Of a stretch of 64,000 bases of DNA, positions 1 to 64,000 are shown in pieces; position 1 is the first letter of the stretch; each line of letters begins with the position of its first letter. Source of the stretch: Haplodiscus bocki (taxonomy: Eukaryota); the NCBI GenBank assembly GCA_965655095.1, contig OZ296649.1, positions 61,752,001 to 61,816,000 of the forward strand. The letters run 5' to 3'. The translations under genes were made by a program, and so were the position numbers. A model generated the notes under the pieces. The model did no database searches, was not told the DNA's origin, and saw nothing but the letters and a program-made list of their open reading frames with translations.

Positions 1-1775
1 GGGTGCCTCAAGCAGGAAATTTTCAAGTCTCATGGGGAACATTGAACACCCAGGACTTTCTCGTTTGCTTTCTGCCTTCCAATACCAAGGGAAGAGAGGC
101 TTCCTGATTCTGTTTAGAGATTGAAGTGCTATTTAAACTGAAATCTCCTCAAACTTTCGAAAGGTAGTGTTCTTCAGAGGGCAACAAAGGGCGATGCAAA
201 CTTTGGGCAAGGCAGCGAGTGGATCCTTTAACTCGTAGTTTGCGATGCTCTTTGCCAACCTCTCACCTATAATACCCTAAGGAAAAGAATGAGCAGTTTT
301 CCCCAGGTAAACATCGACTTTAGCCTAGTTCTGCTTCTCCAACTTCTTTTTGGTAGATGTGTTCCATGAAATAATATCATTCGCTTCAACCCAGCCGCCC
401 AAAATTTGGTTTCCTCTAAAATAAGTTTTCGCGCAACTTCCAATTCCGTTTTTTGTTCACCTTTCGCATCATAGATTCAACTTTTTGAGAATAAACCAAA
501 ATTCAGTCTGAACTTGTGGGGTAAAATAAAGCCGGAACAGTTGGCGTTCTCATTTCAGACGCTGGTTGTCTTTTCTAGTAACTTTCGATTCATGACTGCG
601 GGTTTTTCAACTGTGTTGAAACAATATGAGCACATACATTTAAACCTCATCGAACCAAAGTTCAACACTCCGGCCATAAGGCATCGTCTCATGCCAGCTA
701 TCTAATACGCTGTACTGAGTTTGAGTCACTGTTCCTTGCTTTCAGTCCGAGATGATTTCGTTGCATTGAAACTAAGTAGATAGTAAGGCATAAGTGCTTA
801 AGCCTACAAAAGGTATCCGTTTGCCCAAATGATCGAGGCTCCTTAAACTCACGGGGGAGTTTCGATGCAATTTTTTGGCATATTCACAGTTTCTGTTCTT
901 TGGGAAAAAATGGCTACTAACCAAAGTTGGAAACAGCGATTGCTTGTTAGGTTTGTCATTAGGTGCATATGCCACTTTTAGAGTACCCTCACAGGGTGAG
1001 TCAGTTTGAGGATGGGAACTGAGCCAAGTTTGTTTCTCAACATTGCTCAGCTAACATCAAAGCGTCTGCACAAGGTTCGAGTTGAAATTTCAAAAGAGGA
1101 CTTCTACGAAATCAGGTTGAGTCTCGAGGAATAAAGGTAGTGGGAGCGCGGGGACAAAATTTTTCAACCGCTCGACTGACGTATTTTTTGATTAGATCAA
1201 ACCGTTGGAATCAAGATTCGCTCAATTGATGTCTGTCTGAAAACATTACAAATATATGGCAATTGAAAAACTGCAAATTGCGCCCAAATGTGAGAACAAG
1301 GATCTTCAACAATAATTCATCTTGATTATTTCGTACTGAAGAAGCACCTTCTACGTAAAGAAAAAACCTTTCTTTGCCCACTACGTATTTTGTTATCAAA
1401 GGTAAGTCTTTGTTCCTGCGTTTGCTGAAGGTGGCATTTTTTGCCAGACAGCAGTCAGAAACGGTTTTCATCAGTCCTCTTCTTTTCGCTTCGGACAGAA
1501 GGTTCAGTATCTCCTTAAAGCCATTCAGTTTGTGGTTGCTCAATGGTGCTGCAATGGAAACTATGCCATTTTGATTGGCCATAGTTTCGCTAAAGCTGCT
1601 AGGTCGTCAAAAAGCGGATTTCGTCAATGCCTGCGGCAATTACTTCCTAAAAAGCTCCGAAAAAAATTTCCTCAAATCAAAACCTTTTCTTTAGTTGCAT
1701 TGGAAATCGATAACCTGTTTTTCGCAGTCAGCGTTGATTATTTTCCTTTCCAATTGCTCAGGTTTCCCGTTTTGA
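1..1775. repeat. Left arm of long inverted duplication IR1 (continues beyond window start)
   Basis: Base 1 gggtgcctcaagcagg is the reverse complement of ...cctgcttgaggcaccc ending at 4170. Mirrored ORFs: 514..705+ with 3466..3657-, and 1211..1582- with 2598..2783+. The match ends at ggtttcccgttttga (1775). Confidence 0.95.
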
Positions 1776-2403
1776 ACACAGTGCTCCACCCAAAGCTCCA
1801 CTCACTTTCTCGTTCGGTTGTGGGACTATCAAGCAAACGAAATTGAATTGCCGTAGTGACTCATAGTATACCCGTGAGCTCGGCAGATTCAACTGAAACG
1901 ACAAGCATTTGGACGAACTTGGACTATGTGAACAATTTTACGACTACAGGAAAGTACATAAGCTTTGTAGTAATCAAAAACAACTATGGTAGAAAAAATG
2001 AAGAAAAGCCTCGTTTCGACAATTTTCCCACATCACAGATTGGGTGAAAAATTTCCCCAATCTATCCAATAACAATCGATAACTATCTGACAGCGTTGTT
2101 AAGTGTAGTCCATTGGAACCAAAGACCTTGGATTTGTTTTCGATTCACTAGCAGTTGGTTTGTATTGCCACTAGAGAGCCTTCAATTCAGCACATTGCCC
2201 TTAGCATATATGAACGCGACATTCGGTAGAGTTTAGTTTTTCTCAGGAACCAGGTTCAGCGGGAAAACATCGAGACTAATTTCGAGTCTACAGTAACTTG
2301 AGAAAGAGCTGCTTGTTTCGTTTCTTCTAATCAAGCACTTCTCTGATATGCGATACAAGGCTGACTCAGTTGCAAAAAATGAGGGTGTCACAACTTTCGG
2401 CCA

Positions 2404-4170
2404 TCAAAACGGGAAACCTGAACAATCGTTAAACGAAAGTACTCAATGCTGACTGCGAAAAACAAGTTATCGAGTTCTAGAGCAACTAAAGAAAGGATTT
2501 TGATTTGATGAATTTTTTTCGAAGGTTTTTAGGAAGTAATTGCCGCGGGCATTGACGAAAATCAGCTTTTTGGTGACCTAGCAGCTTTTGCGAAACTATG
2601 GCCAATCAAAATGGCATAGTTTCCATTGCAGCACCATTGAGCAACCACAAACTGAATGGCTTTAAGGAGATCCTGAACCTTCTGTATGAAGCGGAAAGAA
2701 GAGGACTGATGAAAACCGTTTGTGACTTTTGTCTGGCAAAAATGCCACCTTCAGCAAACGCAGGAGCAACGACTTACCTTTGAATACAAAATACGTAGTG
2801 GGCAAAGAAAGGTTTTTTTTACGTAGAAGGTGCTTCTTCAGTACGAAATAATCAAGATGAATTATTGTTGAAGATCCTTGTTTGGGGCGCAATTCGCAGC
2901 TTTTCATTTGCCATATATTTGTAATGTTTTCAGACAGACATCAATTGAGCGAATCTTGATTCCAACGGTTTGATCTAATCAAAAAATACGTCAGTCGAGC
3001 GGTTGAAAAATTTTGTCCCCGCGCTTCCACTGCTTTTATTCCTCGAGACTCAACCTGATTTCGTGAAAGTCCTCTTTTGAAATTTCATCTCGAACCTTGT
3101 GCAGACGCTCTGATGTTAGCTGAGCAATGTTGAGAAACAAACTTGGCTCAGTTCCAATCCTCAGATTCACTCACCCTGTGAGGGTACTCTAAAAGAGTGG
3201 CATATGTACCTAATGACAAACCTAACAAGCAATCGCTGTTTCCAACTTTGGTTAGTAGCCAATTTCTTCCCAACGAACAGAAACTGTGAATATGCCAAAA
3301 AATTGCATCGAAACTGCCGTGAAATTAAGGAGCCTCGATCCTTTGGACTAACGGATACCTTTTGTAGACTTAAGCTTTTATGCCTTACTATCTACTTAGT
3401 TTCAATGCAACGAAATCATCTCGGACTGAAAACAAGGAACAGTGACTCAAACTCAGTACAGCGTTTTAGATAGCTGGCGTGAGAGGATGCCTTATGGCCG
3501 GAGTGTTGAATTTTGGTTCGATGAGGTTTAAATGTATGTGCTCATATTGCTTCCGCACAGTTGAAAAACCCGCAGTCATGAATCGAAAGTTACTAGAAAA
3601 GACAACCAGCGTCTGCAATGAGAACGCCAACTGCTCCGGCCTTATTTTACCCCACAAGTTCAGACTGAATTTTGGTTTATTCTCAAAAAGTTGAATCTAT
3701 GATGCGAAAAGTGAAAAAAAAACGAAATTGGAAGTTGCGCGAAAACTTATTTTAGAGAGAACCAAAATTTGGGCGGCTGGGTTGAAGCGAATGATATTAT
3801 TTCATGGAACACATCTACCAAAACGAAGTTGGAGAAGCAGAACTAGGCTAAAGTCGATGTTTACCTGGGGAAAACTGCTCATTCTTTTCCTTAGGGTATT
3901 ATAGGTGAGAGGTTGGTAAAGAGCATCGCAAACTACGAGTTAAAGGATCCACTCGCTGCCTTGCCCAAAGTTTGCATCGCCCTTTGTTGCCCTCTGAAGA
4001 ACACTACCTTTCGAAAGTTTGAGGAGATTTCAGTTTAAATAGCACTTCAATCATGGGAGAGAATCAGGAAGCCTCTCTTCCCTTGGTATTGGAAGGCAGA
4101 AAGCAAACGAGAAAGTCCTGGGTGTTCAATGTTCCCCATGAGACTTGAAAAGTTCCTGCTTGAGGCACCC
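2404..4170. repeat. Right arm of inverted duplication IR1 (spacer 1776-2403)
   Basis: Reverse complement of 1-1775. The outer limit cannot be checked because the partner lies outside the window. Confidence 0.95.
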
Positions 4171-5329
4171 AGATAAGTGTTTAACGCGTAATATCATAAT
4201 TCAGCGTTTTAAACGAAGCGGGCATTTTCGTGATTCTTTGTATGGGGTTTCTTGAAATCAAGTCTTTTTATTTTTCATTCCTCAAATCGCTTTTCAGCAT
4301 CAAGAAATTCAAGTATGCTCTTTTTTTTTCGATGAGCTTTGATGTGGAAGAAAACAGGTGATTTTAAAAACAGGCCGGAAAACACCTTGATTTTTGAAAA
4401 TTGAATTCCTGACGATAACTCTTCAGAAGCATTTTCTGTATTTTGTATCAACGCATCAACCGTTGCAGGTTTTGAACTGACAGCTGTGGATCTTTCAAGT
4501 AACTCAAAAAAATGCTTCGTGTGAGTTATAACTTGAAACAGTGCGGGTGATCTTTTAGAATCCAAAAAGCGCTGTTTCTTGTGTTCACTCGGATCAAGTG
4601 AACGGTTGTTGTTAGTATAATACTTTTCAGTTTCATCAATGAAAGCGCTGATCAAAATAAAAACAGCAGCTTCGTTTTCTGGCAACAGTACTTAATACTT
4701 TTTCCACGCACCTGATTTTCATAAATGAAACGTGTTGGAAATGTAGAAGCGAAATTTCCAGGAAACCGCCTTTTGGACTTTCATTGTTCATAACTGCTGA
4801 AAAATATTGCTGCGTGTAAAGAATTTTTCCAAGCTTGTCTGTTCTGTTTCAAGAGCTGACTGATAACGTTTTCTGGACCTCTTGCCACTTTTCTGCTAAT
4901 TTGCTGTGAATGCTTTCTCATGCAAGCAATGAGAATTTTCCGAAAAACTCAAGTCTTCGAGAAAAGTTGAAATAGACTTGGATGGGATTTCTACTCGTGT
5001 TTTTAGGTGCAAACATCACTTCCTAAATTTTATCTTTCGGTGGTTTCAAACTTTTGTGGGAACAACTTCTGAACGAGAGTTGGCTGAGTCGATTTCACTT
5101 TGCTGTTTGAATTTATGTTTCCGAGCTCACATTGTTTTGTACATCAAATTTTAAGTTGCTAACAGGGGTCTACAAGCACCGTTTTTGATGTTGTTTTAAA
5201 GAGCAAAAATACTTCGCAAATGAATCAGCAATTTGCAGTGATTTTTTCACTGTGCTGAAACTGGTTGTTGGACTGCAGAACGTTTGCACAAAAAACGATA
5301 TTACAGTTAGGAAACTTGAAACACAGTTT

Positions 5330-7280
5330 TTGATGTGAGTTTGCAACAGTATGGTTTTTTCTGGCAACTTTGCTCTTAGCTAACGTGGAACTAACTTTGC
5401 ATTGCTGTTGCTGTGCTGTGCGGGGCTAAACCGATGAGGCAGTGCCTTATTTCAATTGTGTTTGAATGTTTGAATTCGAAATTGTCGATGTCAGTTTCTT
5501 GAACTCGGAGCTTATTTTCAGGAAGTCTTTTTTTACGTTGCTGCCTAATTACGTCCAATTGTTCTCCAACGTGTTTTTGGATTAGCCCAAGACTTTACTT
5601 TAAAGGTTGATTTGCGCTCGCAGGACTATAGCCATTTCTGCTGAAAGTTGCGTGAGGTGCGGCATTTTGTGAAAAACTTCGGGTTTGAAGCAGTGTGACT
5701 TACGTTACAGTTTCATAACATGGTTTTGAGGTCACCCCGATTTGTACAACAAATGATTGATTTAACTGAAATTGCGTTTTTGTTGTGGGTTTGCAGAATA
5801 CATCATTTTCAGTACTTTGCTTTTCTGAGTTGTTGGACTTGTGCTCATTTATTTTCCAATATGGTTTGTGAATTCAGAGTTGTAGGTCAATGGTTTGGGC
5901 AAGGTTAGAGCTCTAGAACAGCCTTTTGATGTACATTTGCCAAAAAAAACATTTTCAGACAGCCTTGAGTTTCCATGCTTCAAGAGTAACCTTTCATTAC
6001 TTTCAATTTATTTTTTGGCCTTTGCAAGGCTTCACATCAAAAGTTTCGTTTAGTTCAGACGACTGGAAACACCTTCTCCGCTGGGATTTTGCCAAAGCAT
6101 GGCGTTTTCTGAAAGAATTTAGGTTGCATATAATACAAGACTAACGGTCAATTGTCTTCGATTATGGCTTGGAGCTTATCGGTACTTGTACATCTTGTAC
6201 ATAATTGTTTAGTTGAGGCGAGGGTGTAGAATAACTTTTCGGGATGAAATATCAGAAACACGGCATTTTCAGACAGATTTTCTTTTCCGTAGTAGAGTAG
6301 TAATGTTTAATTGCTTCCAAATAGCTTTTGGGCTGGCACAAGGCCATACAATACTTCGGTATCATGCGGAGGACTGAAGCCACAATTTTTCAGTGAGTTT
6401 GCAAAAGCAAGGCATCTTCAGGAATTGTTTTGGTTTTATGTAATGTGATACTAATGATCGTTTTTTTATTATACTTTGGGCTCGTTAAGTCAAGCGCATG
6501 AAATATTTATTTGAATAATTTAACTGCCTAAAATCTCGTTTTGGATGTGCATTGGAAAAAATATTGTACTTTTCAACAACCTTTTTGGTCATCGGCATTG
6601 AGAGTTGCGATCAGTTTTTTCACAAAGTGAGTTTTTTGCTCCCCGAAACTTCAATATCGAATGTTTAGATGCAGGTCCAGCACAACTCTCTCAACATGAT
6701 TCTGCGAAGCAAGGCATTTTAAGACAGACTTTTAGTTTCCCATTTTATGAGAATAACGTTTAATTGCTCCTAATTGGACTTTGGGATTTCCCAACCTAAT
6801 ACAAAGAAGTTTAATTAAAATCGGATTCTAATCGTTCTGCAGTTTTGGACTCACCCACAAACATTTAATTAGGTCGGAGTTGTAGAAGCAACTTTCTGAT
6901 GTGAGTTTGTGAAAGAGCGACTTCTTCAGAAAGTCTTTTGGTTTGAGGCGTTGTGACACTCATGTTTAATTGGTTTGCAATATGCGTTTGGATTCGCCCA
7001 AAAACATTCATGAAACGGTTAGTTTGGCTTGGTCATTTCAATTTCAATTCGGAAATTTCAGAGTTTTTTGGTTTTGAACCTTTAGAGACTGCCATTCAAT
7101 TGTTTTACATGATGATTTTGGACTTGCCCCGTTATGCATCAAATTGTTAACCGAGTTCGGAGTTACAGAATTGTCTCTTCTGATGCGAGTTTGGTAACCC
7201 ACGTCTTTCAGAATTTCTTTCGGTTTTAGGCATTGTAGGACTAACGTTCAAGTGTTTCCCATCGTGGTTTTTGGACTCGC
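5330..7280. repeat. Highly diverged ~150-bp tandem array (about 13 units)
   Basis: A motif like tgtgagtttgcaa..ggcattttcag..ttttggtt..actaacgttcaattg..ttttggact recurs near 5359, 5516, 5665, 5806, 5952, 6105, 6266, 6415, 6570, 6717, 6924, 7056 and 7206. Confidence 0.7.
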
Positions 7281-8052
7281 TTAGACCTCTATGTTTTTCC
7301 GCCCAAATTTAATTATGCAAGAAAAATCGTCCGCACGAAACGCTAAAATTTAACGTTTTCTCACATTTTCTCCAATTGATAATGTCCGATTCGACGCTGG
7401 TGTCCGGTTCTGAGTTTGAAAATTTTTTATCCGTAGAACGCGACTGAAATACTAAGATTTCTCAAAAGGCACCAAATTTGGTTTTTTTTGAAAAAGGGTT
7501 TTTTTCCCAAAACTTGTATGATTTCTGACAATGTAGATGCTTTAGTCATATAATGGATAGCTCGCAAAGATGTCGAAAATTTTCAACGAAAAATTTCTAG
7601 ATTTGTCAAATCTACGTTGAAAATTTGCATTGCCAACGATTTTCGACTGTTGGTTTACTTAATGTGTACTTAGTCAACAAAATTCAGTTTCTGACGTAGA
7701 AAGCGTTCGGTTTAGAAGTCAAACATTGTATTTGACTTTCAAATCTAATTCACTGTTCAGTGCTTAAATTTGGCGTTTCGAAGAGGTTGCAATTTTTCGA
7801 CGCTCTGTGAATCAACCATGTTTTGATGCGGCGATGAAGTCACCATTTTGAAAATACGATGCAAATTAAATTCACAAATATCAGAATATTCGAACCAAGT
7901 TATTAGTGACAATCGCTCTAGCTTGGGCAAGCAGATAGTAAACACCAAGAAAAGAGTTGAGAATAAATTATCCCGCTCAATTTAGTACTCAGTTCAATCA
8001 GACAGCGAAGATTAGAGATAATATCTAAAGGCATTAAGACAAGCTTAATGCC

Positions 8053-8526
8053 TCTAAGATCGCACTTTTTCTTCTGTGTTTCGTAGTGTTTTCTTTAGGC
8101 CTGAGCGGGTATTTAGTACTCTCAAAGTATTTCAGATTCAATGTTCTTGTTGGATGCGAGCTCCCGCGGTTAGACTTGCTACAAGTGATCTGTTCTACAA
8201 CTCTTCAAGCTATCGAAGAAATGGTTAGTTTTGCAGATTTATGAATTCAACTTTACTGTACTGCGTCGCCGCTTGTTATGTATCAAAACTTTTATGTGCT
8301 GAAGTTAATGATAAGAGATAATTTAAATCATGAGGTATTTCCGTAATTTGAGATATTTATCTAAATTCAGCATCGTTATGACTATAAGATAAGTTCTAAA
8401 AATTGAAGTTCGTCACAAGAATGTAGCGTCATTAAATGACTGAAGGGTGATTAAGAGATTAGGAGATTAAGAGTTTCTCATATGATCTTTGCTTTCAGCA
8501 TTCCAATCGTAACATGGAATGTTCCA
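8053..8526 (-). repeat. 3' LTR (474 bp)
   Basis: On the minus strand it starts TGGAACATTCC right after the PPT and ends GTGCGATCTTAGA before the TSD. Matches 15243-15630 and, inverted, 12892-12926. Confidence 0.92.
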
Positions 8527-8537
8527 CTACCCTCCTT
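8527..8537 (-). promoter_or_regulatory. Polypurine tract
   Basis: Minus strand AAGGAGGGTAG directly abuts the LTR start. Confidence 0.8.
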
Positions 8538-9080
8538 GCTGTCACTTCGCCGCTGGTTACATCATGAAGAAGGCGAAGAAGTTCATCTGCTATGGAAGAA
8601 GCCAACCCAAAATTGCATTAGTATAGTTCCACATTCCAAAACCAAAAGGTGTAGTCAATTACAGTATATTGTTTTCCAAAATGCATCAATGTAGAGTCTT
8701 AACCAATGTAGGAAGAAAAGAATATTGTATTCAGTTGAGATTCCATCGAATGTTTGAAGTGAAGAATATTCATTATCCAAAGAAGAAAAATTGTTCCCAA
8801 GAGACCATCCAGAATATTTGAAGAGTGTATTGAAAATGTTGCGAAACCAAAGAGTTCATACAGAATAAGTGTTGTAAAGATTGCCAGCACACAGTCGTCC
8901 AATCCCAGAGAGAGTTTTTTTAGATATAAATTTTATAAATTTATTTGCACCACAGTTGAAGGGAATAAAAATGATTTCAGTTAAAGGTAAAATGAAGTCA
9001 GTTAAAATGCTCCGCTTGAAAAATTAGGAGAAATGGTCCCTTTTCGACGGTCTGGAAAAAAGACGTTCAATGTACAGCTT

Positions 9081-11432
9081 TTAATCGAAGCGAATGTCAC
9101 CGTGTGACTTGTAGTGTTCAGGCACATCAGCTGCCCTATAGGTGTAATGCGTATTTGCTTGCTGAGGAGCAGACGCGTGCGGCATCGTGCGTTTAAGTGT
9201 TTCAGTCGCTGCATCAGTTGCGATTTTATTGAGAGTTTGCTGGGAGAGAGATATAGTCCGAGCCAATTGAGAATGTTCACGAGGCGCAGTATCTATAACT
9301 GATAGTTGAGTTTCATCTGACTGTTCGGGTTCAACAGCTGTTCGAGATTTTTTCGGACAGAATAATCCACACCAAAGTGGCGTCGCATTGTTGCGGTGTT
9401 TATATCTATGATAAATCCAGACAACAATTACATGAAGAAACATTGATCCAGCAAATGATATCAAGCTCATCACGAGAGAGTGTCTGATAGAGAGACGGGA
9501 ATCAAATTCTCTTGAGAGCGATGGACACAATAGCGTCATTTTTGTCGTAGTGGGACGTGCCATTCCCAAAAGTTTTTTCGGGTCGCGCATTTTAGGGCTA
9601 TCAAGTAGTGTTTCTCGCACTTCTTTTAACATTGCTATTCCTGCTTCTGCTTTCGTCGAATAATAAGGCATGTCATCAATTTCAGGAAGTTCACTCCACA
9701 ATTCCAGTAGTGGGTCTGGAAATTTGACATTCACTTTAATCGCTGGCATTTCTTCACAAGTGCTGAGGTCTGACCGAATCTTTATATGGTCTCCTGACAA
9801 TTGTTTACCACATTTCAATGTTATAATACAAATGCGACATCCCGGACAGTTAACAATGCCGGATGATGTAGTTGACTCTGTGTCTGATTCAAATAAAGTA
9901 AAAGCAGTAGTAGCGGACGTTAAAAGCCAAACTCCATAACCTAAGTTTTCTGCTTTTTCTGTTACCGGCAATACTATCTGCTGTTTCACAAACTTGTAAT
10001 GCTGCCACGCTATCTTTGAAGTACAGCGTTGCCAAACAGGAATCGTGACCTGTTTCTGTAGCAATTCTGTCTAGGCATATCTGATAGCGTGACGATCCAG
10101 TGCATCTACCAAGATCATATTCAGTCAAAAATGCGGTTTCTTTATTATTTTCTGAAATAGCTAGGTAAGGCGCTTCTAATTTCCATTTGATTGCCAAATC
10201 TGGTTCCGGTTGAGGCATAGGCACTGCAATTGCGCGGAATCCCGTGAAGGCTGAATCTTTCGTTGCTAGTGGAATTGCAATGCGCATTATGAGTCCTTGT
10301 TCAACCACTAAAACATCTCTAAGTAATTGCGATTCGTAATAAGCAATGATTTCATCCATTGGTATAGCTAAAGAGAGTCGGTCCGATTTTCGCCATTGTT
10401 CCGATGCAACATCATCTAAGATAGCTAGAAGTGCTTGTCTAGGAACAAGTGAAATCGGTAAATAGTTAGTCAGAAGTGGCTGTATCGAATTCATCATGTT
10501 AATTTCGTAAGTGTAAAGAGCGCCTCGATAACTTTTGATGTTTGCGAATGTCAAGGCAAGCAGCGATGAGATTGTATCATAATTGAAATTAATTTGCTGT
10601 CTTGAGAATAAAAGTTGGTCACATTCTCGTAGTACATGAATATTTTGTTGAAATACTTCGAAGTGCTCTTCGATAATTCTCCAGTTACGATTTTGGACTT
10701 CAAGCATTTCCTTTTGGACGGATTGAAGTGCTTCTAATTCCGTGGTAACCATGAAGAATTTGTCAGTCACTTCATTTCGTAATTTGAAAACATCCTGCGT
10801 TATGCTTTCTGTAAATTTGGCAAGTTTCTCAATATTCTTTGCATTTTGTTTTGCTCTTTCATGACATGATCCAAAAATACATCTTAATCCACAGCTACCG
10901 CTTCCTAAAGCTATTCCGGATCCGAAAAGTCCGACTGGTGCGAGCGCCATCATTGCAAGTGGCTCTGCCCTCGGCTTCCGATTTCGAGCTTGAGCGGTGG
11001 CGTCTTCAGTGTTCAAGAATGAGGAAGTGTACATGCGAAGAGCCTCTAGCTCTTTCTCTGCAAGTGTAACTTCGTTCTCAACTTGATGCAGTAACCAATC
11101 GATATCGAAAGTAGAATCACTTTTCTGAAAGTTTAAAGAGTAATCAAGAAGACATTGCCAGCTAGACGCGTCCCATAGAGGTGCAAGTTTGTTAATATAG
11201 GCGCCCAATTCAGCACTCACGTTCATTTCAAACTTTGGAAAAGGGACCAGAAAATCAACGTTAACTTTTCAGCTAACAGAATTTTTGTAACATGATTGAA
11301 AATAATTCCATTTGCAAGTATCGCTCCAGAGTCTTGATCAGCAATAATGTAGGAATTCCATTCAGGCAGAGCGGCATTTATAGCCAGTAGGACAGTAACC
11401 ACTGAAAAAAAAGCGTCACTCAAAAGAAACAT
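9081..11432 (-). pseudogene. env: env: class I fusion glycoprotein-like, two frameshifts (~11240, ~9980)
   Basis: Signal-peptide-like MFLLSDAFFSVVTVLLAINA. Furin-type RNRKPR is followed by a hydrophobic Gly-rich fusion peptide (AEPLAMMALAPVGLFGSGIALGSG), a heptad repeat, a Cys-rich region and a TM segment (SLVMSLISFAGSMFLHVIVVWIY) with a cytoplasmic tail. Lies just upstream of PPT/LTR. Confidence 0.88.
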
Positions 11433-11985
11433 ATATGTCACTCTGCGAGTCACGGAAGAGAAACAAAACGACAGCTGGGAAATATGTATTTTTTTTCTTT
11501 TTTTTGGTTTTTGCTGGATTTTGCTTATGTGCGTAAAAGGTATTCCGAGCTTTTCAGAGACGAGAAAAAAAATGTGCTTCTTAATGAAGGTCGGAGAGCA
11601 GGTCTTGTTGTGTTGTGGGGACAGAACCTGCGTGGGGGAGCACCGTGTGCCCCGAGTTTTGTCCGCTTGTGGGTCCCCAGAAGTGCTGTCTGCTGAGGGG
11701 ACAGATGCACCGTGGGTAATGCTATGCGTATTAACCCTCATTATTCTGCTGCTCATCATAATGAAACAATTACGATAGAAATAGTCTACAGTCGTTAATT
11801 TTAGTAGTCGGACAGTAGCTTAGATGTAGGTGTAACAGTTGTGCATAGCTAGTTTTGTGATCGTCATATTAATTCAAAATTCGAATAATAGTTCCTGACA
11901 CGTAAAATCTTTTGACCAGTAGGCCCTACTATGCCGTATCAGGTGAAAATTTACTTTGGCAAAATAACATATAAACTCTGTTGCA

Positions 11986-12891
11986 GATGAGTCTGTGAGC
12001 GTAATGGAGACCCGACAATCTGGATTCAAAAATTGCACCATCAACGAGATTATAAACGAAGAGAACCTAATTAAACTTGGATGGGTACCAGTGCCGTCAA
12101 TAAATGGCAGTGGTTGTACTTCGTGGACTGAAATAACTGAACAAATGAAAAAAAATGGATTAGCAGCTAGCGTTTGTGGTTATGGGACGAGTGAACCTGT
12201 AGTAGTCAGAAATCAGCAGCTCTTTGTTATCAATAATGAGTTTGTCAAAGATATTGCATCTATGAAAACTGGGTTACGGTTGATTTTAAATGTACGAAAA
12301 AAGTGGAAATTAAACGGGAGCAATAGAATTTATGGACCTATATCCAGTTTGGACTCAGAGTAATCGAAAACCTCCAATGCTTGGCCGTTCAATGCAGATG
12401 GTTTATGCAGATATTCATTTCCAAACACGCTTGGACTAACAAAAATAGATGGAATTTGTTCGTTTGGAAAACGGTTCACCGCAGGACACGTTGAAACCGG
12501 TGGTGACGATAGTATCACCCATGTGCCTGTTGGAAAAAAATTGATGGTAATTGCAAAACGTGGCAAGGCTTCAGGTCGCGTGGAGTCTCTGTTAACCTCT
12601 GCAAAGGCTGTTGTGAAGTTGTTATCAAAGCCCCCTTCTGCTCTCTGGAAACAGACCTTGAAGTTTTACATTTCGGACCCTTATTCGCTAAAGATTCAAC
12701 CAGCCCTTTCTGCTCACGCTGTCATTACTGTAAATGAGGGACCTGCTTTGGTCGTCGGATTTGAAGGTAAAATGGATGCGGATATAAATCGTTGGTCTCA
12801 GGTGCTTCAGTATTATTCAATAGGTTTGGGGCGTGATCGGAGAACTGTATTGCTGCAAAATTATTCTGATCCGCAGGCCCTGCTTAAATAG
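11986..12891 (+). pseudogene. JmjC-domain 2-oxoglutarate/Fe(II) dioxygenase-like ORF (one premature stop at 12361-12363; 3' end coincides with inversion breakpoint)
   Basis: ORFs 11995..12363 and 12523..12891 share a frame. Reading through gives ...RFTAGHVETGGDDSITHVPVGKKLMVIA...LKIQPALSAHAVITV... with Thr 12478, His 12487, Glu 12493, Lys 12538 and His 12715. Confidence 0.8.
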
Positions 12892-12926
12892 AACACTACG
12901 AAACACAGAAAACGTGCGATCTTAGA
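12892..12926 (+). repeat. Inverted terminal fragment of the 5' LTR
   Basis: aacactacgaaacacagaaaacgtgcgatcttaga is the reverse complement of 8053-8090 apart from a 3-bp indel and one mismatch. Confidence 0.85.
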
Positions 12927-12940
12927 TGCTGACAGGAGTG
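12927..12940 (+). promoter_or_regulatory. Degenerate primer-binding site, tRNA-Leu-like
   Basis: TGCTGACAGGAGTG directly follows the LTR end and matches 12/14 of TGGTGTCAGGAGTG, the complement of a typical tRNA-Leu(CAG) 3' end. Confidence 0.65.
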
Positions 12941-13414
12941 TGCGACGACGAGCTACACTGTGATCATCCACAACGACAATTGCAGAAATCTGGACTACTG
13001 GTCTAAAACAGAAGAAACAGCAGGACGATCTTGCCAAAAGTAGAAGATTGGGAACTCTACTTCTATTGGGAAATACAAAAGACACCCTCACCCAACACTA
13101 GTGCAAAGATGAAGCTGAAAACGATTTTCGTTGCCTGTAAGTTTCAAATTCATTCTAATCCTAGAGAGTTTCAGAAGCAGTAAAATTGATAAAAGCGCTC
13201 AGATTCTTTCAAACTGTTTGACATCCTCATTTCAATTGAAATCATAATTTTAACTCAGAGCGCCGAAGCAGTAAATTTATTTTGAGGCAGTAACTACCAA
13301 AATTTCCCGTTTTTTCTAAACTGATTCATTCCGTCATTCATTGTCTGTAATTTTTTGATCTGCTAAAATAAGCCCGTCATTCTTGAATTTTCAAAACCTT
13401 GGTAATTCGCAAAA

Positions 13415-14664
13415 ATGGCCGCAGCAGCAGCTCAATCGACAGTAAGCCTACCACTACGGAGGAAGTTCAAAAGACAACTGGACAGATTTTGAATCCTTAT
13501 TCCGTAGTATAATTGAAGTTACAGGTATTGCTGATGCACGAAGAGGATTTTTGAAACTACAATTAAAAGACTCAGCATTACAATTTTTCCACACACTAGA
13601 CCAAAACACCGGAGCAGACTTAGAAATAACAATAACAGCGTTAAAAAATCATTTTTGCAACCCAAACTTGAAAGAAATACATCATATCAACTTAGAAAAT
13701 ATGAAATTTAATCACAGAATCACCGGAAAGAATTTTTGGTCAAACTTCAAAATTTAGCTCTGAAAGCTTATCCAACACCGATTGATATACCAGTAGCACC
13801 AGTAGATGGAGACGTACCAAATGACCAGGACAGATTCGATCGAGAAACACGAGAAAATCAAAATAGACGGAATTTTGCGCAAATGGAAAGAGAAAGACAT
13901 ATAATTCGTCTCTTCAAAAAAGCAAGGCCAAACTTCATCAGATTAAAACTTCTGGAAGAACCAGAGGATGCAACAATTCAAGAATTATGCACAAAAGCAA
14001 GACAAAAACTGAATCTTAGAGAATTATGTCCAGTTGACGATTGGTCAAGAGACGGATTTAATGAGATGAGCTCTGAAAATTCAGAAAAATTTCTCACGGT
14101 TCTCACAAAAATGTCTGAAAATCAGAACTCCCTTGAAAACAGAATTGATGCCTTGACGCGAAAGCTTAATTCACAGGAACAAAATTCATCAAATAACTAA
14201 AAGGACAATGAACAACAAACTTAAAGGGAATTTCAGAGGCCGAACGTACCAAAATAGAGGAAACCGAGGAAATTTAAATAATCAAGGATATCAAAATCGA
14301 AACTATCAAAATCAAGGATCGAATATTTATCAAAACAACCAAAATCGCGGCAGATATAGTAATAATTTCAATCGAGGAAGCTATCGAGGGAGAAATAACT
14401 TTAGAGGCAATAACAGAGGAAACTTCTCGAATAACTATAACAATAATTTCAATAACAGCAATTCTCAGCAGCAAGGACATCAAAATAACGAAACAACAAG
14501 AAACACTGGAAATTCAGGAGGGCATATTGAAACTACTGCATTTTCACAAAAAGTTTGCTATAGTTGCGGTTAGCCAAATCATACCTCTCGAAATTGTGAA
14601 GCTAGAGGAAAAAGCAGTACCAGAGGTGGACAAATACCGTTCAATTCGCAACCAATAAAACTAA
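13415..14664 (+). pseudogene. gag: gag (frameshifted and with stops), Asn/Gly/Arg-rich linker and CCHC zinc knuckle
   Basis: Starts MAAAAAQSTVSLP; capsid-like LKLQLKDSALQFFHTL...LKNHF; N/Q/RG-rich tract 14208-14500; CYSCG*PNHTSRNC at about 14556-14597. Confidence 0.87.
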
Positions 14665-14699
14665 AAGCCACACACGTCAGCCAATCCAGAGGAAAACAT

Positions 14700-15242
14700 T
14701 AACCTTACTTTGCACACCACAGATAACGTTTAAGAAACTTCAGAACAAATAACGCACACAGAGAAGACTTTAAGCAATAAAAATGAAATTAATGAAGTTA
14801 CTCTGCTTGAAGGAGAAAACCTCATGTATATTCCATTGAAATTTGAAAATAAATTTCGCAGGAGAGCACTAATCGACACAGGGGCATGTGCAAACGCAAT
14901 GCCAGCGGATTTTGATAAAAAATTGAAAGAGGAATCCCCATACTCAATTTCCGAATTGCAACAAGCCTCATTTTTGAATGTAAAAGTAGCCTCTGGGCAA
15001 ACAGTAAAAGTTTTGGCTCAGGTGGATGTTAAACTCAAAGTTAACGACCACAATTTTCAAGATAGTTTTCTGATACTTCCTTCAATGAATAGTGTTGTTC
15101 TTGGTAACCCGTTTTTCAGGAAATATAATATTGAAATCAGTCCTGGCGAAAATCTTTTGAAACTGCCAGAAATAACTTATCAGCTCAATGAGATAAGAAT
15201 ACCCAAGGAAGTAAGACGCAAAATTCCACAAAGTAGATATAA
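14700..15242 (+). pseudogene. pol: 5' part of pol: aspartic protease, truncated by junction to LTR
   Basis: RALIDTGACANAM active site and VVLGNPFF motif. After IPQSRY the sequence switches abruptly to LTR at 15243. Confidence 0.9.
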
Positions 15243-15630
15243 CAATGTTCTTGTTGGATGCGAGGTCCCGCGGTTAGACTTGCTAAAAGTGATCTGTTCA
15301 ACAACTCTTCAAGCTATCGAAGAAATGGTTAGTTTTGCAGATTTATGAATTCAACTTTACTGTACTGCGTCGCCGCTTGTTATGTATCAAAATTTTTATG
15401 TGCTGAAGTTAATGGTAAGAGATAATTTAAATCATGAGGTATTTCCGCAATTTGACATATTTATCTAAATTCAGCATCGTTATGACTTTAAGATAAGTTC
15501 TAAAGTTTGAAGTTCATCACGAGAATGTGGCGTCATTAAATGATTAAAGGGTGATTAAGAGATTAGGAGATTAAGAGTTTCTCATATGAACTTTGCTTTC
15601 AGCATTTCAATCGTAACATGGAATGTTACA
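15243..15630 (-). repeat. 5' LTR, first 388 bp in original orientation
   Basis: Minus strand starts TGTAACATTCC; about 95% identical to 8139-8526; flanked by TSD ATGCC. Confidence 0.92.
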
Positions 15631-17020
15631 ATGCCTCAAAATTGCAATGGTCGTTAAAAACTAACTATAACCTGCAAACCACTCAGGAAGCTCCTCAATT
15701 TTAGGTTTTCAGCAGCTTCATTTTTTTGCATTGTCTGATGTTCCATTACTGAGAGACGAAATTATCAGCCTAACCTCCACGGGTTTCCACTGGAGTAGAC
15801 GGTTCTGGTTGTTTTGACTGGACGCCCTCAACTATCCAGGACACAACTCGGCCACCTGTGACGGCCGAGATACTGGGCTTTGGAGGCAATGGCCTGAGCT
15901 ATATTATGGCTCTACTCTGCTAACCACCATGGCTACACAAATCAGATGCGATGAAAACAGCGTCATGGGAACTCGAAAGAGAGCTTCGCCCGGTCAAGAA
16001 TACCGAAACAACGCAAGTCGGAGCTGAGCGTCAGTAAGCTACTGCAGAGAAACGGAGCACAGAGGCGAACCAACACTTTCTGACTAGTCGGATACATAAT
16101 TGACACTTTCAGAAACACGCAAAATATTTGTCAAGAGGTAGTTCGAAAGTCAAAGTGAAACAAGAACCTGTAACAGTGTCCGATGCTCGAAAAGTTGATC
16201 TGTCAATCATGGCTTTCTAGACTCACTATTTTGCGGCCGCATGCCTAACAGAGTAAACAACGACAAAAAATGTGTTCTGAAAAATATTAGATTTAAAATT
16301 TTCCAGCTGGCAAAAAATCCGATAGTTCTGAGCAAGATATCAAAAGAGCAAAATTTTCAAAGCTCCGATGTCTTGTTCACCAATCTTAACCATTTTCAGA
16401 GCTCTAAAATTTTTACATGTAACGTTTTTTTGGTGACACCTGATACACTGCCAGTACTGTCTCATATTCGAAGCATTGCCATGTCAAGCATTACCTTTTA
16501 GAATGCTGTTGTTCATTTTATAAACCAACGTTCAAAAATTTTGAACTTCTAAGAAAAAGAAAATAAAAAAGCTCCTCCAATAAGATGTTTCAAAAGGGGC
16601 CCTTTTTGACCGTTTACACTAGATCAAAAGACTCTTTGATGAGGTCAAAAAATGCAAGTTTTGGACAGGATAAAAAATCCGAATAGGCGGGTTTCCAATA
16701 CATATTCCTACTCTCACTCCGAACCTATAAAAAGAAGACGCTCAGCAAACGTTGAAAGAGAGGTAAGTCTCGTTTTGGGAGCATAGAATGTGAGAAAAAT
16801 ACAGGAAAAGCACGCATAACAATGTGACTCAAGAAATCAAACAGACGCAACTCCAGGTGTTAGGTTTGGTTGAGATGCGCAGGAACAACATTAGAAAAAA
16901 ATCTAGGAAGGCCATACCGTGTACGGCTCCGGAAACGACAGCCACACGGAGTCAGACCGAAATTGGAATGCGAAACGTATACACAGTGTAATAGCACTGT
17001 CATATAGATGCTAAGGGTTC

Positions 17021-20000
17021 AGTAGTAAGGAAGAGAGCTGGTCAGACGGGGGGATGGAGCCCCCTCCATGTATTAAAATAGAGTAGTACTTTATGACGCC
17101 TGTGGTAATTTAATGACACCTGCGGATACTTTATTAAGGAAGGGCAAGCGGGAGGGAGTCGTACACGCACGGCACAGAGCGGCGGGTATTTTATCAATGG
17201 AGCTGACAATTTTATGCCTGATGCTGTGTAAAAAAAGTGAATGAAAGTTTGGAAAAGAAAAATAGAAATATGAATTTGAACAAATACCTCGTATATATAG
17301 AAATTATTCATGCAATGGAACATTATGGATTCCATCTACTTCCAAATTTCGTTTAGGATAAAAATAGGAGAATCTTTCCTTTGTCTGCTCGTAGGTTATT
17401 CAAAAGGCTGGACACTTACTTTTGTATTGATTGGTGCCTCGGAACAATTCTAACTGCATGTTTTTGGTTGCGGCAGGTTGAAAATATATGGAAGTTTGTC
17501 AGAAATAGGCATAGACAAGCTGTTATTGAGAAGCACCCAGCTCTCGGCTAATTTTTTGGGAAAGAGAACAAAAACCATTTATCATTAGACCAAGCTCTAC
17601 CCATTAAGTGTTGAGACTAAATTCCGACATCTTAAGGCTTTAAAAACAAAGCTGCATTAAATTTTTAATACTTTATGATAAATAATCAATTTCAAAATCA
17701 CAAATCTATCAGGAAACGAATCCCTGATTCTCCATAAAATGGTCTAATGCTTACTTCTACTGATAATTGCGATGCGTTACCGCAGTTCGATCAGCCTTAT
17801 TTTTATAGTTTGTCTTGTTTGGATTTGAGTGCTTCTGTTTCAAGAATTCCTTCCTCAATAATCTCTCTTTAGTGACACCTGGCATTCGTGCAATTAATTT
17901 GAAGTGTTGGTTAAAGTTTAGGGCTCTCTCCATGATATCGAAAAATTGTCCTTTTATAGTACACTCTTTTATTGAATCTCAATAGGAACACGGTGTAAAA
18001 ACAATCCACAAACTGATACGTCAATTGATGCTCATTTAACTTGTCAAACAATTGTTTCATACCATTTTTTTCAATGAGTAGTATGTGGTAACGGCAATCA
18101 CATAAGGAACAGTAATTTGCAGTGCGATTCAGTCCGCAAAAAAAACGCCAGTAAGTAGATGTTTCTCAAATTGATCCGTGGGAGATTTGTGAGTGATGTG
18201 AATAAAAACTGGGCTCTGCTTGTAACACAACAGCAGCCATTATTGTTGTAACAGCTTTGTCTTCTCAAACAAAAATGAGTTGATTGACGTACAACCACAC
18301 AGCCTATTACCTAGATGTACATAAATGGGCAAAGTTTACACTTTTACTTTGAAAACCACTTTTGTTGACCAATTAGCATGCAAAGAAATTGCAAGCTGAT
18401 TCTGAGTGCCATGTAGGGAAAAAAATCCCCGAAGATTTGGTAGCTGGAAATGATCAACAAACAGCGTGAAGTTTGCGGAGCCTCGAGATTGGTGACTCTA
18501 ATTCGAAAAACTTATATTTTAACCAAAAAAGGAAGCTCTTCCGTATATGGACAAAAACTGATCTTTTCAGTAAAACACGATTTCTCATAAATGTATGGTT
18601 GCCTCTCATCTCTTCGCATTCGGAAAGTTCGACCTACCAAGAAACAACACTTTTTCAAATATGATTACAAGCTAAAAACGTAAACCGCTGAAAAACGTTT
18701 CGAAAACTTACGAGTTTCTGTGAGAGTCGACCAGATTGCTATTTAAAATGAATGAACTCCCATTAATTAATGCGAGACGAGACTAACAATATTCAAAGTA
18801 TAGGCATAAAAGATTGGGTATATACAGCATAACCTTAAAGTAGTGCAGTACGTGTCCTAACCGATCCAGCTTTAAAGTAGTACAGTACGTGTCCTAACCG
18901 ATCCAGCTAGCAGAGTCCAGGGTCGGATTATAGTTTGCAGAGATTACCAATGCAGTAAGAGCTTGGAGGAGGAAAGTTGACTTCAATTTGCACGAAAACA
19001 AATTCCAGCTCTTAAACGGAGTTGATCGTTCGATAACCGTTAAGAAAAATGTGCAGAGTAATAATTCCACAGTAATTTGAGAAAAGTAAAGAAGTAAAGA
19101 GAGTTCATTCTGGGAGTTCGCTGAGATATTGGGTCATTTAGCGCAGTACAAGGTACTAACTGAGCATTTCTCTCGTAGCGTGCACTGTTTTTTGTTGTTT
19201 CTGTACCCAGCTCTCACAAATTACTTGTTCTTCTGGTTGAAGGAAGCCATTTCAGCAAAAAGTGTTCAACAGACGAATCTGAAGTGAACGTAAAAATAGA
19301 AGCAACTTGTTTGTAGCAATGCAGAAGAGAAAACTGCTACAAAAACATGAAGCAAATATGAAGCAAGTGTTTCTTATTACAATATACCATAAAAGAAAAG
19401 TCCATAAAAGAGAACACTAGTCACGTAACCATTAAAGGAGCTGTCAATCGAAAGTTGAAGTGACGCCATTGGTACCCCAAGTAAGGATACACAAGTGAAA
19501 AGATAACACAAACTACGTGATGCTATTCTTCATCAACCGCTGGAGGCACTTTCTCGTTTTGGTCTTTCGTAAGAGAAAAGCAATCAAGTGGAACAATGAA
19601 CCTACGAAAAGGCGAAAGATTGTCTGAGAAAAACACTCAAGTGGAATAGTTTCACCTGATAGGGAGACAGGCTATCTGGGAAAACCATTCACGAGGAACA
19701 GTGATCCTGCGCTAAGTCGAAAGATTGTCGTAGAAAATCACTCAAGTGGAACAATTTCCACTGATATGGAGACAGCTTATCTGAGAAAAACAATCTTGCG
19801 AAACAACCATCCTCTCAGGTATATAGGGTTTGTCTGAGAAAACTATGCGTTTCCTGATAAGAGAGCAATAAGCACACAAAATGAAGTGCTGTAAGGGACC
19901 AGTAAAAGCTACCATTGAGGGAATATTTATTGCGTTACAAGAAGCCGGTGAATTCAAAACACTTTTTCCTATATGGTGCTTCTTTGCTTTTCCAATCCTC

Positions 20001-20775
20001 GGAGCTCGTTCTCAAACCTCAAGTTCCTCAAGCTGCTTCCCTTTCAGTGACTTTTTGAGTTTCAACGCGACAAGTTTCCAGAGACCGAAACGCTTTTTTG
20101 TATCAATACTACGAGAATATGAAGATTTTTCACTCTCTGTCAATTACGCAACCTTCCCTACAAGGACACTTTTTTCATTATTTTTTTGCTGTAGATTCGT
20201 GCTGGTTTGAAAGTACAAAAATGCAAATGTTTACGTTTTCACAAACTAAAATGACTCAAATAGTGACTTATGCATGCGACTTTTTGTTCAATTTCAGGTG
20301 CATCAAAAAACCATTTAAACTCAAAATGTGACATGTCATAAAATGTTCCATTCGAAACCTGATTTTCAATTTTCCTTTCAGGTTTTCATTCAATAAAAAT
20401 TTCTATTGCTAAGGTCGAAAACAATTTTTTGTCCGGAACGGAAAAGAGTCATCTTTCTGTATTTTTGCGTAGAGACGGGTTGGTTGTAACATTGCAGCTA
20501 CCATCTGAATACTGATGCGGTTTCGTGAACAATTGAATCTGAAAAACAAAATGACATTATTTCTTGCACGAAGTCACCAAAACCGGAAGACCTTCAATTT
20601 TGGAAGCTTGTCATGGCAATGACCAAAAAGGAAGAATTTCCGTCTATGGAGATTCGTTGTCTCAATGACCAAGAAAGAAATTCCATACAAGGTAGGTTTG
20701 ATTCGATTGAAATGGCATAAAAGCAGAAACTTGCACTCTGAGAAACCATTCTTTATTAATCGTCCTCAAATAGAA
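17021..20775. repeat. Left arm of inverted duplication IR2 (includes ~1.04-kb segment 19039-20080 absent from right arm)
   Basis: 17087-19038 mirrors about 24531-26483 and 20081-20769 mirrors about 23834-24524. Mirrored ORFs: 18098..18298- with 25270..25470+, and 20098..20331+ with 24273..24506-. AGTAGTA occurs at 17021 and 17082. Confidence 0.93.
18835..18908. repeat. 37-bp tandem duplication (mirrored at ~24660-24733)
   Basis: Two copies of ttaaagtagt(g/a)cagtacgtgtcctaaccgatccagct. Confidence 0.9.
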
Positions 20776-20816
20776 TATACACTCCTGGACTGACTATACT
20801 TTTAAAGTATAGATTC

Positions 20817-20970
20817 AGTGGAAGTGTTGGTGTCAAGAGCTTTATTTGTGCAGAGAGCAGTCTACTTAAATCAAAGAAACAGAGAAGTGTGCGTTCTGTT
20901 CAATCTTCTGTCTCTTCGATTAAAGTAGACTGCTCTCTGCACAAGCCAAGCTTTTGACAACACTTCCACT
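20817..20970. repeat. MITE-like fold-back (~65-bp imperfect arms)
   Basis: agtggaagtgttg...tgtgcagagagcagtctact pairs with agtagactgctctctgcaca...caacacttccact. Confidence 0.8.
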
Positions 20971-21119
20971 AGGTCGATACAAGAAGAGTGCATATAATCA
21001 ATCTACGAGTTGATATGTGAAGCAGGATGCGTCCATTTTCGGCAGCAACTTTTCAACATCACCCAGCATTAAAATGTGTTGTCTCCAATTGGGTAAAAAG
21101 CAAGTCTTAATGTCGAGGT

Positions 21120-21480
21120 GGGTAAGAGATGGACAAAGTGTTAAGGTAGGCACTACATGAACAATGTACTAAGGTAAGGTTTATTACGGCAATGTATTAC
21201 GATAGGCATAACATGGACAAAATGTTAAGGTAGACAATATAAGAACAATGTAATAAGAGAGGGTATATTTCGGCGAGGCAAAAAGAAAAGCAATACATGG
21301 ACAATGTATAAAGGTAGACAAAAAATGGAGGATGTTTCGAGATAGTCAATAAATCGACAATGCAGAAAAGTATTGTATAGGTTCGGGTGCCTGATTCAAG
21401 GAGTTAGGATAAAGTTCGGCTTTTAGCAAGAGCCGAGTGCGTTCGGCGATCAATGTATTAGGATAGGTTGTAAAGCCAGC
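21120..21480. repeat. Degenerate ~30-bp minisatellite (caatgtattaaggtagg core); related copies at 22490-22900
   Basis: Repeated (g)gacaatgt..taaggtag units. Confidence 0.65.
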
Positions 21481-22099
21481 TCTTCCCAGTAAAAAGAAAA
21501 GGTCATAACGCCTCGAAGCTGAGAAAGATGTACACCTATGTTTTAAGGTATGCTATACTTCTGCCTTGTTTGAAGGTAGGATGGGGCTTCTTGAAGTTAC
21601 GGGGCACCTAGGGTAGGTTAAGACCCCCTCTTCCACATGTCTTGAGATCCTTTTTGATCAGGCAACATCTTTCTTTGTTGGTGCATAGACTGCGACTGAG
21701 AACAACCTACACCTAATCTAAACAACGTGTACATTCTGTGTAAGCATCAGTCTCTGTATTGTTTTGCTTTTTCGTGTTGATCACACAATACCATTAAAGC
21801 AATTGCATGGAGTTCCAACTAAAGTGTTCTTTTTCATGTTTTCAGATTTCAGAGTGTTTTTTTTTGAAAACACTGTTGATCTGCTAAAACTTACGCTCCA
21901 CGTAGTTCTGTTCGTAATCTCAGTGAACATTTTTTTGTCACGACGCTGTTATTTCCAGATTGATAGGCGAACTGACGTTTGCTGCAGATTTCAGTTGTAC
22001 ATGTGGCAACTTGATCCATTACAGACATCTTTTCACTTCTCTCTACAACATCTAGTTACTATAACTGTCAGCAGAAAGGACTATTCAGTCAGAAACTGA

Positions 22100-22430
22100 A
22101 AAACAAGTTAAAAATCAGATCTTGAATCAAAAGTTTTACAACGTGTCAGATTCTGATTTGAAAAAATTGCAACGTGTCAGGTTGTTGGAAAACTTTCAAC
22201 GTGTCAAATTTTGACGGAAAAAATACATTCAAAAATTACGTTTCAGCTCATTTTACTCCGCAAAAACGACGAACTTATCATTTTTCGTGCTTGTTTGAAA
22301 AGCATGATTTTGAGTTCAAAATTTTACAACACGGCAGATTTTGAAAAAGATTTTACTTGTTAGATTTTGAAAGAAAAATTTTACAAAGCGTCAGATTTTG
22401 AAACTGGTCTTTCGTAACGGGTTAAATTTA
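22100..22430. repeat. Degenerate array of caacgtgtcagattttga units
   Basis: Units near 22139, 22170, 22197, 22327 and 22384. Confidence 0.7.
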
Positions 22431-22717
22431 TGGTTTGTCTTCCTTGCAATTGGTCAAACTCTCACCCAATTTTACAAAAAAACGAAGTTTTTTCGGCAAT
22501 GTATTAAGGTATGGCATGAGTTCTGGTGGTCGAGTTAATGTAATAGGAAAGTTTGGTTTCCAAACGGTGATCAATATAATGAAATTTATTCGGACAGCTT
22601 ATTCGAGCCGAGCATGTGCAGCAATTTACTTGGATAGGGAATTGTATTCGACAAGTTTTTAATAGGGACTATAGGATTTGCAATGTATAAGACATAAGGA
22701 GACAGGTTTCAGAGACT

Positions 22718-22770
22718 GCTTTTCGGCGTCATGTTGCTTTTCGGCGTCATGTTGCTTTTCGGCGTAATGT
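22718..22770. repeat. 19-bp tandem repeat, about 3 copies
   Basis: tgcttttcggcgtcatgtt repeated. Confidence 0.9.
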
Positions 22771-23827
22771 TTTATGATAGCTGCTCATACGACCGACCTG
22801 TTCAAGTATTGAAGGAGGGTATAGAGACAGGAAGCTGAGGAGGGTGTGGAACTATGTTTCACGGTAGGATGAATTTCAGCAATATATTAAAATAGGTTGC
22901 AGATTTCGGTGCTTATGGGAGTTTTACTTTATTTAAGTACTTGTTGATGAAGTTTTCTTCGCCGAAATTTTCAAAGAACAGGAACCAAGAAAATATATTT
23001 CCAAAAACAATGTGAAAAATGCACCAAAAAATGATGGAAATGGAACAACTAAAAGAAACAGTTACGCCTAAATACATTTACAGTTCATCACAAACGGAGG
23101 AACTTCATCCATTGCTCCTGGCTTCCAACAAAGACTCAACTCTTCAACCGTAGCAGCTGTTTCAGTCACTCGTCCGTCCGGTAAGTGATTTCTTTCAAAG
23201 AACGCAAAACTGACGCGTAACCCCTTCTTATTACTATCTGCCGATCATAATGAGGAGAATACAGGATGTTTGTCTGTTTTAGGTTGGTGATCTGATGTTT
23301 CACGATACTCAGTGGTCAATAGATACGTATCGAGAGTGTAGTTGAGTAATAAAGGAGCTGCTGGATCCACGTCCCATACAGTGCTAGGGTCCAGAAAGAC
23401 GTTAGAGGTAGGCTGCTCATCAAGAAAACAGCTATGTTGATCGTTACTAGGGATGAATTTGAGGTTTTCTCAGGATCTGGAAATAATTTCATGTTCCCGC
23501 TTGATGTGTTCAACTTTTCTAGGAGCTTCAGGGCAGAGAGTAATACCGCAATCAAAATCCACACAATGTTCTCATCAATGAAGTGCACGAAGTCATCGAG
23601 AGAAACAGTCTTCTTGAAATTATCACAATTCGATACAAGGTCTACTTCCGCGCTCAAAAGGGAATGAATTGTGAGCTTCGAGCAAACTTTATGCAAAAGT
23701 GACAAAATGCAAAAGTCAAATTTTTCTTTTTCGACAAAGGTTGAGCAGTGAATTCTGTTTGTAGACAGCTGATAGTGCGAAAAATCACCAGTGGTTAGGT
23801 ATGTTGGTAGGTGGAAGAAGCGCGTTA

Positions 23828-26601
23828 TTGCTGTTGAGGACGATTAATAAGGAATGGTTTCACAGAGTAGCAAGTTGCTGCTTTTATACGATTTCAATCG
23901 AATCAAACCTATCTTGTATGGAATTTCTTTCTTGGTCATTGAGACAAGGAATCTCCATAGACGGAAATTTTTCCTTTTTGGTCATTGCCATGACAAGCTT
24001 CCAAAATTGAAGGTCTTTCGGTTTTGGTGACTTCGTGCAACAAATAATGTCATTTTGTTTTTCAGATTCAATTGTTCACGAAACCGCATCAGTATTCAGA
24101 TGGTAGCTGCAATGTTACAACCAACCCGTCTCTACGCAAAAATACAGAAAGATGACTCTTTTCCGTTCTGGACAAAAAATTGTTTTCGACCTTAGCAATA
24201 GAAATTTTTATTGAATGAAAACCTGAAAGGAAAATTGAAAATCAGGTTTCGAATGGAACATTTTATGACATGTCACATTTTGAGTTTAAATGGTTTTTTG
24301 ATGCACCTGAAATTGAACAAAAAGTCGCATGCATAAGTCACTATTTGAGTCATTTTAGTTTGTGAAAACGTAAACATTTGCATTTTTGTACATTCAAACC
24401 AGCACGAATCTACAGCAAAAAAATAATGAAAAAAGTGTCCTTGTAGGGAAGGTTGCGTAATTGACAGAGAGTGAAAAATCTTCATATTCTCGTAGTATTG
24501 ATACAAAAAAGCATTTCCGTCTCTGCTCTGGTTATCGAACGATCAACTCCGTTTAAGAGCTGGAATTTGTTTTCGTGCAAATTGAAGTCAACTTTCCTCC
24601 TCCAAGCTCTTACTGCATTGGTAATCTCTGCAAACTATAATCCGACCCTGGACTCTGCTAGCTGGATCGGTTAGGACACGTACTGTACTACTTTAAAGCT
24701 GGATCGGTTAGGACACGTACTGCACTACTTTAAGGTTATGCTGTATATACCCAATCTTTTATGCCTATACTTTGAATAATGTTAGTTTCGTCTCGCATTA
24801 ATTAATGGGAGTTCATTCATTTTAAATAGCGATCTGGTCGATTCTCAAAGAAACTCGTAAGTTTTCGAGACGTTTTTCGGCGGTTTACGTTTTTAGCTTG
24901 TAATCATATATGAAAAAGTGTCGTTTCTTGGTAGGTCGAATTTTCCGAATGCGAAGAGATGAGAGGCAACCATACATTTTTGAGAAATCGTGTTTTACTG
25001 AAAAGATCAGTTTTTGTCCATATACGGAAGAGCTTCCATTTTTGGTTAAAATATAAGTTTTTCGAATTAGAGTCACCAAAGTAGAGGCTCCGCAAACTTC
25101 ACGCTGTATGTTGATCATTTCCAGCTACCAAATCTTCGGGGATTTTTTTCCCTACATGGCACTCAGAATCAGCTTGCAATTTCTTTGCATGCTAATTGGT
25201 CAACAAAAGTGGTTTTCAAAGTAAAAGTGTAAACTTTGCCCATTTATGTACATCTAGGTAATAGGATGTGTGGTTGTACGTCAATCAACTCATTTTTGTT
25301 TGAGAAGACAAAGCTGTTACAACAATAATGGCTGCTGTTGTGTTACAAGCAGAGCCCAGTTTTTATTCACATCACTCACAAATCTCCCACGGATCAATTT
25401 GAGAAACATCTACTTACTGGCGTTTTTTTTGCGGACTGAATCGCACTGCAAATTACTGTTCCTTATGTGATTGCCGTTACCACATACTACTCATTGAAAA
25501 AAATGGTATGAAACAATGGTTTGACAAGTTAAATGAGCATCAATTGACGTATCAGTTTGTGGATTGTTTTTACACCGTGTTCCTATTGAGATTCAATAAA
25601 AGAGTGTACTATAAAAGGACAATTTTTCGATATCATGGAGAGAGCCCTAAACTTTAACCAACACTTCAAATTAATTGCACGAATGCCAGGTGTCACTAAA
25701 GAGAGATTATTGAGGAAGGAATTCTTGAAACAGAAGCACTCAAATCCAAACAAGACAAACTATAAAAATAAGGCTGACAGAACTGCTGTAACGCATCGCA
25801 ATTATCAGTAGAAGTAAGCATTAGACCATTTTATAGAGAACCAGGGATTCGTTTCCTGATAGATTTGGTGATTTTGAAAGTGATTATGTATCATAAAGTA
25901 TTAAAAATTTAATGCAGCTTTGTTTTTAAAGCCTTAAGATGTCGGAATTTAGTCTCAACACTTAATGGGTAGAGCTTGGTCTAATGATAAATGGTTTTTG
26001 TTCTCTTTCCCAAAAAAATAGCCGAGAGCTGGGTGCTTCTCAATAACAGCTTGTCTATGCCTATTTCTGACAAACTTCCATATATTTTCAACCTGTCGCA
26101 ACCAAAAACATGCAGTTAGAATTGTTCCGAGGCACCAATCAATACAAAAATAAGTGTCCAGCCTTTTGAATAACCTACGAGCAGACACAGGAAAGATTCT
26201 CCTAATTTTATCCTAAACGAAATGTGGAAGTAGATGGAATCCATAATGCTCCATTGCATGAATAATTTCTATATATACGAGGTATTTGTTCAAATTCATA
26301 TTTCTATTTTTCTTTTCCAAACTTTCATTCACTTTTTTTTACACAGCATCAGGCATAAAATTGTCAGCTCCCTTGATAAAATACCCGCCGCTCTGTGCCG
26401 TGCGTCTACGACTCCCTCCCGCTTGCCCTTCCTTGATAAAGTATCCGCAGGTGTCATAAAATTACCACAGGCGTCATAAAGTATCCGCAGACTCAATAAA
26501 ATATCCGCCGCTGCCTCCAAAAAAATTCTCACTCCATCCTCCCAGGTTCGAATCCCCGTAGGCCCCTCGTCTTCCCCCTCCTCTGTTCACACTGTACTAC
26601 T
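23828..26601. repeat. Right arm of inverted duplication IR2, ending GTACTACT
   Basis: Reverse complement of the left arm, with GC-rich ~20-bp subterminal repeats (gtatccgcag/ataaa) and terminal TACTACT at 26595-26601. Confidence 0.9.
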
Positions 26602-26639
26602 GGACCCCCATTCGAACAAAACTTTTTTCGATACAAAAA

Positions 26640-26955
26640 ACCCATTGCATTGGAGTGAACCCTATTCATTGGAGTATCTTAATACATTGCGCCATCTCGG
26701 GCACCTAGTCTCACAGTGCCGAAAAGCCCGAACCCTATCTTAATACATTGATGTAGTATACCCTATCTTGGGATGGTCTCGCAGTGCCGAAATGTCTCCA
26801 CCAGTGCCGTACAGCCCATCTTGGGGTGAACCCTATCTTAATACATTGGGGCATCTTATTACATTGAGGTAGTATAGGCTATCTTGGGGTTGTCTCACAG
26901 TCCCGAAAAATCTCACTGCCGAAAATCCCTTTCTTAATACATTGACCCAACGTAT
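26640..26955. repeat. Interleaved short repeats (cctatcttaatacattg; tctcacagtgccgaaa), probably the subterminal region of a DNA transposon
   Basis: About 5 copies of tatcttaatacattg and 3-4 of cagtgccgaaa. Confidence 0.6.
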
Positions 26956-27149
26956 TAACAGAGGAGCCAAGAAGCGGCTTCTTGGCCTGAACACCGGTTT
27001 TGAGCTCCATTCGGCTCTCGGATCGCTACACCCTACATTAATACGTGGAGGCGCCTCCACCCTCCCCCCGTCTGATCAGCTCACTCTGTTACTACTGGGT
27101 TCAGCTGAGGCACCAAGTGCAATAACTGGTTTTCATTCAAGCATACGCT

Positions 27150-29290
27150 CGAACGTCAGCCGCAGACAAGGAAACAAGTAGTGACTTCTACGGAACAATA
27201 CCAGAAACAAAGTCGAGATATAAGCACGACGCTATTACGGTGCAAAAGCCATACCAAAACTTTTTGCGGTATGTATTACGACAAGTCAAAAAAAATTGCT
27301 TATAGGAACAAGCCCTGATTCATTACACAGAAACAGATCGATTTTGTTTTGACCCATAAGAAAATCAGAAACGCTCTTGTATCGATGTGCTGACCAGCGA
27401 GCTGACCGATTTAGATCACAACTTTTTGGTTAGCAAACTTAGACTGCGTTAGCAGTGAAAAGCTGAGGAGAAAGATGGCCAGCTTTGACGTGACTTCAAT
27501 GATCCTAATAAGGAGAAAAAAAGATAAGAACGAGCTTTCGGGAGAGTATGAAGAGAATAGTCCAAAAATGAGTTTGAAAGGGCCCTTGCTGCGTTCAATG
27601 AAGCAAGTAGCACTACATAAAAACCATCAAACCAAAAATGTGGATAAACACTGACAGTCTGGAATTCAGGGAGAAGTGGACACACCGAAAAAGCGAGGCT
27701 CAAAAACACAAAGAGCTCTCTAAAACAGTCAGTCGTAATGAGGCCTAAGAAGCGAACTCACACTAAACTTGCGCCCCCGTGGAGAAAAGTTGGAGGCTGA
27801 CGCCGAATGAAGCCCACCAAAAAATTCAACAGCAAACCGGTAGAAGAGAGCGAACGCCAAATTTTTGAGCCGGTGGGAGGAGTAGGTACGCGATCTTTAC
27901 AGCGCCGCCTCAAGAATCAGAGAGCCGGCTGATTCCATTGGTCTCCTATCAGGTGAGAGATGACTGGAAGCGAATTGAATAATGCTTTTCGGAAAACCAG
28001 ACGACGAAAAGCACCCGGTTCTGATAATGTTACTACTCAAAAGTTTGACCTTCTATCGAACGATGGGATGCAAATAATGCATGCAATGAGCAAGAAAATT
28101 TTAAGTCAGGGGCTTGTTGAAGGATTTCTGACGAATTTGAAGTTCTCAACTTCACACCAGAAACACTCGGCATCGTTTGAAGTCCCAAACATTCAGCTGG
28201 TCTTCTCATGGGATTCAGATTTTACTCAGAGGATGTCTGGTCAGAGTGAAAGGCGGAGCTCTTGAGGAAAATCTGACACAGTATTTGAGTTTCTACCTTA
28301 TTGTGGGACTAGAAATGCAGTCTTCCTGCTGAAAAATTTGATGAAGGATCAATTGAAGTTCGACAAAACGTCTCTCTTTGCTTTATAGACTACAAATAAG
28401 CATTTGCTAGGGTTAAACACAATGAAGTTATCCACATTCTTGACAAAATTGGCCTCGATGCCAAAGATTTAGGACTGATTCAGAAAGTGTTACAATGAAA
28501 CAGCTATATTTCGAACGAATAAGGAAGATTCGAACCATTTACAAATACAGAGGTCAGACAGGGGTGCTGTTTAACCGGACCTGTTTGACTTACACCACGA
28601 GATATTGAGACCCCTCGATGATCAAGGATATTTGCATTGGAAACAGGATTTTGAAAAATATTCGCTATGCAGTCGACAGTATGCTGCTAACTTCAACTTA
28701 ATATGGGCCACAGACACTGCTGGATCAAACAGTCGAAGAAAAGCGCAAGTACGGTATGTAGTTGAACATGGACAAGACAAACGTGACAGTTGTAATGAAA
28801 GAAGACATCCCACAACTGAACGTGGCAGACAGTGAAGTAAAATTAAAGTTAGTTCAAATAGCCCAGACCTATTGTAAACTATGACGCTAGCGACGAAGTC
28901 GAAATAAACATCAGATTAGTGGCAGCACAGAATGCTTTCAATGATTTGAGATCAATACCCTGCAATAAAAAGCTGTTGTTCTGGGTTTAAAAAAAGTCCG
29001 TTACTGCATATGTGATTTCAAAATCATGTTACAATTGTGAGACCAGGAACATTTAGACGAAGTTTAGACGAAAAGAAAATGAAACAAAATCGAAGTGGTG
29101 TTTCCGGTGAATGCAACCAATTTCATGCACACAGTCTAAGACAAACGAGCAGGCCACCGAAAAACTGTAACACTGATGGATTCACTTTGCGATCCATTGA
29201 CGTCAAGGAAACATTCCTATCTCAAACGGAAAGATGTGCCAATATTCTAATTCACAGGTCTTATCAACATTACAACTGGAGAATATATAT
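27150..29290 (+). mobile_element. Decayed RTE-clade LINE (EN end plus RT)
   Basis: Fragmented motifs: DHNFLVSKLRL (~27415), KAPGSDNV (~28010), GTRNAVFLL (~28306), CFIDY (~28378), RQGC (~28555), RYAVD (~28663). Confidence 0.75.
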
Positions 29291-30349
29291 ATAGCTCTGT
29301 CCGCCAAGGCTTTGAACAGGCTCGGCAACTGAGAAAGAGTGCTGAATTGCTTTATAACAGTACCGTACATTTAAGGCATCGCTCTTTTTGCGTGAGGCTG
29401 TTTGTTAACTCTATTCAACAGACTCACAATTTTCATGCCGTAAAAATGATATCCCCATGGGGACGTTCCGTTTTTGTAGCGTACACGAATTATCTGTGCT
29501 CAAGCATTGTTTATATCGGGTAAAATTGCTCATTCCTCTTGATGCTTTCCTAATCTCCCATTTTGTTTGGCAGATTCTTCTTTCTAAGCACTTCCCCAAC
29601 GTTGCCTTCCATATTCCATTTTGGTTGCGGAGATGAAAAAGTTTATATTGCATTCTGTAGGCAGAGTTCGACTTTCTTCATTATGGCCACATGTTACATT
29701 GGGCGTTTCTGCTCTTACATTTTGTATACGTACAACAGTGTGCGCTCAAGACACGGAAAGTTATTGTCCCTGAGTATGGCTCCTACCGCAGCCCGAGAAG
29801 AAGGATTACTTATACAAGTTCCCGACCCATCACACTTGAAAAATAAAAAAACTTCACTAAAATTCAATAACAACAAAACTCACCTTCTGGCTTAATATCT
29901 ATGAAACATTATAGATTGAACAGTGGTTCAAACTAACCTCGACCAGCTCATTATACTCGTTGAGAAACAAGGCATCAGGGTTTGCCCCTCCAATCCATCG
30001 TACCTCAACATTATGGCTGTAACACATCTGAATGAAAAAAAACACAGACTGGAGTCTTCGTAACTGAATAAAATTGATACTTACTATAATGGAACCACTT
30101 GATTTAAGAACCGCTTCACATCAGGGAAGCGGTTCAATTTTCATCCACTGCAACTCTAAAGCAAAAGTCAACTTTGTGCAAACTAGCCCATGAAGCACAA
30201 TTAAACAATTAATGGGTCTTTTGAATTTGTTCCCCTCCCATGATTTACTATTCGCCCCCTTTTTATTATATCTATAGCAATTCGAAATATCAAAAGACAA
30301 CACAAAATCATCAAATGAATCTAAATTCTGAATAATTACAATAGGATTC

Positions 30350-31100
30350 CGAAAATCACGAACATCGAGTAGTGATAGTTAAATAGAGTGAGCGGTCATC
30401 CAAAAAAGAACAAAAACATTCATCTAACCTCGATTCGGCAAGAGTATACGGCATTTTTATCACTGGCACTGCAAAATGTGAGTAGCGCCAAATACAGAAA
30501 GCTGGCGGCACTCAAAGCTGCTAACTTCATTCTTCTGAAAACGATTAAATGAAATTGAATTCTAAATTATTAACCGCAATTGAGTTGTATAGGTACTACA
30601 GTACGAGCCTGTATAAATTACTTTTTCCCACCGATCGGTGACTATTTAAAACATCATTGAGTCAGGGCTGGATCAAAATCGTCTTTGGACAGAAAATTTA
30701 GAGAGAACTTTGTGACAAAACCCACTACTTATTTTTTGTGATTGAGAGAGCTTGAAAATCATTCATTTCAATTCGAAAAAACTATTGCACTTCTTTCGGA
30801 CAATGATTGGAAATTTAGTATGTTCCAACATAATCACCCAATCACTGAAAATTGACAGTTTCATTATAGGGATGATTCTAATGAAGTTGAGAAAAAGAGT
30901 GAAAAACTGTTTTACTATTTTTGGAACGAAAGAATCAATGATATTAAAAACATCAGAACAGAAGATATATCCAGATAGAGTGAAGTCTGTCAAATGTGTA
31001 AGGAATACTTTAGAACTACTGAAAACTCCCAGGCTATTTGCAGATTGCCTACATGATAGCAGCCTCAGAGGACGCGAATTTTGAAACTTTGAGCTGAAGA
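30350..31100 (-). mobile_element. Very decayed LINE RT fragment
   Basis: NSRPLRLLS resembles the YRPISLL motif; downstream remnants are weak. Confidence 0.35.
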
Positions 31101-31299
31101 TGTGGAATATTCTAATTGTCATCTTTATTGAAAGCTTCAATACTCGCCGATCGATGACATACCAATGTTGAATCATCTTCCAGCCGCGCCATAATATCTA
31201 ACAGTACAGCACTCGTGATAAGATCCGTGTGTAATATTAGGCTTGCCATATGAACAGCGGTCGCCATAGGTTCTGGTGCTCCGGCTACTGAATTCACTT

Positions 31300-33760
31300 G
31301 ACCGAACCCAACCGGTTGCCGCTGCAGTTAATATTTTGCAGAAGAGCATAAGAAGGGTAAATGACCCAGCTGTTGCTGATCTGGGCTTGGAACTGTCCAG
31401 GCGGTCCAGGGATTTCGGTTACCTGACCCTTTCGATCTGATCTCCGTTGTAGCCAAACTCCATTTGCTGCTGAACTCCTTACATTGAAAACCTAGGGTGA
31501 CACAGCCATTACGGTGAGACATCGAAACAAAATGGGAAATCTATTTAGTACAGACAATAGACAAAAAAATTATTGCTGGAATTGTCCAGTGAAAAGTTGG
31601 AAAGCAGCTGCAGGTGCTGCACTTAGTGTTCACAGGTCTCATTGTCGGGAAACGCATGCAGCTGCACTTTCAAAAAATGGTCCTTCAGTGAGTCGTTCCC
31701 AGTGAACAAACTGGCGGGCAACAAATCAAATAGTAATCGATACGCTGAGCAAAAAACGCACCTCAATTAGAAAAACTTCCCTATCATTTGCGACTGAAAA
31801 CTGTCATCATCATCCGCACAACGTCTCAAAAATGACATTAGTAAGCTAGAAACGGAAATTCGACATTCTGTTTCAATTGAAGAGATCTTTTTTCAACGCG
31901 TATCAGTACAAAACCAATAAATTTGACTAGGGACAAACGACGTTGGCATCAATTGCCAGACTTCTGTCGCTAAACCTTAATGGCAGCACTGTGTCTACAG
32001 GCCAACGCTGCAAATACGGCACTGTCCAGGAAAAAGCGAGCCCTGGCGTGAAGTCTACTAGAAATCAAATCCAACAAATCGTTCTTCTAATCGCGTAGTG
32101 ACACTGGAGTGTTTCGACAGTTTTTTTGAACACGGTGGAGTCGTCGCCATAAATGTCTTTCAGCTTTTCATTAGAGGCTGTGAAAGTGATAAACTGAAAG
32201 AAAGGGGAACGCCAATGAAGACACGGAGGGATAAAAAAAATTCATGCGACTTCCATCGCCAGTGTTTGCCTTGGCGTGCTCAACAGGTAGCCACACTATG
32301 GTTTAGTAGAGCACATGAAGACATGCTTTCTGCAACTGCAATACGGACGTCCTCAGGCACAGATAAGATTGACTCGCCAGAAACATTTTTTCTCGGAAAC
32401 GCATTTGAAGAGGTTTTCTGAAAAGATTCAGTTAGTGGAAAAGAGAGCTTCACACGTATCACAGTTTTCCTGAGACGTCTCTTATTCCGGAAATTGAATC
32501 TCGGTGGTGAAAGTAACCATCGACAAAGCGCGTTTTTTCTCTTCTGCAAGCTAAGTAGGCAGGAAGAAATTTCATGCACGCCGTGCTTTGAGCTCGGCCA
32601 GCGAACTGTTGAGGAACGCAAACGTTCTAGACTACAAAGTCTTTGAAAGAGCTTTCCTGGCTTTAGTAGTTGGTCCAACCACCAACATCCCATCATCACA
32701 AAACTGCACGTCAAATTTGAGAGATATTTGAGCAGTTATGTGGTCAGTAAATTGAAGAGGTGAAAGTGCAAACAACAAAGGCCCTGAAGAGTCAATCTGC
32801 TGTATGTAGGCGAACATTGAACAAGTAACTTTTCAAAATCCAAAGATCTTCTCAACGGAACAGTTGGACCTATTGAAAAGTTTAGGATCAATATCAGGAA
32901 AACCTGGCTGGCACAAATGCTCATAGGCAGTTTCGGGGTCAACTTTCAAAAGTCAATGATGACTTTCGTCGTTACTGTTTGGCTCCAGAAAATCGCTGAC
33001 GGATTGAATTTTACACTATTAATCTGAGCAAACACCGACACCTAATTGTGATTGGAAAAGTTGGCTCCATAACCACATTGTTATCAGAGCCACTGACGCG
33101 TTTCCTCCAGATAATATGGCCTCAATTCCTTCAAAATAAAATTTTTCAGAGCAACTGTTCTGCCACCACAGAAATGCCTACGATTCCACTCAAAAATGGT
33201 TTTCTCAATGTTTCTTTTTACAAATTCTAACTGTTTCTCGGCCGTTGCTGATTCGTTGCTTGACTCATTATCTCTCAAATTTCTGAACACTAAAGTAGAC
33301 CTCCTAGAAGCAGAAATCTTAGCAAAACTGCGGCCGGCTTCACATGCTTCCGTGGTTGTTGTCGCAAATCATTTCGCAGTCGGTAGAACCGCTTAACAAC
33401 AAGGCTGTCCCTGCAGACATTCAGTCCACAGAGAGTTGATTATCTCATCCCAATTGTTGACAATGCCATTGGGAAGACACTGTTCAAAATTTCCCCTATT
33501 TTGATCGTAGACCACATGGAGCGTTCAGTGGGAATTCTGTTCAGTTTCACAACCTTTTTGTTTAGGTTTCTCTCCTGCTATTCTGCAAACTGTCTGAGGC
33601 AGTCCAACTAAAAAGAGCTGAAATCATTTGCCATCTGTTTGTCAAGGAAGGGCATTGCCGAGTTGATTAGTTCGCAATTTTTTGAGGTCCTGTTTTTGAC
33701 AGTAAACGATGGGAGAACACTGGAAGCATGAAAAGTCTTTTGAAACCGTCTTCTGGATCT
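31300..33760 (-). mobile_element. Decayed CRE-clade (RLE-type) non-LTR retrotransposon
   Basis: FCGGRTVALK..ELRP (33084..33290-) and QQIDSSGPLLFAL...FCDDG (32632..32817-) resemble the QQGDPLGPLLF/YLDD motifs. C-terminal remnants near 31320-31500. Confidence 0.7.
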
Positions 33761-34199
33761 TGATTTTTGAAAAAATTAGTGAAGATGCAAATGAATGCTC
33801 CAGCCGTAGTTACAGATACTATTGTATATGGCAAAATGTGGGAAGCCCTCAGTCAGAGAAGTAGTCTCTTTGTTATTGAAAACGTTTCCAACAACAGTTC
33901 CTTCCGAGGGTAACGGCGGAGAAACCAATCCGTGCTCAAGGTTACAATGCGCAACAAAATCAAAATACCACTGTTTCTGCTTGTGTGGTGAGTTAACCAA
34001 GACACCACATTAAAAGGATTAACTGAATCGGCACCTTAACAGAAGGGAAAATTGGATTAGGTTGTTTGTGAGTTTTGGCATGACAACTTTTTTGGTGAGA
34101 GTTGCCATGACTGAAATAGGGTTGCTTTGTTTTGCCCCGCATCTATATAAAATAGCTGACAGTTTAAAATTCGTTGAGATTCCGTTTAGAGTCTTCAAT

Positions 34200-36722
34200 T
34201 TTTAAGTTTTTAAACATGTTAATTATTCTACATGATCTATAAAAACATTGAGTTTTATAGTAAACTAAGTAGAGGACGTTTGGGGTTAAGAATCGTGGAT
34301 GAGGCTCCAAAACGGGCGAAACCAGATGTGAATGATAGGATAATTTAGGCTTGGCCCAGAGTTTTCGATGTTAAAAGGCAGTTGGCCTTGGTTTGGGTGT
34401 CGCGGATGGCGCATACTTTGGGTGGCCCGGAGTTTTCAAGGTTGAAAGGCAACTGGCCTTGTTTGGATGTCGCAGATGGGTCATTTCATTGGGTGTCGTG
34501 TTTCAGAAGAGCGTTAGTTCAGCATTGAATTCGAAGTTTCTATGGCATATGGGTCCCACGCCCTTTGGGGGGTTTTGTGTCTCGATCTGGCTCCGCGTAG
34601 GCACATTATGCATGCTTTGATGCAAGCAAAACTCATTCGGTTTCGCAGCCAGTTGATAGTTTTGTGATATGGCAAGTCCATCTTTTCCACCAAACTACTC
34701 GCTAGCTGTTTCACCAATGCTTTCGTCGCAGGGGCTTGTCCTCCCGTGGCGGCCATGACGATTGGGCAAAAGGAGGCGCCTTCTATGTCTCTCACTCGAG
34801 CTTCACATGTTCTTCGTTTTTCGGTCTCGTGCTTTCGGTATACAGATGGGAGGTTCTCAGTAGCGTTGGATGCGGCCAGGGGGTTGAACACGCGTACGTC
34901 AAAAAAGGTGCGTTCGAACCTGCCTCTTCAAACTCCACTTGCTGATATATCCAATCTGGCTCCGTCTTGCACATTAGTTCCCGCCGGCAGCTCGCGGTCT
35001 ACTTGTTGGAGTTGTGGCTCCGTTGCAACGTCATGGCATGTTTCCGTCATTACGTTGGCTAATAGGTCCCGTATTTCATTGTGTCTTATTATGGGAAAAT
35101 CACCCGTTGGGCACGATAGTGCATGTTCGACGTCGAATGGCTTGCTGCACACGCATTTTGTTGGCATGTGATCGGGCTGCAGGCCATAGCGGATAGCCAT
35201 TGCGTCTCTGAAGCTGGATTTGTTTACGCAATAACCTTCAGATTCGATTGGCAGCACGTTGAGCCAGGCTGACGCTCCTTTTTTTTGGCTAGTGACACAC
35301 ATTTTTTCAGTGGCGCCGGTAACTCGTTCGTGATCGAAAGAGATTTAGTTTTTATGCGCTCACTTCGCGTTTTCTGTTCTCTGGTTTTGATTTGTTGTTG
35401 CAATTTGGATATTTCGTACATGTTGCAGGGGCTATTGTTTACTACTGCTTGGACTAACGGTTCGCAGATGGCAGACGACGTCTTGTACATTGCATCTATA
35501 TCCTGTAGGTCTGGGAGTCCGAGGCCGCCTTCACGTACGGGAAGTAAGAGAAGCTGACGTAAATGATCTGCCACTCCCCTGCCTATGATTGCGTTTATGA
35601 AGTCCTTTTCGATAAGATTGTGAAGTGGTGCAAGCAGTTCCTGTATGTTGGGCGTGGTGCGAGCTATGAAGCTGTATTTGTTCATCAGTCCACGTGTGAC
35701 ATGCCAGGGCTGCTTGGGGTTCAACCTTTCCAATCTCGGTGAGCGCTTCCAGTTCTTTAGTCCATTCCTCGAGCTTGGCATTCACGTGTGCGTTGATAAA
35801 AGATGTGCTGCCAACGGCAGAGCCCAGGATTCGTGCGCCGTCACGCACTATTTCTATTCCTGTGCCTTCAAATAGTCTCCGCGCATCATCGATCAGGTGT
35901 GGCTTGACGAGGATCTTGGTCTTTCTGGCGTTCGGGAAGTATCCTAGGGGTGGGCCCGACGCTGTGATTTTGTCCCACCACTCCTTGAGTGACTGCAGCT
36001 TTCCACATCCGGTTGCATCATCAGCAATCCAGACTTGGCGGCATCCATGTGTCTCTGTTCGTTTGATTAACGGCATTGCGGCAAGGGCAAACATCGGCAT
36101 TGCGAGTGGGTCTCCTTGAGTGGTACCTTCTTCAGAGAGGATAAAGCTATTGTCGATATTTAAGTGTGATGGTTTCCTGTAGAAGTTCCCACATAAGGTT
36201 GCGAATGGTGGGCAGATTTCCTCAATGTTTCTGAGCGCTGTTGTTCGGTTTAATTCGTTGAACGCATTGCTGGCATCTATAAGCAGTAGACCCTCGCAGT
36301 CGTCCTCAGCAAATATCTCTCTGATGCTGTGAATGGCTGCTTCACAGCCTGCCTCCTGCCCAGCTGCGAGTTGTTGATGACCCGATATTTCACGTATTAG
36401 TGGTTTCAGCACGCTCAGGCAAACTTTGCCTATGAGTCTACTCAGCACGTCGCAGATTTCGATTGGTCTGATTCCCGAGTTTTTGTCCAGGGCTATGAGT
36501 CTGCAATCGCGAAGGTTGGCGGTGTATATCGGGTCTACTGTGGTCAAACAGAGTTTGCGCGCAACAAGGGCAATTGCGTTGCAGAGGTCATCGGAGGGCC
36601 GTCCATGCTCGGTTAACATTCTCTTCCAGTGGGTGGAGTCCGCTCCGGACGGTCCCCCGGATCCGCCTAGCTGGAGTGCACGTTGGCGCACTAGCGCACC
36701 AGTTATGTTGTCAAATAGTACT
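34200..36722 (-). mobile_element. 5'-truncated CRE-clade non-LTR retrotransposon (RT + zinc finger + restriction-like endonuclease), frameshifted
   Basis: RT motifs RLIALDK..IRPI, IDASNAFN, GTTQGDPLAMPMF, WIADD and EGGLGL; CxC..HALSC..RHNEIRD; RLDI..FDVRVFNP..EKRR RLE. 10-bp TSD AGTCTTCAAT at 34190-34199 and 36723-36732, with an A-rich tail. Confidence 0.92.
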
Positions 36723-37270
36723 AGTCTTCAATAGCCTTTATGGGCTCGATTGAAACAAGATACTCCCTAAGTCGACGTTTTAATTCTTCTTCTACTTGTA
36801 CTTCTTTTCACAGGTTTTGCGACATCGGGAGATTTTTTTGGACAACATGTAAATGATTATGGCACCAAATACTGTTCCCATTTCTGATTCAAAATGGGAT
36901 TTTTTTGGCTATATTCTTACTGCAAAAAATCCTGCGTGATTTTAACCTCCATGATTTTTTCTGCTCAACGGACAAGAAACATCTGAACCTTTCTCAATCA
37001 AATGGAAAACTTCAAGAGTTGACACTTGAAGATTCATTCAGATCCTGTTCATAGACTTCATTACGTTTTAGGGCTTCGAGCGAAACGAGAAAGTCCTAAT
37101 GTCGACGCTTTGTTCTTTCTTTGCTTTTTTAATTTTTGTTTCACCGTTTTGGTGACATCGGCAGAAGACTCTTTTGAAGGCACCTAAATTTTCGCGCCTA
37201 TAGCATTAAGCGGTGTACCATTTCCTGATTTCTTTTACATTTTTTGTCTACATTTTTTTGCAAAACTTCC

Positions 37271-37431
37271 CGAGTTTCATTCCCGGGCTGGGGGTCTCCC
37301 TTACTATCTGGGGTGGTTGAAAGTTGAACGTTCAGGAAAAATCAGTATTTCCTGGAACTTCCAGTGTCGTTTTTTCTTCACCCAGAACCGTACTTCGAGG
37401 CGAATGACCTTCAGACGGTTCCACATCAAAA
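37271..37431 (+). repeat. ~160-bp near-identical direct copy of 38580-38738
   Basis: cgagtttcattcccgggctggggg...ccacatcaaaa occurs twice, differing by one substitution and a 2-bp indel. Confidence 0.95.
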
Positions 37432-39199
37432 GCCTCTGTGACCTTTTTGCCGAAACAACAGGAAAAGTCGAAAACATACTCGATTAAATTTTAAAATTTC
37501 ACACACATAAAAACGACCAGCAATGTTTCACTGCTCTCTGAAGTACAGGATTGAAGTTTTATGATTTCCGACTGCTTCCCAGGCAATATCGAGCCTTAGC
37601 AAAACTTGGCTGGAAACTCAATTATCAGTTGAGGTCATCGAGTTTTTTCACATAATTGTCTTCGTATCTCACATCGCTCATATCTTAAGGCAACTGTCTA
37701 CTTTGTTACGCGAAGTATGTTTCTACGTTCCAAATTGTGTTTTTTTAATTTGTTAGTTACTTAAAGTTTATGAAAACATTCATTTTTGACCAATCATGCC
37801 AAAGATTAAGCTTCCTTTCAAGATGCACCTGTTTTAATTGCCAACAGCAATGAGTTGCTTGCCATGGAAAACCAAAAGGACAACGGAGCATGTTGCTGGT
37901 ATTTTGCTCATTTCCGCTCAACTGCACTAACGGCGGATTTTTGTTGTCTCTTACAAACAGGAATCGTATGAGAATGCTTCTTTCAAATAGAAATTGTTCC
38001 GTTTTTTGAAGACTTGACTTTCAAGCAGCTGAAATTGAGTTTCTAAACAGCATGGCCTTTTACGCGCTTTCAGAACGCTCTAAGTTACTGGAATTGTCTC
38101 CTCAAAGACGATTTACAACGCTCGTTGAGCCTACGTTCCTTTCTTCTTACTCTTTTCACAAGTTTGTGACAGTGTCACGAATTTTTCCTTCTAACCCCTA
38201 TACCTCCGCACTCAAGCTACTAAGCGTAGTTTTTCCGGTTTACCGCATTAACATTGCTTACCATCGAAAAAAAAACGTTCTATTTGCGAATTATTGTAAT
38301 ATTTTTGGAAGAAGTTGCGTGGGAAACTGGTGTTTTGGACGTCTCGTACTGGGAAAGGCTGCTTTGGTAGGCCTTCTATAGAACTGTTTTTAAGATGAAA
38401 GCTTGGTTTGCTATTGTTCATCTAGTCTCTGCTATCGAAAGACATCTAGAGAGGCGTCAAATTATGACTGGATAGGGCGTCCACTAATATTGGATTGGTT
38501 TCAATCAGTTGATGGGCGGGACTCCATCGCGGGGGAGGCAACCAATTGTGGGTTTTCGCCCGACAACTGTGTCCATCTGCGAGTTTCATTCCCGGGCTGG
38601 GGGTCTCCCTTACTATCTGGGGTGGTTGAAAGTTGAACGTTCAGGAAAAATCAGTATTTCCTGGAACTTCCAGTGTCGTTTTCTTCACCCAGAACCGTAC
38701 TTCGAGGCGAATGACCTTCAAACGGTTCCACATCAAAATCATCTAGTGATTGCATCGGTGTTTTGAACATGGAGCTGCCAGAAGGCGTATTTTAGTTGGT
38801 TCGAATACGCCATGCTCAACAATGGGCCACTAAAGTTGCCTACACAAATTAGATTTATTTCACGTCTTATTGCTAAGCCATAATGTCAAACATTCTACGG
38901 ACTAGACCAGACAATCAATACTTTAAATTCGGCTTTTAGGCCGATATAAATTGTTGCTATTACTTCTTGAAGTCTTTGGTCGGTTGATTAGACACCAGTG
39001 TGCCGCTCAGTTAGGAAAGTGACATCACAAGGATCGTGAAGGTTGGTAGCAACATAGCAGCACGACTTGTGGGCGTTTTCGAAGTAACTTATGAGTACCC
39101 TATTTGGAGTTCAGATGGTAAGAGTGACTTCGCGTGAAAACAGGTCGGATTATATTCAAAGTCTCTTTTTGCAGCTGTTTGGTAGACTCAAAGTCTGAT

Positions 39200-41300
39200 G
39201 AGTCATTGTATTTGAAGTGCAATGTTGTTGTCTGGAAGCGTTAATCTTTTTATTGTGACGTTTAAGTTTCCGATCACGGTCAAATTAACTGATTCGACAT
39301 TGTTAGTCAGGCTCGATACATCATTTTCTCTTTTACTTCATCACACGACTGATTTCTTTAGGTCTTTCCTCGTTGGGGACGACTATCTGGCAGTAACACA
39401 TCTACGATGTAAAAACCAACTGACTATTGAAATGGGTGAGTCCCATTTTTTGAACAGGGGAGTCTAATGCTTAATGTCTACTGGCCAATATAATAAAAGC
39501 ATTCTACCAGTCGATCTAATATTCAACAGGAAGACAGACTTTGTCCTTATGAGGACTTCAAACTCGGAAAGAATTTTTTGTCGAGTGGCTGCCGATGGTA
39601 GTTGCAGCGATGCAATTCGTTAGGTTTGCTTGCGGAAGTTTTATCTAGAACTGTCACATGGCTCAGTCACAATGATGTCCTTGATCTTGGGTTTCACTAC
39701 TTTTGTAGTAGCTCTTCAGCTCCGGTTACCACAAAAAAACTTAATGGGCCCCAAGTGGGGTGAAAAACCCAGTTTTCACCTTAAAAAATCAAATAACCAC
39801 GACGTACATGTTCTAGGTAGCCACACTGTGAGAAAAGCTTTGTTTCAAATCTTCGCACAGCTGCCGAATTTTTAGTTGGGAACCACCGGCCGAGTCCTAT
39901 TTTTTTCACGTGAATGAAAAACAGAAACAGACTCTTCGTTAATTTTGCTCCGAGTATTCAGACTGTTCATTTTGTTTCTGATGTCCCGTTTTCGCGACAA
40001 GAACTTCATTCCGTTCCTGAAAGACGCCGATGTTAGGCGATGCGTGCCTTTTGCTCGGTTTCTGTATGGTTACTTTCGGGGTCACAGCAGATTGAAGTGC
40101 AATCACTGCCAAATGGTAACCATTGTTTTGCTTGAGATCTCTTGCTTTGAAATTGCTTCACTCAAGGAAAAAACAAGTGCCTTCACCAACGCAGGCTGTT
40201 CTTGAATTATATTTTTTTCGGCATCGATGACAATGCTACAAACAAAGGTGTCAGTTTTCTCGCTAAGTGAATATTTTGGCGCAATTTTTATCTCAGTGCA
40301 CTCACCAGAATTATTCATGTCTACTTTCGTGTTGAATCATGTCCTCAAAGTTTCATAGCATTTGGTTGCTCTTTTCAAACTAGAAGTGGTTGACGACAAA
40401 ATCATAGCTACTGGTCCCGTTCAACTGCCAATAGGCTTTGCTTCTGAAGATTTCGAAAATTGGATGAGTTTTTCAATCCAGTGGTATAATTGCTAATGCT
40501 ATCAATCAGTTATACGTTGGATTCTACTGGATGGAATTTTGCGCATATTGTGACAACGACAACATAGTCAGATTTTATTCGCGGAACCTGGTTCAATGAC
40601 TGGTAGGTTTGTGTCGCATTCTTTGAATGGGAGTGTTTTGGCTTCTGGATACTCGTACAATCAATCTGATGAGAAACAAGTAAATTTGGTTTTAATTTGT
40701 GAATCGTTCATGATAGCAAACGATTTGAGTTTCTGAAGGTGGAGCTTCATGTTGTAGGCAAAATTTATAATTCCTCGGTTTTTTCATTCTGGAAAACATC
40801 AGTATAAAAGTTCATTAGCTTGTCTATACAGATGTACGGTTCAGAGTAATCGAAATCCAAGTCATACATCTTGAAAGTTTGTTTCCTATCAACCACTTCG
40901 TGATATCCAGCTCTGGTGACTTCTTAAATCTTTGTATTTGCAGAATTTTTGGAACAGTCTCATAGGAATTTCAGGAGCAACAGCGGGAATCAGGTTTGTG
41001 TTTTTTGATGAAACGTTTTCTTTCACATATCCAATTTCCTTTTCAGGTTAGACACTCGATGTCTCCGTAGTCGAAGACTAACCATTCATCAAGATTATGA
41101 ACATGGAGTTTCAAACTTTTAATTATGGTTTTTCACTGTTCGTAAGAATGTGTTCTTATTGCTGAGTGAAGCTTGACGGACCTCGGTATAGGCGATTTTT
41201 TTGAAGAAAACTATGAGTAGGAGCTTCTGCAGCAACACCTTAGAAAAAAACTGTATCCCACTCGTGTTAACTCATCGGAGTTTTCACAAGTTTTCAAGAG
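39200..41300 (-). mobile_element. Heavily decayed BEL/Pao-like pol/integrase relic
   Basis: Faint motif remnants only: WVFHPTWGP (cf. WxFxPPxAPH) at ~39750-39775, RQPL (cf. NxRPL) at ~39590, HP.. at ~40465. No LTR pair found. Confidence 0.4.
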
Positions 41301-42390
41301 AGTTTCGGTTTTGTTCCAGAAAACGAAGTCTGCCAAAAGTGACGAACTTATTCTAGTAGTAAAGAATTTCAAAAGCTATGTTTCTAAAACGATTTTTTAG
41401 GATAATTAAAAGAGATGAGTTAACTGCGTCTGAAGGTGTTTATTTAAACTGGGGGTAGAAACTCAGACTGGCAAATACGATACTACGTGCAATATGAAGA
41501 AAATATTGTCTGTTAAAGTAATTGTCGGCGTTAACCACGCGAAAAGTTGCAACAGACGGCAGCAATTTTGAGAGAAAGAGATAACTGATTCGAAAAGTAG
41601 TTTCACGTATTGACTGTAGCGAACAATGAAAATTTTTTGTACAGAAACAAATTGATTGTAGCGAACTAAACCTAATTGCCTGCAGCGATTAAGTGAGCAT
41701 GACAAAATTGGTTAAAGCACACATGAGGATACATTTTTTTCATAATTCAACAAAATTCTATGAAACGACGTTAAAGTTTCCAAAAACGAACTGCAAAACT
41801 GTCCTTCGTTCGAACTCGCCTTACTGTTGCGTTCAAACTGTTGTGATTTACAGCTCAATTGTTGTCAGAAACATCATAGGAAGTTTCAGAGACTCTCGAT
41901 GTTTGGGCAACAGTTAGGATCCCTGGAAACAAAATGAGAAACCTTCAAATCGTCTCCGACTAAAAAATTTTCTTTTTGCAGAATCTCAAATGCCCCACCT
42001 TAATTTCCCGAACATCAAAAACATCTCCCTGTTTGGGGCAAAGTTTCAACACCTCAGGCCCTCCATTTCAACTGCTGGTAAGTTCAACTTGCGCTTTTCA
42101 ATGAACGTAACTATCGTTACGAAATTTTTCTGCACTCTCATCTTACACCGGAAGAAAATGCCGCAAAGTGCATTTGCTGACTCTCTCTACTCTTTTGAGC
42201 CAGTGTTGTTGTTTTATCTTTTTCCTAAATTTTCCAAACCAAGGCTTTTCTCTTGAAGCTCGAGCTCACAGACGCTCAACTGTGACAACATCCCGAGGTC
42301 AACAACCTACTTGTTATTAAACTTGTTATTAAACTTATTAAATAGTTTTTCAGTTTATTGCATGCCAGAGGCAGCAGTTGTGGCCTCTTA

Positions 42391-42963
42391 ATGGTTTATA
42401 TTCTCGGAGCAAGCAGTCTTCATCACGCGATCGAAGCCTGGAAACGGTGTAAACGACGACATCTATTCGATTCGAACATTAATTGCAATCCCTGGACTGC
42501 ATTTAAATCGACAGAGCAGAGCCCAGCACAAACTCGTCCAGGTAATCCAAAACGAAGTCTCAGCAGACGCAGGTTTTATTTTGTGGCACGACGCCATAAA
42601 TAACTCCATCGGGAAGCACCCAGTCGACCCACGTCCCCCCTGTCCCCTGAAGAACTGGTATCAGAACTCAAAAACCTTAAAGGTCTGTGCGGCATCGTCT
42701 ACTGTCAGCGGTCGGGTATCAAAAATAACTACAGCTACCTGGCTGTAACCGGTATCCCAGTCCTGAATCTTCTGAAAGATCTTCTTTCGAAGCGGAAGCA
42801 GAAACTCCAGAAGCTACTCGCGAAATACCAGGAACTCCATCAAGACTACAGACTTGAAATAAAATCCCTTACGTTCCTGAGAAATTACGGTGGTGATATC
42901 CGTCTGATCACAAACAAGAGACAGCGACTCTCCAAAACCAGCAGAGACAAAGGACTCAAGTGA
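42391..42963 (+). pseudogene. SGNH/GDSL-esterase-like ORF (two compensating frameshifts at ~42481 and ~42640)
   Basis: Reconstructed MVYILGASSLHHAI...IAIPGLHLN...ILWHDAINNSI...GIVYCQR...KYQELHQ resembles SGNH blocks I, II, III and V. Confidence 0.55.
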
Positions 42964-43059
42964 GGCTAAGGTAAATAGTTTCCTTCCTTGTTTCTCCCAG
43001 CCTTCTTTTACTGGTGTCTAGGATTAATTTCCCGGGCTAAGGTAAAAGAAACTACAATC

Positions 43060-43971
43060 ATGGTTAGAAAATGCAACACGTGTAAAAACAACATTGCTAC
43101 CTCGGAAAAAACCTATTGTTGCGTGGGCTGTAACCAGCACATGCATCTTACCACCGAATGCACAGCTCTCTCAAACGTTGCCATCAACGGAATCAAGGAA
43201 CTCGGTAACAATTGCATGCTCATGTGCAACACTTGTCTTGACAATGGAGAATGAGACGTGTTCATTAGATGCAGAGCACAAACGAAGGTCGAGTCCGTAA
43301 TCTCAGACTTGAAATGCGATGAAAAGCTCTCCAATCTGGAAAACAAGTTCTCCAAACTTGCCGACTCGAAACTTGCAAATCTAATTTCGAAGTCATGTGA
43401 CAAAATTGAACAAAACTATGCTAAAGTGACAGCCAAAACGCTCGAAAAAGCTGCCTCCGTGGTAACTTCCTCAAACTCCACAACAAAAGTGAAATCTGAA
43501 GATCTCAACATCTCAGCAAGCTTCAGAATACAAGGGATCGCTGAAGAGCCCGAGAAAACTGTCGATGAGAAACTTGTCCCAACCACCGAAAAAGTCAAAA
43601 ATATCCTACAATCCTTCAATGTCAATACCGAAATCACTTCAATGAAGCGACTTGGAAAATTTGACAAAACAAGAATCAAACCAAGGACCCTTCTTGTTAC
43701 GGTCCGGAATGAGTACGATAAGAAGCTAATCATGGCGAAGAGCGTGGAAAACAGCGAAGTCTTAACGGAGGAGTCCATCTACTTCCTTCCTGCATTATCA
43801 TTGGCTGACGTCATCAAAGAGAATCAAGTGCTGAAAATGAAAAGAGAACTTCTCGATGAAGGTGTTCCTCGTGAGAAACTAAAAATTCGCAACTTTGAAT
43901 TATTCAATGATGGTAAAAAGGTAGCGATGGATGCAACCGAGCTCCCTCCCAAGGAGCAAAGTTCATTTTGA
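43060..43971 (+). pseudogene. LINE-A ORF1 (PHD-like zinc finger, coiled coil, RRM-like region); premature stop 43252-43254
   Basis: CNTC..CVGC..H...C..CNTC; FRIQGIAE; RLGK..KPRTLLV; KLKIRN. Confidence 0.88.
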
Positions 43972-46820
43972 CTAGACAATGTAAGTGTACTACTTTTAAA
44001 CGCTCGAAGTCTTCTAAACTACGAACGTAGACTCAAACTCAGAAACGCCATTCTTGTCCAAAAGTATAACATAATCTGTATGACTGAAAGCTGGCTCACT
44101 TCAGACATTAACTCGGCGGAGCTCCTCATGAGTGACTTCACCATCTATCGGGCAGATAGACCCTCTACATCCGGCAAACCCTCTCCTCATGGTGGTGTGC
44201 TCATCGCCATGAGGAACACTTACTATTCTGAAGTCACTTTTGCCAATCTCTTCGAATGTTGCCTTCAATGCACAATAAGGATTTCAGGAAAAGACATTGT
44301 GATAAGGGTCTTCTACTGGCCCCGACATGGTAGCCCATACAGATACTCCACAGACGATTTCGTAAATCTGATCAGGGGAACCCCAAAAGGGAAACCAGTC
44401 ATAATCTGTGGTGACATCAATTTCCCCGACACAAACAGGGAAACTCGAACCAGCACCGACTCATTCGAACAAGCTGTGATTGAATTACTCGATGACCTAA
44501 TGTATGATCAATCGATCAATTTTCCCACCTGTGGCTCGCGAACTCTTGATGTTGCCTTTTTCTCCAACTGCACCGTAACAGCTGCGGTAGACGAGAACTT
44601 CAATGAGATTTACAACTGCTCAGATCACCTTGCCATCAGACTGACAATTGAGAGACTGACTTGTTCTGGAAAGATCTTCATAGAAAAATTCAGAAGTTTC
44701 GGGTCAGCCGACTTCAGCAACCTGCGTGACCACCTCTGACGGAACCCATTTCCCCCGCTTTTTTTGCAACATCGACAACACGTGCCTCGAACTATACCAG
44801 CATTTTGATCGAGCCATTGACAAGTTCGTCCCAACCCGGACGAGACATCGCCAGAATTCGCCCCCCTGGATAAACTTCAAATCTTCTCATCTGTTGAAGA
44901 AAATGCAAACCCAGAAAAGGTTACTAGCAGCTAAACCTACCATCTACAGGCGGAACAAAATAGTCGAACTAGAGAACCTAGTTTCCAAGCATGTGAAGAA
45001 GACAGAGTTCATTACCAGAGCTCATTACCAACTGTTCAACACGCGTGACACTGGTAGAATTTTCAAGCATTTAAAGTGTCTCAAAAAGACAGCCAGTCTT
45101 CCGTTATCAATGCACTTCAGAAGTGAAAGTACTCAAAGTGCCTTCAGAAGAGCGGAAATGTTCAACGAATACTTCCATTCAGTCTTCGCTCCAAAGGTGG
45201 ACTACAACTTGAACAACATCCCTGTGAGCAACGTTTCCCTAACAAATTTCAGCATTTCAAAAGCCAAATTACGGAGCACCATCTCTGATGTTGACGTAAG
45301 CAAAACGCGAGGCCCAAATGGCTATCCGCGTTCCTTCTTTGTTAATTCTGGCGAAGGTATGATTCATGCTCTTCATCTCTTGCTCAAAAACATAAAAAGG
45401 TTTCGAAAGATTCCCAAATGCTGGAAGCGCACTGTTGTTTCGCCCATTCATAAGAAAGGCGAAAAATTCCTCGTGGAAAACTATAGACCAATATCACTTC
45501 TAGAGATTGACAGCAAAATTCTAGAAAAATGCATGTATTCGCCACTCTACGAGCACTTTGAAACCTCCCTGAGCTCACGCCAACATGGTTTCGTTTGCCA
45601 GAAATCGACAATAACGAACATGCTCGCTTTCCTCCAAGCTGTCTACAAAGCCCTCGATAAGGATCAACACAGTGATGTCGTAGCTTTTAACACAGATTTC
45701 AGTAAGGCTTTCGACAAAGTATCCCATTACCTTCTGTTGTGCAAAGTAGCAAGGCTAGCCGTAAATGGTTGTTTGCTCGAACGTCTCCTTCATTATCTTT
45801 CCGACCGAAAGCAAATCGTGCGCGTTGACAACGTCACCTCTCGGCCAAAGGACGTAACTAGCGGTGTCCCCCAAAGGTCCCTCTTGGGACCACTTCTATT
45901 CTGTATTTTTATGAATGACCTCCCAGAAGCCCTAGCTTTCAGCGACTCATACTTTTTTGCAGATGACCTCAAATTTCTTTCCGTAAACCTAACAGAACTC
46001 CAAGTGCAAACCGATCTTCAATCACTTGAAATATGGGTAAATAAGAATCGAATGGCCCTAGCAACAGACAAATGTGCTAAACTGACATTCCGAGGGAAGG
46101 ACATAATTTTCAAACTCTTCGGAGAACCCCTGAAAACCGAAGCCAACGTAAGAGATCTAGGCATTACGTTGACCAGCGATCTCACGTGGAACATGCACAT
46201 ATCAAAAAAAGTAGCGAAAGCAAACGGTGTTCTCTACTTACTAAGAAGAAATGTCTCTCAATCTGTAGGTGCTCGAATCAAACTCGGACTCTATAAATCC
46301 CTAGTCTTACCCATTCTTCTCTATGGTATCCAGTGCATTCAACTGTCAAAAGCGTCAATGATCATCCTAGAAAAACTCCAGAAAAGAGCCGTTAAGTGGA
46401 TATGCGGAACAAGAAAATATGGACAACAACTTCGCTTTCTGAACATTCTGCCATTGCCTATGCGCATCCAAATTTTGAACCTGCTTACCTTGTCAAACTT
46501 TCGTACCAACTTTTGTACCAGCAACCCCACAACTGTGACTCTTTTACAGAGTCAAACTGCGCCCTCAAGAAGCAAAGAAGTCTTCAAGCTTCCCATAACT
46601 AGAACTGAAAAATCGAGGAACGAATTCGTGTTCAGAACTTCCCGTCTGGCAAACAGAGTAAACCAACATGCAAACTTCGAGGAACCTGTTGGATTGAAAA
46701 GACGTCTGACCAGGCTATTTTAGAGGGTCGTGGAAGCTACCTACGACGAACTCAACTCCTGCACCTGACTGAGTGCGTGCGACTGCCAGAACTGCAGGGA
46801 AAAGTGGACAATTTTCTAAA
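43972..46820 (+). pseudogene. LINE-A ORF2 (AP endonuclease + reverse transcriptase), frameshift ~44735 and late stops
   Basis: LNARS, TESWL, GGVLI, GDINFP, SDH; YRPISLL, QHGF, DFSKAFDKV, GVPQRSLLGPLLF, FADD. Confidence 0.92.
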
Positions 46821-46863
46821 CTCAACTCGGGATCAAACTCCCCTCAGTTTACTGTAAAGCCTC

Positions 46864-46901
<38 letters not shown>

Positions 46902-47040
46902 CTCTACGATAGGTCTCAAAAATCCCGCCGGTCCTACCGTGAAAAAATGAAGAACGTCTATGATTGAGAAAATTTTTTTTTAACTGACCACATAAATTTA
47001 AACCCCACGGCGCTGTCTGGTATCTGATCAGTACTTGAAA

Positions 47041-48450
47041 GGGAGACAGGAATAAGATATAATGGAATAAGATCTAATCGGGAAATTGGAATAAGATCTA
47101 ATGGAATAAGATCTAAAGGAAATCACCTTGAGAATAAGATCTAATGGAATAAGATCTAATGGAATAAGATCTAATGGAATAAGATCTGAAGGAATAAGAT
47201 CTAATGGATGAAATGTCTCACAATAGGACATTTTACTTTTCAAGAAAAACAAAATGAACGGCCAAAATCAACCAGCTCTTGAAATTTATCAAGCTCAATG
47301 GATTCATTGAAAAGCATTGAACGCAAAATTGTCAAGATATTACAAAAAATGTCAAAGTGAAACAAATTGAAAAAACGATAAGCTGGGGCACCATCAAGAT
47401 TAAAGCACTAAAAGACATGAAAATATCATTCAACTTCGTCAAAATGAATCGTTATTTTATTGGATATTCGGCATCCACATAATTGACAGTTATTTTTCTG
47501 AACACAGTTGGTAGAAATCATATGTCCGCATGAATGATTTGGTACATTAGGTAAATACCCTAATCGTATGTCCGCAGAAATTTGGATGACGGGCATCGAA
47601 CTTTCGCAACAGTCCCCAGTGAAAGCATTCGACCTCGGAATTAATTCGTCTGACACAGCTGTAGACGGATAGGAATCCCGAAGGTATTTTTTGAATCCAC
47701 TAATTCTCGATATAATTATAAAGCCAAACAACCTCATTACCCTTGCTTTTTGCCTTGATGTCAACCGTCGGTGCCAATGCGTGAAAACAGAGCTCTATTT
47801 TGTTTTCGGGAAGAAGAGGCAACGCCATCAGTTTTTTCAGCAATTTTAATGATTCTTGATCTTTACCAATGCTGAGTCTGGACCACTTTCTCCACAAAGC
47901 TTGACAATAAAGCAATAGACGTCCTTGCATTTGAGATTCGAAATTGAAATTGATTGACGGATAGAGGGCGGTTTCGAAATCGACAACACATTTGGTAGGC
48001 TTGAAGGTCGGGAAGAAATTTCGTATGGAAAGTAAAAGGGCATCGTACAGTTGTCGTAGCATGCAACGCCATGATACTCAGTTTTTTAATGAAAAGATTT
48101 AAAATGTTTGAACTGCTTTCCTTCTGTTCTTCGCAGTCCACAGATTGCGTGAATCCAAAGTCAACCTTGGGAAGAAGATGAGTCCGAAACCCGACATTGT
48201 TGAATCCAAAAGAACTGAAGAACCTGATTTTTATAATTCTGAATCAAGGGAATGGGACAGGTTTTGATTTCTGAACAGCTGAGTTACATCCTCTGCTCAT
48301 GTGGATTCCAAAGCCGTCGCTCTGAACAAGATCAGTATTTTTCGCAAGAACTGGAAGTTGGCAAACCGAATTCTTTAAATGAACTTCTAAGTGATGGCCT
48401 TCAACAGGTTTTTGGTCATAGTTTTGATATGGATGCCGGTTAAATTAAAA
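47041..48450 (-). mobile_element. Decayed Mutator-like (MULE) DNA transposon with 15-bp subterminal minisatellite
   Basis: CVVDFETAL...GRLLLYCQALWRK...LMALPLLP resembles the MULE DFExA..GCxFHxxQA motif; repeat block at the left end. Confidence 0.75.
47049..47208. repeat. 15-bp minisatellite ggaataagatctaat
   Basis: About 9 copies. Confidence 0.95.
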
Positions 48451-48699
48451 GTGCTCAAATTTTTGGAAAAAGTTTTTGTCATGCCAGATTAAATATTTTA
48501 CTGAAAAAACCAAAATATGCAAGAAAAATTCTACAGATACAGAAGAAATCATCGTATTAAGTTTTTGACACCCTAACGTGGACTCATTCGTCAGGTTGGT
48601 TTCTTATTTTTTCTCTGCTACTGCTTTAACACAAAAGTTTCGTCATTTTTGGAGGACGACCTTCGTACGTCCTCTCGCCAGGACATGTTACCGCTGCTC

Positions 48700-49852
48700 C
48701 AAAGATAACTATTAGCCTATCAGCTTCTTAGCCAATATATCCGTTTTAATCAAACCTTTTGTGTCCACGCCCCTTTAAGACAATGTATGTAAAGAACAAA
48801 CTCAACCCAAAACTATTTGGTGTTCAGTCGAAAAATGACTGCGCTGCAGCTCCGGAACTCTATCAAACAGAAAAAAATATAGACGTTAATCTCTCCTACA
48901 CAATTTTTCTGCACTACTCAATTGCTTCTGATTAGATGTTTTTCATAATTTTTACAAGCAAATTATCTAACTTTGGCATTGACGATGGCTTTTTAGACTT
49001 TCTCTGAGAGTCCTATCCCAGCAACCGCCTGCAAGTAGTATTTGTAAATGGTCTTCCGTCTGCTGGTGAAAACAATGTCAGCTGAGTCCCGCAACTTTCC
49101 GTACAAGAAAAACTCTTGTTTCTTCAGTGCATGAATGACTTACCAGCTCTAAACTTTGACTGCGGTCCAGGAATTTTTGCTGACGACCGCACTTTGATAC
49201 ACACTTCCATCAGTTCCATTAATGACTTGACAGTTCTTCACAATTAGAACCTGGTCAAAACAAAGACGGTAATGTATCAAATTTGAGAGTTTCGTTTCGT
49301 GAGGTTCCGATTCTGTTAACTGCGAACTCCGTTTTCTGGAGAATGCTAATGCATACAAAAAACTGAACGCAAAAAACACAAACATATTCGAGCGCGGAGA
49401 GACTTCCACAATTTGCAAATCGTGCGAGAACGAAAGTCATGCTCTACAATAGCTTATAACTGTCTTTTCTGCTATTTAGTTGCCAACTATGGGACCTATA
49501 AATTCGCGTTCAGGAGCTGGAACAACTTCAACTCTTCTGTGTAGACTGTGTTTTCGGCGAAGCGCAATACACCGAAATCCTGAAAACCAACAGTTGTTCC
49601 GCTCTCTCATGCTTTTGACTACGATGACATTCTTCATTTATTTTTCAGGTTTTTTCGAAACTGCGACACCTCCTTTTGCAATCCGCTATTTTACAGCTGA
49701 TAACAAAAAACGAAGTTTTATTAATCCCCTCTCTGCTAAACTTACTGTTCCTGTCTGTTTTTTTTTCAACTTGTTGATAGTTATGTTCTAATTGAATCCT
49801 GATCAGGGGTTACAAACCTCTCTCTCTCTTTCTGTCTCTCTCTCTTTGTCTC
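48700..49852 (+). mobile_element. Decayed CR1-like RT fragment followed by a (TC)n tract
   Basis: Remnants of GVPQ.., MNDLP and FADD at 49080-49190; (tc)n at 49818-49852. Confidence 0.6.
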
Positions 49853-50349
49853 AAGTACAATATACCCGTTGGACTGTGAAAAAAATTAGCAGGGCGTTGT
49901 GAGGTCAATAATATGGTGTAGATTGTGGGGCGCCGATCAAGTGGAGTGCAGCAGCTGGAATAGGTAGTTTGATAACTCTGGAAAAAGGCGTCCAACTCTA
50001 CTCTGCTTCAGTGTCTATATGTTGTATTGAGTTGCCAGACAACATTGAACCATGTATTCTGACATTTTTTTTTTCGATTTTAATTTGGGGTTTTTATATC
50101 TACCCCTATTTTTGAGAAGTGCTACAAGTGTGTCAGAAAAGTGTTCACCTGGCCCTCACGTGATGGACGCCAGAATAGGGACCGAATATGACGAAAAAGC
50201 AGTAGAAGAAGAAGTAGTAAAATTTAATATCTCTGATTAGAACCAAATACAAAGAAAACAATAACAAAATAATACAAATATGGTATAAACAGTCAATATT
50301 TGCAGATATATATTGTAAACAGCACCCTCTGAAGGGACCACCCAAAATA

Positions 50350-52905
50350 AAAAAAGCGGAAGCGAAAAAAGTGACAACGAATATTGAGCAATTTCACTGA
50401 CAAATTAAACTTTCAGTTTGATAATTTACTGTTACATGTTGTACGTGGTTCAATGTTTCATACTTGACTTTTTTGAAAAACTCAGCTGTCTCCGAACATG
50501 TTTCTATCAAGAAATTGAGTTGCTTTGCTTATCTTCAATGCAGAGGTTTAGGACTAACAGTCCAGGGCTAAATTAGCAAAAAAAATATGTTAAATAGAGC
50601 TTTTCAGTTTCAAATTTTCTATACTCGACGCTCATATAACCAGTTGAATTATCCATTTGCTAGACCAGTATAAACTGATTCAATAAAATATTTAAAAAGC
50701 TCAACAGTAGAATAGTCATATACATTTATTACATTTAATTTATAAAAAAGTCGTGCAGATGGATAAAAACGAACTCAAAAGAAAATTTGTCATAGTGCCT
50801 TTTTCTCTTTAAAAAATAGTTTTTCAACCTGTTTTTCGAAGTACAGCCAAAAATTACTAGACAATATCCTATAGACGGCCTTACATAATTTTTATAGTAC
50901 CAGAGAAGCGAAAGATTTTTAACATAGTGTCTTTATCGTGATAATACTGAATTTTGTCCTGACATTCTTTCAAACTAACTCAGCATTTGGAACTTAGAGT
51001 TTAAATGTGTATTGTTTAATTTGCCAAGAACTTATACACAATTACTTCGATCAATGCTGGAATATGATAAATGAATCTGCTCGCCGTGATAACTCAAAAA
51101 GTTTTGGTTCCTGTTTGATCGATATTTATAGCGAGTTTTTAGACAGATAATCGTTTCGGGATTTTTACCAAAAAATTATTCAGAAAAAAAACTGATCCTG
51201 ATTTTTACGATGAATAAAATTCGTGTCGGCAGCAAATGAAATTGGGTTGGGAAATTCACATGGACTTGGTAGATCCATGATGTCTATTACAGACAGTAGA
51301 AGCCCCAGAATTGAGCTTTGAGGTGCTCCTAGAAGCAGTTACAGAAAATCCCAAAGTACAACAGTCACACGAACACACTGGTTTCGTTCTTTTAAATATG
51401 ATTCAAACCACATTAAACATGAAAGCGGAAACTTTAAATATATTTTCAGAATCATCATATTTCTTACAAGAGAATCGCAGATTCACGAGAATAACACTGT
51501 GGTCAGTGAAACCGGCCTCAAGTGTACCACAGCCAAGGTTAAGGATGAAATGATTGTGGACTATATGATAAATTAGAGTTGCTGAATCAATAGCATTTCG
51601 TGTTGCAGTTGCTAGTAGTTGCGTCAATCCGTTATACTACAAAAAAGTGAAAATTACCACACAAATTGGTTTATTTCAAGATCAAAATTCATATCGCTTA
51701 CAATAGAAAGTGGGGAGGTCTCTAAATTGGTAATGTCAATTAGTAACAATTTAAGTTCCTTCAATATTAAGAAGTATCCAAAGGAGGAAGGGATGTACCT
51801 GCAAGCTGTTACAAAACACTGGTTGTTCTTCTTCGATGCTTTAAGGATTTTATTTCATGGGTTTGCTCTAGTGCATTCTACCTCATATTTGATGGCTTCT
51901 TTTACATAAACGATTACACCCGTCAACTCTACTGAATCCAGGGCGAAATATCAGAGGCAAGTTCTTGCTCAAGTGTAAACAGTGAAGTTAAGGTACATTT
52001 GATACCCATGCTCCCGATAAACATACAAGAGATGGCTCAAAAATGCCAAAAATTTTCAAATAGAGCTCTAAATTGTCAAAGTTTTTACTAAGTGGGCAAA
52101 AAATGACATGAAAAGTCCGATCATTGCCTTCTCGACTGGTTTCAATATGGTTGCTAAAAATTTTGTTTGGCTCATGTTTTCGTGCAGGATAAGTCGTTTT
52201 AATCGAGAAATGATTTACCGAAAAGGCCCAATCTCGCTGCATACAGAATCAGCAAAGTCGTCGTCTCAATTACGTAAATTAAGAAAATCATTAGAAATGT
52301 GCCTTTTATCGGTAAACATCGTAAAACTACCTTTCCATTGATTATATTAACAATTCCCACGTTGGAGAGCTGACAAAGGGATCTTGGTCATTTTTCCCGC
52401 ACTAGTGGTACACCGTCATTGATGACAATTTTCTTTTCATAACGCGAAGTTTTTTTTATTTCGGACAAAATGTGCATTTAATGGACGTGATCGTGGTATT
52501 CTGGAGGGTAGCCGATGACACACTGATATCTTGTTTGTATATCGTCACTCCGATATCGTTTGCCACCTCTACCACACGATCATACACATCTTCAATCTGC
52601 ACAACCCCAAAAATGCGGATGTTGTCATATGGACCACATTCGAATCCACAAAGTAAACTCGTAATGTCGGAGATATTTGATGGTGGCGATTTTTTGCACT
52701 CTTCAAAACCCGATGCAGCGCAAAAACCACAAAAAAAGGAGCGATCCATGAAGTTTCCTGTTATGAGCTTAGGCAACCATATTGAAGTCCACGCAACACA
52801 ATCTTCGCCGTCTGGACCAGTCCCAGTGCATTGAATGAGATTAATTAACCCATCATTATTGCGTTCGTCTGTCACAGAACTTAGCCGTGCTATGGTGGGC
52901 ATCTT
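50350..52905 (-). mobile_element. Decayed CR1-like LINE (ORF1 + EN + partial RT)
   Basis: ORF1 remnant with Cys cluster and NIRIFGV (52456..52902-), FTDH at ~51500, RP.. at ~50875 and PQG-region remnant at ~50560. Confidence 0.65.
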
Positions 52906-53646
52906 GCATAAATGATATGAAACTATTCAATAAGTTTATCCCAACAATGCCGTTCTGTCACTACCACAGACGCTCTGAACTGCAATAGGATGCACTTTTC
53001 TTTTCATTTCCACAGCCCTGAAAAGGAAAGACAGTCTTGACAAACTACCTCACTGCAAGGCTGTGAACATTCTTGGCCAAGGATGTCACATCTGCTGAAC
53101 AAGAGATAATTCAGGGTTCGAATATTGCTGGGGAACGTGTGTTTGTGCCTCAGGGATCAAGTCTGGGTCCACTCTTATTCTTGGTTTTTATCAACGACCT
53201 GCCAACCCAAGTATCGCACTCAAAAACATTCCTGTATGCCGATGATCTTAAACTTATTCATAACAACCTTCTAGAAATGCAAAATGATATTTAGCACTTT
53301 CTCAGTGGTCTCAGGTAAACAAATTATCATTCAATGCCAAAAAGACACAGCTCATTTCATTCGATTTTTGGTCTCAAAACTACATCACAGATATTCCAGT
53401 TCTTATCTTGGATGACCATGAGATATTTCTTCAAAAAAGCGTGGTTGATCTCGGTCTATCTTTTTAAAGCAACTTAGCTTGGTCAAAACACATATCCGAT
53501 CGTCTAAAAGCATGTTACATTAGAATTATATCCTTAAGAATACGTCTACCGCCACATTTACATAGCCAAATCAAGATCAAGTTGTATAAGACCTATATTT
53601 TAGAATAGAATAGAGTTTTATTGGATCAGTACAAACGACCAATCAA

Positions 53647-56199
53647 CTAAAAATAAAAGTTTCCCAAACTCCTTGCAGGGAAAATATTTGTCAACATGGC
53701 TTTCTGTGTATAGGGAGCTTTTGGCAACCTATTCTGAAGTTTATTCGTGGCGTAGTCACATCGCTTAGGCAGTATCTCATGCAGAATATGGCTTTCGTCA
53801 GAGGTCAATTTCCGCATAAGTTGAGAGTCCTTCTGAGCAATTAGGTCCTTCATTAGTGTATAAGTTGGTATGATATTCAGCCGCACACACCTTCTTTGCA
53901 ACTTGTCCAGTATCTCCAGCAGTCCTTTTGAGCAGCCACCCCAGACCACGCAACAGTAGCTTAATTTTGAAACAATTAAACTCTGGTAGATTACAACAAG
54001 ATCTTTTTGTGGATAACCCATGTGTTTCAATTTGTTCAGCAGGTAAATATCACCAGAAATTCTTTTTTGTAGCGATTTGACGTGATTCTGAAATGTCAGC
54101 TTGTCACCAAATACGACGCCCAAAATGCAGTTTTCATTGGAAGTGGCAATGGTACTGGGAGCAGGGCTGACATTAGTATACTGCAAAACCAAGCTTTTGG
54201 TTTTCTGCTGGTTAAGTATGAAGGTATGGTCCTGACACCAATGGTGAATATGGGAGAGCACCTCATCCGAGAAATCCTTGCCTTGTTTTCCACCACAAAC
54301 GGCATTCGCATCATCAGCGTACTTTATTGTTCTGCAATATTGCATCTCAAATGGTGGAACACTCAAATCGGCATAGCCAACATTGAAGCACACTGGTCCC
54401 AAAACAGTGCCCTGAGGCACACCGCAATTAATCTGAATGATTTCAGAAGTGTCATTCTGATTGCTGACAAATTGTTTTCGCCCATGAAGGAAAGAAGATA
54501 CCAAGTTGCACACTGCAATGGGAATGCCCGGAATTTTACGCATCTGCTGTAGCACAAAATGGTGGGGAATCCTGTCGAAGGCTTTGCTCAGGTCCACCGA
54601 CATAATCCTGGCATAATCGCAGCCATTGGCCTCAAGAACACGACACTCATGAAGTATTCGGAGGAGCGCATACTCAGTGGAGCTTTGCTGCCTGAATCCA
54701 AACTGTAGAGGTTCCAGCCATTTATTGTATGCTCTTTTGATATACTTGGTGTATATCAACCGTTCAAAATGTCTTGCCAGGATCGGCGTAACCGATATCG
54801 GGCGCAAATCGTCTAAAGAGGTCACTTTGCTCTTTTTTGGCAGTGCTCGGATTTTTGCTATTTTGAACAAATCAGGAAACATAGCTTGGCGCAAACACAG
54901 ATTATAGATATGCATCATTGGAAGGGCCAACACGTGAGCGTTGGAGCGGAAAACCCAGTAGGGAAGACCATCATGTCCGACAGCAGACTTCTTGAGATTG
55001 AGTAGCGAGTAATAGACTTCTTGAAGAGTAAACTCCAGTAATTCGTTGCTTTGAACCATTGTAGGACTGACGTAATTGTCAACAGTGGAGATGCTGGCAA
55101 AGTGTTTGTTGATGTCATTGGAATCGAAAAGACTTGTTTGGGTTTCCTTCGATTTTCCACGCTGTTCATTGATGATATTCCACCACTTTCTGGAACCGCG
55201 ATCTCCACGGTTTCTGCTGATATTGTTTCTAATCATTTCGGTAATTTGCTTGGTGATGCTTTCCGCCCTGCGAAAATTGCGCTTCCGGAAAAGCTTGTTA
55301 CGCTTTTTCAGCAAAAACTTGACGAGGGGACTGATATAAAAGGGGTCTTTTGTGCTCAGTTTGACAGTTCTAATGGGACAGAATTGATCGATCAAGATAT
55401 TTAGATCATCAAATAATAGCGATAGGGCCACATTGGGATCCTCGATCTGTTCTATATGGCTGAAATCACAAATGTCCATGGCCCTGTTAAACGAATCTTG
55501 GTTTCGGGGTCGCTGGTCTCTAAACGAGACAAGAGATTTAGCTACGGGCAGGCTAACCCTCGGGCTGGCAATTGTCGCAAGATGATCGCTTTTTGAGAGT
55601 GTTTTGAAGGAGCTTCCATCGTACTGGGCTGAACTACAATAGACATGGTCCAATTGGTGGCCACCCCTTGTTGATCCATGGTACAAGTCCGTTAGACCAA
55701 AGTCTTCAGCAACACATGAAAAATCAAAATCATTGAAATCACCGCATATGATTATTATGGCGTCGCCATAAACTGATAGGAGCTGCACGAGTGTATCAGA
55801 GATATAGGTGGCATATTCAGACTGACGACCAATCTTCGGGGGGTAGTAAAGCACCGCAAACAGAACTGTTGAAACAGCGACATGCTTAAGCCAGAGAACT
55901 TCATACTTGATTTTTGAGGGTACATGTAATTGTTCCAGATCAACAGAGTTCTTATAGAAGGCAGCAACGCCACCGCCTTTACTTTTGGTCGATGAGCAAT
56001 CGCTTCTGTCGTGCCTGCACAGCGAATAGTTCGGAATATACAATAATGAGGAATCGAAATCTGGGGTCAGCCAAGTTTCTGTGAGAAACACAATATCAAT
56101 TCTTTCGTTAACCAGATCACATGTCAACCTCTGTATTGCCTCTCGCTTTTTTATCGATCGAGCATTGAGTAACATTAGTTTCGGCAGCGCCAAGTCTAG
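53647..56199 (-). CDS. LINE-B ORF2p (AP endonuclease + reverse transcriptase), uninterrupted, in frame after the ORF1 TGA
   Basis: LNARS, TETWL, GGGVA, GDFN, SDH; LRPISVT, QFGF, DLSKAFD, GVPQGTVLGP, YADD. Confidence 0.95.
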   Translation of the reverse strand, partial: LDLALPKLMLLNARSIKKREAIQRLTCDLVNERIDIVFLTETWLTPDFDSSLLYIPNYSLCRHDRSDCSSTKSKGGGVAAFYKNSVDLEQLHVPSKIKYEVLWLKHVAVSTVLFAVLYYPPKIGRQSEYATYISDTLVQLLSVYGDAIIIICGDFNDFDFSCVAEDFGLTDLYHGSTRGGHQLDHVYCSSAQYDGSSFKTLSKSDHLATIASPRVSLPVAKSLVSFRDQRPRNQDSFNRAMDICDFSHIEQIEDPNVALSLLFDDLNILIDQFCPIRTVKLSTKDPFYISPLVKFLLKKRNKLFRKRNFRRAESITKQITEMIRNNISRNRGDRGSRKWWNIINEQRGKSKETQTSLFDSNDINKHFASISTVDNYVSPTMVQSNELLEFTLQEVYYSLLNLKKSAVGHDGLPYWVFRSNAHVLALPMMHIYNLCLRQAMFPDLFKIAKIRALPKKSKVTSLDDLRPISVTPILARHFERLIYTKYIKRAYNKWLEPLQFGFRQQSSTEYALLRILHECRVLEANGCDYARIMSVDLSKAFDRIPHHFVLQQMRKIPGIPIAVCNLVSSFLHGRKQFVSNQNDTSEIIQINCGVPQGTVLGPVCFNVGYADLSVPPFEMQYCRTIKYADDANAVCGGKQGKDFSDEVLSHIHHWCQDHTFILNQQKTKSLVLQYTNVSPAPSTIATSNENCILGVVFGDKLTFQNHVKSLQKRISGDIYLLNKLKHMGYPQKDLVVIYQSLIVSKLSYCCVVWGGCSKGLLEILDKLQRRCVRLNIIPTYTLMKDLIAQKDSQLMRKLTSDESHILHEILPKRCDYATNKLQNRLPKAPYTQKAMLTNIFPARSLGNFYF

Positions 56200-56994
56200 T
56201 CAGATTTGGTGCCAAGTGTCGTCAATTTTCTGCTCAAGATGCAAGTTGCGAATTCGCAGGAGCTTTTTGTCGGTGCCAGCCTCAATCAGTTCTTTCCTAC
56301 GCTTGAGGGCAATCTGTTCCATTTTGGATTCTTCAAAAGTGAGCTCATTTGAAACAAACAATTTTGTACCGTAACTTTTCAGCTTGCCGAGGGAAGCAAA
56401 TATTAGCCTTCTGTCCCAGGGATTTTGCACTGAGAACACCAGTGGTCTTGGTTTATTAGGCGTATCATTGCTCTTGCCTAATCGCCTCACATCAGTAACC
56501 TGGCAAGTGACATTGATGTGCTTTAGGAGGGCATCTACTGCACTCTTGTCACGTTCCAAACGCTCACTTTGAGATTGAACATCCGCTGGCTCAGGCAGTC
56601 CTCTTATTCTTATACCACGTTCTTGATGCGGTGGCTTGTGTGGTGGTGCGGACACTTTTTGGGGTCTAGGCATCTCCAAATTACCGTCGCTAGTCAGATC
56701 TTTCAGCGTTGAGACAATAGTCTTTATTTCTAGTACTTCGGTTTCAATTTTCTTAATCGTGTCAACTTTTGGATTCAAATTATCGTCTTTGCAAATGTCG
56801 CAGATGAAGAGAATGTTTTCTGAGTCTAGAAAGGCATAGATCTCACTTGGAAGTCGTGTACAGGTCAGATGATACCACCCAAGACAACCACAGCATTGAA
56901 TCCACTTTCCATTCTTCGCATTCCCAGTTTTCTTGCAGGCACAGCAGTCTTCTCCAGCTGACGTCGAGTCTCCCCGCAATCCTCGAGAAACCAT
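56200..56994 (-). CDS. LINE-B ORF1p (PHD finger + RRM-like domain), 264 aa
   Basis: CCACKK..WIQCCGCLGWYHLTC..FICDIC fits a C4HC3 PHD; IRIRGLPE; RRLGK..KPRPLV. Confidence 0.93.
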   Translation of the reverse strand: MVSRGLRGDSTSAGEDCCACKKTGNAKNGKWIQCCGCLGWYHLTCTRLPSEIYAFLDSENILFICDICKDDNLNPKVDTIKKIETEVLEIKTIVSTLKDLTSDGNLEMPRPQKVSAPPHKPPHQERGIRIRGLPEPADVQSQSERLERDKSAVDALLKHINVTCQVTDVRRLGKSNDTPNKPRPLVFSVQNPWDRRLIFASLGKLKSYGTKLFVSNELTFEESKMEQIALKRRKELIEAGTDKKLLRIRNLHLEQKIDDTWHQI

Positions 56995-57555
56995 TCAATC
57001 TATTTAATAAGTTTATCACAACAATTAGGCTGCCAAAATTACTTTACGGGTCACAAGTTTGGTCCCCGAACCAGAAAGACCTATCTAAATTAGAACAGTT
57101 CCAGAAAAACGTCTCAAAGTGGATATGCAAGGGTGCTACATACAAGACTAGGTTAATCGCGTCTGGTTTACTTCCTATAAATCTCCTGAAAATAAACGAT
57201 CTGCTATTTCTCAACCGAATCCTAAATGGCATGTACGATTTTGATTTTCATAACTTTTTATCGATCACATACCCCTGTGACAGTTTTTACTACAACAACA
57301 GATCTACCCTGAAGCCCGTTCTCAAGGTTAAATCAACTCGTACAAAGCAGGCCGACAATCACTTTCCAGCGAATTGTTCCCCTGTCAAACTGGTTGATGA
57401 AGGAGCACAATCTCGACTCTTTCGATGAGCCTAATATCTTGAAACCTCGAGTGAAACAGCTGTTCAAACGCTTTTTTGCATTAGATGAATATGTTTTATA
57501 ATTTTTAGTTTGCCATATTGTTTAATTTTTAGTCATTACGAAAAGTAATAAAGTC

Positions 57556-57603
<48 letters not shown>

Positions 57604-59010
57604 TAGGAAAATTGGGCTCGCTGTCGACATGTTTGGAGTGACTATTCATAGCGTTGAGAAATTCTTGTCGATTCTCGAAGCGTCGGAAAACAGAAGACTA
57701 GTCAAAGCGTCGGAAGTTTGGACAGTAAACCATTACATGCTTCAAAATTTTTAAGGCTTTGAATTGTGTGCAATTTTTCAACGCTTTGATTATTCGACCC
57801 TTTATTTTTTCGGCGCTTTGAGAATCCGTATTGTTTTGAGGCAATGAATAGCCACTAACGCTGGGAGATCGCAATGGTTTTGAAGCTTTCCTGTTGCTAT
57901 CGTTTCTTTGAAATGATTTTTGCTCTTGTTGTTACGGCTACGTCGCATATAATTTTGCTGTCATTTCAGATTTTTGTGGAACAATGTCTTATTACAAAGA
58001 ATTAAACATTGACAAAAATGCATCGGAGCAGGTAAGTTTTATCTTTGAATATTTAACTGTCCATTGTTGATTGAAATAATTTAGGCTTTAAACTGCCTTG
58101 GCCTTATTTTGTTGTTTTCTATTTATCCTCACGCCAATTGAAAACTTTATGAAGAAAGGCTAAATTTTGATGAAATAGCGCCACTAACAATCAACTCAAA
58201 ACAGTGTAGCAACCGAAATATCAGAGTTATATTAATATTAATGAACGATTCCTTGCTGAGAATACCCATGCTATGTTAGAGGATTTGCACACGTCTATTA
58301 CAGAACACTATATTCTTTCAGTTATAATAAAGAACTTTTACATTTCTGGAGGTAGTGTATTATAACATACATTAACGCATAAAAGTAAGTTTTGAATTTA
58401 TTCTGGCACATTATATAAAATTAAATCAGAAACGTATGCCGAGCACCAGAAAGAGACCCTCCTCTAGGCATACGCCTTATAGGATTGGATGCCTCTGTAA
58501 AAAAGTTAAACTTACTTAGATAGAGATTAAAAATAGTCTAAAGCGATATTCACTCTCAACATTTCTGGCTATACTTTGGCCTCTACGCTTTTGCGATAAA
58601 CATACCGAAATAATTACTGCTTGAGTTTGAAGTTAAACGTAGCGTGTTGTTTTCGGCGTGTCTGAATGTTACTCGGCAAAATCTTCCACAAGGCTACTAC
58701 TCTTTTTAAAAATTGTTTCTCATGTTACCAGAAATAAAATCAGACATATGCACGTTTTTAGTAATTTCTTGTTTTTTGATTCTTTGGTATCTCCTCATTT
58801 TTGAAAATTATATGTCTTGATTTCGTCTCCTTCAAATTGTTTTCTAATATTTTGACTTGCGACCTATTACAACAATCGAAATCCTCATATGGTAGAAACC
58901 TAACGCAGGTGCTAGCTATATGGGTGCGGTAAGAAGGACAGACTACGGCTTCCAGAAATTTTGAGACCAATTTTTTGTTGGGTTCTGGGAGGAGGGGAAA
59001 GTTGCAATGT

Positions 59011-59330
59011 AGAGAGAGAGAGAGAGAGGAAAGACTTAATTCTCATTTAGAGAAACCAAAATAGTATATAACATAAAAACAAGAAAACTTAAATAGAGCA
59101 ACTATTAAGAGATGCTTCTTGATTCACAACAGATCGTACAAGCACAGTTAATAAAAAATGAACAGCTAAAGTTCATGTTAAACCGTTTTTCAAGTAGATA
59201 ATGTTTCACTGAGTTTATGTCGTTATCGAAGAACCCGTTTATGATTCTATGACGCAAAAGATAGTTTGACATTGCTACTGCTCGGGGGAAGAATGTAGAT
59301 TCATGCGTAGTAGTAGTAAAGTCTTTAGGA
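59011..59330 (-). mobile_element. 3' end fragment of another CR1/L2 LINE with an (AG)n/(CT)n tract
   Basis: ESTFFPRAVAMSN...FFINCACTIC C-terminus typical of these ORF2s; microsatellite at 59011-59028. Confidence 0.55.
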
Positions 59331-59399
59331 GTCTGCTCCAGGGGCGTGAGCCCTTCGGTTAGTATTCGGCAAGAGTTCTTTCTGAGGGTTACAACTTCC

Positions 59400-62300
59400 A
59401 CAGGAGCATAACACTCTCCAAGTGCATGGGTCCAGGTCAGTGTAACACCGTAAGAAGTAATTTGTGTTAAGCTGCGTTACATATTCTTTGTTTAGGTCGC
59501 CTTGGCAGTTTTTTTGGACGATATTGATGTTTGAAGCACGAACCCAAAAGATCTAATCAGATTTCCTCAATCGTAGTTTTCGTATTACTATTTTAGGTGC
59601 TCGTCGAGTATCCTAGATGATGCTTGAGCATGGTATTTGACTCTGTATCGTACTTTCCATCCAGAATCGATAATAAAAGAAGCAGGTCATGTATTTCCAA
59701 GTACATGGAATGTGGCAGAATTTTCAGTGAGGTGCTTCTTTGTAGCCAACTGATTCTTGTTATTCATTTGGTAGCCTTTCTATGTACTTTCTCGATGTGT
59801 CGGATATCACTTATTGTTGGATACCAAGTTTCAAAGGCATATGTGAGGACTGGAACTATGTAGCCGATAAAACCACTCAGTTTTGTTAGTGTCGTAGCTT
59901 TGGAGGACTTGTTGCGTTTAAGGAAATGAAACTGTCGCCAAGCCTTGATGATGCGGCGTTCACATTTTTCACTCCATCTCAAGTTTCTTAAGATCATGAC
60001 GCCTAAGTCCTTCTGACAATTTACAATTTGGATTTGACCGTTAACATCGGATTGAACAGGATGATTCCTTTACTGCACTGAATCTTGCTTTTGCCGAGAT
60101 TTAGGTTCATGTGATTGTCTTTCCTCCTTTTTTCAAATTCGCTTGCAAAGTTATTTGCATCTTTGAGTGTTTGTGTGATGACTTTAAAATTGTCAGCATA
60201 GCCATGTACACTCCCAGTGTCGACTACACGCGGAAGATCATTCACATAAACTACGAACATGAGCGGTCCAAGAATGGAGCCCTGCGAGACCCCACGCGTG
60301 ATCAACGGTTCCGTTGAAACTTTCTCCAAACCTAACTCTTTGGACCCTGTTTGTTGCGTGGTTTGCCAGAAGTTTCAACTTCCCACCAATTCCAAAATTG
60401 TGCAATTTGGCTCTTAGTTTTTCGTGAGCTACTTTGTCAAAAGCTTTGGAAAAGTCAATGTGAAGCGTGTGTATTTCTAGCTAGTCTGGGTTTTCCATTC
60501 GGTTGTGAAGGTCATTCAAGTAAAACAGTAGTTGCAGGACATCTGATCGTCTTTAGCGGAAATAAAATTGTGCCGGGTGCAGCATCTCCTTAATGTGGTG
60601 ATAAAGATGATTGAACACGCTCAAGGACTTCGAAAACATTTGCTAGTGAGCTGAATGGCCTATACTGTGCATTTTTTTGCTATGTCCCCTTCCTTGTGGA
60701 TTGGAGTAACATGACTCTTTTCACTGGGTGGGGTAGATAACTCTGTTTAGGGAAGTTTGAAAGATGAGTCTCAACGATTTCGCCAAACTTACGCATTTTT
60801 TAGGATGATATTGCCGATGTTGTCGTGACCGCAGGCTTTCCTTGCTTCCGGGGATATGAGGACTTTTTGACTTTCTTTTTCGCCAAATCTAAGAAAGTTG
60901 AGTTCTGTCAAGGTATAGTCGCTTGCTTCAGAGGAAAGTTTGCGCTCCGAGAAGACGCTGCTGAGGAATTTAATAAATTGTTCATTTATATCTTTGTCAT
61001 CAAATGCTTTGGTGCTGTTGGTTCCTTCAACCAAAAACATTTCGTTCGGTAGCTGTCCGTTCTTATGCAGCGATTTAAGGTATATTTGCAGCTCCCCATT
61101 CGCCTGTTGGCAGAGACTTTCTCTTCAAAAGCGGTTTTATCGTCCAGAAGCTTGGCCGCGAATACTTTTTTTGCTCTGATAATTTTGATTAATAGCGACA
61201 GCTTTTTGTTCTCGTATTTGGCGTTCCATCTGATGAGAGGTCCCTGTTGTGACCCAGGGGGATGGGAGTTTCAACGATGTTGCGTGATTTTCAGGAAGTG
61301 TCGGAAAATGAGATCGTTCAATATGTACCATTGCCTTATAGTCTCGTTTACATTGCTCTGACAGTATGGTCGGAACGGTCTCTCGAGTATGTGCTGGTTA
61401 AACGTTTCCCAGTCTATCTTTTCGAACGCATATTCCATTTTGGGAGGTAGGTTACCAAATTTTGTTCCGGAGTAGATTGTGGTTCGATAAGCGTGTTGAT
61501 GTGAGCAGCTTTTGCCCCCGATTGAGTAGGCCTTCTCCGTTGTCAAGTCTACTGTCGCGTTTTCAGCAGCTTTGGGATGTTTGGTGAGAATTATATCTAA
61601 GTTTCCCTTGCGCGTGCAGGGCAATTATTGGATGAGTCCCAGGCATTGGAGATGTTCTAGGATCGTTGATTCATGTAGATCATCGGATGTGTTGCTTTCC
61701 CAGGTTGTTTTGAGAAAACTTAGATCTCCCGTAATTCTAATCGGATCGGCTTTCAGTTTGCTGAGTTTCTCCGGCTGTTGATCCAACTGGGAAGCGTTTA
61801 CCCAATAGGGACTGCCTTCAGCTGGTTATAAGTACAACAAATGACTATTCGGGAATTTTTGGTGAGAATCTCGATGGTTACGCATTCAACTTGGGTATCT
61901 ATTTGTAAGCTGTTCTGTCTGAAGTCTCTAATAGCAACCAAGACCCCATCATGTTTGGTGTTCAGATCGCTGGAGCGGTCTCGGTGTATGATGCATTCGG
62001 GTGCGAATAGGGCTCGATCAGGAATTTCGGATGTGAGACATGATTCACTGAGACAGATGATATCAGAATCGGCTGTTGCTATCTGGTTTGCAAGGAAAAG
62101 GCGTCGTTTGATGTCGATTAGGCTCCTCACGTTCATAGTGGGGAACTTAGTTTTTGTCTTTGTTGTTAGTCATTGTTGGGGTGGGTTTGGATTCCCATCC
62201 ACGTTTGTCCATTTGTCGTTCTCCTTCTGTTTGAGTTTCAACTTGCGTATCCGAAGTTTTCTTTGCTTCAGTGCCGTTGTTTATCATGTCTTTTCAATTC

Positions 62301-63000
62301 ATGATTGCTTCGTTTTCAAGTTTTTGTTCATCCGGTGTCAGCTCTCGACTGAAGTAAACTCTATGCTCATAGGTAGCCAGTTTTTGCGCTGATGGAAGCA
62401 TGAACCGACGATGCCCCTGATTTGCCAGTTTGAGAATGATTGTGCGGTGGTTCTAGTTTTCTTTCTCGTACGTGGCCTTTCTCCCGATATCGTCAGTTTT
62501 GACGTCTTTGTTTTTCAGATGAGTCAGAATGGACTCAACGGCCTTGACGTCTTGTTCGAATCGTTCCCTGCCTTTTCGACAGATGAGCTCAGGAATACCA
62601 CGAAGTCTGATAGCATCGTATGATTCCGGAGGTCCTTTTTGTCTGCTTTGCGTTTTACTTCTGTCTTCTTGAGCTGCAGGTTCGACAGGAAAGACTTTTT
62701 CTGCTTAACTTCAGCTTGGAGTGATGCCATCTGCTCCTTTAGCTCGAACACAGTGTTTGCGATCACAAATGTGGGCATCTTGCTTTTCCTCATGTTCTTC
62801 TAAGACCTGTTCGATTTGATAAGCTTGTGTTGTCCAATCGTGATGGTACTCTGCGTCACTACTCTGTAGCCAAAACGCTAGAAACTGTAATTCATGAGAC
62901 TTTCCCTTCATTTTACCTTTACTGAATTTAAGAATAAGATCGAAAGTTTTTTTCTGGTCTTTCACTTTGGGTGCTTGTCGTCTCTTTTTCCGGGTTTGAG
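59400..63000 (-). mobile_element. Decayed near full-length CR1/L2 LINE (LINE-C)
   Basis: ORF1 end KLRIRKLKL..PPQQ* at 62170; MNVRS, LSESCL, DGVLVA; KACGHDNI; GVSQGSILGPLMF..VNDLP..YADN. Confidence 0.85.
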
Positions 63001-64000
63001 CATAGTTGTTGTGCAACCTATTTATTGCGATAATTTTAACGAATAGTTTCCGATTGTATTCCTACAAGGAAATGGAACAGACACTCAAAAGAGCAAGCAG
63101 TGTGATTGATGACAAAGACCATTGTGCCCAAATGTTTTTCGGCCGTGGCTGACTGGGATTCAGTTCTCTGTCGTCAGAAGTGTTCGAGGAAAACCCATCG
63201 AGTTTGTCTGGGCGTGGATGAAGCTGTGGTAGTGATGATGATGATCGGAAGTCTTTCTGGATGTTGCTAGCATTGTAATCTTTGGAACGAAGATTAGAAG
63301 ACAAAACTGGACTTCCCACAACAAACTGAAAGCTTGTTAAAATTGCTACTCATTTGAGTACACTGGTTACTCAAGATACTGCCACTAGAAACTTTCAACC
63401 CAAGAAGGAGAGCAACTAGTAATGAATGTCGAAAGTTCTCTTATCAAACCAATGACTGTAGGCGCCAAGGTAGATTTTCTTTTCTGATGTTCCTGAAAAT
63501 TCTGCTGAAACGTCTATGATTTCGGAAGCGAAAGATCGAAAAGAAATATTAGTTTTACACAAGACCTCGACTCCTTGCCAGAAAGAAAAGATTTGCCAAC
63601 AGTTAGCCAAATAGCTGGGGGAACCTGGAAAATTTGGGTTACACAAAATTCAACCTGGTGTGCGAGACTTCCTGTGCATAAAGCAGTACAATCACAGTCG
63701 TATCAAGTAGAAAAAATATCAGTTACACGAGCGCTATTTATGCAATACGTTGAAATTGAAAGGAAGGATATCAACAAAACGTGATAATCTCATTGAAGTC
63801 GGTACTCCCAAAGATATCTTGAAAAGTAAAACTTGAAACTCTACAATGATGGAATAGAAGATCAGGTGGATTGACTGGAAAGATGTTTTTAATATACTGT
63901 AACATTCGAGGGCTGTTCAATGTGTAAGGAATGAGTGAAAAATCTCTGCAACAAATTCTCAAGACTTTTAAATGCGAAAATGGTTCCTTTCAACTGTAGT

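Follow-up and report, generated by a model that had tools for sequence, protein, structure and literature searches.

The window that we analysed is a stretch of 64,000 nucleotides of Haplodiscus bocki (GCA_965655095.1, contig OZ296649.1, positions 61,752,001 to 61,816,000). It contains a dead copy of an env-carrying Ty3/gypsy-type LTR retroelement, bounded by two direct repeats of 385 bp at 8142-8526 (-) and 15246-15630 (-), which are 95-96% identical and run TG...CA. The first is the 3' LTR of an element whose ancestral orientation is the minus strand, as set by homology to the LTR of L003, a contig holding a decayed relative; it has a purine-rich tract on its inner side. The second lies in the 5' LTR position. 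Between them, an env-like gene at 9081-11759 (-) consists of three overlapping ORFs and is broken by two frame changes. Its translation shows a basic cleavage-like site followed by a hydrophobic stretch, a long helical heptad region and a C-terminal membrane anchor. It shares 41-56% amino acid identity, over the main aligned stretches, with the ORF downstream of pol in L001, L004 and L005 (contigs holding intact relatives), but searches of Pfam and of PDB sequences gave no match, so that the env could not be typed as F-like or gB-like. A short spacer (11760-12003) separates the start of this gene from that of a divergently oriented gene at 12004-12891 (+), antisense to the element, which is predicted to have a JmjC fold and to resemble Fe(II)/2-oxoglutarate (2OG) oxygenases.

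The rest of the element is rearranged. A primer-binding-site (PBS)-like sequence at 12927-12940 (+) marks the start of an inverted block; it has 2 mismatches to the PBS that abuts the 5' LTR in L004 and L005, which is weak evidence by itself, since the window contains 7 matches at ≤3 mismatches against 4 expected. It is followed by gag (13452-14645, +), with an N/Q/G/R-rich region and the start of a CCHC knuckle, inverted relative to env and the LTRs and broken by two frame changes and two in-frame stops. The only remnant of pol is an aspartic protease (14752-15245, +), identified by Pfam matches to gag-asp_proteas (E 7e-6) and Asp_protease_2 (E 7e-5), each just under its curated cut-off, and by homology to the first ~150 amino acids of the L005 pol. 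Its end is directly joined to the second LTR. No reverse transcriptase (RT) or integrase ORF was found anywhere between the LTRs or next to them, and RNase H is also absent. The 5-bp flanks of the LTR pair are TTCAA and ATGCC, which indicates that no target-site duplication (TSD) is present for these repeat bounds and that the two LTRs may not stem from one simple insertion. Rfam and tRNA scans of the window were empty.

An earlier note on this DNA had proposed that two small ORFs at this locus are one frame of about 300 codons broken by a single stop, with JmjC cofactor-binding motifs lying in the gap between them, and this observation was confirmed. Translation of 11986-12891 (+) gave 302 codons in one frame, with one internal stop and a terminal stop, and the two 122-aa ORFs (11995-12363 and 12523-12891) are in this same frame. 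The motif lies after the stop and before the next start codon. It comprises T39, H42, E44, K59 and H118 of the downstream part, i.e. T-x2-H-x-E, with spacings of 3 (Thr to His), 17 (His to Lys) and 76 (His to His), as the note had indicated. A tblastn search of the window with the frame revealed no second copy. The two parts of the frame were searched separately, and natural intact relatives were used wherever a full-length protein was needed.

Sequence searches did not detect a known domain. Pfam gave no JmjC or cupin hit with either part of the frame, and none of 29 family members matched a JmjC, Cupin_8 or related model at E≤10, nor was any other Pfam domain, including PHD, CXXC or F-box/LRR domains, found in them. 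A phmmer search of PDB sequences gave only a spurious tau repeat, and two profile searches of the same sequences gave nothing significant. However, an exhaustive phmmer search of 1.84 billion cluster representatives with the downstream part returned 136 proteins at E≤1e-3, 64 at ≤1e-10 and 12 at ≤1e-30, the best being 89% identical, and several apparently full-length members were 346-394 aa long. A word-indexed protein search with the alignment gave only 4 hits, all unnamed, and none of 20 clusters that we looked up carried a name or an accession, all of them deriving from ENA, Logan or JGI assemblies. The residues listed above form the core of the two most conserved blocks of the family, and, with the number of homologues, this shows that the observation is more than chance. 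Among about 100 members covering these columns, many of which are fragments of decayed copies, Thr was found in 90/98 (92%), His in 86/98 (88%), Glu in 92/103 (plus 4 Asp; 93% for Glu or Asp), Lys in 97/104 (93%) and the distal His in 91/105 (87%), the range over the five columns being 87-93%.

Further evidence on the nature of this protein was obtained by structure prediction. An AlphaFold2 model of P0026, an intact relative, had a pLDDT of 87.4 and a pTM of 0.81, and comprised eight core strands with two helices inserted between the fourth and the fifth, as read from DSSP and as is typical of JmjC proteins. The T/H/E motif ends the second strand, the Lys opens the fourth and the distal His opens the seventh. 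All of the listed Foldseek matches in the PDB (ranks 1-50, probability 1.0) were JmjC oxygenases, namely ceKDM7A (6.9e-10), PHF2, PHF8 and KIAA1718, then FIH, TYW5, JMJD5, JMJD6 and KDM2A. The window's own downstream part (175 residues) was modelled with a pLDDT of 91.3 and matched PHF8, KIAA1718, PHF2, NO66, FIH and KDM2A, as well as a few cupin phosphoglucose isomerases. KDM2A (4qwn) gave the tightest local superposition, with 21% identity and an rmsd of 4.3 over 135 columns. A search of a viral structure library (BFVD) returned giant-virus cupin/JmjC proteins and, more weakly, AlkB domains. A profile of 69 sequences had a single PDB sequence hit at E≤10, again ceKDM7A (E 0.5, not significant alone), in which the T/H/E/K and distal-His motifs of the family were aligned onto the motifs of that enzyme. 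The fold assignment therefore rests on predicted structures, with modest global TM-scores (0.3-0.5) and high rmsd values, and the geometry of the putative metal site is inferred from motif spacing, strand positions and this one weak alignment. That the Thr and Lys would contact 2OG is by analogy with KDM2/7 enzymes.

To determine if the gene belongs to the element, we examined the long contigs that could be retrieved for intact members. Every one except one showed the same layout (L001, L004, L005, L007, L008, L010 and L011), these seven LTR-bounded relatives coming from at least two other samples. One strand carries gag, then pol, then an env-like ORF of about 580-870 aa in the least-broken copies, while the JmjC-like gene lies between pol and env on the other strand. 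In L005, Pfam identified RVT_1, RT_RNaseH, Integrase_H2C2 and rve in this order, together with a weak zf-CCHC match (below cut-off) in gag; the same pol families were called in the other six. Some members also have a Macro domain at the C-terminus of pol. The LTRs are 99.7% identical in L001 and L005 and 98% in L004, and L004 and L005 have 5-bp TSDs and a tRNA-type PBS ending in the complement of ...CCA. L003 has the same full layout in decayed form, and its env-JmjC stretch is 79% identical in DNA to that of the window. The exception was L009, where an intact member (P0150) has no gag, pol or env within 10 kb. Short Logan contigs that hold just the ORF (for example L002) could be transcripts, but they show no poly(A).

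Among intact copies, the dN/dS of the JmjC-like gene was 0.21-0.27 at dS 0.15-0.17, as compared with 0.29 for gag and 0.18 for pol, indicating purifying selection similar to that on these genes. It is nevertheless the fastest-evolving gene of the element, with 28-40% identity where the RT/pol ORFs are 54-76% and env 43-59% identical, though its divergence tracks theirs overall (Spearman 0.67). One pair broke this pattern: L001 and L011 are 93-95% identical in DNA across env and across gag-pol, but share no detectable DNA homology over the ~2.9 kb that holds the JmjC-like gene and its spacers, and the two JmjC-like proteins are only 40% identical. The segment therefore behaves as an exchangeable cassette. 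A cluster of basic residues was present in the C-terminal tail of 15 of 19 full-length members. The spacer shared with env is 780-1100 bp in intact relatives and ~240 bp in the window; counts of poly(A) and TATA motifs around the gene in relatives were inconsistent and not above what AT-rich DNA gives, and a bacterial promoter/terminator scan has no relevance to a eukaryotic element.

The window copy is non-functional in every gene. By comparison with L003, the env-JmjC part is colinear, the stretch from the PBS-like site through gag to the protease is inverted, and everything from RT to integrase is missing. The JmjC-like gene has one in-frame stop and has lost its C-terminal tail, homology to relatives ending at its 3' bound, although all five predicted cofactor-binding residues are still present. 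The dN/dS between this copy and L003, its closest relative, was 0.64, as expected for two dead copies, and is thus uninformative.

The interpretation given in the earlier note, i.e. that a retroelement captured a KDM-like JmjC gene, possibly to erase repressive marks on its own copies, was partly supported. The three conditions that the note had set out as capable of refuting it did not materialize: a JmjC-type double-stranded beta-helix was recovered by structure prediction and Foldseek, though not by Pfam; the ORF is not a one-off insertion; and the gene is under purifying selection with the H/E/H residues kept. The inferred ancestral position, antisense between pol and env, and the inverted block were also found to be correct. 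In contrast, the statement that the element is TSD-bounded failed, and the residue numbers cited for KDM2A were not confirmed. The assignment to KDM-type histone demethylases rather than JmjC hydroxylases and capture as a single identifiable event were likewise not established, and the anti-silencing role is pure inference.

[quoted passage not shown] The analysis establishes this linkage and antisense placement, the predicted fold, the conservation of the residues that bind Fe(II) and 2OG in JmjC enzymes, purifying selection and cassette exchange. What we infer is that the gene is transcribed from its own promoter in the spacer that it shares with env, that the product is an active Fe(II)/2OG oxygenase, that it enters the nucleus through its basic C-terminal tail, and that it modifies a host or chromatin substrate to the element's benefit. 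The most attractive version is the removal of repressive lysine methylation from proviral chromatin, but a protein or RNA hydroxylase role is equally allowed by the data.

The alternative that survives best, and which remains possible though less likely than not, is that the protein is a hydroxylase resembling FIH, JMJD5/6, NO66 or TYW5, acting on a host protein, on the element's own Gag, Pol or Env, or on tRNA/RNA, rather than on chromatin silencing. Like many JmjC hydroxylases, it is a single-domain protein without a reader domain. FIH, TYW5, JMJD5, JMJD6 and NO66 scored only 1-2 orders of magnitude behind KDM7, PHF2 and PHF8, and the Thr (-3) and Lys (+15 to +17) contacts with 2OG are shared by several hydroxylases. 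On the other hand, the very top structural hits and the only profile hit, itself weak, are of the KDM7/PHF2/PHF8 type, KDM2A gives the tightest local superposition, and the basic tail suggests nuclear localisation. It is unlikely that the protein is a non-catalytic scaffold or decoy, for example one that binds methylated histone tails or titrates a host factor. The protein is extremely divergent, without any Pfam match, and is the product of the fastest-evolving gene of the element, which is typical of binding interfaces in host-parasite conflict, but the five cofactor-binding columns are the most conserved in the family even though many sampled copies are decayed, and pseudoenzymes usually lose such residues. 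Over-reading of a generic cupin-like beta-sandwich is very unlikely: sequence-level support is not significant, TM-scores are modest and cupin isomerases appear among the hits of the 175-residue part, but two independent models have pLDDT values of 87-91, the listed top hits of the full-length model are all of JmjC type, the insert between strands IV and V is present, and the sole weak profile hit is the same protein as the top structural hit, with the catalytic motifs aligned. Finally, a host gene or pseudogene lying by chance next to retroelement debris, or a one-off transduction, as the rearranged state of the window element, its lack of TSD, RT and integrase, and the isolated copy in L009 might suggest, is contradicted by the seven LTR-bounded relatives with the gene in the same place and orientation, by its divergence broadly in step with pol and env, and by purifying selection.

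The closest structural matches, the KDM7/PHF8/PHF2/KDM2 lysine demethylases (e.g. ceKDM7A, PDB 3n9l, and KDM2A, PDB 2yu1 and 4qwn), share the T-x2-H-x-(D/E), Lys at +17 and distal His pattern. The family differs from them by its low sequence identity (12-21%), its Glu in place of the more usual Asp, the absence of reader domains, its small size and its location in a retroelement. The single-domain hydroxylases FIH, JMJD5, JMJD6, TYW5 and NO66 have a similar size, the same fold and cofactor residues, and slightly worse Foldseek E-values (1e-8 to 1e-5); we found no evidence for any of their substrates. JmjC/cupin proteins of giant viruses and cyanophages and AlkB domains of plant RNA virus replicases are also virus-encoded Fe(II)/2OG-fold proteins, but they are much weaker matches (1e-6 to 1e-4) than the cellular KDM7-type enzymes, come from unrelated genome types and show no sign of direct ancestry.

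Literature searches found no description of a JmjC, cupin or oxygenase gene in an LTR retroelement, although absence from the texts searched is not proof of absence. A survey of 'ancient errantiviruses' of metazoans (Chary and Hayashi, eLife 2026, PMC13524379) describes elements with LTRs, a tRNA-type PBS, gag with CCHC, PR-RT-RNase H-IN and an env-like membrane fusion gene, in GAG-POL-ENV order, but with three ORFs, and its text contains neither 'antisense' nor 'JmjC'; the present clade has a fourth, antisense gene in a long pol-env spacer. Deltaretroviruses and lentiviruses encode antisense proteins, and antisense ORFs are found in plant Retand/Tat-lineage gypsy elements (PMC11963269). These also lie opposite to gag-pol, between pol and the 3' LTR, and therefore need an internal promoter, but the proteins are not enzymes of known fold and are unrelated in sequence, whereas here the product has a recognisable, predicted oxygenase fold. 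VANC of the Arabidopsis VANDAL/Hiun DNA transposons is an anti-silencing factor, and LTR elements of bdelloid rotifers carry accessory env, DEDDy, GDSL and other ORFs (PMC5408684, which contains no JmjC, cupin or oxygenase term). The concept of an extra gene acting on host control or host interaction is the same, but the element class, the protein and the mechanism all differ.

The boldest reading is that this clade of elements, in a probably invertebrate animal host, encodes its own nuclear JmjC lysine demethylase, expressed from an antisense cassette that is swapped between element lineages, which would strip host-imposed repressive histone methylation, such as small-RNA-guided H3K9 methylation, from proviral chromatin. 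We regard it as unlikely on present evidence, but it would represent the first transposon-encoded histone demethylase and an enzymatic anti-silencing system in animals. Retroelements are usually seen as passive targets of chromatin silencing, and their known counter-measures are few and non-enzymatic, or come from plant DNA transposons. A conserved, selected and modular gene for a JmjC-fold oxygenase inside env-carrying gypsy elements would show that these elements carry enzymatic host-manipulation genes. It would add a fourth gene to the gag-pol-env plan just described across metazoans, and would give a concrete handle on the arms race between elements and heterochromatin or small-RNA silencing. 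Even if the substrate is not a histone, this is a divergent family, with a predicted JmjC fold, that current domain models miss and that is so far seen only in unannotated assemblies.

The LTR pair of the element in the window has no target-site duplication, the 5-bp flanks being TTCAA at positions 8137-8141 and ATGCC at positions 15631-15635, in contrast to what was found for L004 and L005, two LTR-bounded relatives of this element. A PBS-like site is present at positions 12927-12940, just past the end of the JmjC frame, so the inverted block runs from the PBS to the protease and abuts the LTR. The gag region upstream of the CCHC knuckle (window 14208-14573, plus strand) is an N/Q/G/R-rich low-complexity stretch with RGG-like repeats, which suggests a disordered nucleic-acid-binding segment.

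Residues 25-92 of the downstream part of the frame gave weak, repeated matches (5-14 stretches each) to very long proteins (P0053, P0082, P0093, P0108, P0109, and P0112). P0082 carries AIR9 A9 and SCAB Ig-like repeats, and these matches probably reflect similarity between beta-strand repeats.

Elsewhere in the window, we found three copies of non-LTR (LINE-type) retrotransposons with endonuclease and RT domains, at positions 53647-56994 (minus strand), 43258-46723 (plus strand), and 35224-36691 (minus strand). The first of these has an upstream ORF with a PHD finger (Pfam E-value of 8.5e-6), i.e. a chromatin-reader domain in a LINE ORF1 position. Two large, nearly perfect inverted-repeat structures were also present, at positions 17087-26483 and 1-4170. 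One has arms of about 2-2.6 kb with 97-98% complementarity around a centre of ~3-5 kb, while the other has arms with 94-96% complementarity over ~1.7 kb in several blocks.

P0150, an intact family member of 364 aa encoded on the contig L009 (positions 9956-11095, plus strand), had no gag, pol, or env homology within 10 kb. It sits between arrays of ~183-bp tandem repeats in inverted orientation (flanks at L009:7700-9270 and L009:11740-13560), and a partial inverted duplicate of the gene itself is present at L009:5139-5899. It may be a domesticated copy, a different carrier element, or a relic.

Comparison of two other LTR-bounded relatives, L001 and L011, showed that they are 93-95% identical in DNA elsewhere but have unrelated DNA across the JmjC segment (L001:9150-12023 versus L011:9394-12379), and that their predicted JmjC-fold proteins are 40% identical. 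This is recombinational exchange of the whole antisense cassette.

Relatives of the window's element also carry a Macro (ADP-ribose-binding/hydrolase-type) domain after integrase, at the C-terminal end of pol. In the relative L010 (positions 12439-13203, minus strand), the match to Pfam PF01661 had an E-value of 1.1e-5 and a score of 25.8 bits, above the cut-off of 22 bits, while in the pol C-termini of L005 (positions 12007-13713, minus strand) and of a further relative, L008 (positions 11826-13499, minus strand), it scored 15 bits, below the cut-off. The window lacks this domain because pol is missing. The Macro domain could be a second host-interaction module of these elements.

Follow-up and report, generated by a model that had tools for sequence, protein, structure and literature searches.

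The stretch of DNA analysed here (the window) comprises 64,000 nucleotides of Haplodiscus bocki contig OZ296649.1 (assembly GCA_965655095.1, positions 61,752,001 to 61,816,000, forward strand) and harbors three LINEs, designated LINE-A, LINE-B and LINE-C, in each of which the first open reading frame (ORF1) ends at a TGA that is followed by CTA and the beginning of ORF2. The features of these elements, numbered from the first letter of the window, are as follows.

43060..43968, + strand: LINE-A ORF1, with PHD-like finger, coiled coil and L1-type RRM/CTD (ORF1 family profile matches)
43969..43975, + strand: LINE-A junction TGA-CTA-G, candidate readthrough site (which the predicted proteins P0171 and P0095 cross as W-L-D)
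43972..44739, + strand: LINE-A ORF2, APE endonuclease part (Pfam Exo_endo_phos 4e-9; Foldseek 5e-8)
44744..46723, + strand: LINE-A ORF2, RT and C-terminal part, ending in TAG (Pfam RVT_1 7e-27)
46863..46902, + strand: LINE-A 3' tail, (CAA)13
53600..53646, - strand: LINE-B short 3' UTR, containing AATAAA and a short tail of TTCTA repeats
53647..56199, - strand: LINE-B ORF2, intact, 850 codons, endonuclease and RT (Pfam RVT_1 5e-26, Exo_endo_phos 9e-11)
56196..56202, - strand: LINE-B junction TGA-CTA-G, candidate readthrough site (from the sequence)
56203..56994, - strand: LINE-B ORF1, intact, 264 aa, PHD and RRM/CTD (Pfam PHD 8.5e-6)
57000..57023, - strand: LINE-B 5' end, an AT-rich leader of ~23 nt ending in AG (boundary from the interrupted host element)
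59692..62169, - strand: LINE-C ORF2 remnants (endonuclease, RT), with many stops and frameshifts (tblastn pieces)
62167..62172, - strand: LINE-C junction TGA-CTA (from the sequence)
62173..62632, - strand: LINE-C ORF1 remnant (RRM/CTD part), interrupted by stops and, near 62265, by a frameshift (tblastn)

Judged by their coding sequences, all three are APE-type non-LTR retrotransposons of the CR1/L2 group with a PHD-bearing, L1-type ORF1. An APE endonuclease followed by an RT was recognized in ORF2 through Pfam, an L1 endonuclease profile and fold matches (in LINE-C, through tblastn remnants), and the ORF1 family profile matches both the Pygopus PHD and L1 ORF1p 2yko (E 1.7e-5), with a PHD present in 24 of 40 aligned ORF1 relatives. 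A single-sequence search of the PDB gave 0 matches, whereas the profile searches did give matches. No LTR-length direct repeats were found around the three elements; LINE-A terminates in (CAA)13 and LINE-B in AATAAA plus a short repeat. From their motifs LINE-A and LINE-C look CR1-like and LINE-B looks L2/Crack-like. Blastn finds no DNA similarity among the three, and the ORF2s of LINE-A and LINE-B are only 23% identical. The original prediction had called the elements unrelated, which is an overstatement: their ORF1s are homologous, with 30-32% identity, so that they are distant relatives through ORF1. It appears that a cassette consisting of ORF1 and the junction has stayed together across very different RT lineages. 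An ORF1 with PHD and transposase-22 domains is described as type IIC and as occurring in both the CR1 and L2 lineages (Metcalfe and Casane 2014, PMC4120745). The elements described there share with ours the PHD, coiled coil and L1-type RRM/CTD of ORF1, an ORF2 with APE endonuclease and RT, a simple-repeat tail, and the occurrence of one ORF1 type in combination with widely differing ORF2s; they differ in that the type IIC description, in the available part of that paper, does not include an in-frame stop junction, and in that ORF2 here mostly lacks a start codon of its own.

The junctions in the three elements

That ORF1, TGA-CTA and ORF2 share a frame in each element, as had been noticed at the outset, is borne out by the sequence contexts, which read TTT TGA CTA GAC in LINE-A (43969, + strand), ATC TGA CTA GAC in LINE-B (56202, - strand) and CAA TGA CTA ACA in LINE-C (62172, - strand). 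A UGA followed by CUA and an in-frame downstream ORF is therefore found in 3/3 elements of the window. CTA accounts for 42 of the 2331 codons of these ORFs (1.8%) and for 16% of their Leu codons; the chance of encountering it at all three junctions is ~6e-6 by codon frequency, or 0.004 if a Leu is required there, figures that measure retention through deep divergence rather than three independent draws, since the elements are of common ancestry.

LINE-B (53600-57023, - strand) is intact, consisting of 264 codons, TGA, 850 codons and TAG in a single frame, and its family is, by the sequence clustering (a 99-member cluster), evidently young and multi-copy. Among the nine other copies of its ORF1 that are listed, eight end at the same residue and the remaining one is frameshifted earlier, so that the stop is a trait of the family; every family B copy long enough to include the junction terminates at it. 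The ORF1 and ORF2 sequences of this family fall into the one 99-member cluster, which hints at bridging sequence, and none of the 15 members listed bridges the two. The first ATG of LINE-B ORF2 (56175) lies 24 nt past the stop and 3 residues ahead of the active-site Asn, and the residues that precede this Met resemble those in relatives P0151 and P0146.

In LINE-A, ORF1 and the endonuclease share one frame and the endonuclease begins directly after the TGA at 43969. This copy carries an additional TGA within ORF1 (43252-43254), another at 44737 and a frameshift near 44740-44765; the two extra stops are copy-specific damage, because P0171, the protein of a sister copy, carries Arg at the first and Cys at the second. 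A target-site duplication was looked for around LINE-A and none was found. In a profile comparison the LINE-A ORF2 aligns to the L1 endonuclease from residue 6, and its first ATG (44080) lies, as had been claimed, past the conserved LNARS strand, within the second strand; P0171 and P0095, both of the LINE-A family, have Ile at this position. In an AlphaFold model of LINE-A (mean pLDDT 72, pTM 0.49), the well-folded RRM/CTD and the endonuclease are connected by a low-confidence linker that ends in the junction, and the first Met follows strand 1 and helix 1 of the endonuclease.

LINE-C is heavily decayed, and most of its ORF1 lies in another frame. Its ORF1 remnant nevertheless matches the LINE-B ORF1 (tblastn, 32% over 125 aa, E 4e-14), and the last ~32 ORF1 codons, the only ones in the TGA frame, carry the conserved ORF1 C-terminal motif and are in frame with both the TGA and the endonuclease start. 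An ATG at 62136 follows 33 nt past the stop, one residue ahead of the active-site Asn. The original prediction credited LINE-B and LINE-C with an ATG just before the endonuclease motif; the ATGs exist, but they lie inside the first strand rather than ahead of it. LINE-A thus has no AUG that overlaps or follows the ORF1 stop and precedes the entire endonuclease, and in the other two elements the candidates fall within strand 1.

The junction in protein relatives

A profile consisting of the ORF1, the stop and the endonuclease start matched 2323 proteins at E <=0.001, the best 150 of which (149 non-self) were listed. An automatic test for the presence of both the ORF1 end and the endonuclease start retained 25 of the 149, of which 24 are readable and one (P0068) is frameshifted; with P0084, P0091, P0150 and P0146, added by eye, and P0171, from a separate search, this gave 29 relatives that extend across the junction. 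The survey can by its nature display only in-frame junctions, as fused proteins, and the best 149 matches include ~120 that are ORF1-only. The junction residues are W-L in 16 relatives, C-L in four, and W-Q, R-L and S-L in three each, the junctions without W having been chosen by eye. In 29/29 the first residue is a TGA read as Trp or lies one base from TGA, and in 29/29 a C-initial codon is possible for the second. The relatives are available as proteins, in which a Leu could represent any of six codons and a Trp could be TGG; that the junction Leu is encoded by CTA in these relatives is what we infer.

A blind rule, which takes the last Trp within 25 residues ahead of the endonuclease Asn column, was applied to 26 aligned matches. 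Such a Trp exists in 18, and the next residue is Leu in 14, Gln in three and Asn in one, as compared to 34 Leu after 308 other Trp (background 11%; binomial p 8e-11 for 14/18). A stop context that varies between families, which the original prediction had named as evidence against readthrough, is accordingly not what is observed at the protein level. The profile itself contained W-L, a bias for Leu of at most 3.4 bits that would take only one of the 14 matches below the listing cut-off, so that matches with a different residue after the W would still have appeared in the list. The distance from the Leu to the Asn varies from 8 to 19 residues among relatives, and the Leu is therefore not a fixed position of the fold. 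In the resulting alignment (A2), the 28 rows fall into 20-23 groups when clustered at 45-50% identity (median 28%) and occur in all three main ORF1 branches of a tree of 113 sequences, read without support values. For 6 of 28 relatives, a close ORF1-only relative ends exactly at the junction position. Among the 99 other listed matches with a complete ORF1 end, tails longer than 32 residues are found in six: P0146 has the W-L junction, the tail of P0157 contains W-Q but is no endonuclease, and four have no Trp. The Trp at the junction is best explained by gene calls made with translation table 4, because P0046 has Trp where LINE-A has an off-frame TGA.

The Asn column aligns to N14 of the L1 endonuclease, an established active-site residue. 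Between the junction and this column a Met is absent in 19 of 26 relatives and present in seven, which means that AUG reinitiation cannot be general. Weak searches for a full-length natural ORF1-ORF2 fusion found none, including none with the LINE-B ORF1; one truncated 604-aa protein of family A was found with the ORF1 profile, likewise in a weak search. For DNA of the relatives, a first scan of genome contigs for stray eukaryotic contigs yielded 0 of 44 candidates, and a second yielded three RT loci among 29 candidates, two of them short (1.2 and 1.7 kb) and the third without an upstream ORF2 or ORF1.

Readthrough and its alternatives

The reading that we favor, at a probability of roughly 0.7, is that of programmed type II UGA-CUA readthrough giving rise to a minor ORF1-ORF2 fusion. 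This was the proposal made originally, and it provides the best fit to a junction that is found in ~20 divergent lineages with this type of ORF1, most of them without an AUG ahead of the active-site strand. The ORF1 UGA, in the context UGA-CUA or, in some families, a UGA-CAR variant, would be read through as follows: most ribosomes would stop at the UGA and release ORF1p, and a few percent would insert an amino acid there and continue via a short variable linker into the endonuclease and RT, yielding fused ORF1p-ORF2p at the low ratio of ORF2 to ORF1 needed by the LINE particle. No protease is seen in the element, so the fusion probably stays joined, and in this form it could keep the enzyme attached to the coat that ORF1p forms on its own RNA. 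We infer the occurrence of readthrough, its level and the fate of the fusion. The wider proposition, that the PHD-ORF1 LINEs of a broad lineage make ORF2p chiefly in covalent fusion with ORF1p, via UGA-CUA/CAA readthrough and with no protease, is one toward which we lean only slightly.

LDHB is among the mammalian genes named for UGA-CUA readthrough. The claim that UGA-CUA(G) promotes readthrough in alphaviruses and in mammalian AQP4 and MDH1 is confirmed in the literature (PMC3159437, PMC13517186, PMC4132726), where UGA-CUA is classed as the type II readthrough motif (PMC3159437) and where UGA-CUA alone is credited with 1.5% readthrough, and genes with UGA-CUAG with 3.5-31% (PMC4132726). AQP4, OPRL1, MAPK10 and MDH1 have the same type II motif, UGA-CUAG, as LINE-A and LINE-B. 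In the alphaviruses the UGA-CUA(G) lies between nsP3 and nsP4, with an in-frame polymerase downstream as in the LINEs, and reads UGA CUA GAC in o'nyong-nyong virus, as in LINE-A and LINE-B, and UGA CUA AC in Sindbis virus, as in LINE-C (PMC13517186 Table 1). The alphavirus 3' structure is reported to boost readthrough 3- to 14-fold and not to be required for a low level of it (PMC3159437). A downstream stem-loop, suggested originally as something to look for, was found neither locally nor at long range in LINE-A, -B or -C: folded as single sequences, the local 3' regions form no stable structure (z-scores +1.7 to -2.3, only the first 60 nt of LINE-C scoring below -2), and long-range stems are no better at the junctions than at random ORF2 positions. 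The LINEs thus differ from known type II sites in that no extended 3' stem-loop was detected and no protease was seen, and in that the carrier is a non-LTR retrotransposon.

An alternative that we consider unlikely is non-AUG reinitiation, in which the ribosome stops at the UGA and restarts on the adjacent Leu codon to give a free ORF2p. Alisch is said to have found in 2006 that L1 ORF2 tolerates loss of its AUG, and in the LINE-A model the stop lies just ahead of a complete endonuclease. The ORF2s of L1 and SART1, moreover, depend on ORF1 translation and are thought to be reached by reinitiation (PMC2881922, PMC5972666). The restart codon, however, would be CTA in 3/3 window elements, which is two mismatches from AUG, is not CTG and makes a poor start, and reinitiation of this kind leaves unexplained the identity of the UGA, the kept frame and the C-initial Gln alternative.

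Ordinary AUG reinitiation of the L1/SART1 kind, with the in-frame TGA-CTA as an inherited relic, is improbable as the general mechanism. ATGs do follow the stop by 24 nt in LINE-B and 33 nt in LINE-C, and seven of 26 relatives have a Met ahead of the Asn, but a usable ATG is absent in family A as well as in the other 19, the ATGs of LINE-B and LINE-C fall inside strand 1, where the residues before the LINE-B Met resemble P0151 and P0146, and a relic would not outlast the loss of all DNA similarity. AUG reinitiation may contribute in B-like families.

Slightly less probable still is release at the RNA level, in which TGACTAG would act as an acceptor for cis- or trans-splicing (e.g., of a spliced leader) and produce an ORF2-only message. 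The sequences TTTTGACTAG in LINE-A and TCTGACTAG in LINE-B are acceptor-like, and LINE-B begins with a leader that lies 5 nt ahead of the ORF1 ATG, recurs twice in the window (3 matches vs 0.13 expected) and resembles a trans-spliced leader; as a candidate, a short leader of this kind, with its terminal AG, would be in keeping with trans-splicing of leaders in the host. The LINE-C junction, however, has no AG, and for 14 of 25 X-L junctions a G at +7 can be ruled out, the next residue having no codon that begins with G. The first AUG downstream of the AG in LINE-A lies in another frame and is followed by a TAA; 19/26 relatives are without a Met ahead of the Asn, and the leader has no ATG of its own.

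The weakest alternative, that TGA is decoded as Trp (or Sec) in the host, making these single-ORF elements, or that the TGA reflects decay of a single ORF in particular copies, draws on the Trp found at the junction of many database relatives and can practically be dismissed: Trp reading is largely refuted by LINE-B, which has 12 TGG and 0 TGA in 1114 sense codons, the junction Trp is best attributed to table-4 gene calls (P0046), the B copies extending to the junction all end at it, and an Rfam search of the window gave 0 matches, including no SECIS.

Comparison with other routes to ORF2

To our knowledge, the means by which ORF2 is produced from a bicistronic LINE RNA is a long-open question that has been answered only for L1 and SART1, in both cases by reinitiation. 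The original prediction attributed ORF2 of these two elements to reinitiation or stop-start coupling, and the reviews agree (PMC2881922, PMC5972666, PMC3708506, PMC5009743). As with the LINEs described here, their RNA is bicistronic, and their ORF2 is described as being made at a low level in dependence on ORF1 translation. They differ in that L1 reinitiates across a spacer and SART1 uses a UAAUG stop-start, whereas the present junctions have no spacer and no overlapping AUG and keep the frame, and in that L1 and SART1 yield a free ORF2p, whereas the predicted product here is a fusion. Recoding of another type, 2A StopGo, is reported for CR1, L2, Crack, Rex1 and Ingi elements (Odon 2013, PMC3708506), and is likewise a virus-like recoding signal that, in these same clades of LINEs, is positioned just ahead of the endonuclease. 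The effect of 2A is to divide a single ORF into two proteins, whereas here a stop would be bridged, and no D(V/I)ExNPGP motif was seen by eye in the 28 A2 rows or in LINE-C.

The nearest parallel in logic is MuLV gag-pol, which, as proposed for these LINEs, pairs an abundant RNA-coating protein with a rare fusion bearing the RT; the MuLV signal is UAG-G with a pseudoknot, whereas the LINEs show no structure of the pseudoknot type. Readthrough gag-pol is also known from the LTR elements SIRE1, Kamikaze and Skipper. Retroviruses carry a protease, and these LINEs show none. A search of open full-text papers, judged by title and the start of the abstract, found no precedent for readthrough in a LINE. 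By membership these are CR1/L2-group LINEs, in which the likely manner of linking the two ORFs is new, works in the way of alphavirus type II readthrough and is gag-pol-like in logic.

If the readthrough interpretation is correct, the conserved junction would represent a further route by which LINEs reach ORF2, parallel to that of retroviral gag-pol, and a gag-pol strategy without a protease. The fusion could then impose cis-preference, the enzyme being tethered to the ORF1p trimer, and the families concerned would be mis-annotated, in that gene callers begin ORF2 inside the endonuclease or take the stop for damage. LINE-B, being intact, young and multi-copy, is suited to a direct test. Look-alikes of LINE-B carry PF09004, and the Atlas look-alikes are eukaryotic and commonest in animal phyla.

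A glutamine neighbour at the ORF1-ORF2 junction

Among the protein relatives recovered by the profile search, three families (P0073, P0118 and P0148) carry Gln immediately after the junction Trp, the residue predicted at the ORF1 stop TGA when these proteins are read through the ORF1-ORF2 boundary. TGA-CAR is a second known leaky context, and as judged from the protein sequences this Trp-Gln pair is consistent with it. In three bacterial genome bins (L001, L002 and L003), LINE-like RT was also found on contigs that are probably eukaryotic contamination.

Insertion site and 5' leader of LINE-B

The intact LINE-B is nested, in opposite orientation, within an older CR1-like element, whose RT reading resumes beyond the insertion; the two sides of the break have about 3 nt in common and no more. 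An AT-rich leader of about 23 nt, ending in AG, recurs in the window (three matches observed versus 0.13 expected) and looks like a candidate trans-spliced leader borne on retroposed RNAs.

53037-53599 and 57024-57365, +, older CR1-like element interrupted by LINE-B
57000-57023, -, leader at the extreme 5' terminus of LINE-B
52923-52945, -, AT-rich leader copy ending in AG, ahead of an unrelated ORF (52926-52456)
42309-42353, +, partly duplicated leader copy, about 700 nt upstream of ORF1 of LINE-A, a CR1/L2-group LINE

Other elements in the window

35224-36727, -, RT ORF differing in type from the others (Pfam RVT_1, 3e-11)
13712-15542, +, LTR-element remnants, Gag-like and aspartic-protease
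9081-11819, -, three long overlapping ORFs of 329, 459 and 198 aa

The RT ORF probably belongs to another non-LTR clade. A 300-nt copy of the LTR-element remnant lies at 8139-8438, and a Pfam search of the three overlapping ORFs returned nothing above cut-off. Very long, nested inverted repeats, with arms of up to 1338 nt at 95-98% identity, occupy 1-4170 and 17020-27097, which points to an origin in foldback elements, in DNA transposons of large size or in some feature of the assembly.
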